DNA of 32,000 nt from Acaryochloris marina MBIC11017 (lineage in GTDB: Bacteria > Cyanobacteriota > Cyanobacteriia > Thermosynechococcales > Thermosynechococcaceae): positions 2,730,001 through 2,762,000 of the forward strand of contig NC_009925.1 of assembly GCF_000018105.1 (NCBI RefSeq), read 5' to 3'. Every line of letters starts with the position of its first letter. Positions within the stretch are counted from its first letter, which is position 1. Shown in pieces: positions 1 to 32,000 of this stretch. The notes beneath the pieces are model-generated. The model was not told the DNA's origin, searched no databases, and saw nothing but the letters and a program-made list of their open reading frames with translations. The translations under genes and the position numbers were made by a program.

Positions 1-158
1 TTTTATCCGCACTCAACACAGCTAAATAGAAGCCATCCAGTAAGTCTCTACAAGCAAGACCGGGAAGCAAATAAGAACCGTTCTTAGTTTGCGGTATAGT
101 GATTGGGGTGTAACTGGATTTATACCGTAGATACACTCATTTTTTTGCACGCAGTCGA

Positions 159-194
159 TTGATCTTTGCAAATTCTGATATCTACAAAGATCAA
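159..194. promoter_or_regulatory. Perfect 10-bp inverted repeat TTGATCTTTG-N16-CAAAGATCAA upstream of the peroxiredoxin gene; candidate operator
   Basis: Read directly: 159-168 ttgatctttg and 185-194 caaagatcaa. The repeat ends 23 nt before ATG 218, with AGGAG at 203-207 in between. Confidence 0.4.
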
Positions 195-217
195 CATCCT
201 ATAGGAGTAATTTGGTT

Positions 218-826
218 ATGTCGCAACACGAAGCACATGAATGTTTAAGAGTCGGCCAAGCCGCACCTGACTTTACAGCAACGGCTGTTTACGACCAAGA
301 ATTTAGTGAAGTCAAACTCTCCAATTATCGGGGCAAGTACGTCGTCATCTTTTTCTATCCGCTTGATTTCACCTTCGTGTGTCCTACTGAAATTACGGCG
401 TTTAGCGATCGCTATGATGCTTTTAAAGACTTAAATACTGAAGTTCTCGGTATTTCTGTAGACAGCGAATTCTCCCACCTAGCTTGGACCCAGACCGATC
501 GCAAATCTGGAGGAGTCGGCGATCTCAACTACCCCTTGGTTTCGGACATTAAAAAAGAAATTAGCACTGCCTATAACGTTCTAGATCCAGATGCTGGTGT
601 TGCCTTAAGAGGTCTCTTTATCATCGATAAAGAAGGCGTTGTCCAACATGCCACCATTAACAACCTTGCCTTTGGCCGCAATGTTGATGAAACCTTGCGC
701 ACCTTACAGGCAATTCAACATGTTCAGTCTCATCCGGATGAGGTTTGTCCCGCAGGCTGGCAGCCAGGAGACAAGACCATGAACCCTGATCCAGTCAAAT
801 CCAAGGTTTACTTCGAATCTGTCTAA
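218..826 (+). CDS. Typical 2-Cys peroxiredoxin (AhpC/TSA family)
   Basis: Peroxidatic Cys motif FTFVCPTEI and resolving Cys in EVCPAGW near the C-terminus. The ORF track starts at TTG 212, but ATG 218 lies 10 nt after AGGAG. Confidence 0.93.
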
Positions 827-855
827 AGATTTAGACAGATTCGTGTTGCCTGATC

Positions 856-892
856 GCCCTCAAATACACAAGCTCCATGAGTATTTGAGGGC
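856..892 (+). terminator. Rho-independent terminator candidate after the peroxiredoxin gene
   Basis: 12-bp perfect stem GCCCTCAAATAC (856-867) / GTATTTGAGGGC (881-892) with a 13-nt loop, followed by the T-rich tatgttatt. Confidence 0.6.
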
Positions 893-985
893 TATGTTAT
901 TGGCACTTCCCAGATCCTATACACTCTGGCTTTGGCACGATTATTGATCCGTTTCAACCGCTAGATATGAGGGTTACCCGACGCT

Positions 986-1990
986 TCAATTCTCAGAATT
1001 GGATGCTTGGACAACTTCTCTAACCCGGTAGATGGGACGGCTTTGGGACTCATGGTAGGTTCGCATCAGCAGTTCAGCCAGGAGCCCGATGGAAAAAAGT
1101 TGAATTCCAGTCAATAGCAACACAGCAGATAAGATCAGCAAGGGACGATCTGCAATTCCTTCGTTGAGGCCGTACTTTAAAAATACTAAGTAGCCGCCTG
1201 TTAATACTCCTAACCCAGTAAAGGTAATCCCCAACAGTCCAAAGACATGCATAGGACGGGTTAAAAAGGTTTTCATAAAAGAGACGGTTAGCAAATCCAT
1301 GACGACCCGAAAGGTCCGATCCAGGCCATACTTACTTTGGCCAAATTGACGAGCATGATGGCGTACAGGCAGCTCTGCAATTCTGGCACCTTCAATAAAA
1401 GCTAATGCTGGTAAAAATCGGTGTAATTCTCCATACAGGTTCATATCAGCAATCAGCTCTGCTCGATAAGCCTTCAGAGAACAACCATAGTCGTTCAGCT
1501 TAACCCCTGTAATCCACCCAATCACCAAGTTAGCAATCTTAGATGGGAGCAGGCGCGTCAATGCGGCATCTTGTCGCTCTTTCCGCCAACCACTGACTAA
1601 ATCAAAGCCTTCACTCATTTTGGCCAGCAGTAGCGGAATATCGGCTGGCTCATTTTGCAAGTCACCATCCAGGGTGACAAAAATCTTACCTTGGGCATGG
1701 TTGAACCCTGCGGACATAGCCGCCGTTTGTCCATAATTTCGGCGCAACACAACTCCCCGTAGCTGGGGGTATAGATCCACCTGTTTCCTTAACAACTCGG
1801 TCGTACCATCCACCGAGCCATCATCGACACAAATGATTTCGTAGGATACATGCGTTTCATCCAGGGTATCTGAAATCCTACGAATGAGATGCTCCAGGCT
1901 TTCGACCTCATTATAGATGGGTATAATGACCGAGATTTCGGGCTGAGTGATCTTGGCTTTTTGGTCTTGCATTAGCATGGGTAATTTCAT
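986..1990 (-). CDS. GT2 family polyprenol-phosphate glycosyltransferase (GtrB/ArnC/Dpm1-like)
   Basis: VIIPIYNE and CVDDGSVDGT motifs, DXD-type LDGDLQN, and two C-terminal hydrophobic helices typical of this subfamily. Confidence 0.85.
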   Translation of the reverse strand: MKLPMLMQDQKAKITQPEISVIIPIYNEVESLEHLIRRISDTLDETHVSYEIICVDDGSVDGTTELLRKQVDLYPQLRGVVLRRNYGQTAAMSAGFNHAQGKIFVTLDGDLQNEPADIPLLLAKMSEGFDLVSGWRKERQDAALTRLLPSKIANLVIGWITGVKLNDYGCSLKAYRAELIADMNLYGELHRFLPALAFIEGARIAELPVRHHARQFGQSKYGLDRTFRVVMDLLTVSFMKTFLTRPMHVFGLLGITFTGLGVLTGGYLVFLKYGLNEGIADRPLLILSAVLLLTGIQLFSIGLLAELLMRTYHESQSRPIYRVREVVQASNSEN

Positions 1991-2255
1991 CTCACTCGCT
2001 ATTCATTAACTCACTTCAGAGGATTTCATTCAAGAAAACTGCCAAGAACGGTATTTAAAGCATTTTTTGCAACTTACCGACGAAGATAAAGCTCAAATAC
2101 CTTCTATAACTAACATTATTTAGGACCAATACTCGCCTCTTTTAGAAGGTAAACTTGGAAAGAATACTTGGGCACTCAATTTTTAATATCGCCAAAGAAC
2201 ATTGATTAAGGCCTTTTTACCTGAAGGCTTAACACCTTTCATCTTCGAGAACCGC

Positions 2256-2840
2256 ATGAGGATCCTACTCTTAGCTCCACATCCATTTTTCCAGACCCGT
2301 GGTACACCGATCGCAGTTGATCTTATGCTCAGAGTGCTATCAGAGCGGGGAGATCAGATTGACATGCTGACTTTTCCAGAAGGGGATGATGTCGTTTATG
2401 ACAACGTGCGGATCTACCGGACTCCCAAATTACCATTTATTAAAAATATCAGTCCAGGTTTTTCTGGGAAAAAACTGGTCTGTGATGGTTTTATGCTGAT
2501 TCAGGCTATTAACCTTTGCTGGAAGTATAAATATGATATCGTTCATTCGGTTGAAGAATCAGCTTTTATTGCGTTAGTGCTGAAAGTCGTGTTTAGAACA
2601 CCCTATATCTATGATATGGACTCATCCTTGGCACAGCAAATGATTGAGAAGTTTGCATTTCTCTCCTCTTTACGGTTTCTCTTCAATGCGTTTGAAAGAC
2701 TAGCCGTTCGACAAGCCAAAGTGGTGATACCCGTTTGCGAAACCTTATCTGAAGATATTCAAGTCTACCAACCGAAGAGAGTGGTTGTTTTACCAGACAT
2801 TTCGCTTTTAGATTACTCTGCCCCAAATAACAAGGCATAA
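2256..2840 (+). CDS. GT4 (GT-B fold) glycosyltransferase, N-terminal acceptor domain only
   Basis: MRILLLAPHPFFQTRGTPIAV is a typical GT4 N-domain start. The ORF ends at TAA 2838-2840 exactly where the interdomain linker is expected. The track start TTG 2202 is probably too far upstream. Confidence 0.7.
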   Translation: MRILLLAPHPFFQTRGTPIAVDLMLRVLSERGDQIDMLTFPEGDDVVYDNVRIYRTPKLPFIKNISPGFSGKKLVCDGFMLIQAINLCWKYKYDIVHSVEESAFIALVLKVVFRTPYIYDMDSSLAQQMIEKFAFLSSLRFLFNAFERLAVRQAKVVIPVCETLSEDIQVYQPKRVVVLPDISLLDYSAPNNKA

Positions 2841-2862
2841 CTGATGAACAGAATCATCTGCA

Positions 2863-3507
2863 GTGATGAAATATCACTCGGCCAATATGAATAATATCCC
2901 TGAAAATATCAGAGCGCACTGTCAGCCTGATGAGCTTATTCTAATGTACATTGGCAATTTAGAACTTTACCAGGGGATTGATTTGCTGCTGGATGGTTTT
3001 AAATCAGCTCAAAATCTCGCCCTGAAGGTTGCTTTAAAACTTGTCATTATTGGCGGCAAAGATGGCGACATTGCAAAATATAAGTTAAAAACGAAAAATA
3101 TTGGCATTGACCACCAAGTTTTATTTTTAGGGCAGCGCTCGGTCGAGAATCTCGGCCACTATCTTGCTCAAGCAGACATTCTGCTCTCCCCTCGCATTAA
3201 AGGGAGAAACACCCCAATGAAATTGTATTCTTACCTTGATAGCGGCAAGCCCGTCTTAGCCACAGATTTGCCAACACACAATTGGGTTCTGGATAAAGAG
3301 GTTGCGGTGTTAAGCGCGCCTAATCCCGAAGCGTTTGCTCAAGGAATCCTCTACCTCGCCAACAACCCTCAAGTTCGGCAAACTCTCGCCGTTGCCGCCA
3401 AGCATATGGTGCAAAAGCGGCACTCGTTTACGGCTTATAAGCAAAAATTGAATAGCTTATATGATTCATTACAGTTAGAGTTTAACAATGCTGCCTCACC
3501 TCGCTAA
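2863..3507 (+). CDS. GT4 (GT-B fold) glycosyltransferase, C-terminal donor-binding domain only
   Basis: LILMYIGNLELYQGIDLL, LVIIGG, and ADILLSPRIKGRNTPMKLYSYLDSGKPVLATDL (Glycos_transf_1-like). It is in a different frame from the upstream half. Confidence 0.7.
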   Translation: MMKYHSANMNNIPENIRAHCQPDELILMYIGNLELYQGIDLLLDGFKSAQNLALKVALKLVIIGGKDGDIAKYKLKTKNIGIDHQVLFLGQRSVENLGHYLAQADILLSPRIKGRNTPMKLYSYLDSGKPVLATDLPTHNWVLDKEVAVLSAPNPEAFAQGILYLANNPQVRQTLAVAAKHMVQKRHSFTAYKQKLNSLYDSLQLEFNNAASPR

Positions 3508-3550
3508 CATGCTCTACTTCCAGCCCCAGCGCTAGGATGCCACTGATTTT

Positions 3551-5260
3551 ATGAAACGAAATTTAGAGGAATTATCTAACACTAAATTTGACGTCCTCGT
3601 CATAGGCGGCGGCATTTATGGAGCTTGTGTCGCCTATGAAGCAACCTTAAGAGGCCTGTCCGTTGCATTAGTGGAAAAACAAGATTTTTGTGGGGCGACC
3701 TCCGCAAATAGTCTAAAAACCATCCACGGAGGCTTACGCTATCTACAGCATGCTGACTTTAAACGGATGCGCGAGTCTATCTACGAGCGGCGCACCTTAA
3801 TGAAAATTGCCCCTCACCTCATACATCCCTTGCCTGTATTGGTGCCCACCTACGGCCATGGATTGAAAGGCATAGAAGCGATGACGGTGGCCCTGAAAAT
3901 TAATGATTTAGTGAGTTGCGATCGCAACCTCGGCTTGCCCGATCCTCAAAAGCACATTCCGACGGGTCAAACCCTATCCCCCACAGAATGTCTCAACACC
4001 TTACCCGGTATCTCCGCCGATGGCTTAACAGGTGGTGCTATCTTTCACGATGCTCAGGTCTACAATTCTGAACGTTTGGTGCTTGCCTATTTACAGTCTG
4101 CCACTCAACTCGGATTACAAGCCGCCAACTATTTGGAAGTCACTGGTTTTTTACAAACTGGCTCTACCATTTGTGGCGTGCAAGTGACAGATGCTTTAAC
4201 AGCAGACACCTTTGATATTCAGGCTAAAGCGATCATTAATACCAGCGGCCCCTGGATTAATCAAGTCCTTGGACTCCTCAAGCCGCCTCTTACAAATCAT
4301 CAGCCCTTTGCATTAGCCATGAACTTGGTCACTCGATCGCTCTTTGATCATGACTACGCCATCGGCCTCTACAGCAAGGCTGACTACACAGATAAAGATG
4401 CCATTCTCAAGCGCAAGAATCGGTTACTCTTCATCGCACCTTGGCAAGGGTGTTCTCTCATAGGTACAACCTACTCCCACTACCCTGGAACTCCCGATCA
4501 GTTATCAGTACCCCAGAACGAAGTGCAACACTTGCTGGATGACATCAATAATGCCTATCCACCCGCAAACCTAACCCCTCAGGATGTGTATTGGGTACAT
4601 CAAGGTCTACTGCCCAGTAGCCACTCCCAAGAGACGACTAATGTCCAATTAACCAAGCATTACCACGTTCAGGATTATCAAAAAGAAGGTTTCAACGGCC
4701 TTATCTCCGTTACCGGAGTGAAGTATACAACTGCTAGACACGTCGCCATCCATGCCGTTGATACTGCAGTAGCCATGTTACAAAAGCCAGTTACACTCTC
4801 CCAATCGGCTCAACACCCCTTACAGGGTGGAGCGATTGAAAACCTCAGCGAATTCTTGCAACACGGACAAAAGCAACTAGACCACATCACTGATTGTCAG
4901 TCCGTCCAGCATTTTCTCTACAATTACGGCACAACCTATTCATCCGTTCTTAAACAGGTTCAGCACGGTCAACGGGCCACCTCACAACTAGATCTACTAC
5001 AAGCACAAGTCACCTATGCAATTGAAGAAGAAATGGCGCACACTCTAAGCGACGTTATCTTTAGACGCACGGGTATCGGTGGGGCCCAAATGCCAACCCC
5101 TGCAGAGTTGCAAACTTGCGCAGATGTTATGTCAAAGACCCTGCTGTGGAGTCAGTCTAGAGTAGAACAAGAAATCTCAGACGTGACATCTAGGTGGTCT
5201 TGGTCTATTCCTAAACCACCCTCAGTGGGAGAACAAACAGCAACTATTCAGGGAATATAG
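3551..5260 (+). CDS. FAD-dependent oxidoreductase, glycerol-3-phosphate dehydrogenase/oxidase (GlpD/GlpO)-like
   Basis: N-terminal FAD fold DVLVIGGGIYGACVAYEATLRGLSVALVEKQDF, then SANSLKTIHGGLRYL. The C-terminal FRRTGIG segment resembles the GlpD C-domain. Confidence 0.8.
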   Translation: MKRNLEELSNTKFDVLVIGGGIYGACVAYEATLRGLSVALVEKQDFCGATSANSLKTIHGGLRYLQHADFKRMRESIYERRTLMKIAPHLIHPLPVLVPTYGHGLKGIEAMTVALKINDLVSCDRNLGLPDPQKHIPTGQTLSPTECLNTLPGISADGLTGGAIFHDAQVYNSERLVLAYLQSATQLGLQAANYLEVTGFLQTGSTICGVQVTDALTADTFDIQAKAIINTSGPWINQVLGLLKPPLTNHQPFALAMNLVTRSLFDHDYAIGLYSKADYTDKDAILKRKNRLLFIAPWQGCSLIGTTYSHYPGTPDQLSVPQNEVQHLLDDINNAYPPANLTPQDVYWVHQGLLPSSHSQETTNVQLTKHYHVQDYQKEGFNGLISVTGVKYTTARHVAIHAVDTAVAMLQKPVTLSQSAQHPLQGGAIENLSEFLQHGQKQLDHITDCQSVQHFLYNYGTTYSSVLKQVQHGQRATSQLDLLQAQVTYAIEEEMAHTLSDVIFRRTGIGGAQMPTPAELQTCADVMSKTLLWSQSRVEQEISDVTSRWSWSIPKPPSVGEQTATIQGI

Positions 5261-5262
5261 CT

Positions 5263-5802
5263 ATGCCTTCTCCCATTGCTCACTCAGCAACCGCATATTT
5301 CCTATACAAAATCACACCTCAGAAAAATCGCTCTATAAAATTAGATCGACATCATTTTATTGATCTTGCCTACGTCATCGTCATTGGAAACATCGCTGAT
5401 TTAGACTTTATTCCGCATCTAATCTTAGAGGGAAGTTTTCACCGAGGTCCTTCCCATAGTCTCTGCATTGCCTTACTGATCAGTCTAGGCTGTAGCCTTA
5501 TTTTCAAATGGTTCCATAAATCAACCTTCCGACGATGGTTTTTACTCACGATTGGAATCTATGTCTCTCATCTTGTTCTAGATTTCTGGACAGCCGGAGG
5601 CTCTGGGATGCAATTACTCTGGCCTTTTACAGATGCTTTTATCAAATCGCCAATTGCTTTTTTCCCTAGTGTTAGGCATTCTGAAGGACTATTCTATCCA
5701 GGTCATATCTTCTTTATCACCTTTGAGACAATTTACAGTATCGTTCTACTGCTATTCATTAATCGATACCAAAAATATAAACGACCAAATCAAAATACTT
5801 AA
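5263..5802 (+). CDS. Membrane-bound metal-dependent hydrolase (DUF457/YdjM-like)
   Basis: N-terminal PSPIAHS, an HRGPSHS motif and several hydrophobic helices. It starts 3 nt after the preceding stop. Confidence 0.7.
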   Translation: MPSPIAHSATAYFLYKITPQKNRSIKLDRHHFIDLAYVIVIGNIADLDFIPHLILEGSFHRGPSHSLCIALLISLGCSLIFKWFHKSTFRRWFLLTIGIYVSHLVLDFWTAGGSGMQLLWPFTDAFIKSPIAFFPSVRHSEGLFYPGHIFFITFETIYSIVLLLFINRYQKYKRPNQNT

Positions 5803-5838
5803 ACCCTCAAAACAATATTGAAATCCAGATAGTCTCTA

Positions 5839-6690
5839 GTGAATATGCACGACTCACAACCATCCCTGATCTTTGTCGATGCCCATGTGCACCTGCATCA
5901 CTGTTTTGCCATACAAACAGTGCTCGATTCAGCATTACGGAATTTCCAAGATAATGTCTCAAACATGACGACCAACTTACAGCATCAACTTGGGGTTCTA
6001 GTCATCAATGAGATAGGACAACAGAATTCATTTGCACAATTACGAGCAGACGTATCTCACCAACAAGCGATCACCCTTAATGACTGGACCTTACAAGTCA
6101 CACCTGAACAAGAGTCACTAGTCGCTCAACATTCCACCGGTCAGCAAATTCTGCTTATTGTGGGCCGTCAAATCGTCACCAGCGAAAAGATCGAAGTCTT
6201 ATCACTCTTTTCAAGTACGACCATCCCTGAGCAGCAATCCTTAGAAAAAACACTACTCAATATACGTACGGCCGGGGGGTTAGCAGTCCTGCCTTGGGGA
6301 TTTGGTAAATGGTTTGGGAAACGAGGTAAGTTAGTTAATCAAGTGATCCAAGACAGGAATCCAACTGAGATTTTGATCGGCGACAACGGCAATCGGCCCG
6401 GTTTTTGGATTAATCCCGTGTATCTAAATAAAGCGAAAAAAAAGGGCATCAAGGTATTACCAGGGACAGATCCCTTACCTTTAGCCACAGAAGTACACCG
6501 TCCTGGAAGTTTCGGGTTCTATACTCAAGGGATAATTGAACCCAACCGTCCTGCAGCTTGTCTCAAGCAAATACTGATAGATCCAAACGCCAGTATTCAC
6601 CCCTATGGATCGCTGGAAACACCATTTCGCTTTATTAATAATCAAATTCAATTTAGACTGCAAAAGAAAAAAAGCAAAGCAGTTGAATAA
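5839..6690 (+). CDS. Hypothetical protein with an N-terminal HxH metal-site-like motif (FVDAHVHLHH)
   Basis: Long ORF in operon context. The HxH motif recalls amidohydrolase/PHP-type hydrolases, but I cannot assign a family. ATG 5845 is an alternative start. Confidence 0.55.
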   Translation: MNMHDSQPSLIFVDAHVHLHHCFAIQTVLDSALRNFQDNVSNMTTNLQHQLGVLVINEIGQQNSFAQLRADVSHQQAITLNDWTLQVTPEQESLVAQHSTGQQILLIVGRQIVTSEKIEVLSLFSSTTIPEQQSLEKTLLNIRTAGGLAVLPWGFGKWFGKRGKLVNQVIQDRNPTEILIGDNGNRPGFWINPVYLNKAKKKGIKVLPGTDPLPLATEVHRPGSFGFYTQGIIEPNRPAACLKQILIDPNASIHPYGSLETPFRFINNQIQFRLQKKKSKAVE

Positions 6691-6829
6691 TGGGGGCAAG
6701 CCCAAAAATTGTTGTACCTATAACGCCTGGAATAGCTGGACCGAATCCTTTCATTTAATCTCAAATAGCAACACACTAGATTGAACGTTAGCCCAAGAAA
6801 ATATCACGCTCTTTTACTCATTAATTAAG

Positions 6830-7561
6830 ATGCAACCGGAGAACAAATTTTTAGAAACAGCAGATATAGAAACATCTTCAGATGACTATGCTTCTCGTTT
6901 TCAAGGGCCAACTGGTGAGTGGCTACTACACATCCAAGAGCAAGCAACCCTTTCTATGCTGACTCAATATCCCAACGCCAGCATTTTAGATGTGGGTGGG
7001 GGACATGGGCAGCTCACCGAAGCCTTAATCAACAAAGGGTTTGCACTCACCGTTTTGGGTAGTAGCCTATCTTGCCAAAACCGTATCAAACCTTATATCG
7101 ACGCTGGACAATGCGAGTTCAAGGTTGGAGATGTTTTAAGCTTGCCGTATCCAGACAACACCTTCGACATTGTCGTTAGTTATCGATTTCTAGCACATGT
7201 GAACCAATGGCAAGCGTTCTTATCTGAGCTAGGACGTGTTGCCAAAACAGCCGTGCTTGTCGATTACCCCACGACTCGTAGCATCAACTACTTATCACCG
7301 CTATTATTCAAATTCAAAAAAGGTGTAGAGGGCAATACTCGGCAATTCATTTGTTACCAAGAGAAAGAGTTATTAGACTTTTGCAGCAGCATTGGGTTAG
7401 AGAAGGACAATCGTCATCCACAATTTTTTTGGCCGATGGTGCTACATCGAATGTTGAAGCAACCTAAAGTTTCAGAACTTTTAGAGAATCCTGTGAAGAA
7501 GCTCGGTTTAACTTACATATGGGGCTCTCCAGTGATTACCAGATTTCATAAAGTGCATTAA
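6830..7561 (+). CDS. Class I SAM-dependent methyltransferase
   Basis: Motif I ILDVGGGHGQL and a post-I acidic/hydrophobic pattern FDIVVSYRFLAH. Confidence 0.8.
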   Translation: MQPENKFLETADIETSSDDYASRFQGPTGEWLLHIQEQATLSMLTQYPNASILDVGGGHGQLTEALINKGFALTVLGSSLSCQNRIKPYIDAGQCEFKVGDVLSLPYPDNTFDIVVSYRFLAHVNQWQAFLSELGRVAKTAVLVDYPTTRSINYLSPLLFKFKKGVEGNTRQFICYQEKELLDFCSSIGLEKDNRHPQFFWPMVLHRMLKQPKVSELLENPVKKLGLTYIWGSPVITRFHKVH

Positions 7562-7619
7562 TCTATTGATGACTCAATTTCATCATTAATCTAACTATCA
7601 ACATCTATATCACTACTGT

Positions 7620-8654
7620 ATGTCTTCAACAACAGCTACCGAGAACACCATTAGTCCTGGTCAACGTGTTTTAGTAACTGGAGCAACTGGCTATACAGGC
7701 AGCACCTTAGTCCAAAAACTGCTAAACCAGAATGTCGAGGTTGTTGCAATAGCTCGTCCATCCTCTGATTTAAGCCGTTGGCAAGATGCGCCCATTCGAT
7801 GGATTCAAGGAGATGTTTTTGATCCAAAGCTCATTCAGGAGGCGATGGAAGGAGTGAACTATATATTTCATATGGTCACCCCATTTCGGGAAGCAAAGTC
7901 ATCTGATGATGTTTATTACAATGTCCATGTTAAAAGTACACAGTTACTAGCGAACGAAGCCTTGAAGCAACCCGACTTCAAGCGCTTTGTTCATATCTCG
8001 ACAATCGGAGTTCATGGACATATCGAAAATCCTCCTGCTGATGAGACCTATAGAACTTCTCCTGGAGATTTATACCAATCCACCAAATTAGAAGGTGAAA
8101 TATGGATCAAGCAATTTGGTGCGGAAACTGGGCTCCCCATAACCATCATTAGACCTGCAGGCATTATCGGTCCTGGCGAAAAGAGACTGCTAAAAATCTA
8201 CAAGATGGTTTGTTCTGGTTTAGTACCTGCCATTGGTAATGGAGGCAACCTACTGCATTTAATTCACGTTGATGATTTGACCAACTGTTTTTTACTAGCA
8301 TCCCAACATCCAAATGCAGTGAATGAAATCTTCATCTGTGGAAATCAAGACTCGATTTCTTTCAAAGAAATGGTCAATCTCATCTCCAAGTACTACCAGA
8401 AAAAAGCCACACTTCTACAACTCCCTTCCGCCCCCTTATTTCTTCTGGGAGATATTCTTGAGTTTGTTTGTAAACCTTTAAATATCGAGCCTCCCATATA
8501 CCGGAGAAGACTTGCCTTTTACACCAAAGATCGGTCATTCAATGTTAACAAGCTTAAATCAAAACTAGGGTTTGTTCCCCAGCATTCAAATGAGCAGTGT
8601 ATTACTGAATTGGCACAGTGGTATTTAGAAGAAGGATGGACAAACATTAGCTAA
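7620..8654 (+). CDS. NAD(P)-dependent epimerase/dehydratase (extended SDR)
   Basis: Rossmann motif VTGATGYTGS, catalytic YQSTK (YxxxK), and a length of about 340 aa. Confidence 0.85.
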   Translation: MSSTTATENTISPGQRVLVTGATGYTGSTLVQKLLNQNVEVVAIARPSSDLSRWQDAPIRWIQGDVFDPKLIQEAMEGVNYIFHMVTPFREAKSSDDVYYNVHVKSTQLLANEALKQPDFKRFVHISTIGVHGHIENPPADETYRTSPGDLYQSTKLEGEIWIKQFGAETGLPITIIRPAGIIGPGEKRLLKIYKMVCSGLVPAIGNGGNLLHLIHVDDLTNCFLLASQHPNAVNEIFICGNQDSISFKEMVNLISKYYQKKATLLQLPSAPLFLLGDILEFVCKPLNIEPPIYRRRLAFYTKDRSFNVNKLKSKLGFVPQHSNEQCITELAQWYLEEGWTNIS

Positions 8655-8752
8655 TTTATACGAGTAGATAAAATTTACTGTTAGAGGTGACATTACGAAA
8701 CTATAATTCTTAGGTATCAATCTAATTAATGTAACACAATATTGTTCTAGTG

Positions 8753-10606
8753 ATGTTAGATGCTGACTTAAAGTCTCAACTCAGAGAAGCTCAAACTCAG
8801 ACTGATATTTTTAAAATATTGAAGCAAGTGAACTCTACAGACTTGTCAAGCTCAGATTACTTTTTTATTAGTAGAACTCTGAACAAAACAAATGTAGAAT
8901 CTAGCCTCAAAATTGCGTACTTCTCAAATTATACAATTGCTCCTCTGCCATCTTTCATTGAAGTACAGAGCGCTTTTCATACTATTGGTGTTAGGAGTTA
9001 TGTCGGAGAGTACAATCAGCATTATCAGGAAATTCTGAATCCAACTTCATCAGCACTAAGTTTCAAGCCAGATATCGCATTCTTATTATTATCACTGCAT
9101 GAATTATGCCCTACCCTACTCAATAGTTTTACCAGTCTGACCGATCAGCACAAACTAGATCAAAAAAATGTCATTCTTGAGCATATAGTGGACTGGGTAA
9201 ATCTCACTGTAGAGAAAACGAACGCTACAGTTTTTGTCAGTAATTTCTTACAACCGACCTTTCCATCTTTAGGAATTGCAGATAGTCAACAAGGCTATAG
9301 CGAAAATGAGTTTTATATTGAGCTCAACTTGGCATTACAAAAGAAATTTAGAGAAAACCCTAGGGTATACATTTTTGACATTGATAAGTTAGCCGCTAGA
9401 TATGGTAAGGAAGGTGCCATCAATCCAAAAATGTTTTTCATGGCTAAAGTTATTTGGCATGAAAAGTTTTTACCCACAATTGCTCAAGAATTTATTCGAT
9501 ATATCACTAGTTTCTTGGGTCAAACTAAAAAATGCTTGGTATTAGATCTCGATAATACGTTATGGGGAGGAGTGATTGGTGAGGATGGCATAGATGGTTT
9601 AAAGGTTGGAACAGGTGATCCAGTGAGTGAAGCTTATCTTGCTTTCCAATATAAGATTGCTGCCTTAAAAAACCGAGGCGTCATTCTGGGTATCTGCAGT
9701 AAGAACAATCAGGCCGATGCTCTAGAGGTTTTTGACAAGAAAGTCGACATGCCACTCAAACTCACTGATTTCTCAGCAAGTGAGATTAATTGGGAGCCTA
9801 AATATATCAATATTAAAAATATTGCCAAAAAGCTCAATATAGGGACCGAAAGCATACTTTTTATTGACGATAATCCTGTGGAATGCAGTCTGGTTTCTCA
9901 AGCACTACCTGAAGTCACAACGGTTCAACTACCAGCTGACCCAGCACTTTATGCAACTATTCTGGATAATATCCTTGTATTTGAGAAGTTTAATGTCCTC
10001 AGCGATGATCGCAATAAGGCACAGCAATATTCACAAAATGAGCAACGTCAAGAAGAAAAAGAAAGAATTGGAGACCTCAATACCTATCTTCATAGCTTAG
10101 AGACGAAAATTAAAATCCGCTTAGCTACGGATCAAGACTTACCGAGGGTCCATCAGCTGTTTTCGAAAACAAATCAATTCAACCTAACGACCATTCGTTA
10201 CTCAATGTCCGATATTGAGGATTTCCACAAGAATGAGCAAGATTCGATTATAGTTATCTCTGTTCAAGATAAATTTGGCGACTTGGGTACTGTAGGATTA
10301 TGCCTGCTCAAAAATCAAGAGCATCAACTTGTCATTGACAGTTTTATTTTGAGCTGTCGAGCCATGGGACGTGGGGTTGAAACAGCGTTGCTCAACTATG
10401 TCAAGCGTGAGTATCTATCTGGCCATCCTTCGTTGAAGCTGATTGGCTCTTATATTCCAACTAACAAGAATATGCCAACTAAAGACTTTTTTGAAGCACA
10501 AGGATTGACCCTGATCACTGAAAATAGTAGTGGTGAAAGGTATTATGAGATGCTTTCTGATGATGCATTAGAAATCCCTTGTCCCTGGATTAACGTTATT
10601 GATTAG
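8753..10606 (+). CDS. FkbH-like HAD-IIIC family protein (phosphatase/acyl-loading enzyme)
   Basis: HAD motif I LVLDLDNTLWGGVIGEDG, later FIDDNP, and a C-terminal LSCRAMGRGVE with the conserved Cys typical of FkbH-type enzymes. The track start is GTG 8750. Confidence 0.85.
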   Translation: MLDADLKSQLREAQTQTDIFKILKQVNSTDLSSSDYFFISRTLNKTNVESSLKIAYFSNYTIAPLPSFIEVQSAFHTIGVRSYVGEYNQHYQEILNPTSSALSFKPDIAFLLLSLHELCPTLLNSFTSLTDQHKLDQKNVILEHIVDWVNLTVEKTNATVFVSNFLQPTFPSLGIADSQQGYSENEFYIELNLALQKKFRENPRVYIFDIDKLAARYGKEGAINPKMFFMAKVIWHEKFLPTIAQEFIRYITSFLGQTKKCLVLDLDNTLWGGVIGEDGIDGLKVGTGDPVSEAYLAFQYKIAALKNRGVILGICSKNNQADALEVFDKKVDMPLKLTDFSASEINWEPKYINIKNIAKKLNIGTESILFIDDNPVECSLVSQALPEVTTVQLPADPALYATILDNILVFEKFNVLSDDRNKAQQYSQNEQRQEEKERIGDLNTYLHSLETKIKIRLATDQDLPRVHQLFSKTNQFNLTTIRYSMSDIEDFHKNEQDSIIVISVQDKFGDLGTVGLCLLKNQEHQLVIDSFILSCRAMGRGVETALLNYVKREYLSGHPSLKLIGSYIPTNKNMPTKDFFEAQGLTLITENSSGERYYEMLSDDALEIPCPWINVID

Positions 10607-10618
10607 GATTAATAAGTT

Positions 10619-10858
10619 ATGGCTGAAAATGGTGTCCAAGATAGAGTCAAGCTAGTTTTTTCTGACATTTTAGACATCGATCTTCAAACAATTTCAGATG
10701 ATCTTGGCCCTGATAACTGTGACAGTTGGGATTCTATGAATAATTTACGACTCATTACCGCTTTAGAAGAGGAATTTAGCATTAGCTTTTCCATGGAAGA
10801 AATCTCATCAATGGTCGATATAAGCCGGGTATTCGAGCTAATTGAGAGCAAAAGCTAG
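10619..10858 (+). CDS. Acyl carrier protein
   Basis: 79 aa and acidic, with the Ser attachment context DSWDSMNNLRLITALEEEF. It starts 12 nt after the FkbH-like stop. Confidence 0.8.
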   Translation: MAENGVQDRVKLVFSDILDIDLQTISDDLGPDNCDSWDSMNNLRLITALEEEFSISFSMEEISSMVDISRVFELIESKS

Positions 10859-10920
10859 ATTAACCCAGCATTAACCTTAGAATTGACCAATATATAAATA
10901 TCTTCAAGGAATATGCTTAA

Positions 10921-11448
10921 ATGAAAGCGAGTAAAATTGTTCGTAGATTTTTAGTTCCGTCACCTGTTATCACGCTATTTTATCTGGTTAAGTCTGGCGC
11001 AAAAATCAGCCCGAAAGCTGAGGTTGAGCTCAGCTCCTTTTTTACAATTGGTCGCCAATCGGTAATAAGTTCATTTACCAAGATTAAAGCATCTGAAGGA
11101 CCATTGAAGATTGGTTCAAATGTTTCTATTTCAACAGGATGCTTTATCAGTTCACATACGGGTGGACTTGAAATTGGTGATTACTGCTTAATTGGTCCAA
11201 ATGTAACCATAGTAGGTAATAATTATAACTATAGTAAAATTGATGTTCCCTTAGAACAACAAGGAATCATATCTAAGGGAATTAAGATTGGTAAGAATGT
11301 TTGGCTAGGTGCGGGGGTATGTGTTCTCGATGGAGCCACAATCGAAGATAATTGTATTATCACTCCTAATTCAGTTGTCTCATCCAATATTCCCGCTGGT
11401 GCGATCGCAAGTGGGCAACCAGCTAAGGTTATTTTTAAGCGTAGGTAG
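10921..11448 (+). CDS. Hexapeptide-repeat (left-handed beta-helix) acyl/acetyltransferase
   Basis: Repeating [LIV]G patterns: IGDYCLIGPNVTIVG, IKIGKNVWLGAGVCVLDGATIEDNCII. Confidence 0.85.
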   Translation: MKASKIVRRFLVPSPVITLFYLVKSGAKISPKAEVELSSFFTIGRQSVISSFTKIKASEGPLKIGSNVSISTGCFISSHTGGLEIGDYCLIGPNVTIVGNNYNYSKIDVPLEQQGIISKGIKIGKNVWLGAGVCVLDGATIEDNCIITPNSVVSSNIPAGAIASGQPAKVIFKRR

Positions 11449-11631
11449 TTTTCTAAAGAGAAGTTGCTGATTTATTTATTAAATCTATCTTCATTTCTAT
11501 TATTTTTTATGCGATATTATAGTTCTCATGTTAGTGATAATAAACCAGGAAGTTATTTAAACAAAGCATCATTAAAATCCACTAAATATGAATAATTAAC
11601 ATCAAGTTTCTTTGTTCTCTAAGCTTTAAAT

Positions 11632-12629
11632 ATGTGCTCATCTAGCATAAAAAATACTAGTCCTATTTTTATCTTCGGATCTGCACGGTCAGGGACGTCT
11701 TTACTGAGTCGGATTATTAATTCTCATCCTAGGATTTCAGTTCCATTTGAATCTCATTTATACGACACTTTCTATCCCTGGCTTAAGTATTATGGCGATT
11801 TGAATCTCTCTAAAAATCGAGAACGCTTAGTCGATGATATTTTAAGTATTGAATGTATGAGAGACTGGAGTCCAAGACCTGATCGAGAATGTGTTTTAGC
11901 AGAAATTTCACAAAATAACTTTGCTGGGATCGTAGATGGATTAATTCGATCATGGTCAATCAGCCAGGGAAAAAAAGATGGGGGGAAAAAACACCAGCCC
12001 ATGCTTTCTTTTGGCGTGAGATTTTGAGTGACTTTCCCAAGTGCAAGATTATTCATATTGTACGCGATGGTCGTGACTCATCCTTGTCATTAAAAAATGC
12101 TCGTTTTGGCCCTAAGCATTATTATCATTTAGCAAAAGCATGGGTTAAATATTTAAAAGTTATTGAAGCCTTAAAATCTGAAGTCAGTCGTGACTCTTTT
12201 TACGAGGTACGTTACGAAGACTTATTGTCTAATACTGACCATAAGTCTAGAGAAATATGCGATTTTATTGAGGAAGATTTTTCTGAAGAAATGCTCAGTT
12301 TTTATACTAATAGAAATCCATATCCAACTGATAAAGACAATCTTAGAAATCTAGCAAAGCCCATCATATCTAGCAATTCCAATAAATGGAAGAGTAGTAT
12401 GTCTCCTCGCGATCTGAGGATCTTTGAGTCAGTTGCTGGTCCTTACTTAGAGGCATATGGCTATGAAACAGTCATGAGTCATCCTAACATCTCCTCTATC
12501 GAGGAGGTATTAATTAAGTATTTTGAGCATCCTCCTAAGAAGATTTTATCTATGATCAAGAATAGAAAAGGCCATATTGATGGCTTGCGTAGGCTAGCCA
12601 TTTATACTCGTCTTGTTATTACTCAATAG
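11632..12629 (+). pseudogene. Sulfotransferase family protein in two overlapping frames (11632-12027 and 11952-12629); needs a -1 shift at the A7 run 11970-11976
   Basis: The 5'-PSB loop FGSARSGTS is in ORF1. RWGEKTP and the 3'-PB-like HIVRDGRDSSLS are in ORF2. My codon-by-codon reading shows that a -1 slip on GGA AAA AAA G gives a continuous SQGKKRWGEKTPAH. Confidence 0.8.
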
Positions 12630-12702
12630 TGTTATGCCCTTCATAAATCACGATTGAGTTATTGAAACATTGAATTTTTAAAATATATGCTAAATAACAA
12701 GC

Positions 12703-14199
12703 ATGAGTAAGTTCGTTAAGGGCGCTGGTATTTCATTTATTGGGCAACTTGGAAGCACTGGCTTAAAATATCTCACCCAAGTCACTCTAGCCTGGATTTT
12801 TGGAGCTGAAGTGTTTGGTTTATACACACTGGGGCTCGTTTTTTATCAATTTTGCGACTTGTTCGCCCGATTAGGCTTGGAGTTTGGGGCTGTACGTTAT
12901 GTTGCTATTAGCACGACTGCCGAAAGTCGACCCAAGTTAAAGGGGGTATTACTGACCGTACTGGGTCTCCCGTTTATGTTCGGGTGTGTTCTTGGAGGCA
13001 TGCTCTTTTATTCCTCTAGTTTGATTGCCACCGATATTTTCCAAAAACCAGCCTTAGCTGTTGTTCTACAAGTATTTTCACTCGCTATCCCTGTTGGAGC
13101 CAGCATGACTACAGGATCGTTTGCAACAACAGGGTTTCAAACGACTTTATATAGAGTCTTGGTATTTGACTTAATTGTACCCTTCACCAATCTACTCTTC
13201 GCTACTTGCTTAGGGTTAATCGGGTTCAGACTCTTTGGAGCATCTTTAGCTTGGTTAATCGCATTAATAGTGGGTTTAATACTGATCTTTTATTTTATTT
13301 ATAATCTGTTCCCAGATATAACTTCAAGCAAAGTAAAGCCCGCCTTTAACCTAAAAGAAATTATCAGTTTTTCTTTACCATTATCTTTTGGGACATTTGT
13401 TTGGCTACTCTTAATTTGGACTGATATTTTGATGCTGGGCTACTATAACAGTGCATCAGCAGTTGGGATTTATCGAGCTGCTTCACAAACTGCTTTTTTG
13501 ATGATCCTGTTTGATCGTTCTCTTATTACAATTTTTGCTCCTACAATTGCAAATCTATTTAACCAAGAAAAGTTATCAGAGGCTAATCAACTCTATAAAA
13601 CCTCTACTCGTTGGAATTTTATCCTAACTTTTCCGCTGTTTATTATACTCACCATTTCTAGCCAACATATACTCAAAATTTATGGTTCTGATTTTCAAGC
13701 TGCATGGATTATTCTAATTATCTTGGCGACTGGACAATTAACAAGATCAGGGGGCGGCGGCGTATGCATGCATATGTTAGCCATGTCCGGACATCAATAC
13801 TTAAAGCTATATGGTGATATTGCTTTAGCCATTACCAACATTACGCTTAATTTTTTGCTTATTCCCCTGTGGGGACCGCTAGGAGCATCGATCGCTACTG
13901 CATCTAGTATGGCTGGAATTAATTTGGTACGTGTGATTCAAGTCAAGTATGTTTTAGGAGTTTATCCATATTCGCTGCGTGATTTCAAAATCATCATTTG
14001 CGGTGTAGTTACTGCTATATCTGGTTACTTAATCCAGTATTTTTTGCATGATATTTCTTATTTACTGATAATTGCAATATCTGCACTTATTATGATATTT
14101 ATATATACTTCTATGCTATTTCTTACAGCGCTGAATGAAGATGATAAGCGACTTATCAATCAGTATAAAGTTAAGATTAATAAATTCATAAAAGCTTAA
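12703..14199 (+). CDS. wzx: MOP-superfamily polysaccharide flippase (Wzx-like)
   Basis: About 500 aa and highly hydrophobic, with around 12-14 predicted helices and a typical N-terminal GQLGSTGLKYLTQVTLAWIFG. Confidence 0.8.
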   Translation: MSKFVKGAGISFIGQLGSTGLKYLTQVTLAWIFGAEVFGLYTLGLVFYQFCDLFARLGLEFGAVRYVAISTTAESRPKLKGVLLTVLGLPFMFGCVLGGMLFYSSSLIATDIFQKPALAVVLQVFSLAIPVGASMTTGSFATTGFQTTLYRVLVFDLIVPFTNLLFATCLGLIGFRLFGASLAWLIALIVGLILIFYFIYNLFPDITSSKVKPAFNLKEIISFSLPLSFGTFVWLLLIWTDILMLGYYNSASAVGIYRAASQTAFLMILFDRSLITIFAPTIANLFNQEKLSEANQLYKTSTRWNFILTFPLFIILTISSQHILKIYGSDFQAAWIILIILATGQLTRSGGGGVCMHMLAMSGHQYLKLYGDIALAITNITLNFLLIPLWGPLGASIATASSMAGINLVRVIQVKYVLGVYPYSLRDFKIIICGVVTAISGYLIQYFLHDISYLLIIAISALIMIFIYTSMLFLTALNEDDKRLINQYKVKINKFIKA

Positions 14200-14667
14200 A
14201 TATATCCAGAAAGCACTATTAGTATAAAAGCTAGCCAAGAACAGCAAGTTTTGATAGGGATAGGGCCTTATACTTTAACGAGTTATTGTGTGATATAACT
14301 TCACTCGTTTGTAAGCCTCAACAGATCTTTGGATTAATGTTAAATGGCTGTGGAAAAAGACTAAAAAGCTTTGATTCGTTCGCTGCATACATTGAGCCAG
14401 TAGCATAGAATGAAGCGAAGATTACCAGAGATTGAGCGTTTTAGCCATATCATTAAACCCTAGCTTTGATCACGCCAAAGTGTTTTTACTGGTAGATTAT
14501 AATCATAATTCCAAGGTTGCAGCATATCTCATCAACATCACCCAAAACGCTATTTCTTCATGGGTAGCTGACTTTTAGCGATGACTAAAACGTACATAAT
14601 CAAGCTTAGCATTCCAGTTCTGGGGCTAGAATCATGCTTTGTCAAAGTAGTCGTAATACCAATTCAC

Positions 14668-15234
14668 TTATTGAGTGACCTTTATAGTCAAAGCATCCAA
14701 GATATAAGAATATCCCGTTAGAGAAGCCACCACCTTCTGGGAGAGGGTATTGATATGCTCAAATAAAGCGGTCTCCAGTGCCCCAATAGAATCAAAGTTT
14801 TTGCCTTTGAAAGGCTTTCTTAGGTCCTGCCATAATCGCTCTGCCGGATTGAGTTCTGGACTATGAGACGGCTGTACAATCGGCAACACATTCTCAGGCC
14901 ATCGAACCCAAGTCGCCATATGGGCTGCGGCTTGATCTATTTGCATCAGATTGAGACTCTGGGGAAACGCCAAGCTGAATTGCTCCAGGAAGCGCTCAAA
15001 ACAAACACTATCGAGATGAGAAAACCGATAGAAGAAACTGTCTCCTGTGAGAGGTTCGACAGCGCCATAGAGCCAGAAAGCCTCTCGGGGCCACTGTACC
15101 GTCACCACAGGTTTGACACCCCGCAACGTTAGAACCCGACCCGTGAGTGTCTTGAGTCCCCAGCGGCTTTCATCCATGCACCAGTAGCGCACTGGGTGTC
15201 CTTGGGCAAAATAGCGGGTCATTACCTCAATCAC
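14668..15234 (-). CDS. IS630 transposase, DDE catalytic part (orfB)
   Basis: WCMDESRWGL carries the first Asp, NLMQIDQAAAH follows, and the LNPAERLWQDLRK signature is present. It is in the +1 frame relative to orfA, and the junction sits at TATTAAAAAAC. Confidence 0.85.
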   Translation of the reverse strand: MIEVMTRYFAQGHPVRYWCMDESRWGLKTLTGRVLTLRGVKPVVTVQWPREAFWLYGAVEPLTGDSFFYRFSHLDSVCFERFLEQFSLAFPQSLNLMQIDQAAAHMATWVRWPENVLPIVQPSHSPELNPAERLWQDLRKPFKGKNFDSIGALETALFEHINTLSQKVVASLTGYSYILDALTIKVTQ

Positions 15235-15247
15235 ACGAGGAAGTTTT

Positions 15248-15727
15248 TTAATAGGCTTGTTGTTGAGCTTCCTCTGTCTTGCGTGAGCGAGGTCGAGGAA
15301 CTTTGAGCTTGGCTTTGAGCCGATAATGCACGGTTTGATGAACCGTTTTGTAGGGTACGTCTAATCCACACTCATCTAAAAGCCATTGTTGAATCGCCCC
15401 GTAGCTCTCAAAGCCCCTGGGGTCAGCTAGACGAGCTTTCAGCTTTTCGAGGACCTCTCCACCAATCATGGGGGGCTTCCCAGGAGAGGTAGGAATCTCC
15501 AGCATTGCCTGTAATCCCCCTGATTTATAGAGTTTGATCCAGCGATACACCGTGGATTCCCCTCGTCCGGTCAGGGTTGCCAACTCCATGCGAGTGGTGA
15601 CTTGACCACTTTTGAGCCAGTAGAGGGCTTGCAAGCGTTCTTTGCGACGACCGGAGGATTGTTGACGTAATAAACGTTTGAGTGTGTCTTCACTTTCACA
15701 GATATCAATTCGTAAGGGTCTGGGCAT
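15248..15727 (-). CDS. IS630 transposase, N-terminal HTH part (orfA)
   Basis: Winged-helix/HTH pattern TRMELATLTGRGESTVYRWIKLYKSGG. Confidence 0.85.
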   Translation of the reverse strand: MPRPLRIDICESEDTLKRLLRQQSSGRRKERLQALYWLKSGQVTTRMELATLTGRGESTVYRWIKLYKSGGLQAMLEIPTSPGKPPMIGGEVLEKLKARLADPRGFESYGAIQQWLLDECGLDVPYKTVHQTVHYRLKAKLKVPRPRSRKTEEAQQQAY

Positions 15728-16318
15728 GAGGGATAAGTATCAGCAACGCGCTACTCCCATAATACAAGTCACACATATATGGAATTGGTATAAGTCATGA
15801 ATAGCCTGAGTTAAGTGGTCTTTTCTATCTTTAGCCGTTCAATGTTACAAACACTTTTAAGAATATTCTGTTACTAGCTCAATTACAAAGATTCAATACC
15901 TGTAAAGTTCCTGAACCATGAGTCCACGTATTTCTAACTCCACCAGAAATGTTTCGGTACTACAGCTTTAGTGTCATTCGTCGATTTTTTTACTGAATTA
16001 CTTGCTTAGGAGACTGGCGCTATCAATTTACCAGCTAAGTTTAAATTTCATAATAAAGTCGAGTTTCAATCCCCTAGCTTTCTTCGTCCATTCTAGTGCG
16101 TTTGAAATCAGGGATTATTGCTGAATGTGTAGAAAAATATTAATTATTGGGAACACTAACTTAATAATACCAAAATTAACGCTCTATTAAAAGAGTACGA
16201 GATTACTTCTGGATGATTTATTAGGGAGTAGTCATTCGATAGTTATTTTTAGGCAAAATAACTTTAATTATTCCAGGTTTTTTACTTAAGCAACAAATCA
16301 AATATCTTTCAGAAAACT

Positions 16319-17497
16319 ATGGTCAATATACTGTTTGTCGCCGACAAATTAGCACTAGGAAATGCCACAATTCATGGGGTAACTCAATTATTCTCTTGGT
16401 GGATTCCCAATTTTGACCCTGACAAGTATCAAATCACTCTTTGCACATTCAAGGGGAAAGATAAAGCTGGAGAATATTTAGAGAAAAGTGGTATAAAGGT
16501 TATTTATTTTAATCGGTCTAAGTTCAGCCCTGCGATTTTTTTCGATCTTCTACAGACGATAAAAGCTCATAATATTAACATTCTCCATTTACATGGATAT
16601 GGCGCTTGTACTTATGGCAGGCTAGCGAGCATGCTCACTCATATTCCAGCCGTGGTTCATGAACATATGGTTGATGAAAGCATGCCGCCATACTTTAAAC
16701 TTTTAGACTATTTACTATCTCGATGGACAGAGCGAGGAATAGCCATTTCTGATGCGGTTGCTAAATTTATGGAAACCTCCAGACATATTCCATCTCATTT
16801 AGTTGATGTTATTCCCAACGGCATCCCTTTAGAGAAATTTGAAAATATAGACTCACACCAAGCCAGTTCATGGAAAGATGAATTCTCAATTTCTAACGAA
16901 CATCAGCTTGTCGGCATTGTCGGTAGATTAAATCCCATTAAAGGCCATCGCTTTTTTCTAGAGGCTGCCTCTATTGTGCTGCAATCTTATCCAAACATTC
17001 GCTTCCTAGTTGTAGGCGATGGAGATTTACGGACTGAGCTACAAGAACAAGCTGAACGCTTGGGTATTACAGACTCAGTAATTTTCACAGGTTTTCGGTC
17101 TGATGCATTTTCCATTATCTCGGCTATGGATATTTTGGTAATCTCTTCATTATCCGAAGGTGGACCGCTGACACTCTTTGAGGCAATGGCAGCTGGAACA
17201 GCCGTGATCGCCACTAATGTTATTGGGCTAAGTCATTTCGTCAAACCTGGAGAATCAGGTTATCTAGTCCCTTCTCAGGATTCTGAAGCCTTGGCAAACA
17301 GGATCTTAGAACTTGTCCAAGATCAGGAGCTTTGTGAAAAGATGGGGCATGTCGCAAAATCCATGATTCAGAAGCAGGATAATAAAAGTACTGTAAAAGC
17401 AATCGAGCAATGCTATGAGGCAGTGCTTCAAAGCTCGACAAAGTCACGGAATTTGCCAGACCAAACATTAGCTCATCAAATTTCCATGAGAAGCTAG
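16319..17497 (+). CDS. GT4 family glycosyltransferase (intact, both GT-B domains)
   Basis: N-domain MVNILFVADK...GG, and C-domain GRLNPIKGH, FLVVGDG, SLSEGGPLTLFEAMAAGTAVIAT (E-x7-E). Confidence 0.88.
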   Translation: MVNILFVADKLALGNATIHGVTQLFSWWIPNFDPDKYQITLCTFKGKDKAGEYLEKSGIKVIYFNRSKFSPAIFFDLLQTIKAHNINILHLHGYGACTYGRLASMLTHIPAVVHEHMVDESMPPYFKLLDYLLSRWTERGIAISDAVAKFMETSRHIPSHLVDVIPNGIPLEKFENIDSHQASSWKDEFSISNEHQLVGIVGRLNPIKGHRFFLEAASIVLQSYPNIRFLVVGDGDLRTELQEQAERLGITDSVIFTGFRSDAFSIISAMDILVISSLSEGGPLTLFEAMAAGTAVIATNVIGLSHFVKPGESGYLVPSQDSEALANRILELVQDQELCEKMGHVAKSMIQKQDNKSTVKAIEQCYEAVLQSSTKSRNLPDQTLAHQISMRS

Positions 17498-17549
17498 TTT
17501 TCTATTAGCATCATCATCTAGATAATAGACAATTACTCTAGAAATCACT

Positions 17550-17582
17550 TATGTTTCTCACTGCCAGTATGTTTCTCACTGC
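17550..17582. repeat. Two tandem copies of TATGTTTCTCACTGC with an 18-bp period
   Basis: Read directly: 17550-17564 and 17568-17582 are identical. The repeat lies in the 91-bp gap between convergent genes. Confidence 0.9.
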
Positions 17583-17588
17583 AATAAA

Positions 17589-18800
17589 CTAATTCATTAA
17601 AAATCTAGTCCGGAATTTATCAGCGAACAGTTGATGGAATTTTTTTCGTCTATTACCAGGTAACAAAAAAATAAAATCATCATTCAGCCTACTAACTTGA
17701 TGAGGATCATCACCCACCCGATTACAAGGCTTCCCATCAATAAATCCCCAGTAGCTACATGCATAGCCAGCATCTTTGGCAAGTTTTACAGCCAATGGAC
17801 TCCCAACATAATATGGAAAACATAACTGGTTGACATCGTTATTCTGAAGCTTTTCTTGTATCAATTGTTTGGAGGATATTAGATCAGTATATATTCCTTG
17901 TTCTAACTCATCTTGAGTTTCATAATACCCCTTAGCACCATATTTATTTTCAAAATCCTTGACGACTTTCAATAAAGACTTTCGCCAGTTTTTCTGGCCA
18001 AAAAATTCCACTCCTCCATGATTACTGACAAAATTCGTACAGCATAGCCGAAGTCTTTCATCATCAAGATATCTCTTCTTGCCACTCATTCTAGGGGTAT
18101 ATTCATATATTGGCGTTCCCAGTTGGAGTTGTCTATCCCATATATCCTGTCCATTACTTCTCACAATTGGCACATTATGATGACCCATAGCGTAGTCAAA
18201 ATCAGGACTAAGAAAATCAACTATCTTGGGTGACGTATAAACCTGAGAGTGATATAGAGTATGCGATTGAAAATCAAATACGCTAGATTGATACATCTCA
18301 GAAATTTCTTCCCATGTACAGTATGGCTCAGCCGATAACTCGCGTTCTATTAACGAGTTATAGCCAATTTTTCCAGACCATACATCTTCCAAATTATGGT
18401 GTCTTTGCGCACCTGAGTTTATCACTCCAGGAATTAGAAAACAGGTCGCATGCATGCCATATTTTTTGAGCAGGGGATAGGCAAAGGTCCATAAACTTCC
18501 CCAACCATCATCAAATGTCAAAAGAACTGAGCGCTCTGGCATCGGTTTTTGAGCCAAGATAATACTTAAAAAGTCTGCAGCTTTGAGTGTTTGATAGTTG
18601 TTTTCATATAAATATTCAAGTCTTTGTTCAAAGACATCAGGCTTGACCGAATGAAAGGTAAAAACAGGTATCTCATTTATAATCTCAGCCTCACTATCAA
18701 ATACAAAGCGAGGGTATGATCCTTTGAAGTAAGCTTTGACTTCTGGAATATTTTTTCTATATATATTTTTTAGTTTCAGAGATGTTGCACTAAGATTCAT
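17589..18800 (-). CDS. Polysaccharide deacetylase (NodB homology / CE4 family)
   Basis: LLTFDDGWGSLWTFAYPLLKKYGMHATCFLIPG (the TFDDG motif) and a downstream HTLYH. Confidence 0.85.
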   Translation of the reverse strand: MNLSATSLKLKNIYRKNIPEVKAYFKGSYPRFVFDSEAEIINEIPVFTFHSVKPDVFEQRLEYLYENNYQTLKAADFLSIILAQKPMPERSVLLTFDDGWGSLWTFAYPLLKKYGMHATCFLIPGVINSGAQRHHNLEDVWSGKIGYNSLIERELSAEPYCTWEEISEMYQSSVFDFQSHTLYHSQVYTSPKIVDFLSPDFDYAMGHHNVPIVRSNGQDIWDRQLQLGTPIYEYTPRMSGKKRYLDDERLRLCCTNFVSNHGGVEFFGQKNWRKSLLKVVKDFENKYGAKGYYETQDELEQGIYTDLISSKQLIQEKLQNNDVNQLCFPYYVGSPLAVKLAKDAGYACSYWGFIDGKPCNRVGDDPHQVSRLNDDFIFLLPGNRRKKFHQLFADKFRTRFLMN

Positions 18801-19759
18801 TAGTTCATTAATTTAAGATATAAGTGAATACTTACATTCAAGACTCAACAAGGTATTGAGTAGCTATCAACTATCAAACTTGAATCACTTGATATAGTAG
18901 AAGCATCTGAGCAATCGACATTATTAAATTGAGGCGTTGCTACTTTAGATTAGCAAATTAAAAATAACTGTGGCTAGTGATCGTTATGTTGTCGTACTAT
19001 GCTAATCAATTTAGTTAATACTTCTGACTTTCGTTTATGCATGGAGTCAGCCAATACATCACTACTTCAATTGTTTTACCAGCATCAGAGCAATCTTTCT
19101 GCTCGGATTATGCCATTCTATCAAGCTATTTGATTCTGCAGATATTGAGCTAGCCAACCTTTAAGCTCACCGAGTAGAACAATAGAAGGTGTCATTGTAT
19201 ATGATGAAATTCTTTACTCTCACCTAGAATCTGAGGTGTTCAATGACTGTCTACTGGTGCAATATCAAATTTTGGAACTTCTCATTAATACTGTCATAAA
19301 TATTTGAGGCAAAGTGTAAGGATATCAGTGGCGATGACTCATACTAATTTCATCAATAAATATGGCCATATGGACACCAATTGACTTTATTCAATGCACA
19401 TCATCACATACTAAAGCGAAGTATGTAACTCATGTCTGAAGGAAATAGACCGTGCACTTTCTGATCTCAGCCAGCCATTGCATCGTCTAAGGTAATCCTC
19501 AATAGAAATTTCAACACTCATAACATGGGCAACTATCGACGATCTAACGCTTGTATGGCAAAGTGAGGCTGTTTACAGTACCCAACGGTTAAAACCTACG
19601 ACGTCACTAGCTGATCTTCTTAGGCTCATTGCTGAGAGACATCTTGCGAGGTGAAGCTTTTCACTGTCATGTAGTTTATAGAAATAGTTCCACACTTACG
19701 GATTTTTAAGATTATGCTGCTTTTCAATTGTTGTAAGCATATCTTCTTATCAACCCAAT

Positions 19760-21286
19760 TTGAAGCTATCCAGATTGAGGAGCATAGCAGACTTAAGAAC
19801 AGTTGGCATCTTTTTTGATCTTCAATACATAAATTCTTATATTTCTAGCAATTCAGAGGCAACTTTTTTGAAGTCTATACGCAAGATATTTCAAGCTATC
19901 GATTTTTCATATTTTTTTACTTTTCTCAGTGAAGCTACTTTAGGGATTACGTTTTTACTTTACATTTTTATTGCGCGCGTTGTTGGCCCAGGGCAATATG
20001 GTATTTTCTCAGCAGCAGCTTCCCTAGGCGGGATATTGGCTTTTTTTACACAGTTTGGCTTTTCGGCTTTAATCAATCGTGAGGTTGCTAATAATCCTAA
20101 AGAAGGGACAAAAAACACCTATTTATATTTATTTATTGAATCACTTAATTCCTTATTTATCTTACTACTGCTTTTACCGTTATCGATTGTTCTTGGGTTT
20201 CAAGACAAAGGTATCCTAATTTGTTTTTGCCTCACTATTTCTGAAATTTGTAGGGGTGCAAAACAGACTGTCAGAGGTGTATATCGTGGCAACTCTCAAT
20301 ATAAATCTGAGACTATCTTGCTTGCATCTGAGAGAATCATTTTAGGAATAATTGCTAGTCTAGTATTAGTAATCTCTAAGGATTTATTTTTCGTCACTGC
20401 TGCCTTTGCTGGCGTACGCATTATTGATTTATTCGTAGTAATATTTATTTTAAGTCGACAATTTACTTTATTGTCAGCCATAAACTCGCAAACCGTTTGG
20501 AATGCTGTCAAAAAAGCCTATCCTTTTGCGCTTACAGGGATTCTATGGGTCGTATACTATCAAATCGATCTATTAATGCTCAATACTTTATCAACGTCCG
20601 AGCAAGTAGGTTACTATAGTGCATCATATAGAATTTTTGAAATCTTCTTAACTCTACCCAGAATTATTTTCCTGGTATCTTTTACAAAACTAGCTCGTCA
20701 TAACTTCAATGACAAGCCAAAACTCTCTACAGAGTTATTCAATTCAGTTATCTTACTAATTGTATTCGTTTTACCTTTTATTATTGCGGCTGGTTTACTA
20801 TCTGTTCCATTAGTCAATATAATTTATGGAAGCAGTTTCTATGCAGCAATTCCATCTTTAGTCATCCTTCTGCCTAGCTTAGGGATAAAAATGTTTGGAA
20901 CGTTAATTCAATATTTTTTTGAAGCAACTAAGCGGGAAAAAATTTTACCGCCGCTTCTTTTAACAACTGTTATTTTCAACATTAGTGCGAATGCAATTCT
21001 TATCCCACTATGGGGTGCTCTCGGTGCAGCCTTAGCAACACTAATTAGTGAATTTATTTTCACTATATTTGGATCAACGATGCTGATTCGAATCAAATTT
21101 CAAAGAATTGGTTTCACCATACTCTACATCGCACTTTTATGTCTATTAGTCTCATTAATCCCTTCACTGATTTTTTATAAAGTCAATATTTATCTTTGTA
21201 TTGCAAGTTTTGCTATATGTGTATTGCTTATCGCTGTGATCACCAGAAAATACAAGAAATCATCCATTAAACCAAGAACACTTTGA
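19760..21286 (+). CDS. Second MOP-superfamily polysaccharide flippase/export protein; start codon uncertain
   Basis: Highly hydrophobic multi-helix protein containing ARVVGPGQYG. There is no in-frame ATG in the first approximately 270 codons, so the candidate starts are TTG 19760 and TTG 19868. Confidence 0.7.
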   Translation: MKLSRLRSIADLRTVGIFFDLQYINSYISSNSEATFLKSIRKIFQAIDFSYFFTFLSEATLGITFLLYIFIARVVGPGQYGIFSAAASLGGILAFFTQFGFSALINREVANNPKEGTKNTYLYLFIESLNSLFILLLLLPLSIVLGFQDKGILICFCLTISEICRGAKQTVRGVYRGNSQYKSETILLASERIILGIIASLVLVISKDLFFVTAAFAGVRIIDLFVVIFILSRQFTLLSAINSQTVWNAVKKAYPFALTGILWVVYYQIDLLMLNTLSTSEQVGYYSASYRIFEIFLTLPRIIFLVSFTKLARHNFNDKPKLSTELFNSVILLIVFVLPFIIAAGLLSVPLVNIIYGSSFYAAIPSLVILLPSLGIKMFGTLIQYFFEATKREKILPPLLLTTVIFNISANAILIPLWGALGAALATLISEFIFTIFGSTMLIRIKFQRIGFTILYIALLCLLVSLIPSLIFYKVNIYLCIASFAICVLLIAVITRKYKKSSIKPRTL

Positions 21287-21352
21287 ATGTATTAGAGAAA
21301 TTGCTATCACTCTTATACGTGTTCAGTAAAAACAAGAAGACTTTCCACATCA

Positions 21353-21395
21353 TGATGAGTCAGATCATGGCTGTACTCAATCATCTGACTCATTA
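21353..21395. terminator. Hairpin between convergent genes; candidate bidirectional terminator
   Basis: 11-bp perfect stem ATGAGTCAGAT (21355-21365) / ATCTGACTCAT (21383-21393) with a 17-nt loop. Confidence 0.45.
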
Positions 21396-21401
21396 TTAGA
21401 A

Positions 21402-22844
21402 CTACGGGCTATAGTAATTCCAAGTCAACTTACTACGCCGATAATATTCGTTTTCCCAGAGGGATGGGCGATCTGGGCGAGGGTTAGGTGCAGGATTTTG
21501 ATAAATTCTGAGCTCTTGGTGATTCATAACTACTAACTCTTCTCGCCAATCTCCTGTCACATCCGCAATATATAAACGATCTGCTACTGTTTGAAATTTA
21601 TCAACAAACTCTCCAGTCAAAGGCTTAAATAAACCGACATCTCCCGATTCATGTCTTTCTTTCGCTGCTGCTAATTGCTTTGGCTCCCCTGTCCAGTGAA
21701 TAGGGACAATCACTTCTACACCTTTAGTTGTCCAACCCTTCGGTGCTACATTTTCAATCTTATAAATGTCGATTAGTTTGCCCGTCGAATCAAAAACAAA
21801 TGGTCTTTGGTCTTTGTAGCGGCTACGACACCAAATCTCTAAACCAGGCTTCTCCAGATCAAAATCCCCAACAGCTGCATTTTGTGGTTCTTGATTTTTA
21901 TAATCGGCTTGCCAAAATAATTCTTTAGTATTGTATAGAAAGATACGATTATCTCCACCCTCCTCCAATGCAACGACTTCTAAGCCAGATGAGTCAGGTT
22001 TAACATCTGCTATAAATACTGAGTCTATATGGGGAGCATTTTGCAATTTTATTGGTAGTTGAAATACAATCTCTCCTAATGAATTGACGATATTACCGCC
22101 AATCACTTCATCCTTTCCATCACCATCTAAATCGACAACTCTCGCACCATTATGGGCAGGGCTATGGAAATCATTTTGGACCCAAAGTGGCTTGGGTTTC
22201 TCAGTCTTGATTAATTCTTCTATTGAATAAGCTGCTAGGTGCTTACCCAAACGATAGTTGGTATTAGTAGTAGCTTGCAGTAGGAGATCTTTATCTCCCT
22301 CACCTCTAAAATTTACTACAACTAAATGCTCCCAGCGCTGTACCTTTTTGGGCACATTTAATTGGACAATCTTTTTTGACTTTCCATTTTCACCGTCGAC
22401 AATATGGAGTTTATTATCTGATGACAAAAATAATACTTCTATTTTTTGATCTGAATCAACATCAGCGACTTGAAGCCCTGGAGCATGAAGGCCCGGAAGA
22501 CCTTGAGCCTCTGCTTTTTCTGTAACATGTATATCGACTTTCTTGTCCCACAGCTTTTTACCTGTGCTGTCAAAAACAGAAATCTGATTCTTTTGAGTAA
22601 TAAGATAATCTCGCTGATCATCATTATTTAAATCATAAGCAATTAATCCACCAGAACCATCTTCAAATTCAGGCAAGTCTAATGGAATACGGATAGGCTC
22701 TATACCTGAGTATGGTATATTCTTGCTCTTTAAATTTTCAGATTCACATCCTTGTAAAACAACCAAAAATAAAATCAGAGATAAAATTTTGTGAGTATGC
22801 TTTATCAATATTTTTACCTCTTTCTTTAAAGATATTTTGCGCAT
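21402..22844 (-). CDS. Secreted FG-GAP/beta-propeller lipoprotein resembling PL11 rhamnogalacturonan-type polysaccharide lyases
   Basis: Signal peptide with lipobox LQGC. Repeated Asp-rich calcium-loop motifs: DLNNDDQRDYL, VADVDSDQKIEV, VVDLDGDGKDEV. The C-terminal ADVTGDWREELVV...LRIY resembles the YesW-type GDWREE signature as I recall it. Confidence 0.6.
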   Translation of the reverse strand: MRKISLKKEVKILIKHTHKILSLILFLVVLQGCESENLKSKNIPYSGIEPIRIPLDLPEFEDGSGGLIAYDLNNDDQRDYLITQKNQISVFDSTGKKLWDKKVDIHVTEKAEAQGLPGLHAPGLQVADVDSDQKIEVLFLSSDNKLHIVDGENGKSKKIVQLNVPKKVQRWEHLVVVNFRGEGDKDLLLQATTNTNYRLGKHLAAYSIEELIKTEKPKPLWVQNDFHSPAHNGARVVDLDGDGKDEVIGGNIVNSLGEIVFQLPIKLQNAPHIDSVFIADVKPDSSGLEVVALEEGGDNRIFLYNTKELFWQADYKNQEPQNAAVGDFDLEKPGLEIWCRSRYKDQRPFVFDSTGKLIDIYKIENVAPKGWTTKGVEVIVPIHWTGEPKQLAAAKERHESGDVGLFKPLTGEFVDKFQTVADRLYIADVTGDWREELVVMNHQELRIYQNPAPNPRPDRPSLWENEYYRRSKLTWNYYSP

Positions 22845-23120
22845 GCATATGCATAACTATGCTTGCCAGACTTGAAACTGTTTAGTATCAAAAAACTTTC
22901 AAGTATTAGCACTATATGATACACCTCAGTACAGGATAAAAGCTTGAGAGAGGCGATAGAGGTAGGGTTTCACTAGAATTACCGCTGTTCAAATGAACTC
23001 CATGATTCAATATAACGACCTCAACAGTAGCCTCTACCCCCACCTGAATTTGTCCGCTTATCCTTTTTCGTCTTATGCTTAGCGGCTTGGTCCAACGTCA
23101 AAATCGGTAATCGGAGAGAA

Positions 23121-23549
23121 TTAGCACTGTTTCTTGAAGGAAATACCCACTCTGACTCCAAGAATCTGCCTCCCAGTGAAAACATTAGCAACTTTCTTGT
23201 GAGAATTTGACAATGAGACCATCGCCAAGCTCGTCATCAATGGAATTCCAAGGCCACAGCCACGGGTGCTGTGGATTAACCACACGATCGGGACATTTGG
23301 CACTTATTCCTACAACATTCAGAGTATTGAGGTTGTTCATGAAGAAGTTGCTTTTTCTCTGCTGCTGTGGGTGTCCAAGAAGCAAGACAATTCTAATCCT
23401 GACGGAGTAATGCGGTTGGTTGAGCATTTGTAGGGTAGCTTCTGCATATCTGGCCATGCCTGTATGATGACCGCAAGTTCATTGGTCAAACATGAATACG
23501 ACATGGGATTCGCAAGACCTGAACTCGTAATCACCACAAGTTCTTGCAA
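23121..23549 (-). pseudogene. Possible decayed gene of unknown family (three overlapping same-strand ORF fragments in successive frames)
   Basis: ORFs 23337-23549, 23185-23457 and 23121-23303 are all on the minus strand and overlap end to end. The stretch is locally GC-richer than its AT-rich surroundings. I recognised no family. Confidence 0.3.
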
Positions 23550-24201
23550 GCCTTTCTATTTGTATCGTGTACCTCATTTAACCATACATTCATAAACGTT
23601 CTATTGATCTAACCTGTTCACTTTATATCTTCTGTAGATATCAGCTCTAATGAGTCTAGGACATGGATCAGAAATATTATCCACACAGTAAAATAACCTG
23701 AAATTACTCCAGTCTCTGATCAAAGATCAAAGGTTATATCTATCCACAACTCACTATTTTTAAGGTATTAAAGTGCAAAACAGGATTTATTTTTATCTTT
23801 CAGAATCTTATCAATCTAGTATTTAACAGGGATGGAGCTTCTTAAACTCCTATTAATAACTGAAGTGTATGAGGGATAGCGACGGTTCTAATCAAAGCTT
23901 AGGTTCCAAAAGATCTATTGAGGAACTTTTGAAGATTTATGGCGTCTAACTGTTTGTATTTTTGCTGAAGAAGATAAATATGGCTCACTGTTTTTAGCCT
24001 TTTTAGGATGAAGTTCGATAACGGATAAATTCTCATCTAAACTTCACGGAGTTTTCACAGAAGCTTACTACTATCGTACTCATGTTGGTATTTGGTACTA
24101 TTCCTAAATTTCATTTTTAGTGATTAGTATCATGTATCCTACATAACTTCTTGCCTCACCCTATTGTCCTCATGGCTAACTAGCATAGGCAATATTCCTC
24201 G

Positions 24202-24900
24202 GTGAGTCTGACGCAAAGTTTCATTCAGTTTTTCGCAGGTACGCAGCTAATGGCAGTATCAACCCCCGTCACTCCGCACTCTCTTTCAAATAACGTTACG
24301 TCCCTCTATGAAGCTCGCAGTTTATGCTTAAGACCGGGCCAAGTCGTTCCACAGCAATCTGATCATCTCTGGCACATTGAGTTAGGCTTGGTACGCACCC
24401 TTACTTGGAATGAAGAAGGTGATTTAGTCACTCTTGGACTGTGGGGAGCCGGCGATTCTGTAGGTCGCTTGTTGTCTGAGGTCGCTCCTTTCCAGATGGA
24501 ATGCTTAAGCGCGGTAGAGGTGAAGCCCTTGCCTTTGGCAGGTCAGGATTTGGGGGTGGTGATGCGATCGCACCTCCGCTACATGGAAGAACTCTTCAGC
24601 ATCATCAGCTATAAGCGGGCACCTCAAAGGTTATTGCGCTTTTTGGATTGGCTAGGCGATCGGTTTGGCCGCCAGGTCGATCAGGGACGAATCCTAGATT
24701 TGGGATTAACTCATCAGCTCTTAGCTGAGATTACAGGCATCACCCGCGTCACCGCCACTCGTCTGCTCAATGAATTCGAGCGGGAAGGTAAGCTGTTGCG
24801 CCTGCCCAAGCAACAAATGCTGCTGCAGTTCAACTCAGGGCATCCCGATCGAGTGACCAGCATGGCCCGACATCGCGCTAGAGGGAAACGCAACACCTAA
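24202..24900 (+). CDS. Crp/Fnr family transcriptional regulator
   Basis: N-terminal beta-roll-like region and C-terminal HTH LTHQLLAEITGITRVTATRLLNEFEREGKL. GTG start. Confidence 0.8.
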   Translation: MSLTQSFIQFFAGTQLMAVSTPVTPHSLSNNVTSLYEARSLCLRPGQVVPQQSDHLWHIELGLVRTLTWNEEGDLVTLGLWGAGDSVGRLLSEVAPFQMECLSAVEVKPLPLAGQDLGVVMRSHLRYMEELFSIISYKRAPQRLLRFLDWLGDRFGRQVDQGRILDLGLTHQLLAEITGITRVTATRLLNEFEREGKLLRLPKQQMLLQFNSGHPDRVTSMARHRARGKRNT

Positions 24901-27035
24901 TTGAGTAGGGCGGTTAGCTGGCTGACTTGTTCAGCCATGCCTTGATCTAGCCGTTGCAGACGATCGGTCTCTTGCTCTAGCTGAATGTCTTGAGTCTCTT
25001 TTTGGGTGACCAAATAGGTGAGTTCCGTTTGGCGAGCCAGAATATCATCGTTCAATCGCTGAATAATCTCAGTTTCGTGGGTATTAAAGCAAGACTCGAC
25101 AGCTTCATACACTGCCTGCTGCTGCTCTTGGGCAATTTGGGGCAGACATTTGGCAAATTCTTGGCGAGTGGTGGTCAGGAAGGTCTGACGAACATATTCA
25201 GCTTGCCCTGCCACTAGACCTGCGCCCGCAACAATCACTAGAAACACATTCAAAGCCATGGCTGAAAACAAAAAGCCAACCATTTGAATCACCAAGGTGA
25301 CGCAGAGGGAGGTAAACACCGCCTGCATCACCCGTCGCCAAAAGGGGCTTAAACGACCCACCACCCCATTCAGGGAGTTGGGAATGGCATCCAAGACTTC
25401 AAAGACGGTGTCGGTCCAGGTTTCAGCATCATTATAGGGATGTCCTGATGCCCCATAGGACTGGCCCAACAGCTTGGCATTAATCACCTCCACCACTTGG
25501 GTATAGGTGGCCTGATATTGGTCGGCAACGGCTTGCACCTGAGCAAAAGCCGTGTCTAATTGCTGGGTCGCCTGCATTTCCCACTCCGCCAATTTATCCG
25601 TGAGGTAGCGTTCAAAGGCTCGCTTAAAGGATTCATGGAACTTGGCCCGGTTCTGTTTGTTGAGGAAGTCTAAAAACTCTAGATCGGGCTGGGAGGCCAC
25701 AAAGTCCGTTTCAAAGGTTTTTTCCAGCTGCAGCATATAGGCCCGAAATGAATCGGCAATGGATTGGGCTTCGCGATCGCGGATTTGGCGAATTTCGGTC
25801 TGAAAGTCCGTGGAGACGGTTGCGAGCTGATCGAACTCACTTTGGACGGAAGCAACTTTCGCCTTCAGGTTACCGATATCCTCGTCTAACAAGGGAATCC
25901 GCCGTTCAACCGCTTCATGGACATGGGCCGCCACGGCCCGAGCTTGATGCACGGCATGATTTAACTCAGCATTGGTGCGCTCGCGGGTTAAAAACTGGGT
26001 GAGGGCATCGAGAAATGCGGGTATACCCGTTTCGTCTAGGGAGGCTTTGGGGTCGTGGAGTTGTGACCTTAACGCGGGCAACGCTGAAATTTCAAAGACC
26101 CGCTGTTGATAGCGATCTTCGCCATTGACTGAACAGTAGGGGGAGAGGTGGGTTTGAAAAACTTGTCGGAGCTTTGCTTCTGCCTCGGTCAAGGCACTTT
26201 TATCCTCTGGATCGAGCAGACTGGTTTTCACTTTATCCCAGGCATTGAGGAGAAAGAAAATCGTTAGTCCTCGGTTCTGGAGAAAGTTGCGGAGGTAACG
26301 CCGCTCATCGAGGGTGCAAGGCTGGGTGGTATTGAGGACAAATAACACCGCATGACAGTCGTTGAGATAGTTGAGGACTAGCTCGTTACGGGCTTCTGTA
26401 TCGTTTAAGCCAGGGGTATCGACGATTTCAATTCCTTTGGCTAAGAGAGGCAGGGGATACTCGATCACCGCATGACTGACATTGGGAAAGGCTTGCTCAT
26501 CCTTATCCTGTAGCGCTTTGGATTCGGACGGGTCGATGGTGTATTTCCATTTGAAGGTGGCGACATCAATCTGCTGGGGTGGGGTGTCATCACGAAAATA
26601 AATGGTGACTTGCTTCTGGGGGCCATATTTGAGAACGCTCAAAATGGCGGTACAAGGGTTGACATCGCTGGGCAGCAGTCGTTCTCCCAAAATGGCATTG
26701 ATCAGGGTACTTTTGCCACGTTTGAGATCGCCCAAGACTACTAACCGAAAGACGCCTTGCCGCAGATGATCACTAGCGGTTTTAACCAAGGTGATCTGGC
26801 GATCAAAGCCTAAAGATCCTGAAGCCTTGGTACCGTCCAGTTCCGATTGAATCAGCCCCTGAGACATGTGATCTAAATGATCGGCAACCTGCTCGCGAAC
26901 ACGGCGAACTTGGTCAAAATCATCTAAATATCCCGCAGGTGGGGAGGCGTTGACAGGATTGCTCATGGATTGGCGGTTGAAAGGACTGAAGTCTGAGATA
27001 GCGAGCGCTGACCGTACCATCATAGCGACAGCCAA
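24897..27035 (-). CDS. Bacterial dynamin-like protein (BDLP type)
   Basis: G1 VLGDLKRGKSTLINAILG followed by LLPSDVNPCTA, G3 DTPGLND, and G4-like NAWD. A hydrophobic paddle (VFTSLCVTLVIQMVGFLFSAMALNVFLVIVAGAGLVAG) sits within a long helical stalk. At 712 aa its length is close to the Nostoc punctiforme BDLP archetype. Confidence 0.88.
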   Translation of the reverse strand: MAVAMMVRSALAISDFSPFNRQSMSNPVNASPPAGYLDDFDQVRRVREQVADHLDHMSQGLIQSELDGTKASGSLGFDRQITLVKTASDHLRQGVFRLVVLGDLKRGKSTLINAILGERLLPSDVNPCTAILSVLKYGPQKQVTIYFRDDTPPQQIDVATFKWKYTIDPSESKALQDKDEQAFPNVSHAVIEYPLPLLAKGIEIVDTPGLNDTEARNELVLNYLNDCHAVLFVLNTTQPCTLDERRYLRNFLQNRGLTIFFLLNAWDKVKTSLLDPEDKSALTEAEAKLRQVFQTHLSPYCSVNGEDRYQQRVFEISALPALRSQLHDPKASLDETGIPAFLDALTQFLTRERTNAELNHAVHQARAVAAHVHEAVERRIPLLDEDIGNLKAKVASVQSEFDQLATVSTDFQTEIRQIRDREAQSIADSFRAYMLQLEKTFETDFVASQPDLEFLDFLNKQNRAKFHESFKRAFERYLTDKLAEWEMQATQQLDTAFAQVQAVADQYQATYTQVVEVINAKLLGQSYGASGHPYNDAETWTDTVFEVLDAIPNSLNGVVGRLSPFWRRVMQAVFTSLCVTLVIQMVGFLFSAMALNVFLVIVAGAGLVAGQAEYVRQTFLTTTRQEFAKCLPQIAQEQQQAVYEAVESCFNTHETEIIQRLNDDILARQTELTYLVTQKETQDIQLEQETDRLQRLDQGMAEQVSQLTALLN

Positions 27036-27166
27036 TGGCTGATGGCGCTACCGACTCTCAGTATTCCCAGGTGGGGAGTGATGCGAGACCGCAGTGAGGG
27101 AGAACACGCGCAGGATCGGATCGCGAGGCTAGACTAACGCCAGTTGAATCTATCCATTGAGGGCAA

Positions 27167-27610
27167 ATGAAGCAGTCTCTGTTTTTTGTTGGTTTTTGCT
27201 TGTTGATGACTTGTGCAGGATGCGGTGGATCGAACGATCCTCAGGTCAATGTGACTGCAGCGATTGCTGACCATCTCCAAACTCAGCCCGGTCAACCCCT
27301 CGATTTAGCGACCCTTGGCTCGGATAAGTGGCAAAAGATTTGTGTGTTGAATCCCTATACGGTCAATACAGAAGGGGCAGAGATTTTAGGGTTCGACTGG
27401 GATTTTGAAAGTCAATCGTCGATTAAAGAAAATGATGGGATTGCTTTGTTGGTGTTTGTAAAGGATCAATCGGTGGTGGCTTTTGCCGAACATCCTAGGC
27501 ACAAAGGAGATTTCACCAGCTTAAAACCAGCTTGCCTCAATCGAGATGATGCCGTGGTTATACCCAAAAAAGGGACTAAGGATTGGATCTCTTTTGTGAA
27601 GGACAAATAA
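27167..27610 (+). CDS. Small secreted protein, probable lipoprotein, function unknown
   Basis: Signal peptide MKQSLFFVGFCLLMTCAGCGGS with a Cys in a lipobox-like context. Confidence 0.6.
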   Translation: MKQSLFFVGFCLLMTCAGCGGSNDPQVNVTAAIADHLQTQPGQPLDLATLGSDKWQKICVLNPYTVNTEGAEILGFDWDFESQSSIKENDGIALLVFVKDQSVVAFAEHPRHKGDFTSLKPACLNRDDAVVIPKKGTKDWISFVKDK

Positions 27611-27723
27611 TTGACTGGGAAGTAGGGTTAATCAGTACCGCTTGGACTGCATCAGCCCATACGATAGAGACCTCAACTTTCCCTAAAGGATGCCAATCTA
27701 AACGGGAAAGTTTAATGTGTTGC

Positions 27724-27751
27724 TTGACATATTCTTATATCAGAATATATT
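27724..27751 (+). promoter_or_regulatory. Sigma-70-type promoter (TTGACA-16 nt-TATATT) with an embedded palindrome ATATTCT-N6-AGAATAT; probable ArsR autoregulatory operator
   Basis: Read directly: TTGACA 27724-27729, TATATT 27746-27751, palindrome arms 27729-27735 and 27742-27748. ATG 27758 lies 7 nt after the -10 hexamer. Confidence 0.5.
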
Positions 27752-27757
27752 GTGAGT

Positions 27758-28102
27758 ATGGCACGGACCAAAACAACCTTTGACCCTTTTAATGCAATTG
27801 CAGAACCGAAACGGCGAGCCCTAATTGAAGCGCTGGTCGGTCAGGAACTGACGGTGAATCAGATTGTGGAGCGGATGGGATGGAGCCAGCCGATGGTTTC
27901 AAAGCACTTGGGTGTTTTGAAGCAGGTGGGGTTGGTTTCGGAACGGAAGGAGGGCCGATATCGGGTCTATAGGGTCAATGCCGATCAGTTGAAACCAATA
28001 CAAGAGTGGGTGATCCAGTTTGAGCAGTTTTGGAGTGACAGTCTGGATCACCTGGAAACCTATTTAGACGAAATCCAAGCAAACGAGGTGAATGATGAGT
28101 AA
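27758..28102 (+). CDS. ArsR/SmtB family transcriptional regulator
   Basis: RRALIEALVGQELTVNQIVERMGWSQPMVSKHLGVLKQVGLVSERKEGRYRVY (winged HTH). The track start GTG 27752 would overlap the -10 box. Confidence 0.85.
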   Translation: MARTKTTFDPFNAIAEPKRRALIEALVGQELTVNQIVERMGWSQPMVSKHLGVLKQVGLVSERKEGRYRVYRVNADQLKPIQEWVIQFEQFWSDSLDHLETYLDEIQANEVNDE

Positions 28103-28616
28103 TTCCCATGCGATTCATGCTGAACCATTGCGACTCACTCGTGAGCTGAAGGCACCGAGGCAGTTGGTGTTTGAGGCTTGGACGCAACCAGAACATTTAC
28201 AAAACTGGATGTTCCCAAAGCAGGGATTTGCTTGTGAGTATGTGTCTGTGGATATCCGAGCGGGCGGGTCTTCGCTACATAAAATGACGACGCCGAGCGG
28301 ATATGAGATGTGGTTGCTGACTCAATATGAAGTAGTCAGTCCACCAGACCGTTTGGTGTTTAGGCAGTATAGTTCTAATACAGCGGGTGAGATTGTACCA
28401 AATACTCAAATCTCTAACTGGCCGCCAGAAATCAGGGCAACGGTGACGTTGGAGGAAGTGGGTGACAAGACGAAGTTGGCGTTTATCTGGGAACCAATTA
28501 ATCCAACGGCTGAGGAAGCTGAGGCGTTTGAAGCTGCGCGTGATCAACATGGCCAAGGCTGGGGGGGTGGTCTGAACCAGCTCGAACTGTATCTTGGCAA
28601 CGTATCCAAACAGTAG
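28092..28616 (+). CDS. SRPBCC superfamily protein (AHSA1/START-like)
   Basis: VFEAWTQPEHLQNWMFP...DIRAGGS...YEVVSPPDRLVF pattern. It overlaps the ArsR stop by 11 nt, and this pairing is common. Confidence 0.8.
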   Translation: MMSNSHAIHAEPLRLTRELKAPRQLVFEAWTQPEHLQNWMFPKQGFACEYVSVDIRAGGSSLHKMTTPSGYEMWLLTQYEVVSPPDRLVFRQYSSNTAGEIVPNTQISNWPPEIRATVTLEEVGDKTKLAFIWEPINPTAEEAEAFEAARDQHGQGWGGGLNQLELYLGNVSKQ

Positions 28617-28751
28617 GTTCATGTTCACCTGCGATCTGAAACATGATGCGTCAAATTTTCGATTTGATCCGACGCTCTGAGATAAACATCATCAAACAAA
28701 AGGAGTATCAGATCAAGTCGAAAGTTTGACAGCTAAATAGAGAGATGAAAC

Positions 28752-31052
28752 TTACAATTCACGGGACTGCCTTGTGCTGCAATCTACAAGTCTTTGTGCA
28801 AGAAAAGTAGCCCAGCCAACGAGCCAATGCCCCCCGCCCCGGCCGACTGACAACACAACAGCCGGAAATTCTCCAGGAAGAGTCTTATTTATATCGAAGG
28901 TCAAGTCTGGGTATGCTCGCCAATTGCCATTACTTCTCCAACCAACACGATCACCAAACTTTTCCCACTTATCATTGTAAATTGTAGGGCTTCCACATTC
29001 TTCCCAAATTTTTTTTTGCACACTGAAACCCCATTTACCCTTGCTGTATTGCACCCACAATTGATCAACCATTTGCAGGTCTTCACAAGGAAAAGTTTTA
29101 AGGTCATTTTCACTCAACAATTGTCCATCTTCTTTCCCCACCGTGGTAATCATCAAGCGATAGGTTTCTTGATCGGCTTCATACCACTGTTGATTTTTTA
29201 GAAGTTGTTCTAAGGTTGCATAACGAGAATTTTCTACTTGGGGGGTGAGTTGTTGGAAAGCAGCTAACTCATCTGCGGTTAAATCCAGCCGCTTCGTCGT
29301 GTCTTGCTGAATGGTATAGGCCAAATCAATAGCTTCTTGATGCAAGGCTTCTCGAATGAGTGGTGTGGGATTGACCTGCGAGGCATAGAGCAAAATGGTC
29401 TGTTTCCACCAGTCATTTTTGAGGTGTTCATATAGAAATGCTTCTTGCTTGCCCTCAGCAATTTGCTTTGCTGCTAAGTACTCTTGCAAACTGAGATGTG
29501 CAAATTCGAATTCACCTGGCTCCCGCTCCACTAGAAGTTCACTAATCTGTACTACTTGCGCCAAAAAATCCTTAGATTGAACTGTTTCTTGTTGTTGTGC
29601 CAAATAAGTATCGATACAATCCACTAAGACAGAGCGATCCAAACGCTCTTCATGGGCTTCCATCATGGATAAAGCCAACCGTTGCAATATAAGCTGGGCT
29701 TCGCAATTGATTAAACAAGTCTCCAGTTTCCGTGCCCCCGGTCGATCTCGAAGCTGGAGTATACAAATTTCTCGGTAGAGTTCAACTCGGCGCTTGGGTA
29801 ACTCCATTCCTGGGAATCGCCGATGGAACGTCACAATCATATTCAGCAACAGCGGATTTTTAGCTAAATCTTTTAGCTCTTGCCGCGCTTCAATTTGGGT
29901 TAGCAGTTCCTCGGCGGCATCTTGCGCATCTTTCTGAACGTCAGGGGTTGTATCCCCACCCCTGGCATAGCGCTCTTGACACAAATACCAATGCTCTACA
30001 AAATCGCGGCGTTGAGATTCATTAAAGTCTTGCACCCATAGACGGGTCGAAAGTTCCAGACGGTCGGCAGGTTCCTGCTCGTTATAGGCTTTAGGACGGG
30101 AAGTGACGATAAATACTGATTTGCTGTAATGGCGCATCTGGTCATTAATCCATCGAGCCACTGCCGGACGCTGCCCAGAGGCCACCTCATCAAAGCCATC
30201 CAGCATCACCACCGCTTTTCCTTGACGGAGCTGTTTCTGAACCCAATCCTCCGGTAAGTCAGCTAGCTTGTCAGAGTCTGGTAAATCTGGAATGTGATGG
30301 TTTTTAATCAACTCAAGCAGAGTCGGTGGTTGCTCCTGAGCGAGACGGTCTCGATGTTTCCGCAACACTAGCAAAAATGGTACTCGTCGCGGAACGCCAT
30401 ACTTGCCCTGTTGATCCATCCCATAGGTATGGGCAATATGTTTAAGCAAAGTCGTTTTGCCATACCCACCCCAGGCCAACACCACAATTTGTCGGAAGGT
30501 TAATTCTTGATCCGTCTTGCCAAGTAAGTCCCAAATTTTGTGTCCACAAACTCCATCACGAGCAGACTTTTCAAGGTGCTGTTCAGGGAACTTCCGCCAA
30601 CCTGCTGGTAAGGAGCTAGCGTCCAACTCTAAAGGAACATAAATTTCTTCCAACAGGGGCATAAAAATACCATCATGTTGCACCACCCCTTCAGATTTCT
30701 GACGACGGCAAGCCCAAGCTTGACATCGATAATACTGTTCTTCTACGCCACTAACTTTAGCAATGCCATGATCAATCGCTTTATTGGCGGCTTCTCCTGC
30801 TTTTGTTAGGCGATCTTGATTGCCCTTATGAACTGGGTTAAGCAGACTGGCTCCATAGGAAATTCCCAAACCAATCACTCCAGACGCCAAGGCTTTGGGA
30901 ATATCACTATCTTTGAACAGGGACCAAAACGCACCTGCTCCACCTACCGTCACCCCACCTGTCCGTACTGCTTTAACCACAACATCCGCAATCTGGTCGC
31001 TGAGAGAAACCTTAGCTTTAGGTTTTGAAGTAGGTTTGTCAGTCTTGGTCAT
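28752..31052 (-). CDS. NACHT-family STAND NTPase with an N-terminal Gly-rich membrane segment and a C-terminal GUN4 domain
   Basis: Walker A AWGGYGKTTLLKHIA and Walker B VVMLDGFDEV. The C-terminus QQWYEADQETYRLMITTVG...FPCEDLQMVDQLWVQYSKGKWGFSVQKKIW...VGWRSNGNW matches the GUN4 signature. The N-terminus carries GGVTVGGAGAFW and ALASGVIGLGISYGASLL. Confidence 0.85.
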   Translation of the reverse strand: MTKTDKPTSKPKAKVSLSDQIADVVVKAVRTGGVTVGGAGAFWSLFKDSDIPKALASGVIGLGISYGASLLNPVHKGNQDRLTKAGEAANKAIDHGIAKVSGVEEQYYRCQAWACRRQKSEGVVQHDGIFMPLLEEIYVPLELDASSLPAGWRKFPEQHLEKSARDGVCGHKIWDLLGKTDQELTFRQIVVLAWGGYGKTTLLKHIAHTYGMDQQGKYGVPRRVPFLLVLRKHRDRLAQEQPPTLLELIKNHHIPDLPDSDKLADLPEDWVQKQLRQGKAVVMLDGFDEVASGQRPAVARWINDQMRHYSKSVFIVTSRPKAYNEQEPADRLELSTRLWVQDFNESQRRDFVEHWYLCQERYARGGDTTPDVQKDAQDAAEELLTQIEARQELKDLAKNPLLLNMIVTFHRRFPGMELPKRRVELYREICILQLRDRPGARKLETCLINCEAQLILQRLALSMMEAHEERLDRSVLVDCIDTYLAQQQETVQSKDFLAQVVQISELLVEREPGEFEFAHLSLQEYLAAKQIAEGKQEAFLYEHLKNDWWKQTILLYASQVNPTPLIREALHQEAIDLAYTIQQDTTKRLDLTADELAAFQQLTPQVENSRYATLEQLLKNQQWYEADQETYRLMITTVGKEDGQLLSENDLKTFPCEDLQMVDQLWVQYSKGKWGFSVQKKIWEECGSPTIYNDKWEKFGDRVGWRSNGNWRAYPDLTFDINKTLPGEFPAVVLSVGRGGGHWLVGWATFLAQRLVDCSTRQSREL

Positions 31053-31193
31053 GGCTCTGGAAATATGGCGCTGCCTTTAGTACAGGACAGAACTTTTATC
31101 AGCTAGCTAGGGGTATGTTTTTAAGGAGAGCACGACCCCTCACAGCTAGATCCAATGTTTTTCTAGTCAACAGTCTCAATTATGCTACATTAG

Positions 31194-31224
31194 CCCCCTA
31201 AATCCCCCATTCTGGGGGACTTTA
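31194..31224 (+). repeat. G/C-hairpin repeat copy A (CCCCCTAAATCCCCCATTCTGGGGGACTTTA)
   Basis: Read directly. It contains the internal hairpin CCCCCA-TTC-TGGGGG. Confidence 0.85.
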
Positions 31225-31313
31225 ATCCTATAGCTAGGCAGGAGCATAAAGCCCAAAATCTTCAACATATTTCCCTCAAATCTGATTGTGAATATCTGTG
31301 AAAAAAACAGGTG

Positions 31314-31342
31314 AAGTCCCCCACTGGCAGGGGATTTAGGGG
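31314..31342 (-). repeat. G/C-hairpin repeat copy B (inverted, diverged loop)
   Basis: The plus strand reads AAGTCCCCCACTGGCAGGGGATTTAGGGG. Its reverse complement aligns to copy A apart from the central segment. Confidence 0.7.
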
Positions 31343-31376
31343 ACCAGTGCAATGGAGAAAGCTATAGACATAATCA

Positions 31377-31405
31377 CCTCAAATCCCTCATTCTGGAGAC
31401 TTTGA
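31377..31405 (+). repeat. G/C-hairpin repeat copy C (degenerate), overlapping the 3' end of the DUF559 CDS
   Basis: CCTCAAATCCCTCATTCTGGAGACTTTGA compared with copy A. It encodes the C-terminal KSPE-stop of the DUF559 ORF on the minus strand. Confidence 0.6.
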
Positions 31406-31822
31406 TTGTCGATCAAGGCTTTGCTCACTCGCATATCGGATTTGCTGAAGTACCTGATCTAGGTGGTGCATAACGTCTGAGTTCTGGAATCGGATCACTC
31501 GGAAACCAAGCTGGTTGAATTGCTCGGTACGGGCTTCATCATACTCCACCTGCTGATTGTGGATGTCGCCGTCTAGCTCAATCACTAATCGGCATTGGGG
31601 ACAGTAAAAATCGACAATGAACGAACCAATGGCGTGTTGACAGCGGAATTTCAGGCCGCTGAGTTGACGTTTTTGCAGTGCTTTCCACAGCTTTTGTTCG
31701 GCAGGCGTCAGATTGAGTCTGAGTCTTCGCGCGGCGGCAACGACGGCTGGGGTCATGCCGCGAATACGGTGGCGCTGCATCTGCTTCTCTCGCATCGTGT
31801 TACCCCTAACCCTATCTCCCAT
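31388..31822 (-). CDS. DUF559 endonuclease-domain protein (Vsr-like fold)
   Basis: LTPAEQKLWKALQKRQLSGLKFRCQHAIGSFIVDFYCPQCRLVIELDGDIH...RTEQFNQLGFRVIRF is the classic DUF559 pattern. Confidence 0.85.
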   Translation of the reverse strand: MGDRVRGNTMREKQMQRHRIRGMTPAVVAAARRLRLNLTPAEQKLWKALQKRQLSGLKFRCQHAIGSFIVDFYCPQCRLVIELDGDIHNQQVEYDEARTEQFNQLGFRVIRFQNSDVMHHLDQVLQQIRYASEQSLDRQSKSPE

Positions 31823-31842
31823 CTCGGAGAATCATAAATCTC

Positions 31843-31872
31843 AAGGTCCCCCAGAATGGGGGATTCAGGGGG
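31843..31872 (-). repeat. G/C-hairpin repeat copy D (inverted relative to A)
   Basis: The plus strand reads AAGGTCCCCCAGAATGGGGGATTCAGGGGG. Its reverse complement matches copy A at 28 of 30 positions by my alignment. Confidence 0.85.
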
Positions 31873-32000
31873 CGAATGCAGAGTTAAATTGGGCTTCCAA
31901 AACAACTTCTCAACCCGGCTTATGATGACGACAGAGGGTGATGGCTTCAATGTTTGTCCTATAACTGAGGACACTTCTCAATCGTATTGAACAATCAACT

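Follow-up and report, generated by a model that had tools for sequence, protein, structure and literature searches.

The gene string at 3551-11448, which lies in a Wzx-type polysaccharide locus of Acaryochloris, splits at 8654/8750 into two separable cassettes, probably for glycan tailoring. The window, that is, the whole stretch of DNA analysed, covers 32,000 nucleotides, and its relevant features are collected in Table 1. Cassette A (2202-8654) comprises a split GT4 glycosyltransferase, a GlpD-like flavoenzyme, YdjM, a 283-aa PHP-like protein, a methyltransferase and an extended SDR, and cassette B (8750-11448) comprises an FkbH-like protein, an acyl carrier protein (ACP) and a 175-aa left-handed beta-helix (LbH) acyltransferase. 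We consider it rather likely that the two act as independent tailoring units that have come to lie next to each other in a Wzx-dependent locus, with a GT2/GT4 scaffold in common. Gene content, cassette separability and residue changes are observations, and the chemistry of each step is what we infer.

A sequence-only reading had described this string as one operon combining FkbH, ACP, FAD oxidoreductase, SDR and methyltransferase genes, and as an echo of the methoxymalonyl-ACP (fkbGHIJK) pathway with parts of other folds. Every gene that it named was found complete and in + orientation, and profile matches confirmed the DAO/DAO_C flavoenzyme, the extended SDR and the Methyltransf_11 type of methyltransferase, none of them of the fkb kind. 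Its gene list was incomplete, because YdjM, the 283-aa ORF and a frame-broken sulfotransferase had been omitted. The genes from the GlpD-like one to the acyltransferase are co-directional with an intergenic spacing of 2-139 bp, but scans for promoters and terminators gave nothing exceeding shuffled sequence, so that the string is no more than a plausible operon. No gene for a PKS, as had been noted before, and none for an acyl-CoA dehydrogenase or a 3-hydroxyacyl-CoA dehydrogenase was found in the window.

Table 1. Features of the polysaccharide locus, with positions in the window.
Feature	Position	Strand	Evidence and placement
GT2 glycosyltransferase	986..1990	-	Glycos_transf_2 9.7e-30; shared scaffold of the locus
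GT4 glycosyltransferase, two ORFs	2202..3507	+	Glyco_transf_4 and Glycos_transf_1 matches
GlpD-derived FAD flavoenzyme	3551..5260	+	DAO 1.5e-39 and DAO_C 3.4e-20; cassette A
YdjM/DUF457 membrane metal-hydrolase-like protein	5263..5802	+	PF04307 1.4e-17; cassette A, optional
PHP-fold protein, 283 aa	5839..6690	+	Fold match; N-terminal DxHxH motif; cassette A core
Class-I SAM methyltransferase	6830..7561	+	Methyltransf_11 7.8e-14, also Methyltransf_25/23; cassette A, optional
Extended SDR oxidoreductase	7620..8654	+	Epimerase 1.3e-33; cassette A
FkbH-domain loader	8750..10606	+	TIGR01686 301.5 bits (cut-off 146.65); FkbH_N 2.6e-10; cassette B
Stand-alone acyl carrier protein	10619..10858	+	Weak PP-binding/ACP HMM matches below cut-offs; WDSM motif; cassette B
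LbH O-acyltransferase, 175 aa	10921..11448	+	Hexapep 4.7e-17; cassette B
Sulfotransferase, two overlapping frames	11632..12629	+	Sulfotransfer_3 matches on both ORFs; downstream neighbour
Wzx-type flippase	12703..14199	+	Polysacc_synt 1.2e-22

The order GT4, GlpD-like, YdjM, PHP-like, SDR, FkbH, ACP and LbH, with a facultative methyltransferase before the SDR, recurs in Acaryochloris-like contigs, Okeania and Calothrix, and the same set was found in different orders in a Thioalkalispiraceae MAG, an Acidobacteriota MAG and a 2.4-Mb contig. Genes of A and B adjoin each other in eight loci or more, and these represent at least three phyla. Wherever both cassettes occur, they neighbour one another without exception and run in one direction, which makes it likely that one passes something on to the other: B may, for instance, acylate the residue that A builds. 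The redox enzymes of such loci could also have gained a second substrate. The expected co-occurrence with FkbH and ACP is seen in several phyla, but each cassette also stands without the other, which by the earlier reading's own standard tells against a single pathway. The GlpD-like/PHP-like/methyltransferase/SDR module lacks FkbH and ACP in 27 other sampled loci, namely two metagenome contigs (L092 and L093), the cyanobacterial genomes L094-L098 and all 20 sampled acidobacterial loci, the last as judged from fetched stretches of 5-20 kb, some ending at contig ends. In these 20 loci the PHP-like gene is accompanied by the SDR in 19, by GT4 in 14 and by the GlpD-like gene in 13. A genome-wide search for FkbH domains in five cassette-A cyanobacterial genomes (99-100% complete) gave zero matches, and the identical search in the Acaryochloris genome gave two. 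Conversely, cassette B occurs without A in four loci (L007, L011, L013 and L015). On a tree of the GlpD-like enzymes, obtained by a quick search and containing long branches, FkbH-positive and FkbH-negative loci are interleaved, the FkbH-positive ones not being a clade, and at least four changes are forced by well-supported branches. At the 8654/8750 boundary itself GC falls from 0.42-0.48 to 0.37-0.39, and identity to L004 is 94-100% for cassette A versus 83% for FkbH and 79% for LbH.

The glycosyltransferases are shared more widely. Elsewhere, orthologues of GT2 (43-100% identity) are neighbours of cassette A and of the trio with FkbH, and those of GT4 occur with both cassettes, including with cassette B alone. 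GT4, the first in cassette A, is encoded by separate ORFs for its N domain (2202-2840) and C domain (2863-3507), and is likewise split in L004, L005, L009 and L094, while L006 (447 aa) and L095 (428 aa) have it as one fused protein.

These distributions bear on the serial carrier-bound route that the sequence-only reading had proposed, in which glyceryl-ACP made by FkbH would be oxidised by the SDR and the GlpD-like enzyme to hydroxymalonyl(tartronyl)-ACP, methylated to methoxymalonyl-ACP and passed by LbH to the polysaccharide, in convergence with fkbGHIJK. The cofactor set does equal the NAD dehydrogenase, FAD dehydrogenase and O-methyltransferase of the established pathway (PMC7489565, PMC3679948), and, as in the FK520 cluster and Mad11-15 of tetromadurin, the FkbH loader and its dedicated stand-alone ACP have a flavoenzyme, an NAD(P) enzyme and a SAM methyltransferase as neighbours. 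However, enzymes of the FkbK (3-hydroxyacyl-CoA dehydrogenase), FkbI (acyl-CoA dehydrogenase) and FkbG (methyltransferase) types are missing here, as is the PKS. The conservation of the redox and methyltransferase genes in genomes without FkbH and ACP indicates that those of Acaryochloris are not dedicated to a carrier-bound acyl group, and because the set also occurs in bacteria without the carrier system, we do not read the string as a re-invented methoxymalonyl pathway. The methyltransferase, moreover, is optional; it is missing from the L005 string, present in the FkbH-free L092, L095-L097, L101 and L109, and fused to the PHP-like protein in another FkbH-free locus (P0139). The route would also leave YdjM and the PHP-like protein without a role, and the GlpD/DAO family is known to oxidise secondary alcohols or amines, but not an aldehyde to an acid. 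For these reasons we regard it as highly improbable. The earlier interpretation is partly supported overall: its glycerate-type acyl substituent on a polysaccharide fits the tight conservation of the FkbH, ACP and hexapeptide acyltransferase trio in PKS-free polysaccharide loci, and its caveat that the SDR and methyltransferase may act on sugars lies closer to the evidence than the ACP route.

The flavoenzyme shares with GlpD/GlpO (PDB 2QCU, 3DA1 and 2RGH) the DAO and DAO_C domains, the FAD-binding motif, HGGLRY (E. coli H50 and R54) and K354, whereas its score of 250.9 bits against the NCBIfam GlpD equivalog is under the cut-off of 360. E. coli GlpD H233, R317 and R332, which we take to bind glycerol-3-phosphate, are kept in all solved GlpD/GlpO and in the housekeeping GlpD encoded by a separate Acaryochloris gene (L090). 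In contrast, H233 is replaced by Asn, R317 by Leu or Thr and R332 by variable residues in seven of the seven FkbH-linked orthologues, and the changes span the whole glycan-locus clade. Judging from these residues, the enzyme is probably not a glycerol-3-phosphate dehydrogenase. Its substrate could instead be glyceryl-ACP, oxidised at C2 to hydroxypyruvoyl-ACP and re-reduced by the SDR to the opposite enantiomer to give an L-glyceroyl substituent. GlpD acts on a three-carbon polyol by oxidising it at its C2 hydroxyl, glyceryl-ACP resembles glycerol-3-phosphate, a phosphate-free substrate would agree with the missing R317 and R332, and an FAD oxidase with an SDR reductase follows the classic two-step logic of epimerisation. 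Nevertheless, the pair is kept where FkbH and ACP are absent and its role there cannot involve glyceryl-ACP, so that we find this variant very unlikely.

In the two-cassette explanation that we prefer, cassette A would add a residue and then remodel it at the membrane. The residue would lose a phosphoester, have a hydroxyl oxidised by the FAD enzyme and re-reduced with NAD(P)H, and optionally be O-methylated. Such remodelling is probable, and its logic is functionally analogous to that of DprE1/DprE2, the decaprenylphosphoryl-ribose 2'-epimerase that works with an upstream transferase and a phosphatase on the mycobacterial arabinan precursor. Cassette A would share with it the succession of a transferase, a phosphoesterase, FAD-dependent hydroxyl oxidation and SDR-type reduction, all directed at a glycan precursor bound to the membrane, but the proteins are unrelated, as DprE1 has a VAO-type fold and not a GlpD-derived one, and the phosphatase is of PAP2 type where PHP-fold and YdjM proteins are found here. 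The PHP-like protein has 2364 cluster representatives and no match in Pfam or NCBIfam. Foldseek with its AF2 model (pLDDT 94.8) gave PsfC (7RTY), the PHP phosphoesterase TM0559 (2ANU), EndoQ and RNase AM as top matches (TM 0.45-0.63), and D14, H16, H18, Q111, R162, R186 and D211 are invariant, retaining the usual PHP metal-ligand set only in part. That it may be a phosphatase is our guess from the modelled fold, whose match is modest (TM about 0.5-0.6). YdjM, an integral membrane protein, is found in cyanobacterial copies of cassette A, missing in L008, L012 and L016, and occurs in one of the 20 acidobacterial loci (L109, weak match). The SDR has TGxxGxxG, S127 and Y152xxxK156 invariant; its best NCBIfam match is HpnA-like (136 bits, under the cut-off) and its best PDB match a putative oxidoreductase (3WJ7).

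Separability would also agree with cassettes that are functionally unrelated neighbours serving different repeat-unit residues, with A working on a cytoplasmic nucleotide sugar or small-molecule acceptor and not on a membrane-bound intermediate. The extended SDR class includes nucleotide-sugar epimerases and dehydratases, and the best solved relative of GT4, at a weak 34 bits, is MshA, which glycosylates a phosphorylated polyol before a phosphatase trims the product. But an LbH acyltransferase directly follows the SDR in cyanobacterial loci with or without FkbH, pointing to a common target, and besides the membrane location of YdjM, GlpD relatives are monotopic membrane enzymes. We therefore think that unrelated neighbours are unlikely.

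Cassette B most likely esterifies glycerate onto a sugar. Judging by homology with FkbH/OzmB-type loaders, the FkbH-like enzyme would remove the phosphate of 1,3-bisphosphoglycerate and place the glyceryl group on the dedicated ACP, from which LbH would transfer glycerate as an ester to a sugar hydroxyl. OzmB and RkE/RkF are such FkbH/ACP loaders of oxazolomycin and tetronate pathways. The protein has an N domain, a HAD-IIIC phosphatase domain and a C-terminal transferase domain, and its HAD motifs (D265xD267xT, S316/K317, K350 and D372D373) and C535 are invariant across 20 homologues; the sole solved relative, 3SLR, is uncharacterised. The ACP is kept 12-60 bp 3' of FkbH in most related loci, its WDSM serine aligns with the DSL motif of ACPs, and PPTases are encoded in the Acaryochloris genome. 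The best PDB matches of LbH are maltose and galactoside O-acetyltransferases. Its 175-aa orthologues (47-80% identity) occur only next to a close FkbH subfamily, and because loci free of FkbH and ACP have in this slot a plain acetyltransferase from its family (266 aa, core 44% identical), cassette B looks like an acetyl-to-glyceroyl swap. Acyl-CoA is the normal donor of such enzymes, and the use of acyl-ACP is suggested here by gene linkage only. In Okeania and Calothrix a MaoC-dehydratase/ketoreductase fusion, a usual kind of enzyme in ACP chemistry, sits between ACP and LbH and appears to modify the ACP-bound acyl group.

The tetromadurin loader Mad7/Mad8 (PMC7489565), like those of other tetronates and oxazolomycin, resembles cassette B in the FkbH-like protein of about 620 aa, the intact HAD motifs, the conserved cysteine in the C-terminal domain, the adjacent ACP and the expected product, glyceryl-S-ACP from 1,3-bisphosphoglycerate. 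It differs in the consumer, a FabH-like tetronate synthase or a PKS there and a small O-acyltransferase in a Wzx locus here. An FkbH-domain gene, cj1302, also lies in the flagellin glycosylation locus of Campylobacter jejuni, whose glycans bear dimethylglyceric acid, a glycerate-derived acyl group (PMC7099621), on pseudaminic acids. This likeness is one of gene context; the organism, the glycan (nonulosonic acid) and the partners differ, and the role of cj1302 is itself putative. In T. forsythia, the gene behind the N-glyceroyl group of its glycan has been called 'elusive' (PMC6120980).

Between the hexapeptide acyltransferase and the flippase, the frame of the sulfotransferase is broken at an A-run near 11968-11976, whereas its L005 orthologue (332 aa, 74% identical) is unbroken.

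The window is Acaryochloris DNA (G000 contig 1, 2,730,001-2,762,000). The gene string that begins with the split GT4 gene consists of 14 co-directional ORFs (2202-14199), the products of 12 genes, two of which are each read as two ORFs, and the gaps between genes in the part first noted (3551-11448) are 2-139 bp. Domain search recovered all the components that the sequence-only reading had named (FkbH, ACP, flavoenzyme, SDR, methyltransferase, hexapeptide acyltransferase and flippase) and bore out its remark that no polyketide synthase (PKS) is present, as none was detected on any window ORF; an acyl-CoA dehydrogenase or a 3-hydroxyacyl-CoA dehydrogenase was likewise found on none of them. Two members of the string, the YdjM protein and the 283-aa ORF, had been missed. 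Downstream of the first Wzx gene lie an IS630-like element, a second GT4, a CE4 deacetylase and a second Wzx. Promoter and terminator scans gave results at or below shuffled expectation and did not inform the operon structure.

Features of the gene string and the divergent gene upstream of it (window positions)
Feature	Position	Evidence or remark
GT2 glycosyltransferase	986-1990	divergent, upstream of string
GT4 glycosyltransferase, two ORFs	2202-2840 and 2863-3507	
GlpD-like flavoenzyme	3551-5260	DAO (PF01266) 1.5e-39 + DAO_C (PF16901) 3.4e-20
YdjM/DUF457 membrane protein	5263-5802	
283-aa PHP-like ORF without family	5839-6690	
Class-I methyltransferase	6830-7561	Methyltransf_11/25/23
Extended SDR	7620-8654	
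FkbH-domain protein	8750-10606	TIGR01686 301.5 bits vs cut-off 146.65
79-aa ACP	10619-10858	WDSM serine motif
175-aa hexapeptide acyltransferase	10921-11448	Hexapep 4.7e-17
Frame-broken sulfotransferase	11632-12629	
Wzx flippase	12703-14199	

In the methoxymalonyl-ACP route, the primary alcohol is oxidised twice, by NAD- and FAD-dependent dehydrogenases, and the product is then methylated (PMC7489565, PMC3679948). The string had been proposed to form one pathway of this kind by convergence, in which glyceryl-ACP loaded by FkbH is oxidised by the SDR and the GlpD-like enzyme and then methylated. The FkbH-domain glyceryl loader and a stand-alone ACP (FkbJ) are indeed common to fkbGHIJK and the window. 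However, the FkbK-type and FkbI-type dehydrogenases are not in the window, where the candidates for their place are the extended SDR and the GlpD-like DAO enzyme, the methyltransferase does not qualify as a dedicated FkbG-type O-methyltransferase, and the PKS that consumes the product of fkbGHIJK is missing.

The conservation of the string was determined by tblastn of all window proteins against 80 loci, one genome per species, together with look-ups of homologue contigs. In the close FkbH subfamily (at least 38% identity), the ACP follows FkbH, the next gene in most informative loci is closely orthologous (47-80%) to the 175-aa left-handed beta-helix acyltransferase (LbH), and a GT4 orthologue is usually located 5′ of FkbH. 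The GlpD-like, PHP-like and SDR genes, and sometimes the methyltransferase gene, accompany close FkbH in two Acaryochloris-like loci (L004, L005), in Okeania (L006) and in Calothrix (L009, L024), and they are also found with FkbH in a 2.4-Mb contig (L008) and a Thioalkalispiraceae MAG (L012). In an Acidobacteriota MAG (L016) the same genes are downstream of FkbH, not upstream, and in a Pseudomonadales fragment (L017) they are probably with FkbH. They are absent from the Thermoanaerobaculia loci L007 and L011, Geminicoccaceae L013 and Steroidobacteraceae L015. The flanks of L007 and L013 are readable on both sides, and both loci carry the complete FkbH-ACP-LbH trio without them; the L011 contig ends just downstream of FkbH, and in L015 the ACP and the sole LbH, a distant one (31% identity), are upstream of FkbH. 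The distant FkbH relatives (31-37%) retain the ACP and none of the other string genes.

The reverse situation was also found. The PHP-like protein occurs in 7 of 401 cyanobacterial genomes, and in five of these (L094-L098) the order is GT4, GlpD-like, in some YdjM, PHP-like, in some the methyltransferase, and SDR. The gene immediately after the SDR encodes a 266-aa hexapeptide acetyltransferase, and FkbH and ACP are absent. No FkbH-domain match was obtained genome-wide in these five genomes (99-100% complete), and the same search gave two in the window's genome; the latter and L099, which is interrupted by a contig end, are the remaining two of the seven. In Acidobacteriota, the PHP-like protein occurs in 25 of 401 genomes. 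FkbH and ACP were absent within the fetched stretches of all 20 acidobacterial loci, where the PHP-like gene is accompanied by SDR (19/20), GT4 (14/20) and GlpD-like (13/20) genes. Another locus, that of the fusion protein P0139, has the order GlpD-like, YdjM, PHP-like-methyltransferase, SDR and LbH, again with no FkbH or ACP, and a further PHP-like homologue lies between an SDR and a DAO gene with nothing else related nearby. The GlpD-like proteins were also placed on a quick maximum-likelihood tree, which has long branches. FkbH-linked and FkbH-free loci are interleaved on it, and its well-supported branches require the FkbH state to have changed at least four times.

The proposal of a single pathway is thus borne out only as far as SDR and GlpD-like genes do co-occur with FkbH and ACP in some loci, but the same module exists in loci and genomes that have neither, and the idea that its redox enzymes are dedicated to carrier-bound glycerate fails on the five FkbH-free genomes and the 27 FkbH-free loci in which the redox module was found. 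Because the module is conserved without FkbH and ACP, glyceryl-ACP cannot be the ancestral or general substrate of its redox genes, and the evidence does not support one methoxymalonyl-like pathway. In Okeania (L006:12449-14071) and Calothrix (L009:12122-13747, also L024), a MaoC dehydratase fused to a short-chain ketoreductase (540 aa) is located between ACP and LbH, and the carrier-bound acyl group is evidently modified there by this fusion. In PKS loading modules, enzymes of this type turn glyceryl-ACP into lactyl-ACP, and the insert suggests a lactyl decoration in place of a glyceryl one. On the basis of the separability of the module and this carrier-modifying insert, we interpret the string as a pair of cassettes that share a GT2/GT4 scaffold: cassette A (2202-8654), from the split GT4 to the SDR, and cassette B (8750-11448), composed of FkbH, ACP and LbH. 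The separability and the sequence features are observations, and the chemistry of both cassettes is what we infer.

Other marks of the seam at 8654/8750 are a step in GC content and a drop in identity to L004, the closest relative. GC per gene is 0.42-0.48 in cassette A (0.39 for YdjM) and 0.37-0.39 from FkbH on, and the identity to L004 is 94-100% for cassette A proteins, 83% for FkbH and 79% for LbH. The identity to L005 is mosaic in another way (SDR 37%, PHP-like 48%, LbH 80%).

As for cassette B, the FkbH-like protein has the HAD-IIIC DxDxT core and the C-terminal domain with a conserved cysteine of FkbH/OzmB-type glyceryl-ACP synthases. D265xD267xT269, S316/K317, K350 and D372D373 are all invariant among 20 homologues, as is C535 in the family-specific C-terminal domain, presumably the catalytic cysteine as in OzmB. 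The family of about 620-aa proteins has at least 7996 matches, and the only solved relative of the FkbH-like protein is the uncharacterised Bacteroides protein 3SLR. The ACP ORF, which begins 12 bp 3′ of FkbH, has a DSM serine motif, scores under the cut-offs of ACP models and is kept after FkbH in most related loci. The 175-aa LbH has the hexapeptide-repeat beta-helix of the ~180-aa maltose/galactoside O-acetyltransferases, and these are its closest structures in the PDB (3SRT, 1KQA-type), a kinship that points to esterification of a sugar hydroxyl. [quoted passage not shown] An N-terminal ACP-like domain considered for the 266-aa enzyme was supported by no model and was dropped. We also considered a non-dephosphorylating FkbH, whose 3-phosphoglyceryl-ACP would mimic glycerol-3-phosphate for the GlpD-like enzyme, and rejected it because the HAD phosphatase motifs are all intact and cassette A occurs without FkbH.

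The window's genome has a second FkbH (L003, G000:C1:3662000-3681999, at approximately 11177-12967, minus strand), 34% identical and with its own ACP. It is in a polysaccharide locus with a DegT aminotransferase, Wzx, an Antibiotic_NAT-fold acyltransferase, a methyltransferase, and glyoxalase-fold and DUF7033/WbmS-like proteins, and looks like an N-acyl (amino-sugar) counterpart of what is proposed for cassette B.

Turning to cassette A, the flavoenzyme shares the DAO + DAO_C architecture of GlpD/GlpO, but its score in the GlpD equivalog model NF008899 is 250.9 bits, under the cut-off of 360. In the alignment of seven FkbH-linked orthologues, H233 (E. coli GlpD numbering) is replaced by Asn and R317 by Leu or Thr, and R332 is variable, in all seven, while H50, R54 and K354 are retained. 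The three changed residues, which presumably line the substrate/phosphate pocket of GlpD/GlpO, are retained in the housekeeping GlpD of the window's genome (L090) and in 2QCU, 3DA1 and 2RGH. The flavoenzyme appears to be a clear case of a core-metabolism enzyme (GlpD) recruited to glycan tailoring.

The 283-aa protein was placed by predicted fold only. Its predicted structure (pLDDT 94.8) is a PHP-like barrel that matches PsfC, the Thermotoga PHP phosphoesterase TM0559, EndoQ and RNase AM (TM 0.45-0.63), and a language-model atlas puts it near PHP clusters. No Pfam model, including PHP, matched any of 47 members of the family, and a PDB sequence search with the protein gave no match. D14, H16, H18 and D211 are invariant in the alignment, with just two histidines among the invariant residues. 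The protein has 2364 cluster representatives. P0139 (L092:1724-3319), in an FkbH-free copy of cassette A, is a natural fusion of the PHP-like protein with a Methyltransf_11 domain. The window methyltransferase matches only the generic Methyltransf_11/25/23 models and is absent from the L005 string.

In the SDR, the TGxxGxxG motif, the Ser and the YxxxK motif are all intact. Arg after the second beta-strand is typical of NADP(H)-using SDRs and Asp of NAD(H) users; at this position (residues 44-48), most orthologues have Arg, and L008 and L016 have Asp. Two SDR sequence types, with about 60% and 35% identity to the window SDR, are mixed among otherwise alike loci.

Most plausibly, cassette A adds and remodels a residue. 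After addition of the residue, a phosphoester would be removed by the PHP-like and YdjM proteins, the repurposed GlpD would oxidise and the SDR would then reduce, with methylation as an optional step. A comparable series is the conversion of decaprenyl-phosphoribose to the arabinose form by a transferase, a phosphatase, DprE1 and DprE2, where the DprE pair acts on a polyprenyl-phospho-sugar. The resemblance would be in logic, not in proteins, as DprE1 is a VAO-fold FAD oxidase and the window flavoenzyme has the DAO/GlpD fold; cassette A may work like this system and is not a member of it. We tentatively offer, as one possibility, that cassette A is a previously undescribed system for membrane-associated glycan remodelling that uses a GlpD repurposed away from glycerol-3-phosphate together with an SDR, a methyltransferase and a new family of PHP-fold proteins, in a DprE1/DprE2-like redox reaction on a lipid-linked or polymer-bound residue, and that cassette B is a plug-in that replaces an acetyltransferase and performs ACP-dependent O-glyceroylation of the same residue.

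Glycerate-type acyl groups are found on bacterial surface glycans: Tannerella has an N-glyceroyl pseudaminic acid, and Campylobacter has pseudaminic acids with dimethylglyceric acid. The flagellin glycosylation locus of C. jejuni, whose glycans bear dimethylglyceric acid, holds the FkbH-domain gene cj1302 (PMC7099621), and the gene responsible for N-glyceroylation in the Tannerella glycan has been called elusive (PMC6120980). In open-access text, we found FkbH-polysaccharide literature without biochemistry and no paper characterising either cassette. The FkbH-ACP-acyltransferase trio is a candidate glyceroylation route that recurs in polysaccharide loci of many bacterial phyla; related FkbH-ACP pairs occur in archaea as well. 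In the window the trio occupies the slot of an ordinary acetyltransferase. Parting it from the redox/methyl cassette avoids a wrong annotation as a methoxymalonate or tartronate ester. What is new is a known loader in a glycan-tailoring role, together with a second, uncharacterised neighbour module, conserved across hundreds to thousands of genomes. If the tentative reading of remodelling by cassette A and a plug-in cassette B is right, bacteria would use cassette swaps to vary one position of a surface polymer combinatorially, in its acyl group (acetyl, glyceroyl or lactyl) and in the presence or absence of a methyl group and of epimerisation.

Several other features of the locus were observed. 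The N-domain and C-domain ORFs of GT4 are 22 bp apart in the window, and the split, unusual as a conserved feature of a GT-B enzyme, is kept in L004, L005, L009 and L094; the gene is fused in Okeania (L006:2149-3492, 447 aa) and another cyanobacterium (L095:6431-7717, 428 aa). Two overlapping frames make up the sulfotransferase, and they break at an A-run (gggaaaaaaaagatggggggaaaaaa, approximately 11968-11990). The break may reflect a sequencing error, a pseudogene or a slippage site; in L005 the orthologue is a single intact gene of 332 aa, with 74% identity over the C-terminal part. The IS630-like transposase (14668-15727, minus strand; two ORFs, HTH domains and then DDE_3), with a GC of 0.50, follows the first Wzx and precedes the second GT4 within the low-GC half of the locus. 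At the corresponding place, L004 has neither the sulfotransferase nor the first Wzx nor the IS. The locus has two Wzx-type flippases, the second at 19760-21286. Finally, a gene with an RGL11_C (rhamnogalacturonan-lyase-like) domain (21402-22844, minus strand), also present in L004 and L006, may encode a polymer-trimming enzyme.

What the first reader, a model, noticed from the sequence alone, without database searches (positions are those of the whole stretch)
8753..11448. FkbH-like loader, stand-alone ACP and LbH acyltransferase are embedded in a Wzx-type polysaccharide locus
FkbH-type enzymes and dedicated ACPs are normally discussed in polyketide extender-unit supply. Here the trio is translationally close-packed (gaps of 12 and 62 nt) between sugar-modifying genes and a flippase. 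The FkbH-like protein keeps both the HAD DxDxT-type motif (DLDNTLWGG) and the C-terminal catalytic-Cys context (LSCRAMGRG), so it is probably active. An ACP-dependent non-acetyl acylation of a cyanobacterial exopolysaccharide would be an under-described type of decoration.
Basis: partly seen in the sequence, partly recalled or inferred. Interest (0 to 1): 0.6.

Follow-up and report, generated by a model that had tools for sequence, protein, structure and literature searches.

The report
Carrier-protein glyceroyl cassette in polysaccharide locus
Three adjacent genes in a cyanobacterial surface-sugar locus probably load a three-carbon glycerate group from glycolysis onto a small carrier protein and attach it to a sugar; the gene set is widespread but has never been tested biochemically.

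Summary
8753-10606 encodes an FkbH-type protein (TIGR01686, 301 bits against a cut-off of 147) with the DLDNT motif and an invariant Cys. 10619-10858 encodes a small carrier protein with an invariant WDS serine. 10921-11448 encodes a 175-aa hexapeptide-repeat (LbH) transferase. The gaps are 12 and 62 nt.

The trio is a mobile cassette. In 78 species genomes from many phyla, a carrier-protein gene lies directly after the FkbH gene in 64. None of these loci has a polyketide megasynthase.

The LbH belongs to a tight 174-176-aa clade, 55-66% identical across phyla. In all 14 loci I examined it sits beside FkbH-ACP, including 4 of 4 chosen from the LbH side. The clade has no conserved histidine, so it lacks the catalytic His of maltose/galactoside O-acetyltransferases.

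The cassette also carries a specific GT4 glycosyltransferase, which is split in two here. It often carries a GlpD-like flavoenzyme, a PHP-fold phosphoesterase and an SDR as well.

Some relatives have a MaoC dehydratase plus ketoreductase, which suggests a lactyl route. This genome has none, so I favour a glyceroyl group, possibly O-methylated.

The donor, the acceptor and the O- versus N-linkage are all inferred. This scan has already followed up the same trio in other Acaryochloris genomes.

The parts
2202..2840 (+). N-terminal half of the cassette's GT4 glycosyltransferase (separate ORF)
   Evidence: Glyco_trans_4_4 and Glyco_transf_4. It is 50-54% identical to the N-half of the single-ORF GT4 that sits beside FkbH in L007, L008, L096, L097 and L098. 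The same split is present in L089, L090 and L025.
2863..3507 (+). C-terminal half of the same GT4
   Evidence: Glycos_transf_1 at 73.7 bits. It is 44-54% identical to the C-half of the cassette GT4 in five loci from other phyla. This GT4 clade is in 11 of 14 LbH175 loci against 1 of 74 other FkbH loci.
3551..5260 (+). GlpD-like FAD oxidoreductase (DAO + DAO_C), an accessory gene of the cassette
   Evidence: DAO scores 137 bits and DAO_C 73 bits. The glycerol-3-phosphate dehydrogenase model scores 251 bits, below its cut-off of 360. The genome has a second GlpD-like gene with a better DAO_C score. Orthologues are in 8 of 14 LbH175 loci and 0 of 74 other FkbH loci.
5263..5802 (+). YdjM-family membrane protein
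   Evidence: PF04307 at 64 bits. It is present in the six cyanobacterial cassette loci only.
5839..6690 (+). PHP-fold metal-dependent phosphoesterase-like protein with no Pfam family
   Evidence: No Pfam or NCBIfam hit. The family has 2,364 representative clusters. D14, H16, H18 and D211 are invariant. The model has pLDDT 94.8. The best Foldseek matches are PHP phosphoesterases: PsfC 7rty at E 9.5e-7, and TM0559. It is in 9 of 14 LbH175 loci against 0 of 74 others.
6830..7561 (+). Class I SAM methyltransferase (optional partner)
   Evidence: Methyltransf_11 at 52.5 bits. It is present in L089, L007 and L009 and absent in L090.
7620..8654 (+). Extended SDR (HpnA / 3-beta-HSD / OleD-like), an accessory gene of the cassette
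   Evidence: Epimerase PF01370 at 117 bits and HpnA model at 136 bits, below its cut-off. Orthologues are in 11 of 14 LbH175 loci against 0 of 74 others.
8753..10606 (+). FkbH-like loader: N-domain + HAD-IIIC phosphatase + C-terminal Cys domain
   Evidence: TIGR01686 at 301.5 bits against a cut-off of 146.65. The DLDNT motif and C536 are invariant. Residues 51-413 match PDB 3SLR, an uncharacterised Bacteroides fragilis protein, at E 1.5e-58.
10619..10858 (+). Dedicated acyl carrier protein
   Evidence: Weak PP-binding and ACP model hits. The WDS motif with Ser39 is invariant in 15 orthologues. The gene starts 12 nt after the FkbH stop.
10921..11448 (+). LbH175: His-less hexapeptide-repeat acyltransferase, the proposed acyl-ACP:sugar acyltransferase
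   Evidence: Hexapep at 61 bits. The clade is 174-176 aa long and 55-66% identical across phyla. There is no conserved His in 114 sequences. It is always beside FkbH-ACP. The complex prediction with the ACP gave weak support: 0.47 against a best control of 0.00.
11632..12629 (+). Sulfotransferase, read as two frames in this assembly
   Evidence: Sulfotransfer_3 is matched in both pieces. The orthologue in L090 is intact at 332 aa. One extra A at 11969, seen in RNA-library contigs, gives a 332-aa ORF.
12703..14199 (+). Wzx-type flippase
   Evidence: Polysacc_synt PF01943 at 81 bits.

Best explanation
The trio is the core of a mobile sugar-plus-decoration cassette made of GT4, FkbH, ACP and LbH175.

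Step 1 (inferred from family membership): the FkbH-like enzyme takes 1,3-bisphosphoglycerate. Its HAD domain removes the 3-phosphate, the glyceroyl group is captured on the conserved Cys, and it is then passed to the phosphopantetheine arm on Ser39 of the adjacent ACP.

Step 2 (inferred from gene content): this genome has no MaoC dehydratase/ketoreductase, so the group stays glyceroyl. The upstream methyltransferase may O-methylate it. Relatives that have MaoC plus KR would convert it to lactyl.

Step 3 (inferred from co-occurrence): the His-less LbH175 trimer takes the acyl group from the ACP instead of from acetyl-CoA. It transfers the group to a sugar of the repeat unit, most likely the residue added by the cassette's own GT4. 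This would happen on the cytoplasmic side, before Wzx flips the unit.

Whether the bond is an ester or an amide is open. The GlpD-like flavoenzyme, the PHP-fold phosphoesterase and the SDR are cassette-specific accessories, and their step is unknown.
For: - The FkbH model scores 301.5 bits against a cut-off of 146.65, with the HAD motif and Cys invariant.
- The ACP serine motif is invariant.
- An ACP gene lies directly downstream of FkbH in 64 of 78 species loci from many phyla.
- None of the 78 loci has an ORF over 1,500 aa, and 53 carry glycan genes.
- The LbH175 clade is next to FkbH-ACP in 14 of 14 loci.
- LbH175 is more conserved across phyla (55-66% identity) than the FkbH (about 45%).
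- LbH175 has no conserved His.
- The minimal cassettes L008, L097 and L098 contain no other candidate acyltransferase.
- The cassette GT4 is orthologous across phyla.
- MaoC+KR lies between ACP and LbH in Okeania, Calothrix, L012 and L096, but the own genome has no orthologue.
- Three phosphopantetheinyl transferase genes are present in the genome.
- RNA-library contigs from one study cover 2000-14716 as one piece.
- Literature precedent: the flagellin sugar of C. jejuni 11168 carries an N-linked 2,3-di-O-methylglyceroyl group (PMC3068675), and its glycosylation locus holds the FkbH-domain gene cj1302 (PMC7099621).
Against: - There is no biochemical datum for any member of this ~620-aa FkbH type or of LbH175. 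The only solved relative (3SLR) is uncharacterised.
- The nearest characterised LbH relatives use acetyl-CoA.
- The ACP scores below the curated thresholds.
- The acceptor sugar is unknown, and no glycerate-bearing polysaccharide is documented for this organism in what I could search.
- The tightly co-travelling GlpD-like, PHP-like and SDR genes have no place in this scheme. The acyl group or the acceptor may therefore differ from what I propose.
- RNA-library contigs do not prove transcription.
Confidence: 0.6

Rival explanations
1. The acyl group is oxidised on the carrier before transfer. The SDR and the GlpD-like flavoenzyme would act as functional analogues of FkbK and FkbI, with the methyltransferase standing in for FkbG. 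The LbH would then transfer a hydroxymalonyl (tartronyl), methoxymalonyl or stereo-inverted glyceroyl group to the glycan.
For: The FAD enzyme, NAD(P) SDR and SAM methyltransferase lie in the same operon directly upstream of FkbH. The DAO and SDR co-occur specifically with this cassette: 8 of 14 and 11 of 14 loci against 0 of 74. The DAO is a paralogue of a second, better-scoring GlpD-like gene in the genome.
Against: The enzyme families differ from FkbI (an acyl-CoA dehydrogenase) and FkbK (a 3-hydroxyacyl-CoA dehydrogenase). The minimal cassettes lack all three genes. The methyltransferase is absent in L090. Several loci carry both MaoC+KR and DAO+SDR, which is hard to fit into one acyl pathway. 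The PHP-fold phosphoesterase travels with them, which points to a phosphorylated substrate and not an ACP thioester.
Confidence: 0.15
2. LbH175 is an ordinary acetyl-CoA-dependent sugar acetyltransferase that merely neighbours FkbH-ACP. The glyceroyl-ACP is consumed by another enzyme, for example the GT4 or an unlinked acyltransferase.
For: The best sequence matches are maltose and galactoside O-acetyltransferases and WbbJ. The complex prediction gave only weak support.
Against: Co-occurrence is strict in both directions, and the genes are translationally coupled with the ACP. None of 200 other cyanobacterial genomes had a full-length LbH175. The family's catalytic His is missing. The minimal four-gene cassette has no alternative acyltransferase.
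Confidence: 0.12
3. The FkbH-ACP pair supplies a glycerate-derived unit to a polyketide or tetronate pathway, as in the classical systems, and the polysaccharide context is coincidental.
For: All characterised FkbH enzymes that I know of serve polyketide, tetronate or methoxymalonyl pathways (own knowledge). Other cyanobacteria have FkbH domains fused inside ORFs of 2,100-2,900 aa.
Against: No ketosynthase or megasynthase is in the 32-kb window or in any of 78 related loci. The cassette is embedded in Wzx, glycosyltransferase or exosortase-type loci in several phyla.
Confidence: 0.03

Closest known systems
FkbH/FkbJ step of the methoxymalonyl-ACP pathway, and OzmB- and Tmn16-type glyceryl-ACP loaders of polyketide and tetronate pathways (own knowledge of the literature)
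   Same: Same enzyme family (TIGR01686 above the cut-off). It has a HAD phosphatase motif, a conserved Cys, and a dedicated stand-alone ACP next door.
   Different: There is no polyketide synthase, FkbI, FkbK or tetronate-forming enzyme. The protein is about 620 aa with an extra FkbH_N domain. The consumer is an LbH transferase in a glycan locus.
[quoted passage not shown]
   Same: A glycan carries a (methylated) glyceroyl group, and an FkbH-domain gene sits in the glycan locus beside a gene annotated as an epimerase (PMC3068675, PMC7099621). Here too the FkbH gene has a methyltransferase and an epimerase-type SDR just upstream.
   Different: In Campylobacter the target is a nonulosonic acid on a protein, and the acyl group is N-linked. 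The papers I read do not show experimentally that cj1302 makes the glyceroyl group. I could not compare the sequences.
Maltose / galactoside O-acetyltransferase and WbbJ/WcaF-type LbH sugar acetyltransferases
   Same: Left-handed beta-helix hexapeptide fold and a similar size. These are the best sequence matches.
   Different: All curated model scores are below their cut-offs. The catalytic His is not conserved, and there is no conserved His anywhere in 114 clade members. The conserved basic ends (R9, and R174-R175) and the strict linkage to an ACP suggest an acyl-ACP donor.
LpxA / LpxD (acyl-ACP-dependent LbH acyltransferases of lipid A synthesis)
   Same: These are LbH enzymes that take their acyl group from an ACP and place it on a sugar O or N (own knowledge). 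LpxD and LpxA models give weak hits.
   Different: The hits are distant (33-51 bits), there is no LpxD-type C-terminal ACP-docking domain, the protein is much smaller, and there is no catalytic His.

Membership tests
FkbH family (TIGR01686) | Whole-protein score above the curated cut-off | tested here: met
   301.5 bits against 146.65. This is in the same range as polyketide-embedded copies in other cyanobacteria (277-318 bits).
FkbH family (TIGR01686) | HAD motif I (DxDxT) and the other HAD-IIIC motifs | tested here: met
   D266, D268, T270, S317-K318 and D373-D374 are invariant in a 12-sequence alignment. TIGR01681 scores 74.5 bits.
FkbH family (TIGR01686) | Conserved Cys in the C-terminal domain, the acyl-enzyme site in characterised members (own knowledge) | tested here: met
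   C536 in S535-C536-R537 is invariant. Its catalytic role was not tested.
FkbH family (TIGR01686) | Forms glyceryl-S-ACP from 1,3-bisphosphoglycerate | not testable with these tools
   This needs an in vitro loading assay.
Acyl carrier protein (PF00550 / TIGR00517) | Score above the curated cut-off | tested here: not met
   PF00550 scores 18.1 bits against 20.8, and NCBIfam ACP models score at most 27 bits against about 70. The paralogous ACP of the second locus does pass, at 28.7 bits.
Acyl carrier protein (PF00550 / TIGR00517) | Conserved DS(L/M) serine for phosphopantetheine at the start of helix 2 | tested here: met
   W37-D38-S39 is invariant or nearly so in 15 orthologues, spaced from the ALEEEF helix as in AcpP.
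MAT / GAT / WbbJ LbH O-acetyltransferases | Hexapeptide-repeat left-handed beta-helix | tested here: met
   PF00132 at 61.3 bits. PDB matches to maltose and galactoside O-acetyltransferases at E 1e-16 to 1e-11.
MAT / GAT / WbbJ LbH O-acetyltransferases | Catalytic histidine in the loop before the last coils | tested here: not met
   In the alignments to 3srt and 4dcl, the His falls on S106 or N101. No His is conserved in 114 clade members; the best is H79 at 44%.
MAT / GAT / WbbJ LbH O-acetyltransferases | Curated family score (WbbJ NF007240, WcaF, Maa, LacA) | tested here: not met
   Best is 77.7 bits against a cut-off of 243.
Methoxymalonyl-ACP pathway (fkbGHIJK) | FkbI (acyl-CoA dehydrogenase family) and FkbK (3-hydroxyacyl-CoA dehydrogenase family) partners | tested here: not met
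   The flavoenzyme is GlpD-like (DAO/DAO_C), and the dehydrogenase is an extended epimerase-type SDR.
Methoxymalonyl-ACP pathway (fkbGHIJK) | A polyketide synthase that consumes the extender unit | tested here: not met
   None in the window. No ORF over 1,500 aa in 78 related loci.

The most novel reading that the evidence does not exclude
GT4, FkbH, ACP and the His-less LbH175 form a previously uncharacterised, horizontally mobile class of polysaccharide acylation system. It would draw a C3 hydroxy-acid directly from glycolysis, carry it on a dedicated ACP, and install it on a sugar. The transferase would be an LbH that has exchanged acetyl-CoA and its catalytic His for an acyl-ACP donor. The co-travelling GlpD-like, PHP-fold and SDR trio would add a further, still unknown chemical step. 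If so, this would explain how glycerate and lactate acyl groups get onto bacterial and archaeal exopolysaccharides.
Probability: 0.45. Interest if true: 0.7.

Novelty: new variant of a known kind. Interest (0 to 1): 0.55.

Why it matters
Acyl decorations control the physical properties of polysaccharides, their antigenicity, and their recognition by phages. Acetyl, pyruvyl and succinyl groups have known enzymes. In the papers I could search, no biosynthetic route was described for glyceroyl or lactyl acyl groups on glycans.

This cassette gives a concrete, testable four-gene route. It is present in hundreds of species, from cyanobacteria to Acidobacteriota, Planctomycetota and archaea.

It would give genome annotators a marker for predicting non-acetyl acylation of exopolysaccharides.

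Tried and rejected
- **First genome scan.** The first scan of genome contigs with the single protein confirmed no locus. The repeat with an alignment worked.
- **Single-sequence fold.** The single-sequence fold of the 283-aa protein was useless (pLDDT 34). I repeated it with an alignment.
- **Literature searches.** Searches for HAD-IIIC, for FkbH plus glycan terms, and for gellan glycerate acyltransferase gave nothing relevant. The Moraxella hit for 'fkbh' was a substring artefact.
- **Complex prediction.** The LbH175 trimer with the ACP scored 0.47 against a best control of 0.00. The runs agreed in at least 78% of contacts, and the partner's pLDDT was at least 82. The tool grades this as weak support. 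The mark was reached by 58 of 80 solved complexes and 2 of 110 mismatches, but scores at or under 0.60 came from only 7 of those 80 and from both mismatches. My own alignments and three copies were used, so these counts hold only roughly. I give it little weight.
- **RNA-library contigs.** They cover the block but cannot show transcription, level or strand.
- **De-N-acetylation idea.** I considered a de-N-acetylation then N-glyceroylation scheme using the CE4 deacetylase at 17589-18800. A deacetylase is present in only about 4 of 14 LbH175 loci within the flanks fetched, so I did not adopt it.
- **Campylobacter and gellan comparison.** I could not compare the sequence with C. jejuni cj1302 or with gellan-producing Sphingomonas, because no tool reaches named genomes.
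Full report
**1. Observation**

The window lies at 2.73 Mb on the main contig of an 8.36-Mb cyanobacterial genome. The closest named proteins are from Acaryochloris marina.

On the + strand, ORFs run almost without gaps from 2202 to 14199. The three genes of the finding are at the stated coordinates.

- **FkbH-like gene, 8753-10606.** It scores 301.5 bits on TIGR01686 (cut-off 146.65) and 74.5 bits on the HAD-IIIC model. The Pfam FkbH_N domain covers residues 80-249. In an alignment of 12 homologues from cyanobacteria, Acidobacteriota, Proteobacteria and the genome's own paralogue, D266, D268, T270, S317-K318, D373-D374 and C536 are invariant.
- **ACP, 10619-10858.** The 79-aa product is only a sub-threshold match to ACP models. 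However, its W-D-S motif is invariant or nearly so in 15 orthologues, and it is spaced from the following acidic helix as in AcpP.
- **LbH, 10921-11448.** It encodes a 175-aa hexapeptide-repeat protein.
- **Gaps.** The intergenic gaps are 12 and 62 nt.
- **Context.** Upstream are a SAM methyltransferase and an extended SDR. Downstream are a sulfotransferase and a Wzx flippase. A second Wzx, a GT4 and a CE4 deacetylase follow.

**2. The trio is a conserved cassette**

The ~620-aa FkbH type is a very large family. 7,995 of 8,000 scored candidates passed E 1e-3, and typical identity across phyla is about 45%.

These include Asgard and thaumarchaeal archaea.

I called ORFs in the 78 best loci and searched them with the window's proteins.

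| Feature near the FkbH gene | Loci (of 78) |
|---|---|
| ACP gene directly downstream (within 300 nt, same strand) | 64 |
| ACP gene within 1.2 kb on the same strand | 70 |
| LbH gene within 3 kb | 32 |
| At least one glycan gene that I could recognise | 53 |
| ORF longer than 1,500 aa | 0 |

Half of the eight loci without an ACP end within 600 bases after the FkbH gene. The absence of long ORFs means no polyketide megasynthase is nearby.

In a sample of 201 cyanobacterial species genomes, 19 have an FkbH match above the cut-off. They are a mix of polyketide-embedded domains, short stand-alone forms and this long form. The gene is therefore sporadic, as expected for a mobile island. The region from 8 to 24 kb is also AT-richer (GC 0.34-0.40) than its flanks (0.44-0.51).

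**3. The LbH partner is a distinct clade tied to FkbH-ACP**

Database homologues of the LbH form a tight group, 174-176 aa long. They are 55-66% identical across cyanobacteria, Gammaproteobacteria, Thermoanaerobaculia and Planctomycetota. That is more conserved than the FkbH itself.

All four lie directly after FkbH-ACP, and in three the LbH start overlaps or abuts the ACP stop. Together with the loci reached from the FkbH side, 14 of 14 LbH175 genes are next to FkbH-ACP. None of 200 other cyanobacterial genomes has a full-length match.

The clade has no conserved histidine in 114 sequences. In alignments to solved maltose and galactoside-type O-acetyltransferases, the catalytic His falls on a Ser or Asn of the conserved GNNYxY loop. 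Conserved positions instead include R9, E34, K54, K56, N94, Y102, Y104, Q114, D137, N150 and a basic C-terminal F-x-R-R.

So LbH175 works like a sugar acyltransferase but fails a defining feature of the acetyl-CoA/His family. A structure prediction of the trimer with the ACP gave only weak support (0.47 against a best control of 0.00; details under Tried and rejected).

**4. The unit is larger than the trio**

Close relatives at 84% and 59% FkbH identity keep the same backbone from the AhpC gene to the LbH. Okeania, Calothrix, a Thioalkalispiraceae genome, an Acidobacteriota genome, a Planctomycetota genome and one further locus share subsets of the same genes in different orders.

| Gene | In 14 LbH175 loci | In 74 other FkbH loci |
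|---|---|---|
| Cassette GT4 clade | 11 | 1 |
| Extended SDR | 11 | 0 |
| PHP-like protein | 9 | 0 |
| GlpD-like flavoenzyme | 8 | 0 |

Six of the 14 loci are cyanobacterial, so the counts are not independent.

There are two architectures:
- A minimal GT4-FkbH-ACP-LbH175 set sits in exosortase-type loci.
- A full set adds the three accessory genes.

In this window the cassette's GT4 is the pair of ORFs at 2202-2840 and 2863-3507. Each half is about 50% identical to the matching half of the single-ORF GT4 of other phyla. The same split is kept in three other cyanobacterial genomes, so it is probably a functional two-piece enzyme.

The unannotated 283-aa protein belongs to a family of 2,364 representative clusters. 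It has an invariant D-x-H-x-H motif. It folds with pLDDT 94.8 and matches PHP-family metal phosphoesterases best. The language-model search also pointed to PHP proteins.

The flavoenzyme is a below-threshold relative of glycerol-3-phosphate dehydrogenase. It is a paralogue of a second, better-scoring gene elsewhere in the genome.

**5. Which acyl group?**

A MaoC dehydratase and a FabG-like ketoreductase lie between the ACP and the LbH in Okeania, Calothrix, the gammaproteobacterial locus and the Planctomycetota locus. They are fused in some loci and separate in others.

Dehydration of glyceroyl-ACP followed by ketoreduction gives lactyl-ACP. From my own knowledge, this is the logic proposed for FkbH-type loading modules of some polyketides. 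I did not test it here.

This window and its two nearest relatives lack these genes. The genome has no orthologue of the dehydratase half. I therefore favour an unmodified or O-methylated glyceroyl group here.

The methyltransferase at 6830-7561 is optional among relatives. It could act on the acyl group or on a sugar.

**6. Comparison with what is known**

- **Loading chemistry.** FkbH plus ACP is the known glyceryl-ACP step of methoxymalonyl-ACP and tetronate pathways. The family membership tests are met. The pathway membership tests (FkbI, FkbK, a polyketide synthase) are not met.
- **Glycan precedent.** The closest one I could document is Campylobacter jejuni NCTC 11168. Its flagellin sugar carries a 2,3-di-O-methylglyceroyl amide (PMC3068675). 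Its glycosylation locus contains the FkbH-domain gene cj1302 next to a gene annotated as an epimerase (PMC7099621). Neither paper shows that cj1302 makes the group.
- **Literature gap.** Full-text searches found no paper that describes an FkbH-ACP-LbH route for polysaccharides.
- **Solved structures.** The only solved relative, 3SLR from Bacteroides fragilis, is uncharacterised.

**7. Other support**

Three phosphopantetheinyl transferase genes are present elsewhere in the genome. RNA-seq library assemblies from one study of a near-identical strain hold a single contig covering 2000-14716. This is compatible with expression of the whole block but does not prove it.

**8. Earlier notes of this scan**

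The scan holds 74 notes on FkbH-ACP cassettes in glycan loci in at least 72 genomes. Two of them are follow-ups of the same trio in other Acaryochloris genomes, with the same reading. These are not independent evidence.

What I add here:
- the reverse co-occurrence test;
- the His-less LbH175 clade;
- the cassette GT4 and its conserved split;
- the cassette-specific accessory trio with a PHP-fold assignment;
- the MaoC+KR presence/absence argument for glyceroyl against lactyl.

**9. Verdict**

It is a new variant of a known kind. The loading chemistry is known, but its consumer (an ACP-linked, His-less LbH in a mobile glycan cassette) is uncharacterised. The acyl group, the acceptor, the linkage type and the role of the three accessory enzymes remain inferred or unknown.

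Noticed in passing
window 11632-12629 (A-run at 11968-11976): The sulfotransferase is in two frames in this assembly. RNA-library contigs of a near-identical strain carry one extra A after 11969. That extra A gives a single 332-aa ORF, the same length as the intact orthologue in L090. The break is therefore a homopolymer length difference: a strain variant, an assembly error or slippage.
   Followed up: partly
window 2202-3507: The GT4 is split at the interdomain linker into two ORFs. The split is conserved in L089, L090 and Calothrix L025, while Okeania and four non-cyanobacterial loci have a single ORF at about 50% identity. It looks like a maintained two-piece GT-B enzyme and not a pseudogene.
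   Followed up: partly
window 11449-16318 compared with L089: The relative with an 84%-identical FkbH goes straight from the LbH to the GT4 that is at 16319 here. The sulfotransferase, the first Wzx and the split IS630-type transposase (14668-15727, minus strand) are therefore extra in this genome. The 59% relative L090 has sulfotransferase + Wzx but no IS.
   Followed up: partly
own genome C1:3664000-3684000 (L006): A second FkbH-ACP pair (FkbH model at 303 bits) lies in another Wzx locus. Its neighbours are a DegT aminotransferase, an AAC(3)-like acyltransferase, a methyltransferase, a glyoxalase/VOC protein and a WbmS-like deacetylase. This looks like an N-acylation variant of the same idea with a different transferase.
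   Followed up: partly
L018, L019, L020, L022, L026 (Asgard archaea); L030, L035, L051, L055 (Thaumarchaeota): Archaeal genomes carry FkbH-ACP with a nearby LbH. In L018 a phosphopantetheinyl transferase lies directly upstream. In Thaumarchaeota a MaoC dehydratase follows the ACP. Carrier-protein chemistry is unusual in archaea.
   Followed up: no
L023, L028, L031, L037, L039, L048, L050, L056, L061, L063, L088 (Acidobacteriaceae): Here the ACP is followed by a 370-395-aa protein with no Pfam or NCBIfam match, then by a sulfotransferase and a FemAB-like GNAT.
   Followed up: no
It has an invariant DxHxH motif and a confident PHP-like fold. It has no Pfam or NCBIfam model.
   Followed up: yes
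window 8000-24000: GC content is 0.34-0.40 across the decoration/export half of the locus, against 0.44-0.51 on both sides. This is consistent with a horizontally acquired island.
   Followed up: no

Follow-up and report, generated by a model that had tools for sequence, protein, structure and literature searches.

Introduction

What a GUN4 domain does at the C-terminal end of an NLR-like switch protein is the question raised by an open reading frame in the window, the latter being the whole stretch of 32,000 nt of Acaryochloris marina DNA analysed here. A protein of identical sequence has been recorded from Acaryochloris marina, and the product belongs to a type already predicted, the NACHT-GUN4 architecture not being new. 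The pairing of NACHT with a C-terminal GUN4 domain in cyanobacteria has been called 'a common example' in the Supplementary Discussion of Kibby et al. [quoted passage not shown] (2020) describe GUN4 in cyanobacterial conflict systems and predict a sensor role. The bacterial NACHT proteins tested so far are anti-phage (Kibby 2022). A literature search found no experimental report on any NACHT-GUN4 member, phage protection included, in agreement with the first-pass annotation of this DNA, which knew of no functional study of a NACHT protein with a GUN4 sensor.

The product is read here, with a probability of about one half, as a cyanobacterial NLR-related STAND ATPase in which a frameshift-tolerant GUN4 cassette gates the NACHT switch. 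It consists of three modules (Table 1): a family-specific N-terminal module with two Gly-rich helices, a NACHT switch followed by helical and winged-helix domains, and a C-terminal GUN4 module of the paralog type.

Table 1. Features of the NACHT-GUN4 gene, in window coordinates.
Feature	Position	Strand	Basis or remark
Whole ORF, 766 aa: N-module, NACHT/STAND core, paralog-type GUN4 module	28752..31052	(-)	ATG start
Family-specific N-terminal module (aa 15-128)	30669..31010	(-)	Conserved in 116 homologs; profile search
Gly-rich helix 1 (aa 28-46, AVRTGGVTVGGAGAFWSLF), candidate membrane-inserting/glycine-zipper segment	30915..30971	(-)	KD, composition
Gly-rich helix 2 (aa 54-71, ALASGVIGLGISYGASLL)	30840..30893	(-)	KD; conserved loop KDSDIPK just before
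NACHT NTPase module with helical and winged-helix domains (aa 129-600)	29253..30668	(-)	Pfam, motifs, AlphaFold, Foldseek
Walker A	30453-30479	(-)	Invariant motif (56 homologs)
Walker B	30186-30212	(-)	Invariant motif (56 homologs)
TSRP	near 30096-30107	(-)	Invariant motif (56 homologs)
Winged-helix His motif FAHLSLQEYLA	29472-29507	(-)	Invariant motif (56 homologs)
GUN4 'cupped-hand' core (aa 607-730)	28863..29234	(-)	Pfam, palm residues, fold match
Variable G/T-rich, indel-prone coding tract (aa 731-747, AVVLSVGRGGGHWLVGW)	28812..28862	(-)	Unalignable, composition, lengths
Box 1, conserved element of ~45 nt (CTACTTTTCTTGCACAAAGACTTGTAGATTGCAGCACAAGGCAGTCC)	28764..28810	(-)	Arg-containing end and stops in three frames

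The NACHT switch

Pfam NACHT (PF05729) matches aa 195-355 with an E-value of 1e-13 and 52 bits, against a cut-off of 26.7 bits, and across 56 homologs the Walker A (GGYGKTT), Walker B (MLDGFDEV), TSRP and winged-helix (FAHLSLQEYLAA) motifs are invariant or nearly so. Residue by residue, invariance in these homologs extends to G194, G195, G197, K198, T199 and T200 of Walker A (WGGYGKTT), D284, G285, D287 and E288 of Walker B (VVMLDGFDE), T316, R318 and P319 of sensor-1 (TSRP), and F516, H518, L519, S520, Q522 and E523 of the winged helix (FxHxSxQEYLAA). The AlphaFold model has pLDDT values mostly above 85 over the NACHT core and shows the NBD-HD-WHD fold of animal NLRs; the top Foldseek matches are NLRC4, NLRP3, NOD2 and NAIP5, with E-values from 1e-9 to 1e-6 (about 1e-9 for the first three against the predicted NACHT module). 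Pfam, Walker A/B, sensor-1/winged-helix and fold evidence all place the protein among the NLR-related NACHT/STAND NTPases. The first-pass annotation had proposed an NLR-like STAND protein with a NACHT core and with GUN4 at the C-terminal sensor position, and both parts are borne out, the former by motifs, HMM and Foldseek, the latter by a Pfam GUN4 match of 133 bits.

The closest described system is bNACHT (Kibby et al. 2022/2023), in the class 'other C-terminal sensor domains: GUN4', with which the protein shares the NACHT core motifs, the NLR-like fold, the cyanobacterial host, a non-NACHT N-terminal module at the effector position and GUN4 at the sensor position. It departs from that system in that its N-module with two Gly-rich helices matches no described effector or EAD family, and in that the gene, rather than being island-borne, is conserved across the genus and keeps its synteny there.

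The N-terminal module

The N-terminal module occupies the position at which bacterial NACHT proteins usually carry an effector, as the earlier annotation had pointed out, and is both conserved and family-specific. Besides its two Gly-rich helices it has a Lys/Pro-rich tail, a conserved PxHxGN..RL stretch and a CQxxxC region, and it contains no Pfam match. A profile of the module found only 86 matches among 1.84 billion representatives, all of them N-terminal and nearly all in NACHT+GUN4 proteins; judged from these matches, the module is almost entirely restricted to this architecture.

The two Gly-rich small-xxx-small segments noted at first pass are present and family-conserved, with 4-5 such GxxxG-like pairs per helix in the window protein and the family consensus alike; the conserved glycines of helix 1 are G31, G32 and G36. 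Measured against the classical Kyte-Doolittle (KD) threshold of 1.6 for membrane segments, helix 1 has a family median of 1.26 with 0 charged residues, and helix 2 a median of 1.60, reaching at least 1.6 in 50% of homologs. The best window in the whole protein has a KD of 1.32 and a simple Hessa sum of +4.8 kcal/mol, the two uncharged segments of ~19 aa are flanked by a weak charge bias, and pLDDT over the module falls below 50-56. Since the module is only marginally hydrophobic and no fold is predicted for it with confidence, a membrane role is conjecture, and the membrane-perturbing effector of the first-pass annotation, drawn from composition, went further than these values do.

A GUN4 core that lacks the canonical ligand-binding motif

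Pfam GUN4 (PF05419) matches aa 607-732 with an E-value of 1e-38, its 133 bits standing against a cut-off of 29.2, and solved GUN4 structures are matched both by sequence and by fold (TM 0.69-0.72 to 7e2r). In common with canonical GUN4 (Synechocystis sll0558, PDB 1Y6I/4XKB; Arabidopsis 7E2R) are the cupped-hand core, the hydrophobic palm and the G-H-L-P motif of the alpha6/alpha7 loop. The palm residues W623, F654, L659, W666, F676, V678 and W705 are kept, and the equivalents of GUN4 F105, F138, L143, W150, F160, V162 and W183 are either unchanged or conservatively substituted across 116 homologs. The core ends with a GEFP motif, the counterpart of Synechocystis GUN4 G205-P208, and in the cassette generally it ends at G-H/E-L/F-P.

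Beyond this point the likeness stops. Whereas GHLPL[LT]N[QA]LRG is found in all four solved GUN4s, LxNxLR (N211, R214) after the GHLP position occurs in 0 of 116 family members and 0 of 109 distinct modules. In place of helices alpha7/alpha8 stand a variable tract, 18-182 nt long, and 8-13 residues from a conserved element, Box 1, and the column of W228 is a gap in 107 of the 116 homologs. At the other end, matches to 1Y6I and 1Z3X begin only at chain residues ~90-101, and since only residues ~90-202 of 1Y6I are covered, the window protein also lacks the N-terminal helical bundle of GUN4.

In LxNxLR, Arg214 of Synechocystis GUN4 is 'absolutely essential' for porphyrin binding, and bilin binding by Chlamydomonas GUN4 requires Asn211 (PMC1084334, PMC10156173). 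A GUN4 'paralog' class is proposed to have lost the ability to bind bilin (PMC10156173), and the one such paralog tested, Synechocystis sll1380, has no gun4 phenotype. With LxNxLR missing, the window domain therefore belongs to this 'paralog' class, and it behaves like the corresponding clade. The 'clear GUN4' domain of the first-pass annotation thus stands as an HMM match with a preserved palm and falls short over the canonical C-terminal ~25 residues, which are gone; as judged from sequence, the domain is not a complete canonical GUN4.

The Acaryochloris host makes unusual pigments (chlorophyll d), which counts for a reading in which GUN4 has a tetrapyrrole as its ligand (Proto IX, Mg-Proto, a bilin or a chlorophyll derivative) and the protein, as a sensor of porphyrin stress or of cyanophage-induced pigment imbalance, kills or arrests the cell via its glycine zipper. 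The conserved porphyrin-contacting palm residues and the fold match to porphyrin-bound GUN4 structures speak for it too, as does a conserved Arg that Box 1 encodes in every frame and that could serve as R214, and the same prediction is made by Kibby 2022 and Kaur 2020. We nevertheless hold this reading to be somewhat improbable. LxNxLR is missing throughout the family, the variable tail has taken the place of the helices that supply palm residues V218, A219, Y223 and W228, an invariant metabolite is an odd partner for a variable lid, and the sll1380 paralog lacks a gun4 phenotype. Tetrapyrrole sensing had been read off the domain name at first pass and was overstated.

The variable tract and Box 1

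The tract sits where canonical GUN4 has LxNxLR and forms, as we infer, a variable lid in place of that ligand-binding motif. Even among Acaryochloris alleles it is unalignable, with an identity of 0.53 compared with ~0.85 in the gene body; it is rich in G (38%) and T (34%), and its lengths fall into any residue class mod 3 (36/26/47). Nevertheless, the GUN4 frame is open into Box 1 at 123 of 127 sites (97%), against 26-38% expected from composition, and stops per 100 codons of tract number 0.04 in the used frame versus 5.2 in the unused frames.

Box 1 accommodates whichever frame arrives. Its three frames are used 9/6/4 times across genome loci and 50/43/30 times when all sites are counted, and the six distinct Acaryochloris alleles of the window locus (the window allele and L062-L066) already use all three. 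Arg is encoded in all three frames in 115 of 149 elements (77%), compared with 1.3% of shuffles, and a stop follows within 20 codons in all three frames in 137 of the 149. The two stop triplets of Box 1 vary only among TAG, TAA and TGA (20/20 and 19/20 loci). The window allele reads Box 1 as FLAQRLVDCSTRQSREL followed by the stop, the Arg of this end being R754, and its frame-C stop is mutated to CAG. Each frame yields an [S/L/F]-rich, Arg-containing end and a stop, so that frameshifts in the tract spare the C-terminus and alter the lid; the downstream Arg may or may not substitute for R214. No consensus RNA structure or Rfam family was found at Box 1.

The C-terminal tail, a variable tract plus a three-frame coding element common to many other gene families, had escaped the first-pass annotation, and no mention of either tract or three-frame Box 1 was found in the published literature searched.

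A fast-changing extreme C-terminus on a sensor-type protein is also seen in contingency loci and phase-variable genes and in the variable regions of diversity-generating retroelements (DGRs), as is homopolymer-rich, slippage-prone DNA. Unlike in phase variation, a frameshift here does not silence the protein, since every frame of Box 1 supplies an equivalent end. Cyanobacterial DGR targets have similar kinase, caspase and NACHT partners (PMC7517822), but the tract differs from them in that it has indels of any length and lacks an adenine-specific pattern, and neither a template repeat nor a reverse transcriptase was seen; a DGR target was rejected on the indel-dominated variation and on the lack of a reverse-transcriptase Pfam gene adjoining the family in the contexts examined. 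Tracts were identical in 4 of 4 pairs whose cores are at least 95% identical, and no evidence of high-frequency switching at the tract was found. Its divergence fits near-neutral evolution with slippage and is therefore not evidence for programmed diversification.

A cassette shared with other signalling and cell-death proteins

The GUN4 module is a cassette common to many cyanobacterial proteins of signalling or cell-death type (Ser/Thr kinase, TIR, caspase, vWA-receiver). The module of core, tract and Box 1 also caps kinase, TIR, caspase and vWA proteins, the partner domains including Pkinase, TIR, Peptidase_C14 and VWA+REC, and among metagenomic Box 1 sites 73 of 81 follow a GUN4 core, only 16 of the 73 being NACHT proteins. 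Tandem modules with a read-through Box 1 occur at two loci (L110 and L079), and two Acaryochloris alleles (L066 and L062) match exactly for 2,040 nt, after which their differences are confined to the GUN4 core and tract. Kinase-, caspase-, TIR- and vWA-GUN4 proteins were treated by Kaur, Burroughs, Iyer & Aravind (2020/2021) and carry the same cassette, tract and Box 1, often with the same docked transposase gene (see below); as far as the accessible text of those papers goes, GUN4 is regarded there as a tetrapyrrole-binding domain and the missing binding motif, the variable tail and the Y1 element are not mentioned.

By analogy with animal and bacterial NLRs, the resting GUN4 module would keep NACHT ADP-bound and autoinhibited, and a ligand bound by the greasy palm or the variable lid would relieve this inhibition, the candidates being a hydrophobic small molecule (e.g., a pigment derivative) or a protein. 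NTP-dependent oligomerisation would then follow, and the clustered N-terminal Gly-rich helices would act on a membrane or recruit a partner.

The sharing of the cassette bears on an alternative in which GUN4 is an output or adaptor that, after activation, sequesters or releases pigment or engages Mg-chelatase, for example shutting down chlorophyll synthesis or generating singlet oxygen, while the N-module or the NACHT-associated helical region does the sensing. In Kibby et al., GUN4 appears both among adaptor-type effector domains and among sensors, so that its role as a sensor is a putative one. In longer relatives an FGE-sulfatase (FGS) domain of sensor type lies between NACHT and GUN4, so that GUN4 occupies the very C-terminal end, a place taken by some effectors, and GUN4 is the sole non-catalytic domain in TIR-, caspase- and kinase-GUN4 proteins. 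In these fusions, however, the catalytic domain is the obvious output, so GUN4 is the natural input; variability of the lid fits a recognition surface better, and paralog GUN4 domains are not known to engage ChlH. An output or adaptor role is, in our judgement, distinctly unlikely.

Genomic context and the defence question

Family members share 50-60% identity over their full length across many cyanobacterial orders, a conservation that is unusually high for an immune gene, and within Acaryochloris strains the gene keeps one syntenic locus. In five genera it was found in five different settings, with neighbours that are often housekeeping genes (transketolase, psaD, ispF, trmD); toxin-antitoxin genes are only sporadic, although together with transposases they adjoin several loci. 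Neither a defence island nor a conserved partner gene was found around the family loci in the five genera and Acaryochloris, and no homologs were found in viral contigs or phage records.

Conservation, synteny, neighbours and the lack of viral homologs would all suit a vertically inherited STAND switch that serves housekeeping rather than immunity, tuning chlorophyll or tetrapyrrole metabolism or thylakoid biogenesis; the GUN4 core might, for example, dock on the Mg-chelatase subunit ChlH while the N-module anchors the protein to membranes. Canonical GUN4 does bind ChlH and membranes (PMC2757182). We regard this regulator as unlikely: the same cassette is found on TIR, caspase and kinase proteins typical of conflict and cell-death systems, the tail is variable and the GUN4 cassette is exchanged between alleles by recombination, toxin-antitoxin genes and transposases lie beside several loci, and the bacterial NACHT proteins so far tested act against phage.

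Curated models give no match to a defence protein over its defining domains in PADLOC or NCBIfam. The only strong PADLOC hit, to PD-T4-6 (PDLC04062), was rejected as an artefact of an HMM for a kinase that carries GUN4: it covers the GUN4 part only (profile positions 240-448) with the kinase absent, and canonical Synechocystis GUN4 matches this model too (E=1e-26). Against a cut-off of 790 bits, the NCBIfam DS8 anti-phage model scored 23.

A transposase element docked at Box 1

At about one third of cassettes, Box 1 is adjoined by a convergent gene for a RAYT/IS200-like Y1 (HUH) transposase. Forty-five of 50 Y1 matches are convergent within 700 nt of Box 1, and a blind reverse test of the association succeeded in 2 of 2 cases. 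The element carries a second conserved sequence, Box 2, at its end, which co-occurs with Y1 homology (Fisher p=5e-8) and docks at Box 1 with constant orientation and spacing (99-101 nt). Both boxes lie on one side of Y1 only, a search for a consensus hairpin found none, and no correlation was seen between tract features and Y1 status.

The docking raises the alternative that the tail is accidental read-through, Box 1 being kept for a reason at the DNA level (Y1 docking or target, terminator or antisense promoter) and the tract being a non-functional, stop-free spacer. Besides the fixed docking geometry, some loci show, by eye in the alignment, an opposite-strand TTGACA-N17-TATnnT pointing into the gene end, and the tract peptide is unconstrained in sequence and uses three frames. 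Against this stand the used frame, open far beyond expectation, the stop density of the unused frames, the three-frame Arg, the substitutions at stop triplets that interconvert only stops, and the lack of a consensus RNA structure or Rfam family. Moreover, Box 1 is equally conserved at 57 sites without Y1 and without Box 2. Read-through is accordingly a decidedly doubtful explanation, and the frameshift-tolerant cassette is the reading that we retain.

The Y1 protein itself matches PF01797 (Y1_Tnp) with 68 bits, and its HUH (SNHxHYL) and Tyr (RYIHxNPKAA) motifs are at least 95% conserved in 117 homologs. As in RAYT and IS200-IS605 transposases, its best NCBIfam match is a REP-associated tyrosine transposase, and it adjoins a short conserved sequence with GTAG-like motifs. 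It differs in scoring below the curated cut-offs (68 vs 80 bits for NF047646; 24 vs 55 for the IS200 model), in a conserved extra C-terminal extension of ~130 aa, and in its tie to the 3' end of GUN4 cassettes rather than to dispersed REPs; in 18 unaligned Y1-site sequences, no common sequence beyond the Y1 start, and hence no matching second end, was seen by eye. The element is present at the window locus in other A. marina strains and gone from the window.

Domain architecture of the NACHT-GUN4 protein

The open reading frame lies exactly where the first-pass annotation had placed it, on the minus strand and with an ATG start (see the table), and an identical 766-aa protein is recorded for Acaryochloris marina on chromosome AP026075.1. 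The NACHT-GUN4 domain order read from the sequence was confirmed, both domains scoring above their Pfam cut-offs with a weak winged-helix match between them. Four motifs do not vary among 56 aligned full-length homologs: Walker A (WGGYGKTT), Walker B (MLDGFDE), TSRP and, in the winged helix, F-x-H-L-S-x-Q-E-Y-L-A-A. The AlphaFold model is confident across aa ~170-730; in structure it best resembles NLRC4, NLRP3, NOD2 and NAIP5 and, after these, the solved GUN4s; the assignment of a NACHT core is thus borne out by profile, motifs and fold alike.

The architecture has already been published, and hence is not new. The Supplementary Discussion of Kibby et al. (bioRxiv 10.1101/2022.07.19.500537) lists GUN4 among 'other C-terminal sensor domains' and also under adaptor-type domains, while Kaur et al. 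(2020/2021) place GUN4 in cyanobacterial conflict systems, fused with kinases, caspases, trypsin and TIR. No experimental study of NACHT-GUN4, and no anti-phage work on GUN4, was found in the literature. NACHT-GUN4 proteins form a common branch of bacterial NLR-like proteins known from predictions, and the gene itself is a member of this published, predicted class. What is apparently new here is the anatomy of the C-terminus, with a variable coding tract and a three-frame end common to numerous cyanobacterial signalling and cell-death proteins, and a Y1 transposase gene beside it; no prior description of the variable tract with its three-frame end was found in the literature.

Coordinates of the features in the window, in the protein and at homologous loci
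Feature	Location	Strand	Remarks
NACHT-GUN4 ORF	window 28752..31052	-	ATG start, 766 aa
NACHT (PF05729)	aa 195-355		Pfam 52 bits, cut-off 26.7
GUN4 (PF05419)	aa 607-732		Pfam 133 bits, cut-off 29.2
N-module, helix 1	aa 28-46		preceded by a variable Lys/Pro-rich tail, followed by the conserved 'SDIPK' loop
N-module, helix 2	aa 54-71		followed by P-x-H-x-G-N..R-L and a CQxxxC region packing against NACHT
Box 1, window allele	window 28764-28810	-	compared with L062:6226-6345 and others
Y1 gene, other A. marina strains	L062:6364-7143		
Y1 gene, other A. marina strains	L063:6382-7161		
Y1 gene, other A. marina strains	L064:2544-3323		
Y1 gene, other A. marina strains	L065:2651-3430		
Duplicated Box 2 with small insertion	L021:6320-6470		
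DUF559 gene	window 31388-31822	-	Vsr/MTES_1575-like endonuclease fold
ArsR-family HTH gene	window 27752-28102	+	overlaps the next gene by 11 nt
AHSA1/SRPBCC-fold gene	window 28092-28616	+	
Dynamin-like gene	window 24897-27035	-	Dynamin_N + Dynamin-like_hel_bact, E=1e-122
Low-G+C stretch	window 8000-24000		G+C 0.34-0.39; flanks 0.44-0.51
GT4 glycosyltransferase	window 16319-17497		in low-G+C stretch
Polysaccharide deacetylase	window 17589-18800		in low-G+C stretch
Wzx-type flippase	window 19760-21286		in low-G+C stretch
FG-GAP/RGL11 protein	window 21402-22844		in low-G+C stretch

A GUN4 domain lacking the tetrapyrrole-binding motif

Tetrapyrrole sensing had been proposed from the GUN4 domain at the C-terminus. 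In Synechocystis GUN4, Arg214 is 'absolutely essential' to porphyrin binding (PMC1084334), and bilin binding needs an LxNxLR motif with Asn211, which a 'paralog' clade lacks (PMC10156173). When four solved GUN4s were aligned with 116 family members, all four read GHLPL[LT]N[QA]LRG at this place; the family retains the cupped-hand palm (W623, F654, L659, W666, F676, V678, W705) and the G-H/E-L/F-P motif. LxNxLR occurs in 0/116 members, and helices alpha7 and alpha8, present in canonical GUN4, are also absent. The domain is therefore GUN4 by its Pfam score and conserved palm, though not a complete canonical GUN4. As the defining motif is missing from the whole family, a tetrapyrrole is no longer the default ligand, only a possible one. 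Published predictions take GUN4 as a tetrapyrrole reader; with the porphyrin- and bilin-defining residues missing throughout the family and in the wider cassette, binding assays are better designed without that assumption.

After GxxP the sequence becomes unalignable even among Acaryochloris proteins ~85% identical overall, and it closes with one of three short endings (...LAxRLVxC..., ...LLS[RH]xDL or ...FSRxxTCxL). The Arg conserved in these endings could be the functional counterpart of R214, in which case the preceding tract would be an insertion that separates GHLP from this Arg and lies as a variable lid above the pocket.

A single DNA element with three reading frames in use

At the nucleotide level the three endings are one conserved sequence of ~45 nt, Box 1 (consensus TTCTCTTCTCTCGCGCAnAGACTTGTAnACTGTAnCA), read in three frames as xLFSRxETCKL*, xSSLAxRLVxCxI* or SLLS[RH][RK]DL*; three separate 'C-terminal motif classes' at the protein level were thereby ruled out. 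Each locus has one Box 1, invariably at the gene's 3' end, across genera whose proteins are only ~55% identical. The frames are used 9/6/4 times in genome loci, 41/32/29 among the 116 family proteins and 50/43/30 over all sites. All three are in use among six distinct Acaryochloris alleles of a single locus (the window allele and L062-L066), the strain variants being alleles of one locus because the upstream order of a DUF3685 regulator, a rhomboid, a 402-aa protein and DUF559 is kept.

Termination is secured in each frame. At 20/20 loci the stop triplet of frame B is TAG, TAA or TGA; that of frame C is TAG or TAA at 19/20, with the window allele (CAG) as the sole exception. Of 149 distinct elements, 137 reach a stop inside 20 codons whichever frame is read. 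In 115/149 elements every frame encodes an Arg at the equivalent position, as against 1.3% of shuffles. Selection on three frames suffices to explain why the nucleotide sequence of Box 1 is so extremely conserved. A structured RNA, considered for both Box 1 and the second conserved box (Box 2, described below), was ruled out, with no Rfam match, an alifold energy of ~0 on both strands and little covariation. A dispersed repeat or phage element was likewise ruled out by the single copy per locus at the GUN4 3' end and by 0 viral-contig matches; the one BLAST match in plasmids lies within a GUN4 gene. Gene ends that vary by frame in cassette genes are easily taken for sequencing errors.

At three loci (L027, L028 and L032), good sigma-70-like matches (TTGACA-N17-TATnnT) were noted by eye on the opposite strand between the two boxes. 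They are directed toward the GUN4 3' end, so that in some lineages an antisense transcript could begin at Box 1; they are not conserved in Acaryochloris.

Composition, selection and rate of change in the variable tract

The tract between the GUN4 core and Box 1 spans 18-182 nt, its length modulo 3 being distributed 36/26/47. It is rich in G (38%) and T (34%) compared with the gene body (26% and 25%), and the encoded tails are consequently rich in Gly, Val, Leu, Trp, Phe and Arg. A C-terminal membrane anchor was ruled out by a median Kyte-Doolittle value of 0.13, only 5% of tails reaching 1.6. The GUN4 frame is open into Box 1 at 123/127 sites (97%), against 26-38% predicted from base composition, and just 21% of tracts have no stop in any frame. 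The used frame has 0.04 stops per 100 codons and the unused frames have 5.2; premature termination is thus under negative selection.

Comparison of the Acaryochloris alleles gives a nucleotide identity of ~0.85 over the gene, with a drop to 0.53 (minimum 0.37) at codons ~717-747 and a recovery in Box 1. No support was found for hypermutation of the tract, including hypermutation driven by Y1: in 4/4 site pairs with cores at least 95% identical the tracts are identical, and tract length, G+T content and homopolymer runs are the same with or without Y1. In the sole comparable pair of alleles, L066 and L062, tract divergence is at least equal to the adjacent, mostly silent differences in the GUN4 core. 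Mutagenesis of the DGR type was ruled out, as indels account for the variation, an A-specific pattern is lacking and no reverse transcriptase was seen. On a conservative reading, the tract is a coding linker under weak constraint and prone to slippage, with Box 1 buffering its frameshifts; programmed diversification of the tract is a hypothesis.

A cassette shared across gene families

The GUN4 core, tract and Box 1 recur together as a cassette well outside NACHT proteins. A metagenome scan for Box 1 returned at least 120 sites; at 73 of the 81 analysed, Box 1 directly follows a GUN4 core, and only 16 of these 73 are NACHT proteins. Among the other partners are Ser/Thr kinases, vWA+receiver proteins, and TIR and caspase (Peptidase_C14) proteins. 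Two Ser/Thr kinases (L110 and L079, on contigs Ga0316607_1001841 and Ga0208829_100001) carry two tandem GUN4 modules, the first tract and Box 1 being translated through (…SLLSCRDLF…, …VFSRIETCYF…) because the Box 1 stop has been lost; this looks like serial cassette addition at Box 1.

The alleles L066 and L062, both of A. marina type, do not differ in their first 2,040 nt, diverge by ~6.5% over ~300 nt of GUN4-coding sequence, can barely be aligned in the tract and return to near-identity from Box 1 on. Judged from this alignment, the pattern is one of recombinational exchange of the GUN4 cassette. On the 5' side of the cassette, similarity in all-vs-all BLAST stops at the end of the conserved domain, so the DNA boundary there is not decisive.

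A Y1 gene docked beside Box 1

In four other Acaryochloris alleles, a convergent 259-aa gene lies ~110 nt past the NACHT-GUN4 stop. Its product contains a Pfam Y1_Tnp domain, is nearest to REP-associated tyrosine transposases (68 bits, against an 80-bit cut-off) and bears a conserved C-terminal extension of ~130 aa; the HUH and Tyr motifs are kept in at least 95% of 117 homologs. The family comprises >829 clusters, and every organism name among 120 listed is cyanobacterial.

Of the 50 Y1 matches in the fetched loci, 45 are convergent with Box 1 and no more than 700 nt from it; of the remaining five, three lie in NACHT-GUN4 loci without Box 1 at that stringency and two are N-terminal fragments farther from Box 1. 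Conversely, Y1 homology is retained at 40 of the 109 Box 1 sites with enough downstream sequence, near full length at 20. A blind reverse test started from Y1 homologs, one of Microcoleus and one of Oscillatoria; both proved to lie 60-105 nt from a convergent GUN4 gene, and the tract, Box 1 and Box 2 were all present. The distance from Box 1 to Box 2 (GATCCGTTACCTGGCAC) is 99-101 nt in 48/49 cases, and that from Box 2 to the Y1 stop is 5-10 nt; the occurrence of Box 2 is associated with Y1 homology (29/39 vs 15/72; Fisher p=5e-8). At sites with neither Y1 nor Box 2, conservation stops ~45 nt into Box 1. The window has lost both through rearrangement of its downstream region, where an ArsR/AHSA1 pair and a dynamin-like gene are found instead.

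Read most simply, Y1 represents a RAYT/IS200-like element that either docks at the GUN4 cassette or moves with it; Y1 could possibly take part in cassette mobility or variation. A point for annotation is that a large 'transposase' family is docked specifically at GUN4 cassettes.

At one further locus, L021, two copies of Box 2 flank a small, MITE-like insertion bounded by perfect terminal inverted repeats (CCCAGGGTTCTT…AAGAACCCTGGG); another, L135, also has two Box 2-like copies.

The N-terminal module

The segment at aa ~15-128 is conserved throughout the NACHT-GUN4 family. A word-indexed protein search with this N-module returned 16 candidates and missed even family members, and an exhaustive profile search was therefore used. 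Against 1.84 billion representatives it matched 86 proteins only, N-terminally in every one, indicating a dedicated module at the usual effector position of bacterial NACHT proteins. The full-length matches examined have three architectures: NACHT+GUN4, NACHT+FGE-sulfatase+GUN4 and, in one case, NACHT with a second ATPase.

A glycine-zipper membrane N-terminus had been suggested, and its two Gly-rich helices are indeed conserved, uncharged and rich in small-xxx-small motifs. They are candidate membrane-active segments; hydrophobicity is marginal (family median Kyte-Doolittle 1.26 and 1.60; best window of the protein studied here 1.32, simple Hessa sum +4.8 kcal/mol), flanking charges are weak, and AlphaFold gives helices without a confident fold, both in the full protein and for the module alone.

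Longer relatives with the same N-module and NACHT (P0185, P0190 and P0194, 900-930 aa; P0203, 931 aa) have an FGE-sulfatase (FGS, C-type-lectin-like) domain inserted between NACHT and GUN4, and in these forms GUN4 lies beyond a typical sensor domain (FGS). In one longer relative, a second ATPase (ATPase_2/AAA_16) replaces GUN4.

Possible function of the protein and its cassette

The best-supported reading is that NACHT-GUN4 would act as an NLR-type switch, by analogy with related proteins, the GUN4 cassette serving as C-terminal sensor or autoinhibitory module and the N-module as output. Anti-phage immunity, as in tested bacterial NACHT proteins, is plausible; family conservation and genomic context also leave room for a housekeeping or stress-regulatory role. 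Phage records and viral contigs held no match similar to the NACHT-GUN4 protein.

A strong PADLOC match to 'PD-T4-6' was rejected as defence evidence, being an artefact of the GUN4-containing model PDLC04062. In E. coli, PD-T4-6 is a Ser/Thr kinase of 436 aa, and GUN4 is absent from its authors' HHpred table; PADLOC calls more than 20 cluster models 'PD-T4-6', of which PDLC04062 is a kinase+GUN4 cluster. Since the canonical Synechocystis GUN4 core (E=1e-26) and any GUN4 fusion match this model, PADLOC can mislabel ordinary GUN4 proteins as anti-phage PD-T4-6.

More tentatively, with a probability of roughly 0.3, the paralog-type GUN4 module may be a frameshift-tolerant recognition cassette that unites a changing lid, a triple-frame Box 1, sharing among receptors and service by Y1. 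The indel-prone, G/T-rich tract would form a fast-changing lid on the GUN4 pocket, and Box 1 would secure a similar Arg-containing C-terminal segment and a stop in whichever frame results; because that end is equivalent in any frame, slippage or recombination could explore new lids without truncating or extending the protein. One cassette would serve NLR, TIR, caspase, kinase and vWA proteins throughout cyanobacteria, and a dedicated RAYT-like Y1 HUH enzyme would service, mobilise or specifically target it. If true, this would be a new, retroelement-independent diversification of immune or sensor receptors, and Box 1 a rare natural sequence under selection to code in all three frames. The cassette anatomy offers a testable model of how cyanobacteria may vary the recognition surfaces of NLR, TIR, caspase and kinase proteins.

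Distribution and genomic setting

Full-length homologs with 50-60% identity occur in many cyanobacterial genera, among them Leptolyngbya, Nodosilinea, Trichocoleus, Myxacorys, Pseudanabaena, Crocosphaera, Prochloron and Calothrix, and related NACHT cores without GUN4 in Chloroflexota and Actinomycetota. No conserved neighbourhood or partner gene was found across genera; the settings are often housekeeping, with occasional toxin-antitoxin genes.

Directly upstream of NACHT-GUN4, on the same strand, the DUF559 gene keeps its place in the other examined strains of Acaryochloris, not in other genera. The overlapping ArsR and AHSA1 genes, probably a two-gene operon, are convergent with NACHT-GUN4 and stand in place of the other strains' Y1 element. 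The bacterial dynamin-like protein, which has a hydrophobic paddle-like segment, is encoded two genes from the NACHT gene in strain MBIC11017 only. Elsewhere in the window, the low-G+C stretch with its glycosyltransferase, deacetylase and flippase genes may be an exopolysaccharide island derived from horizontal acquisition.
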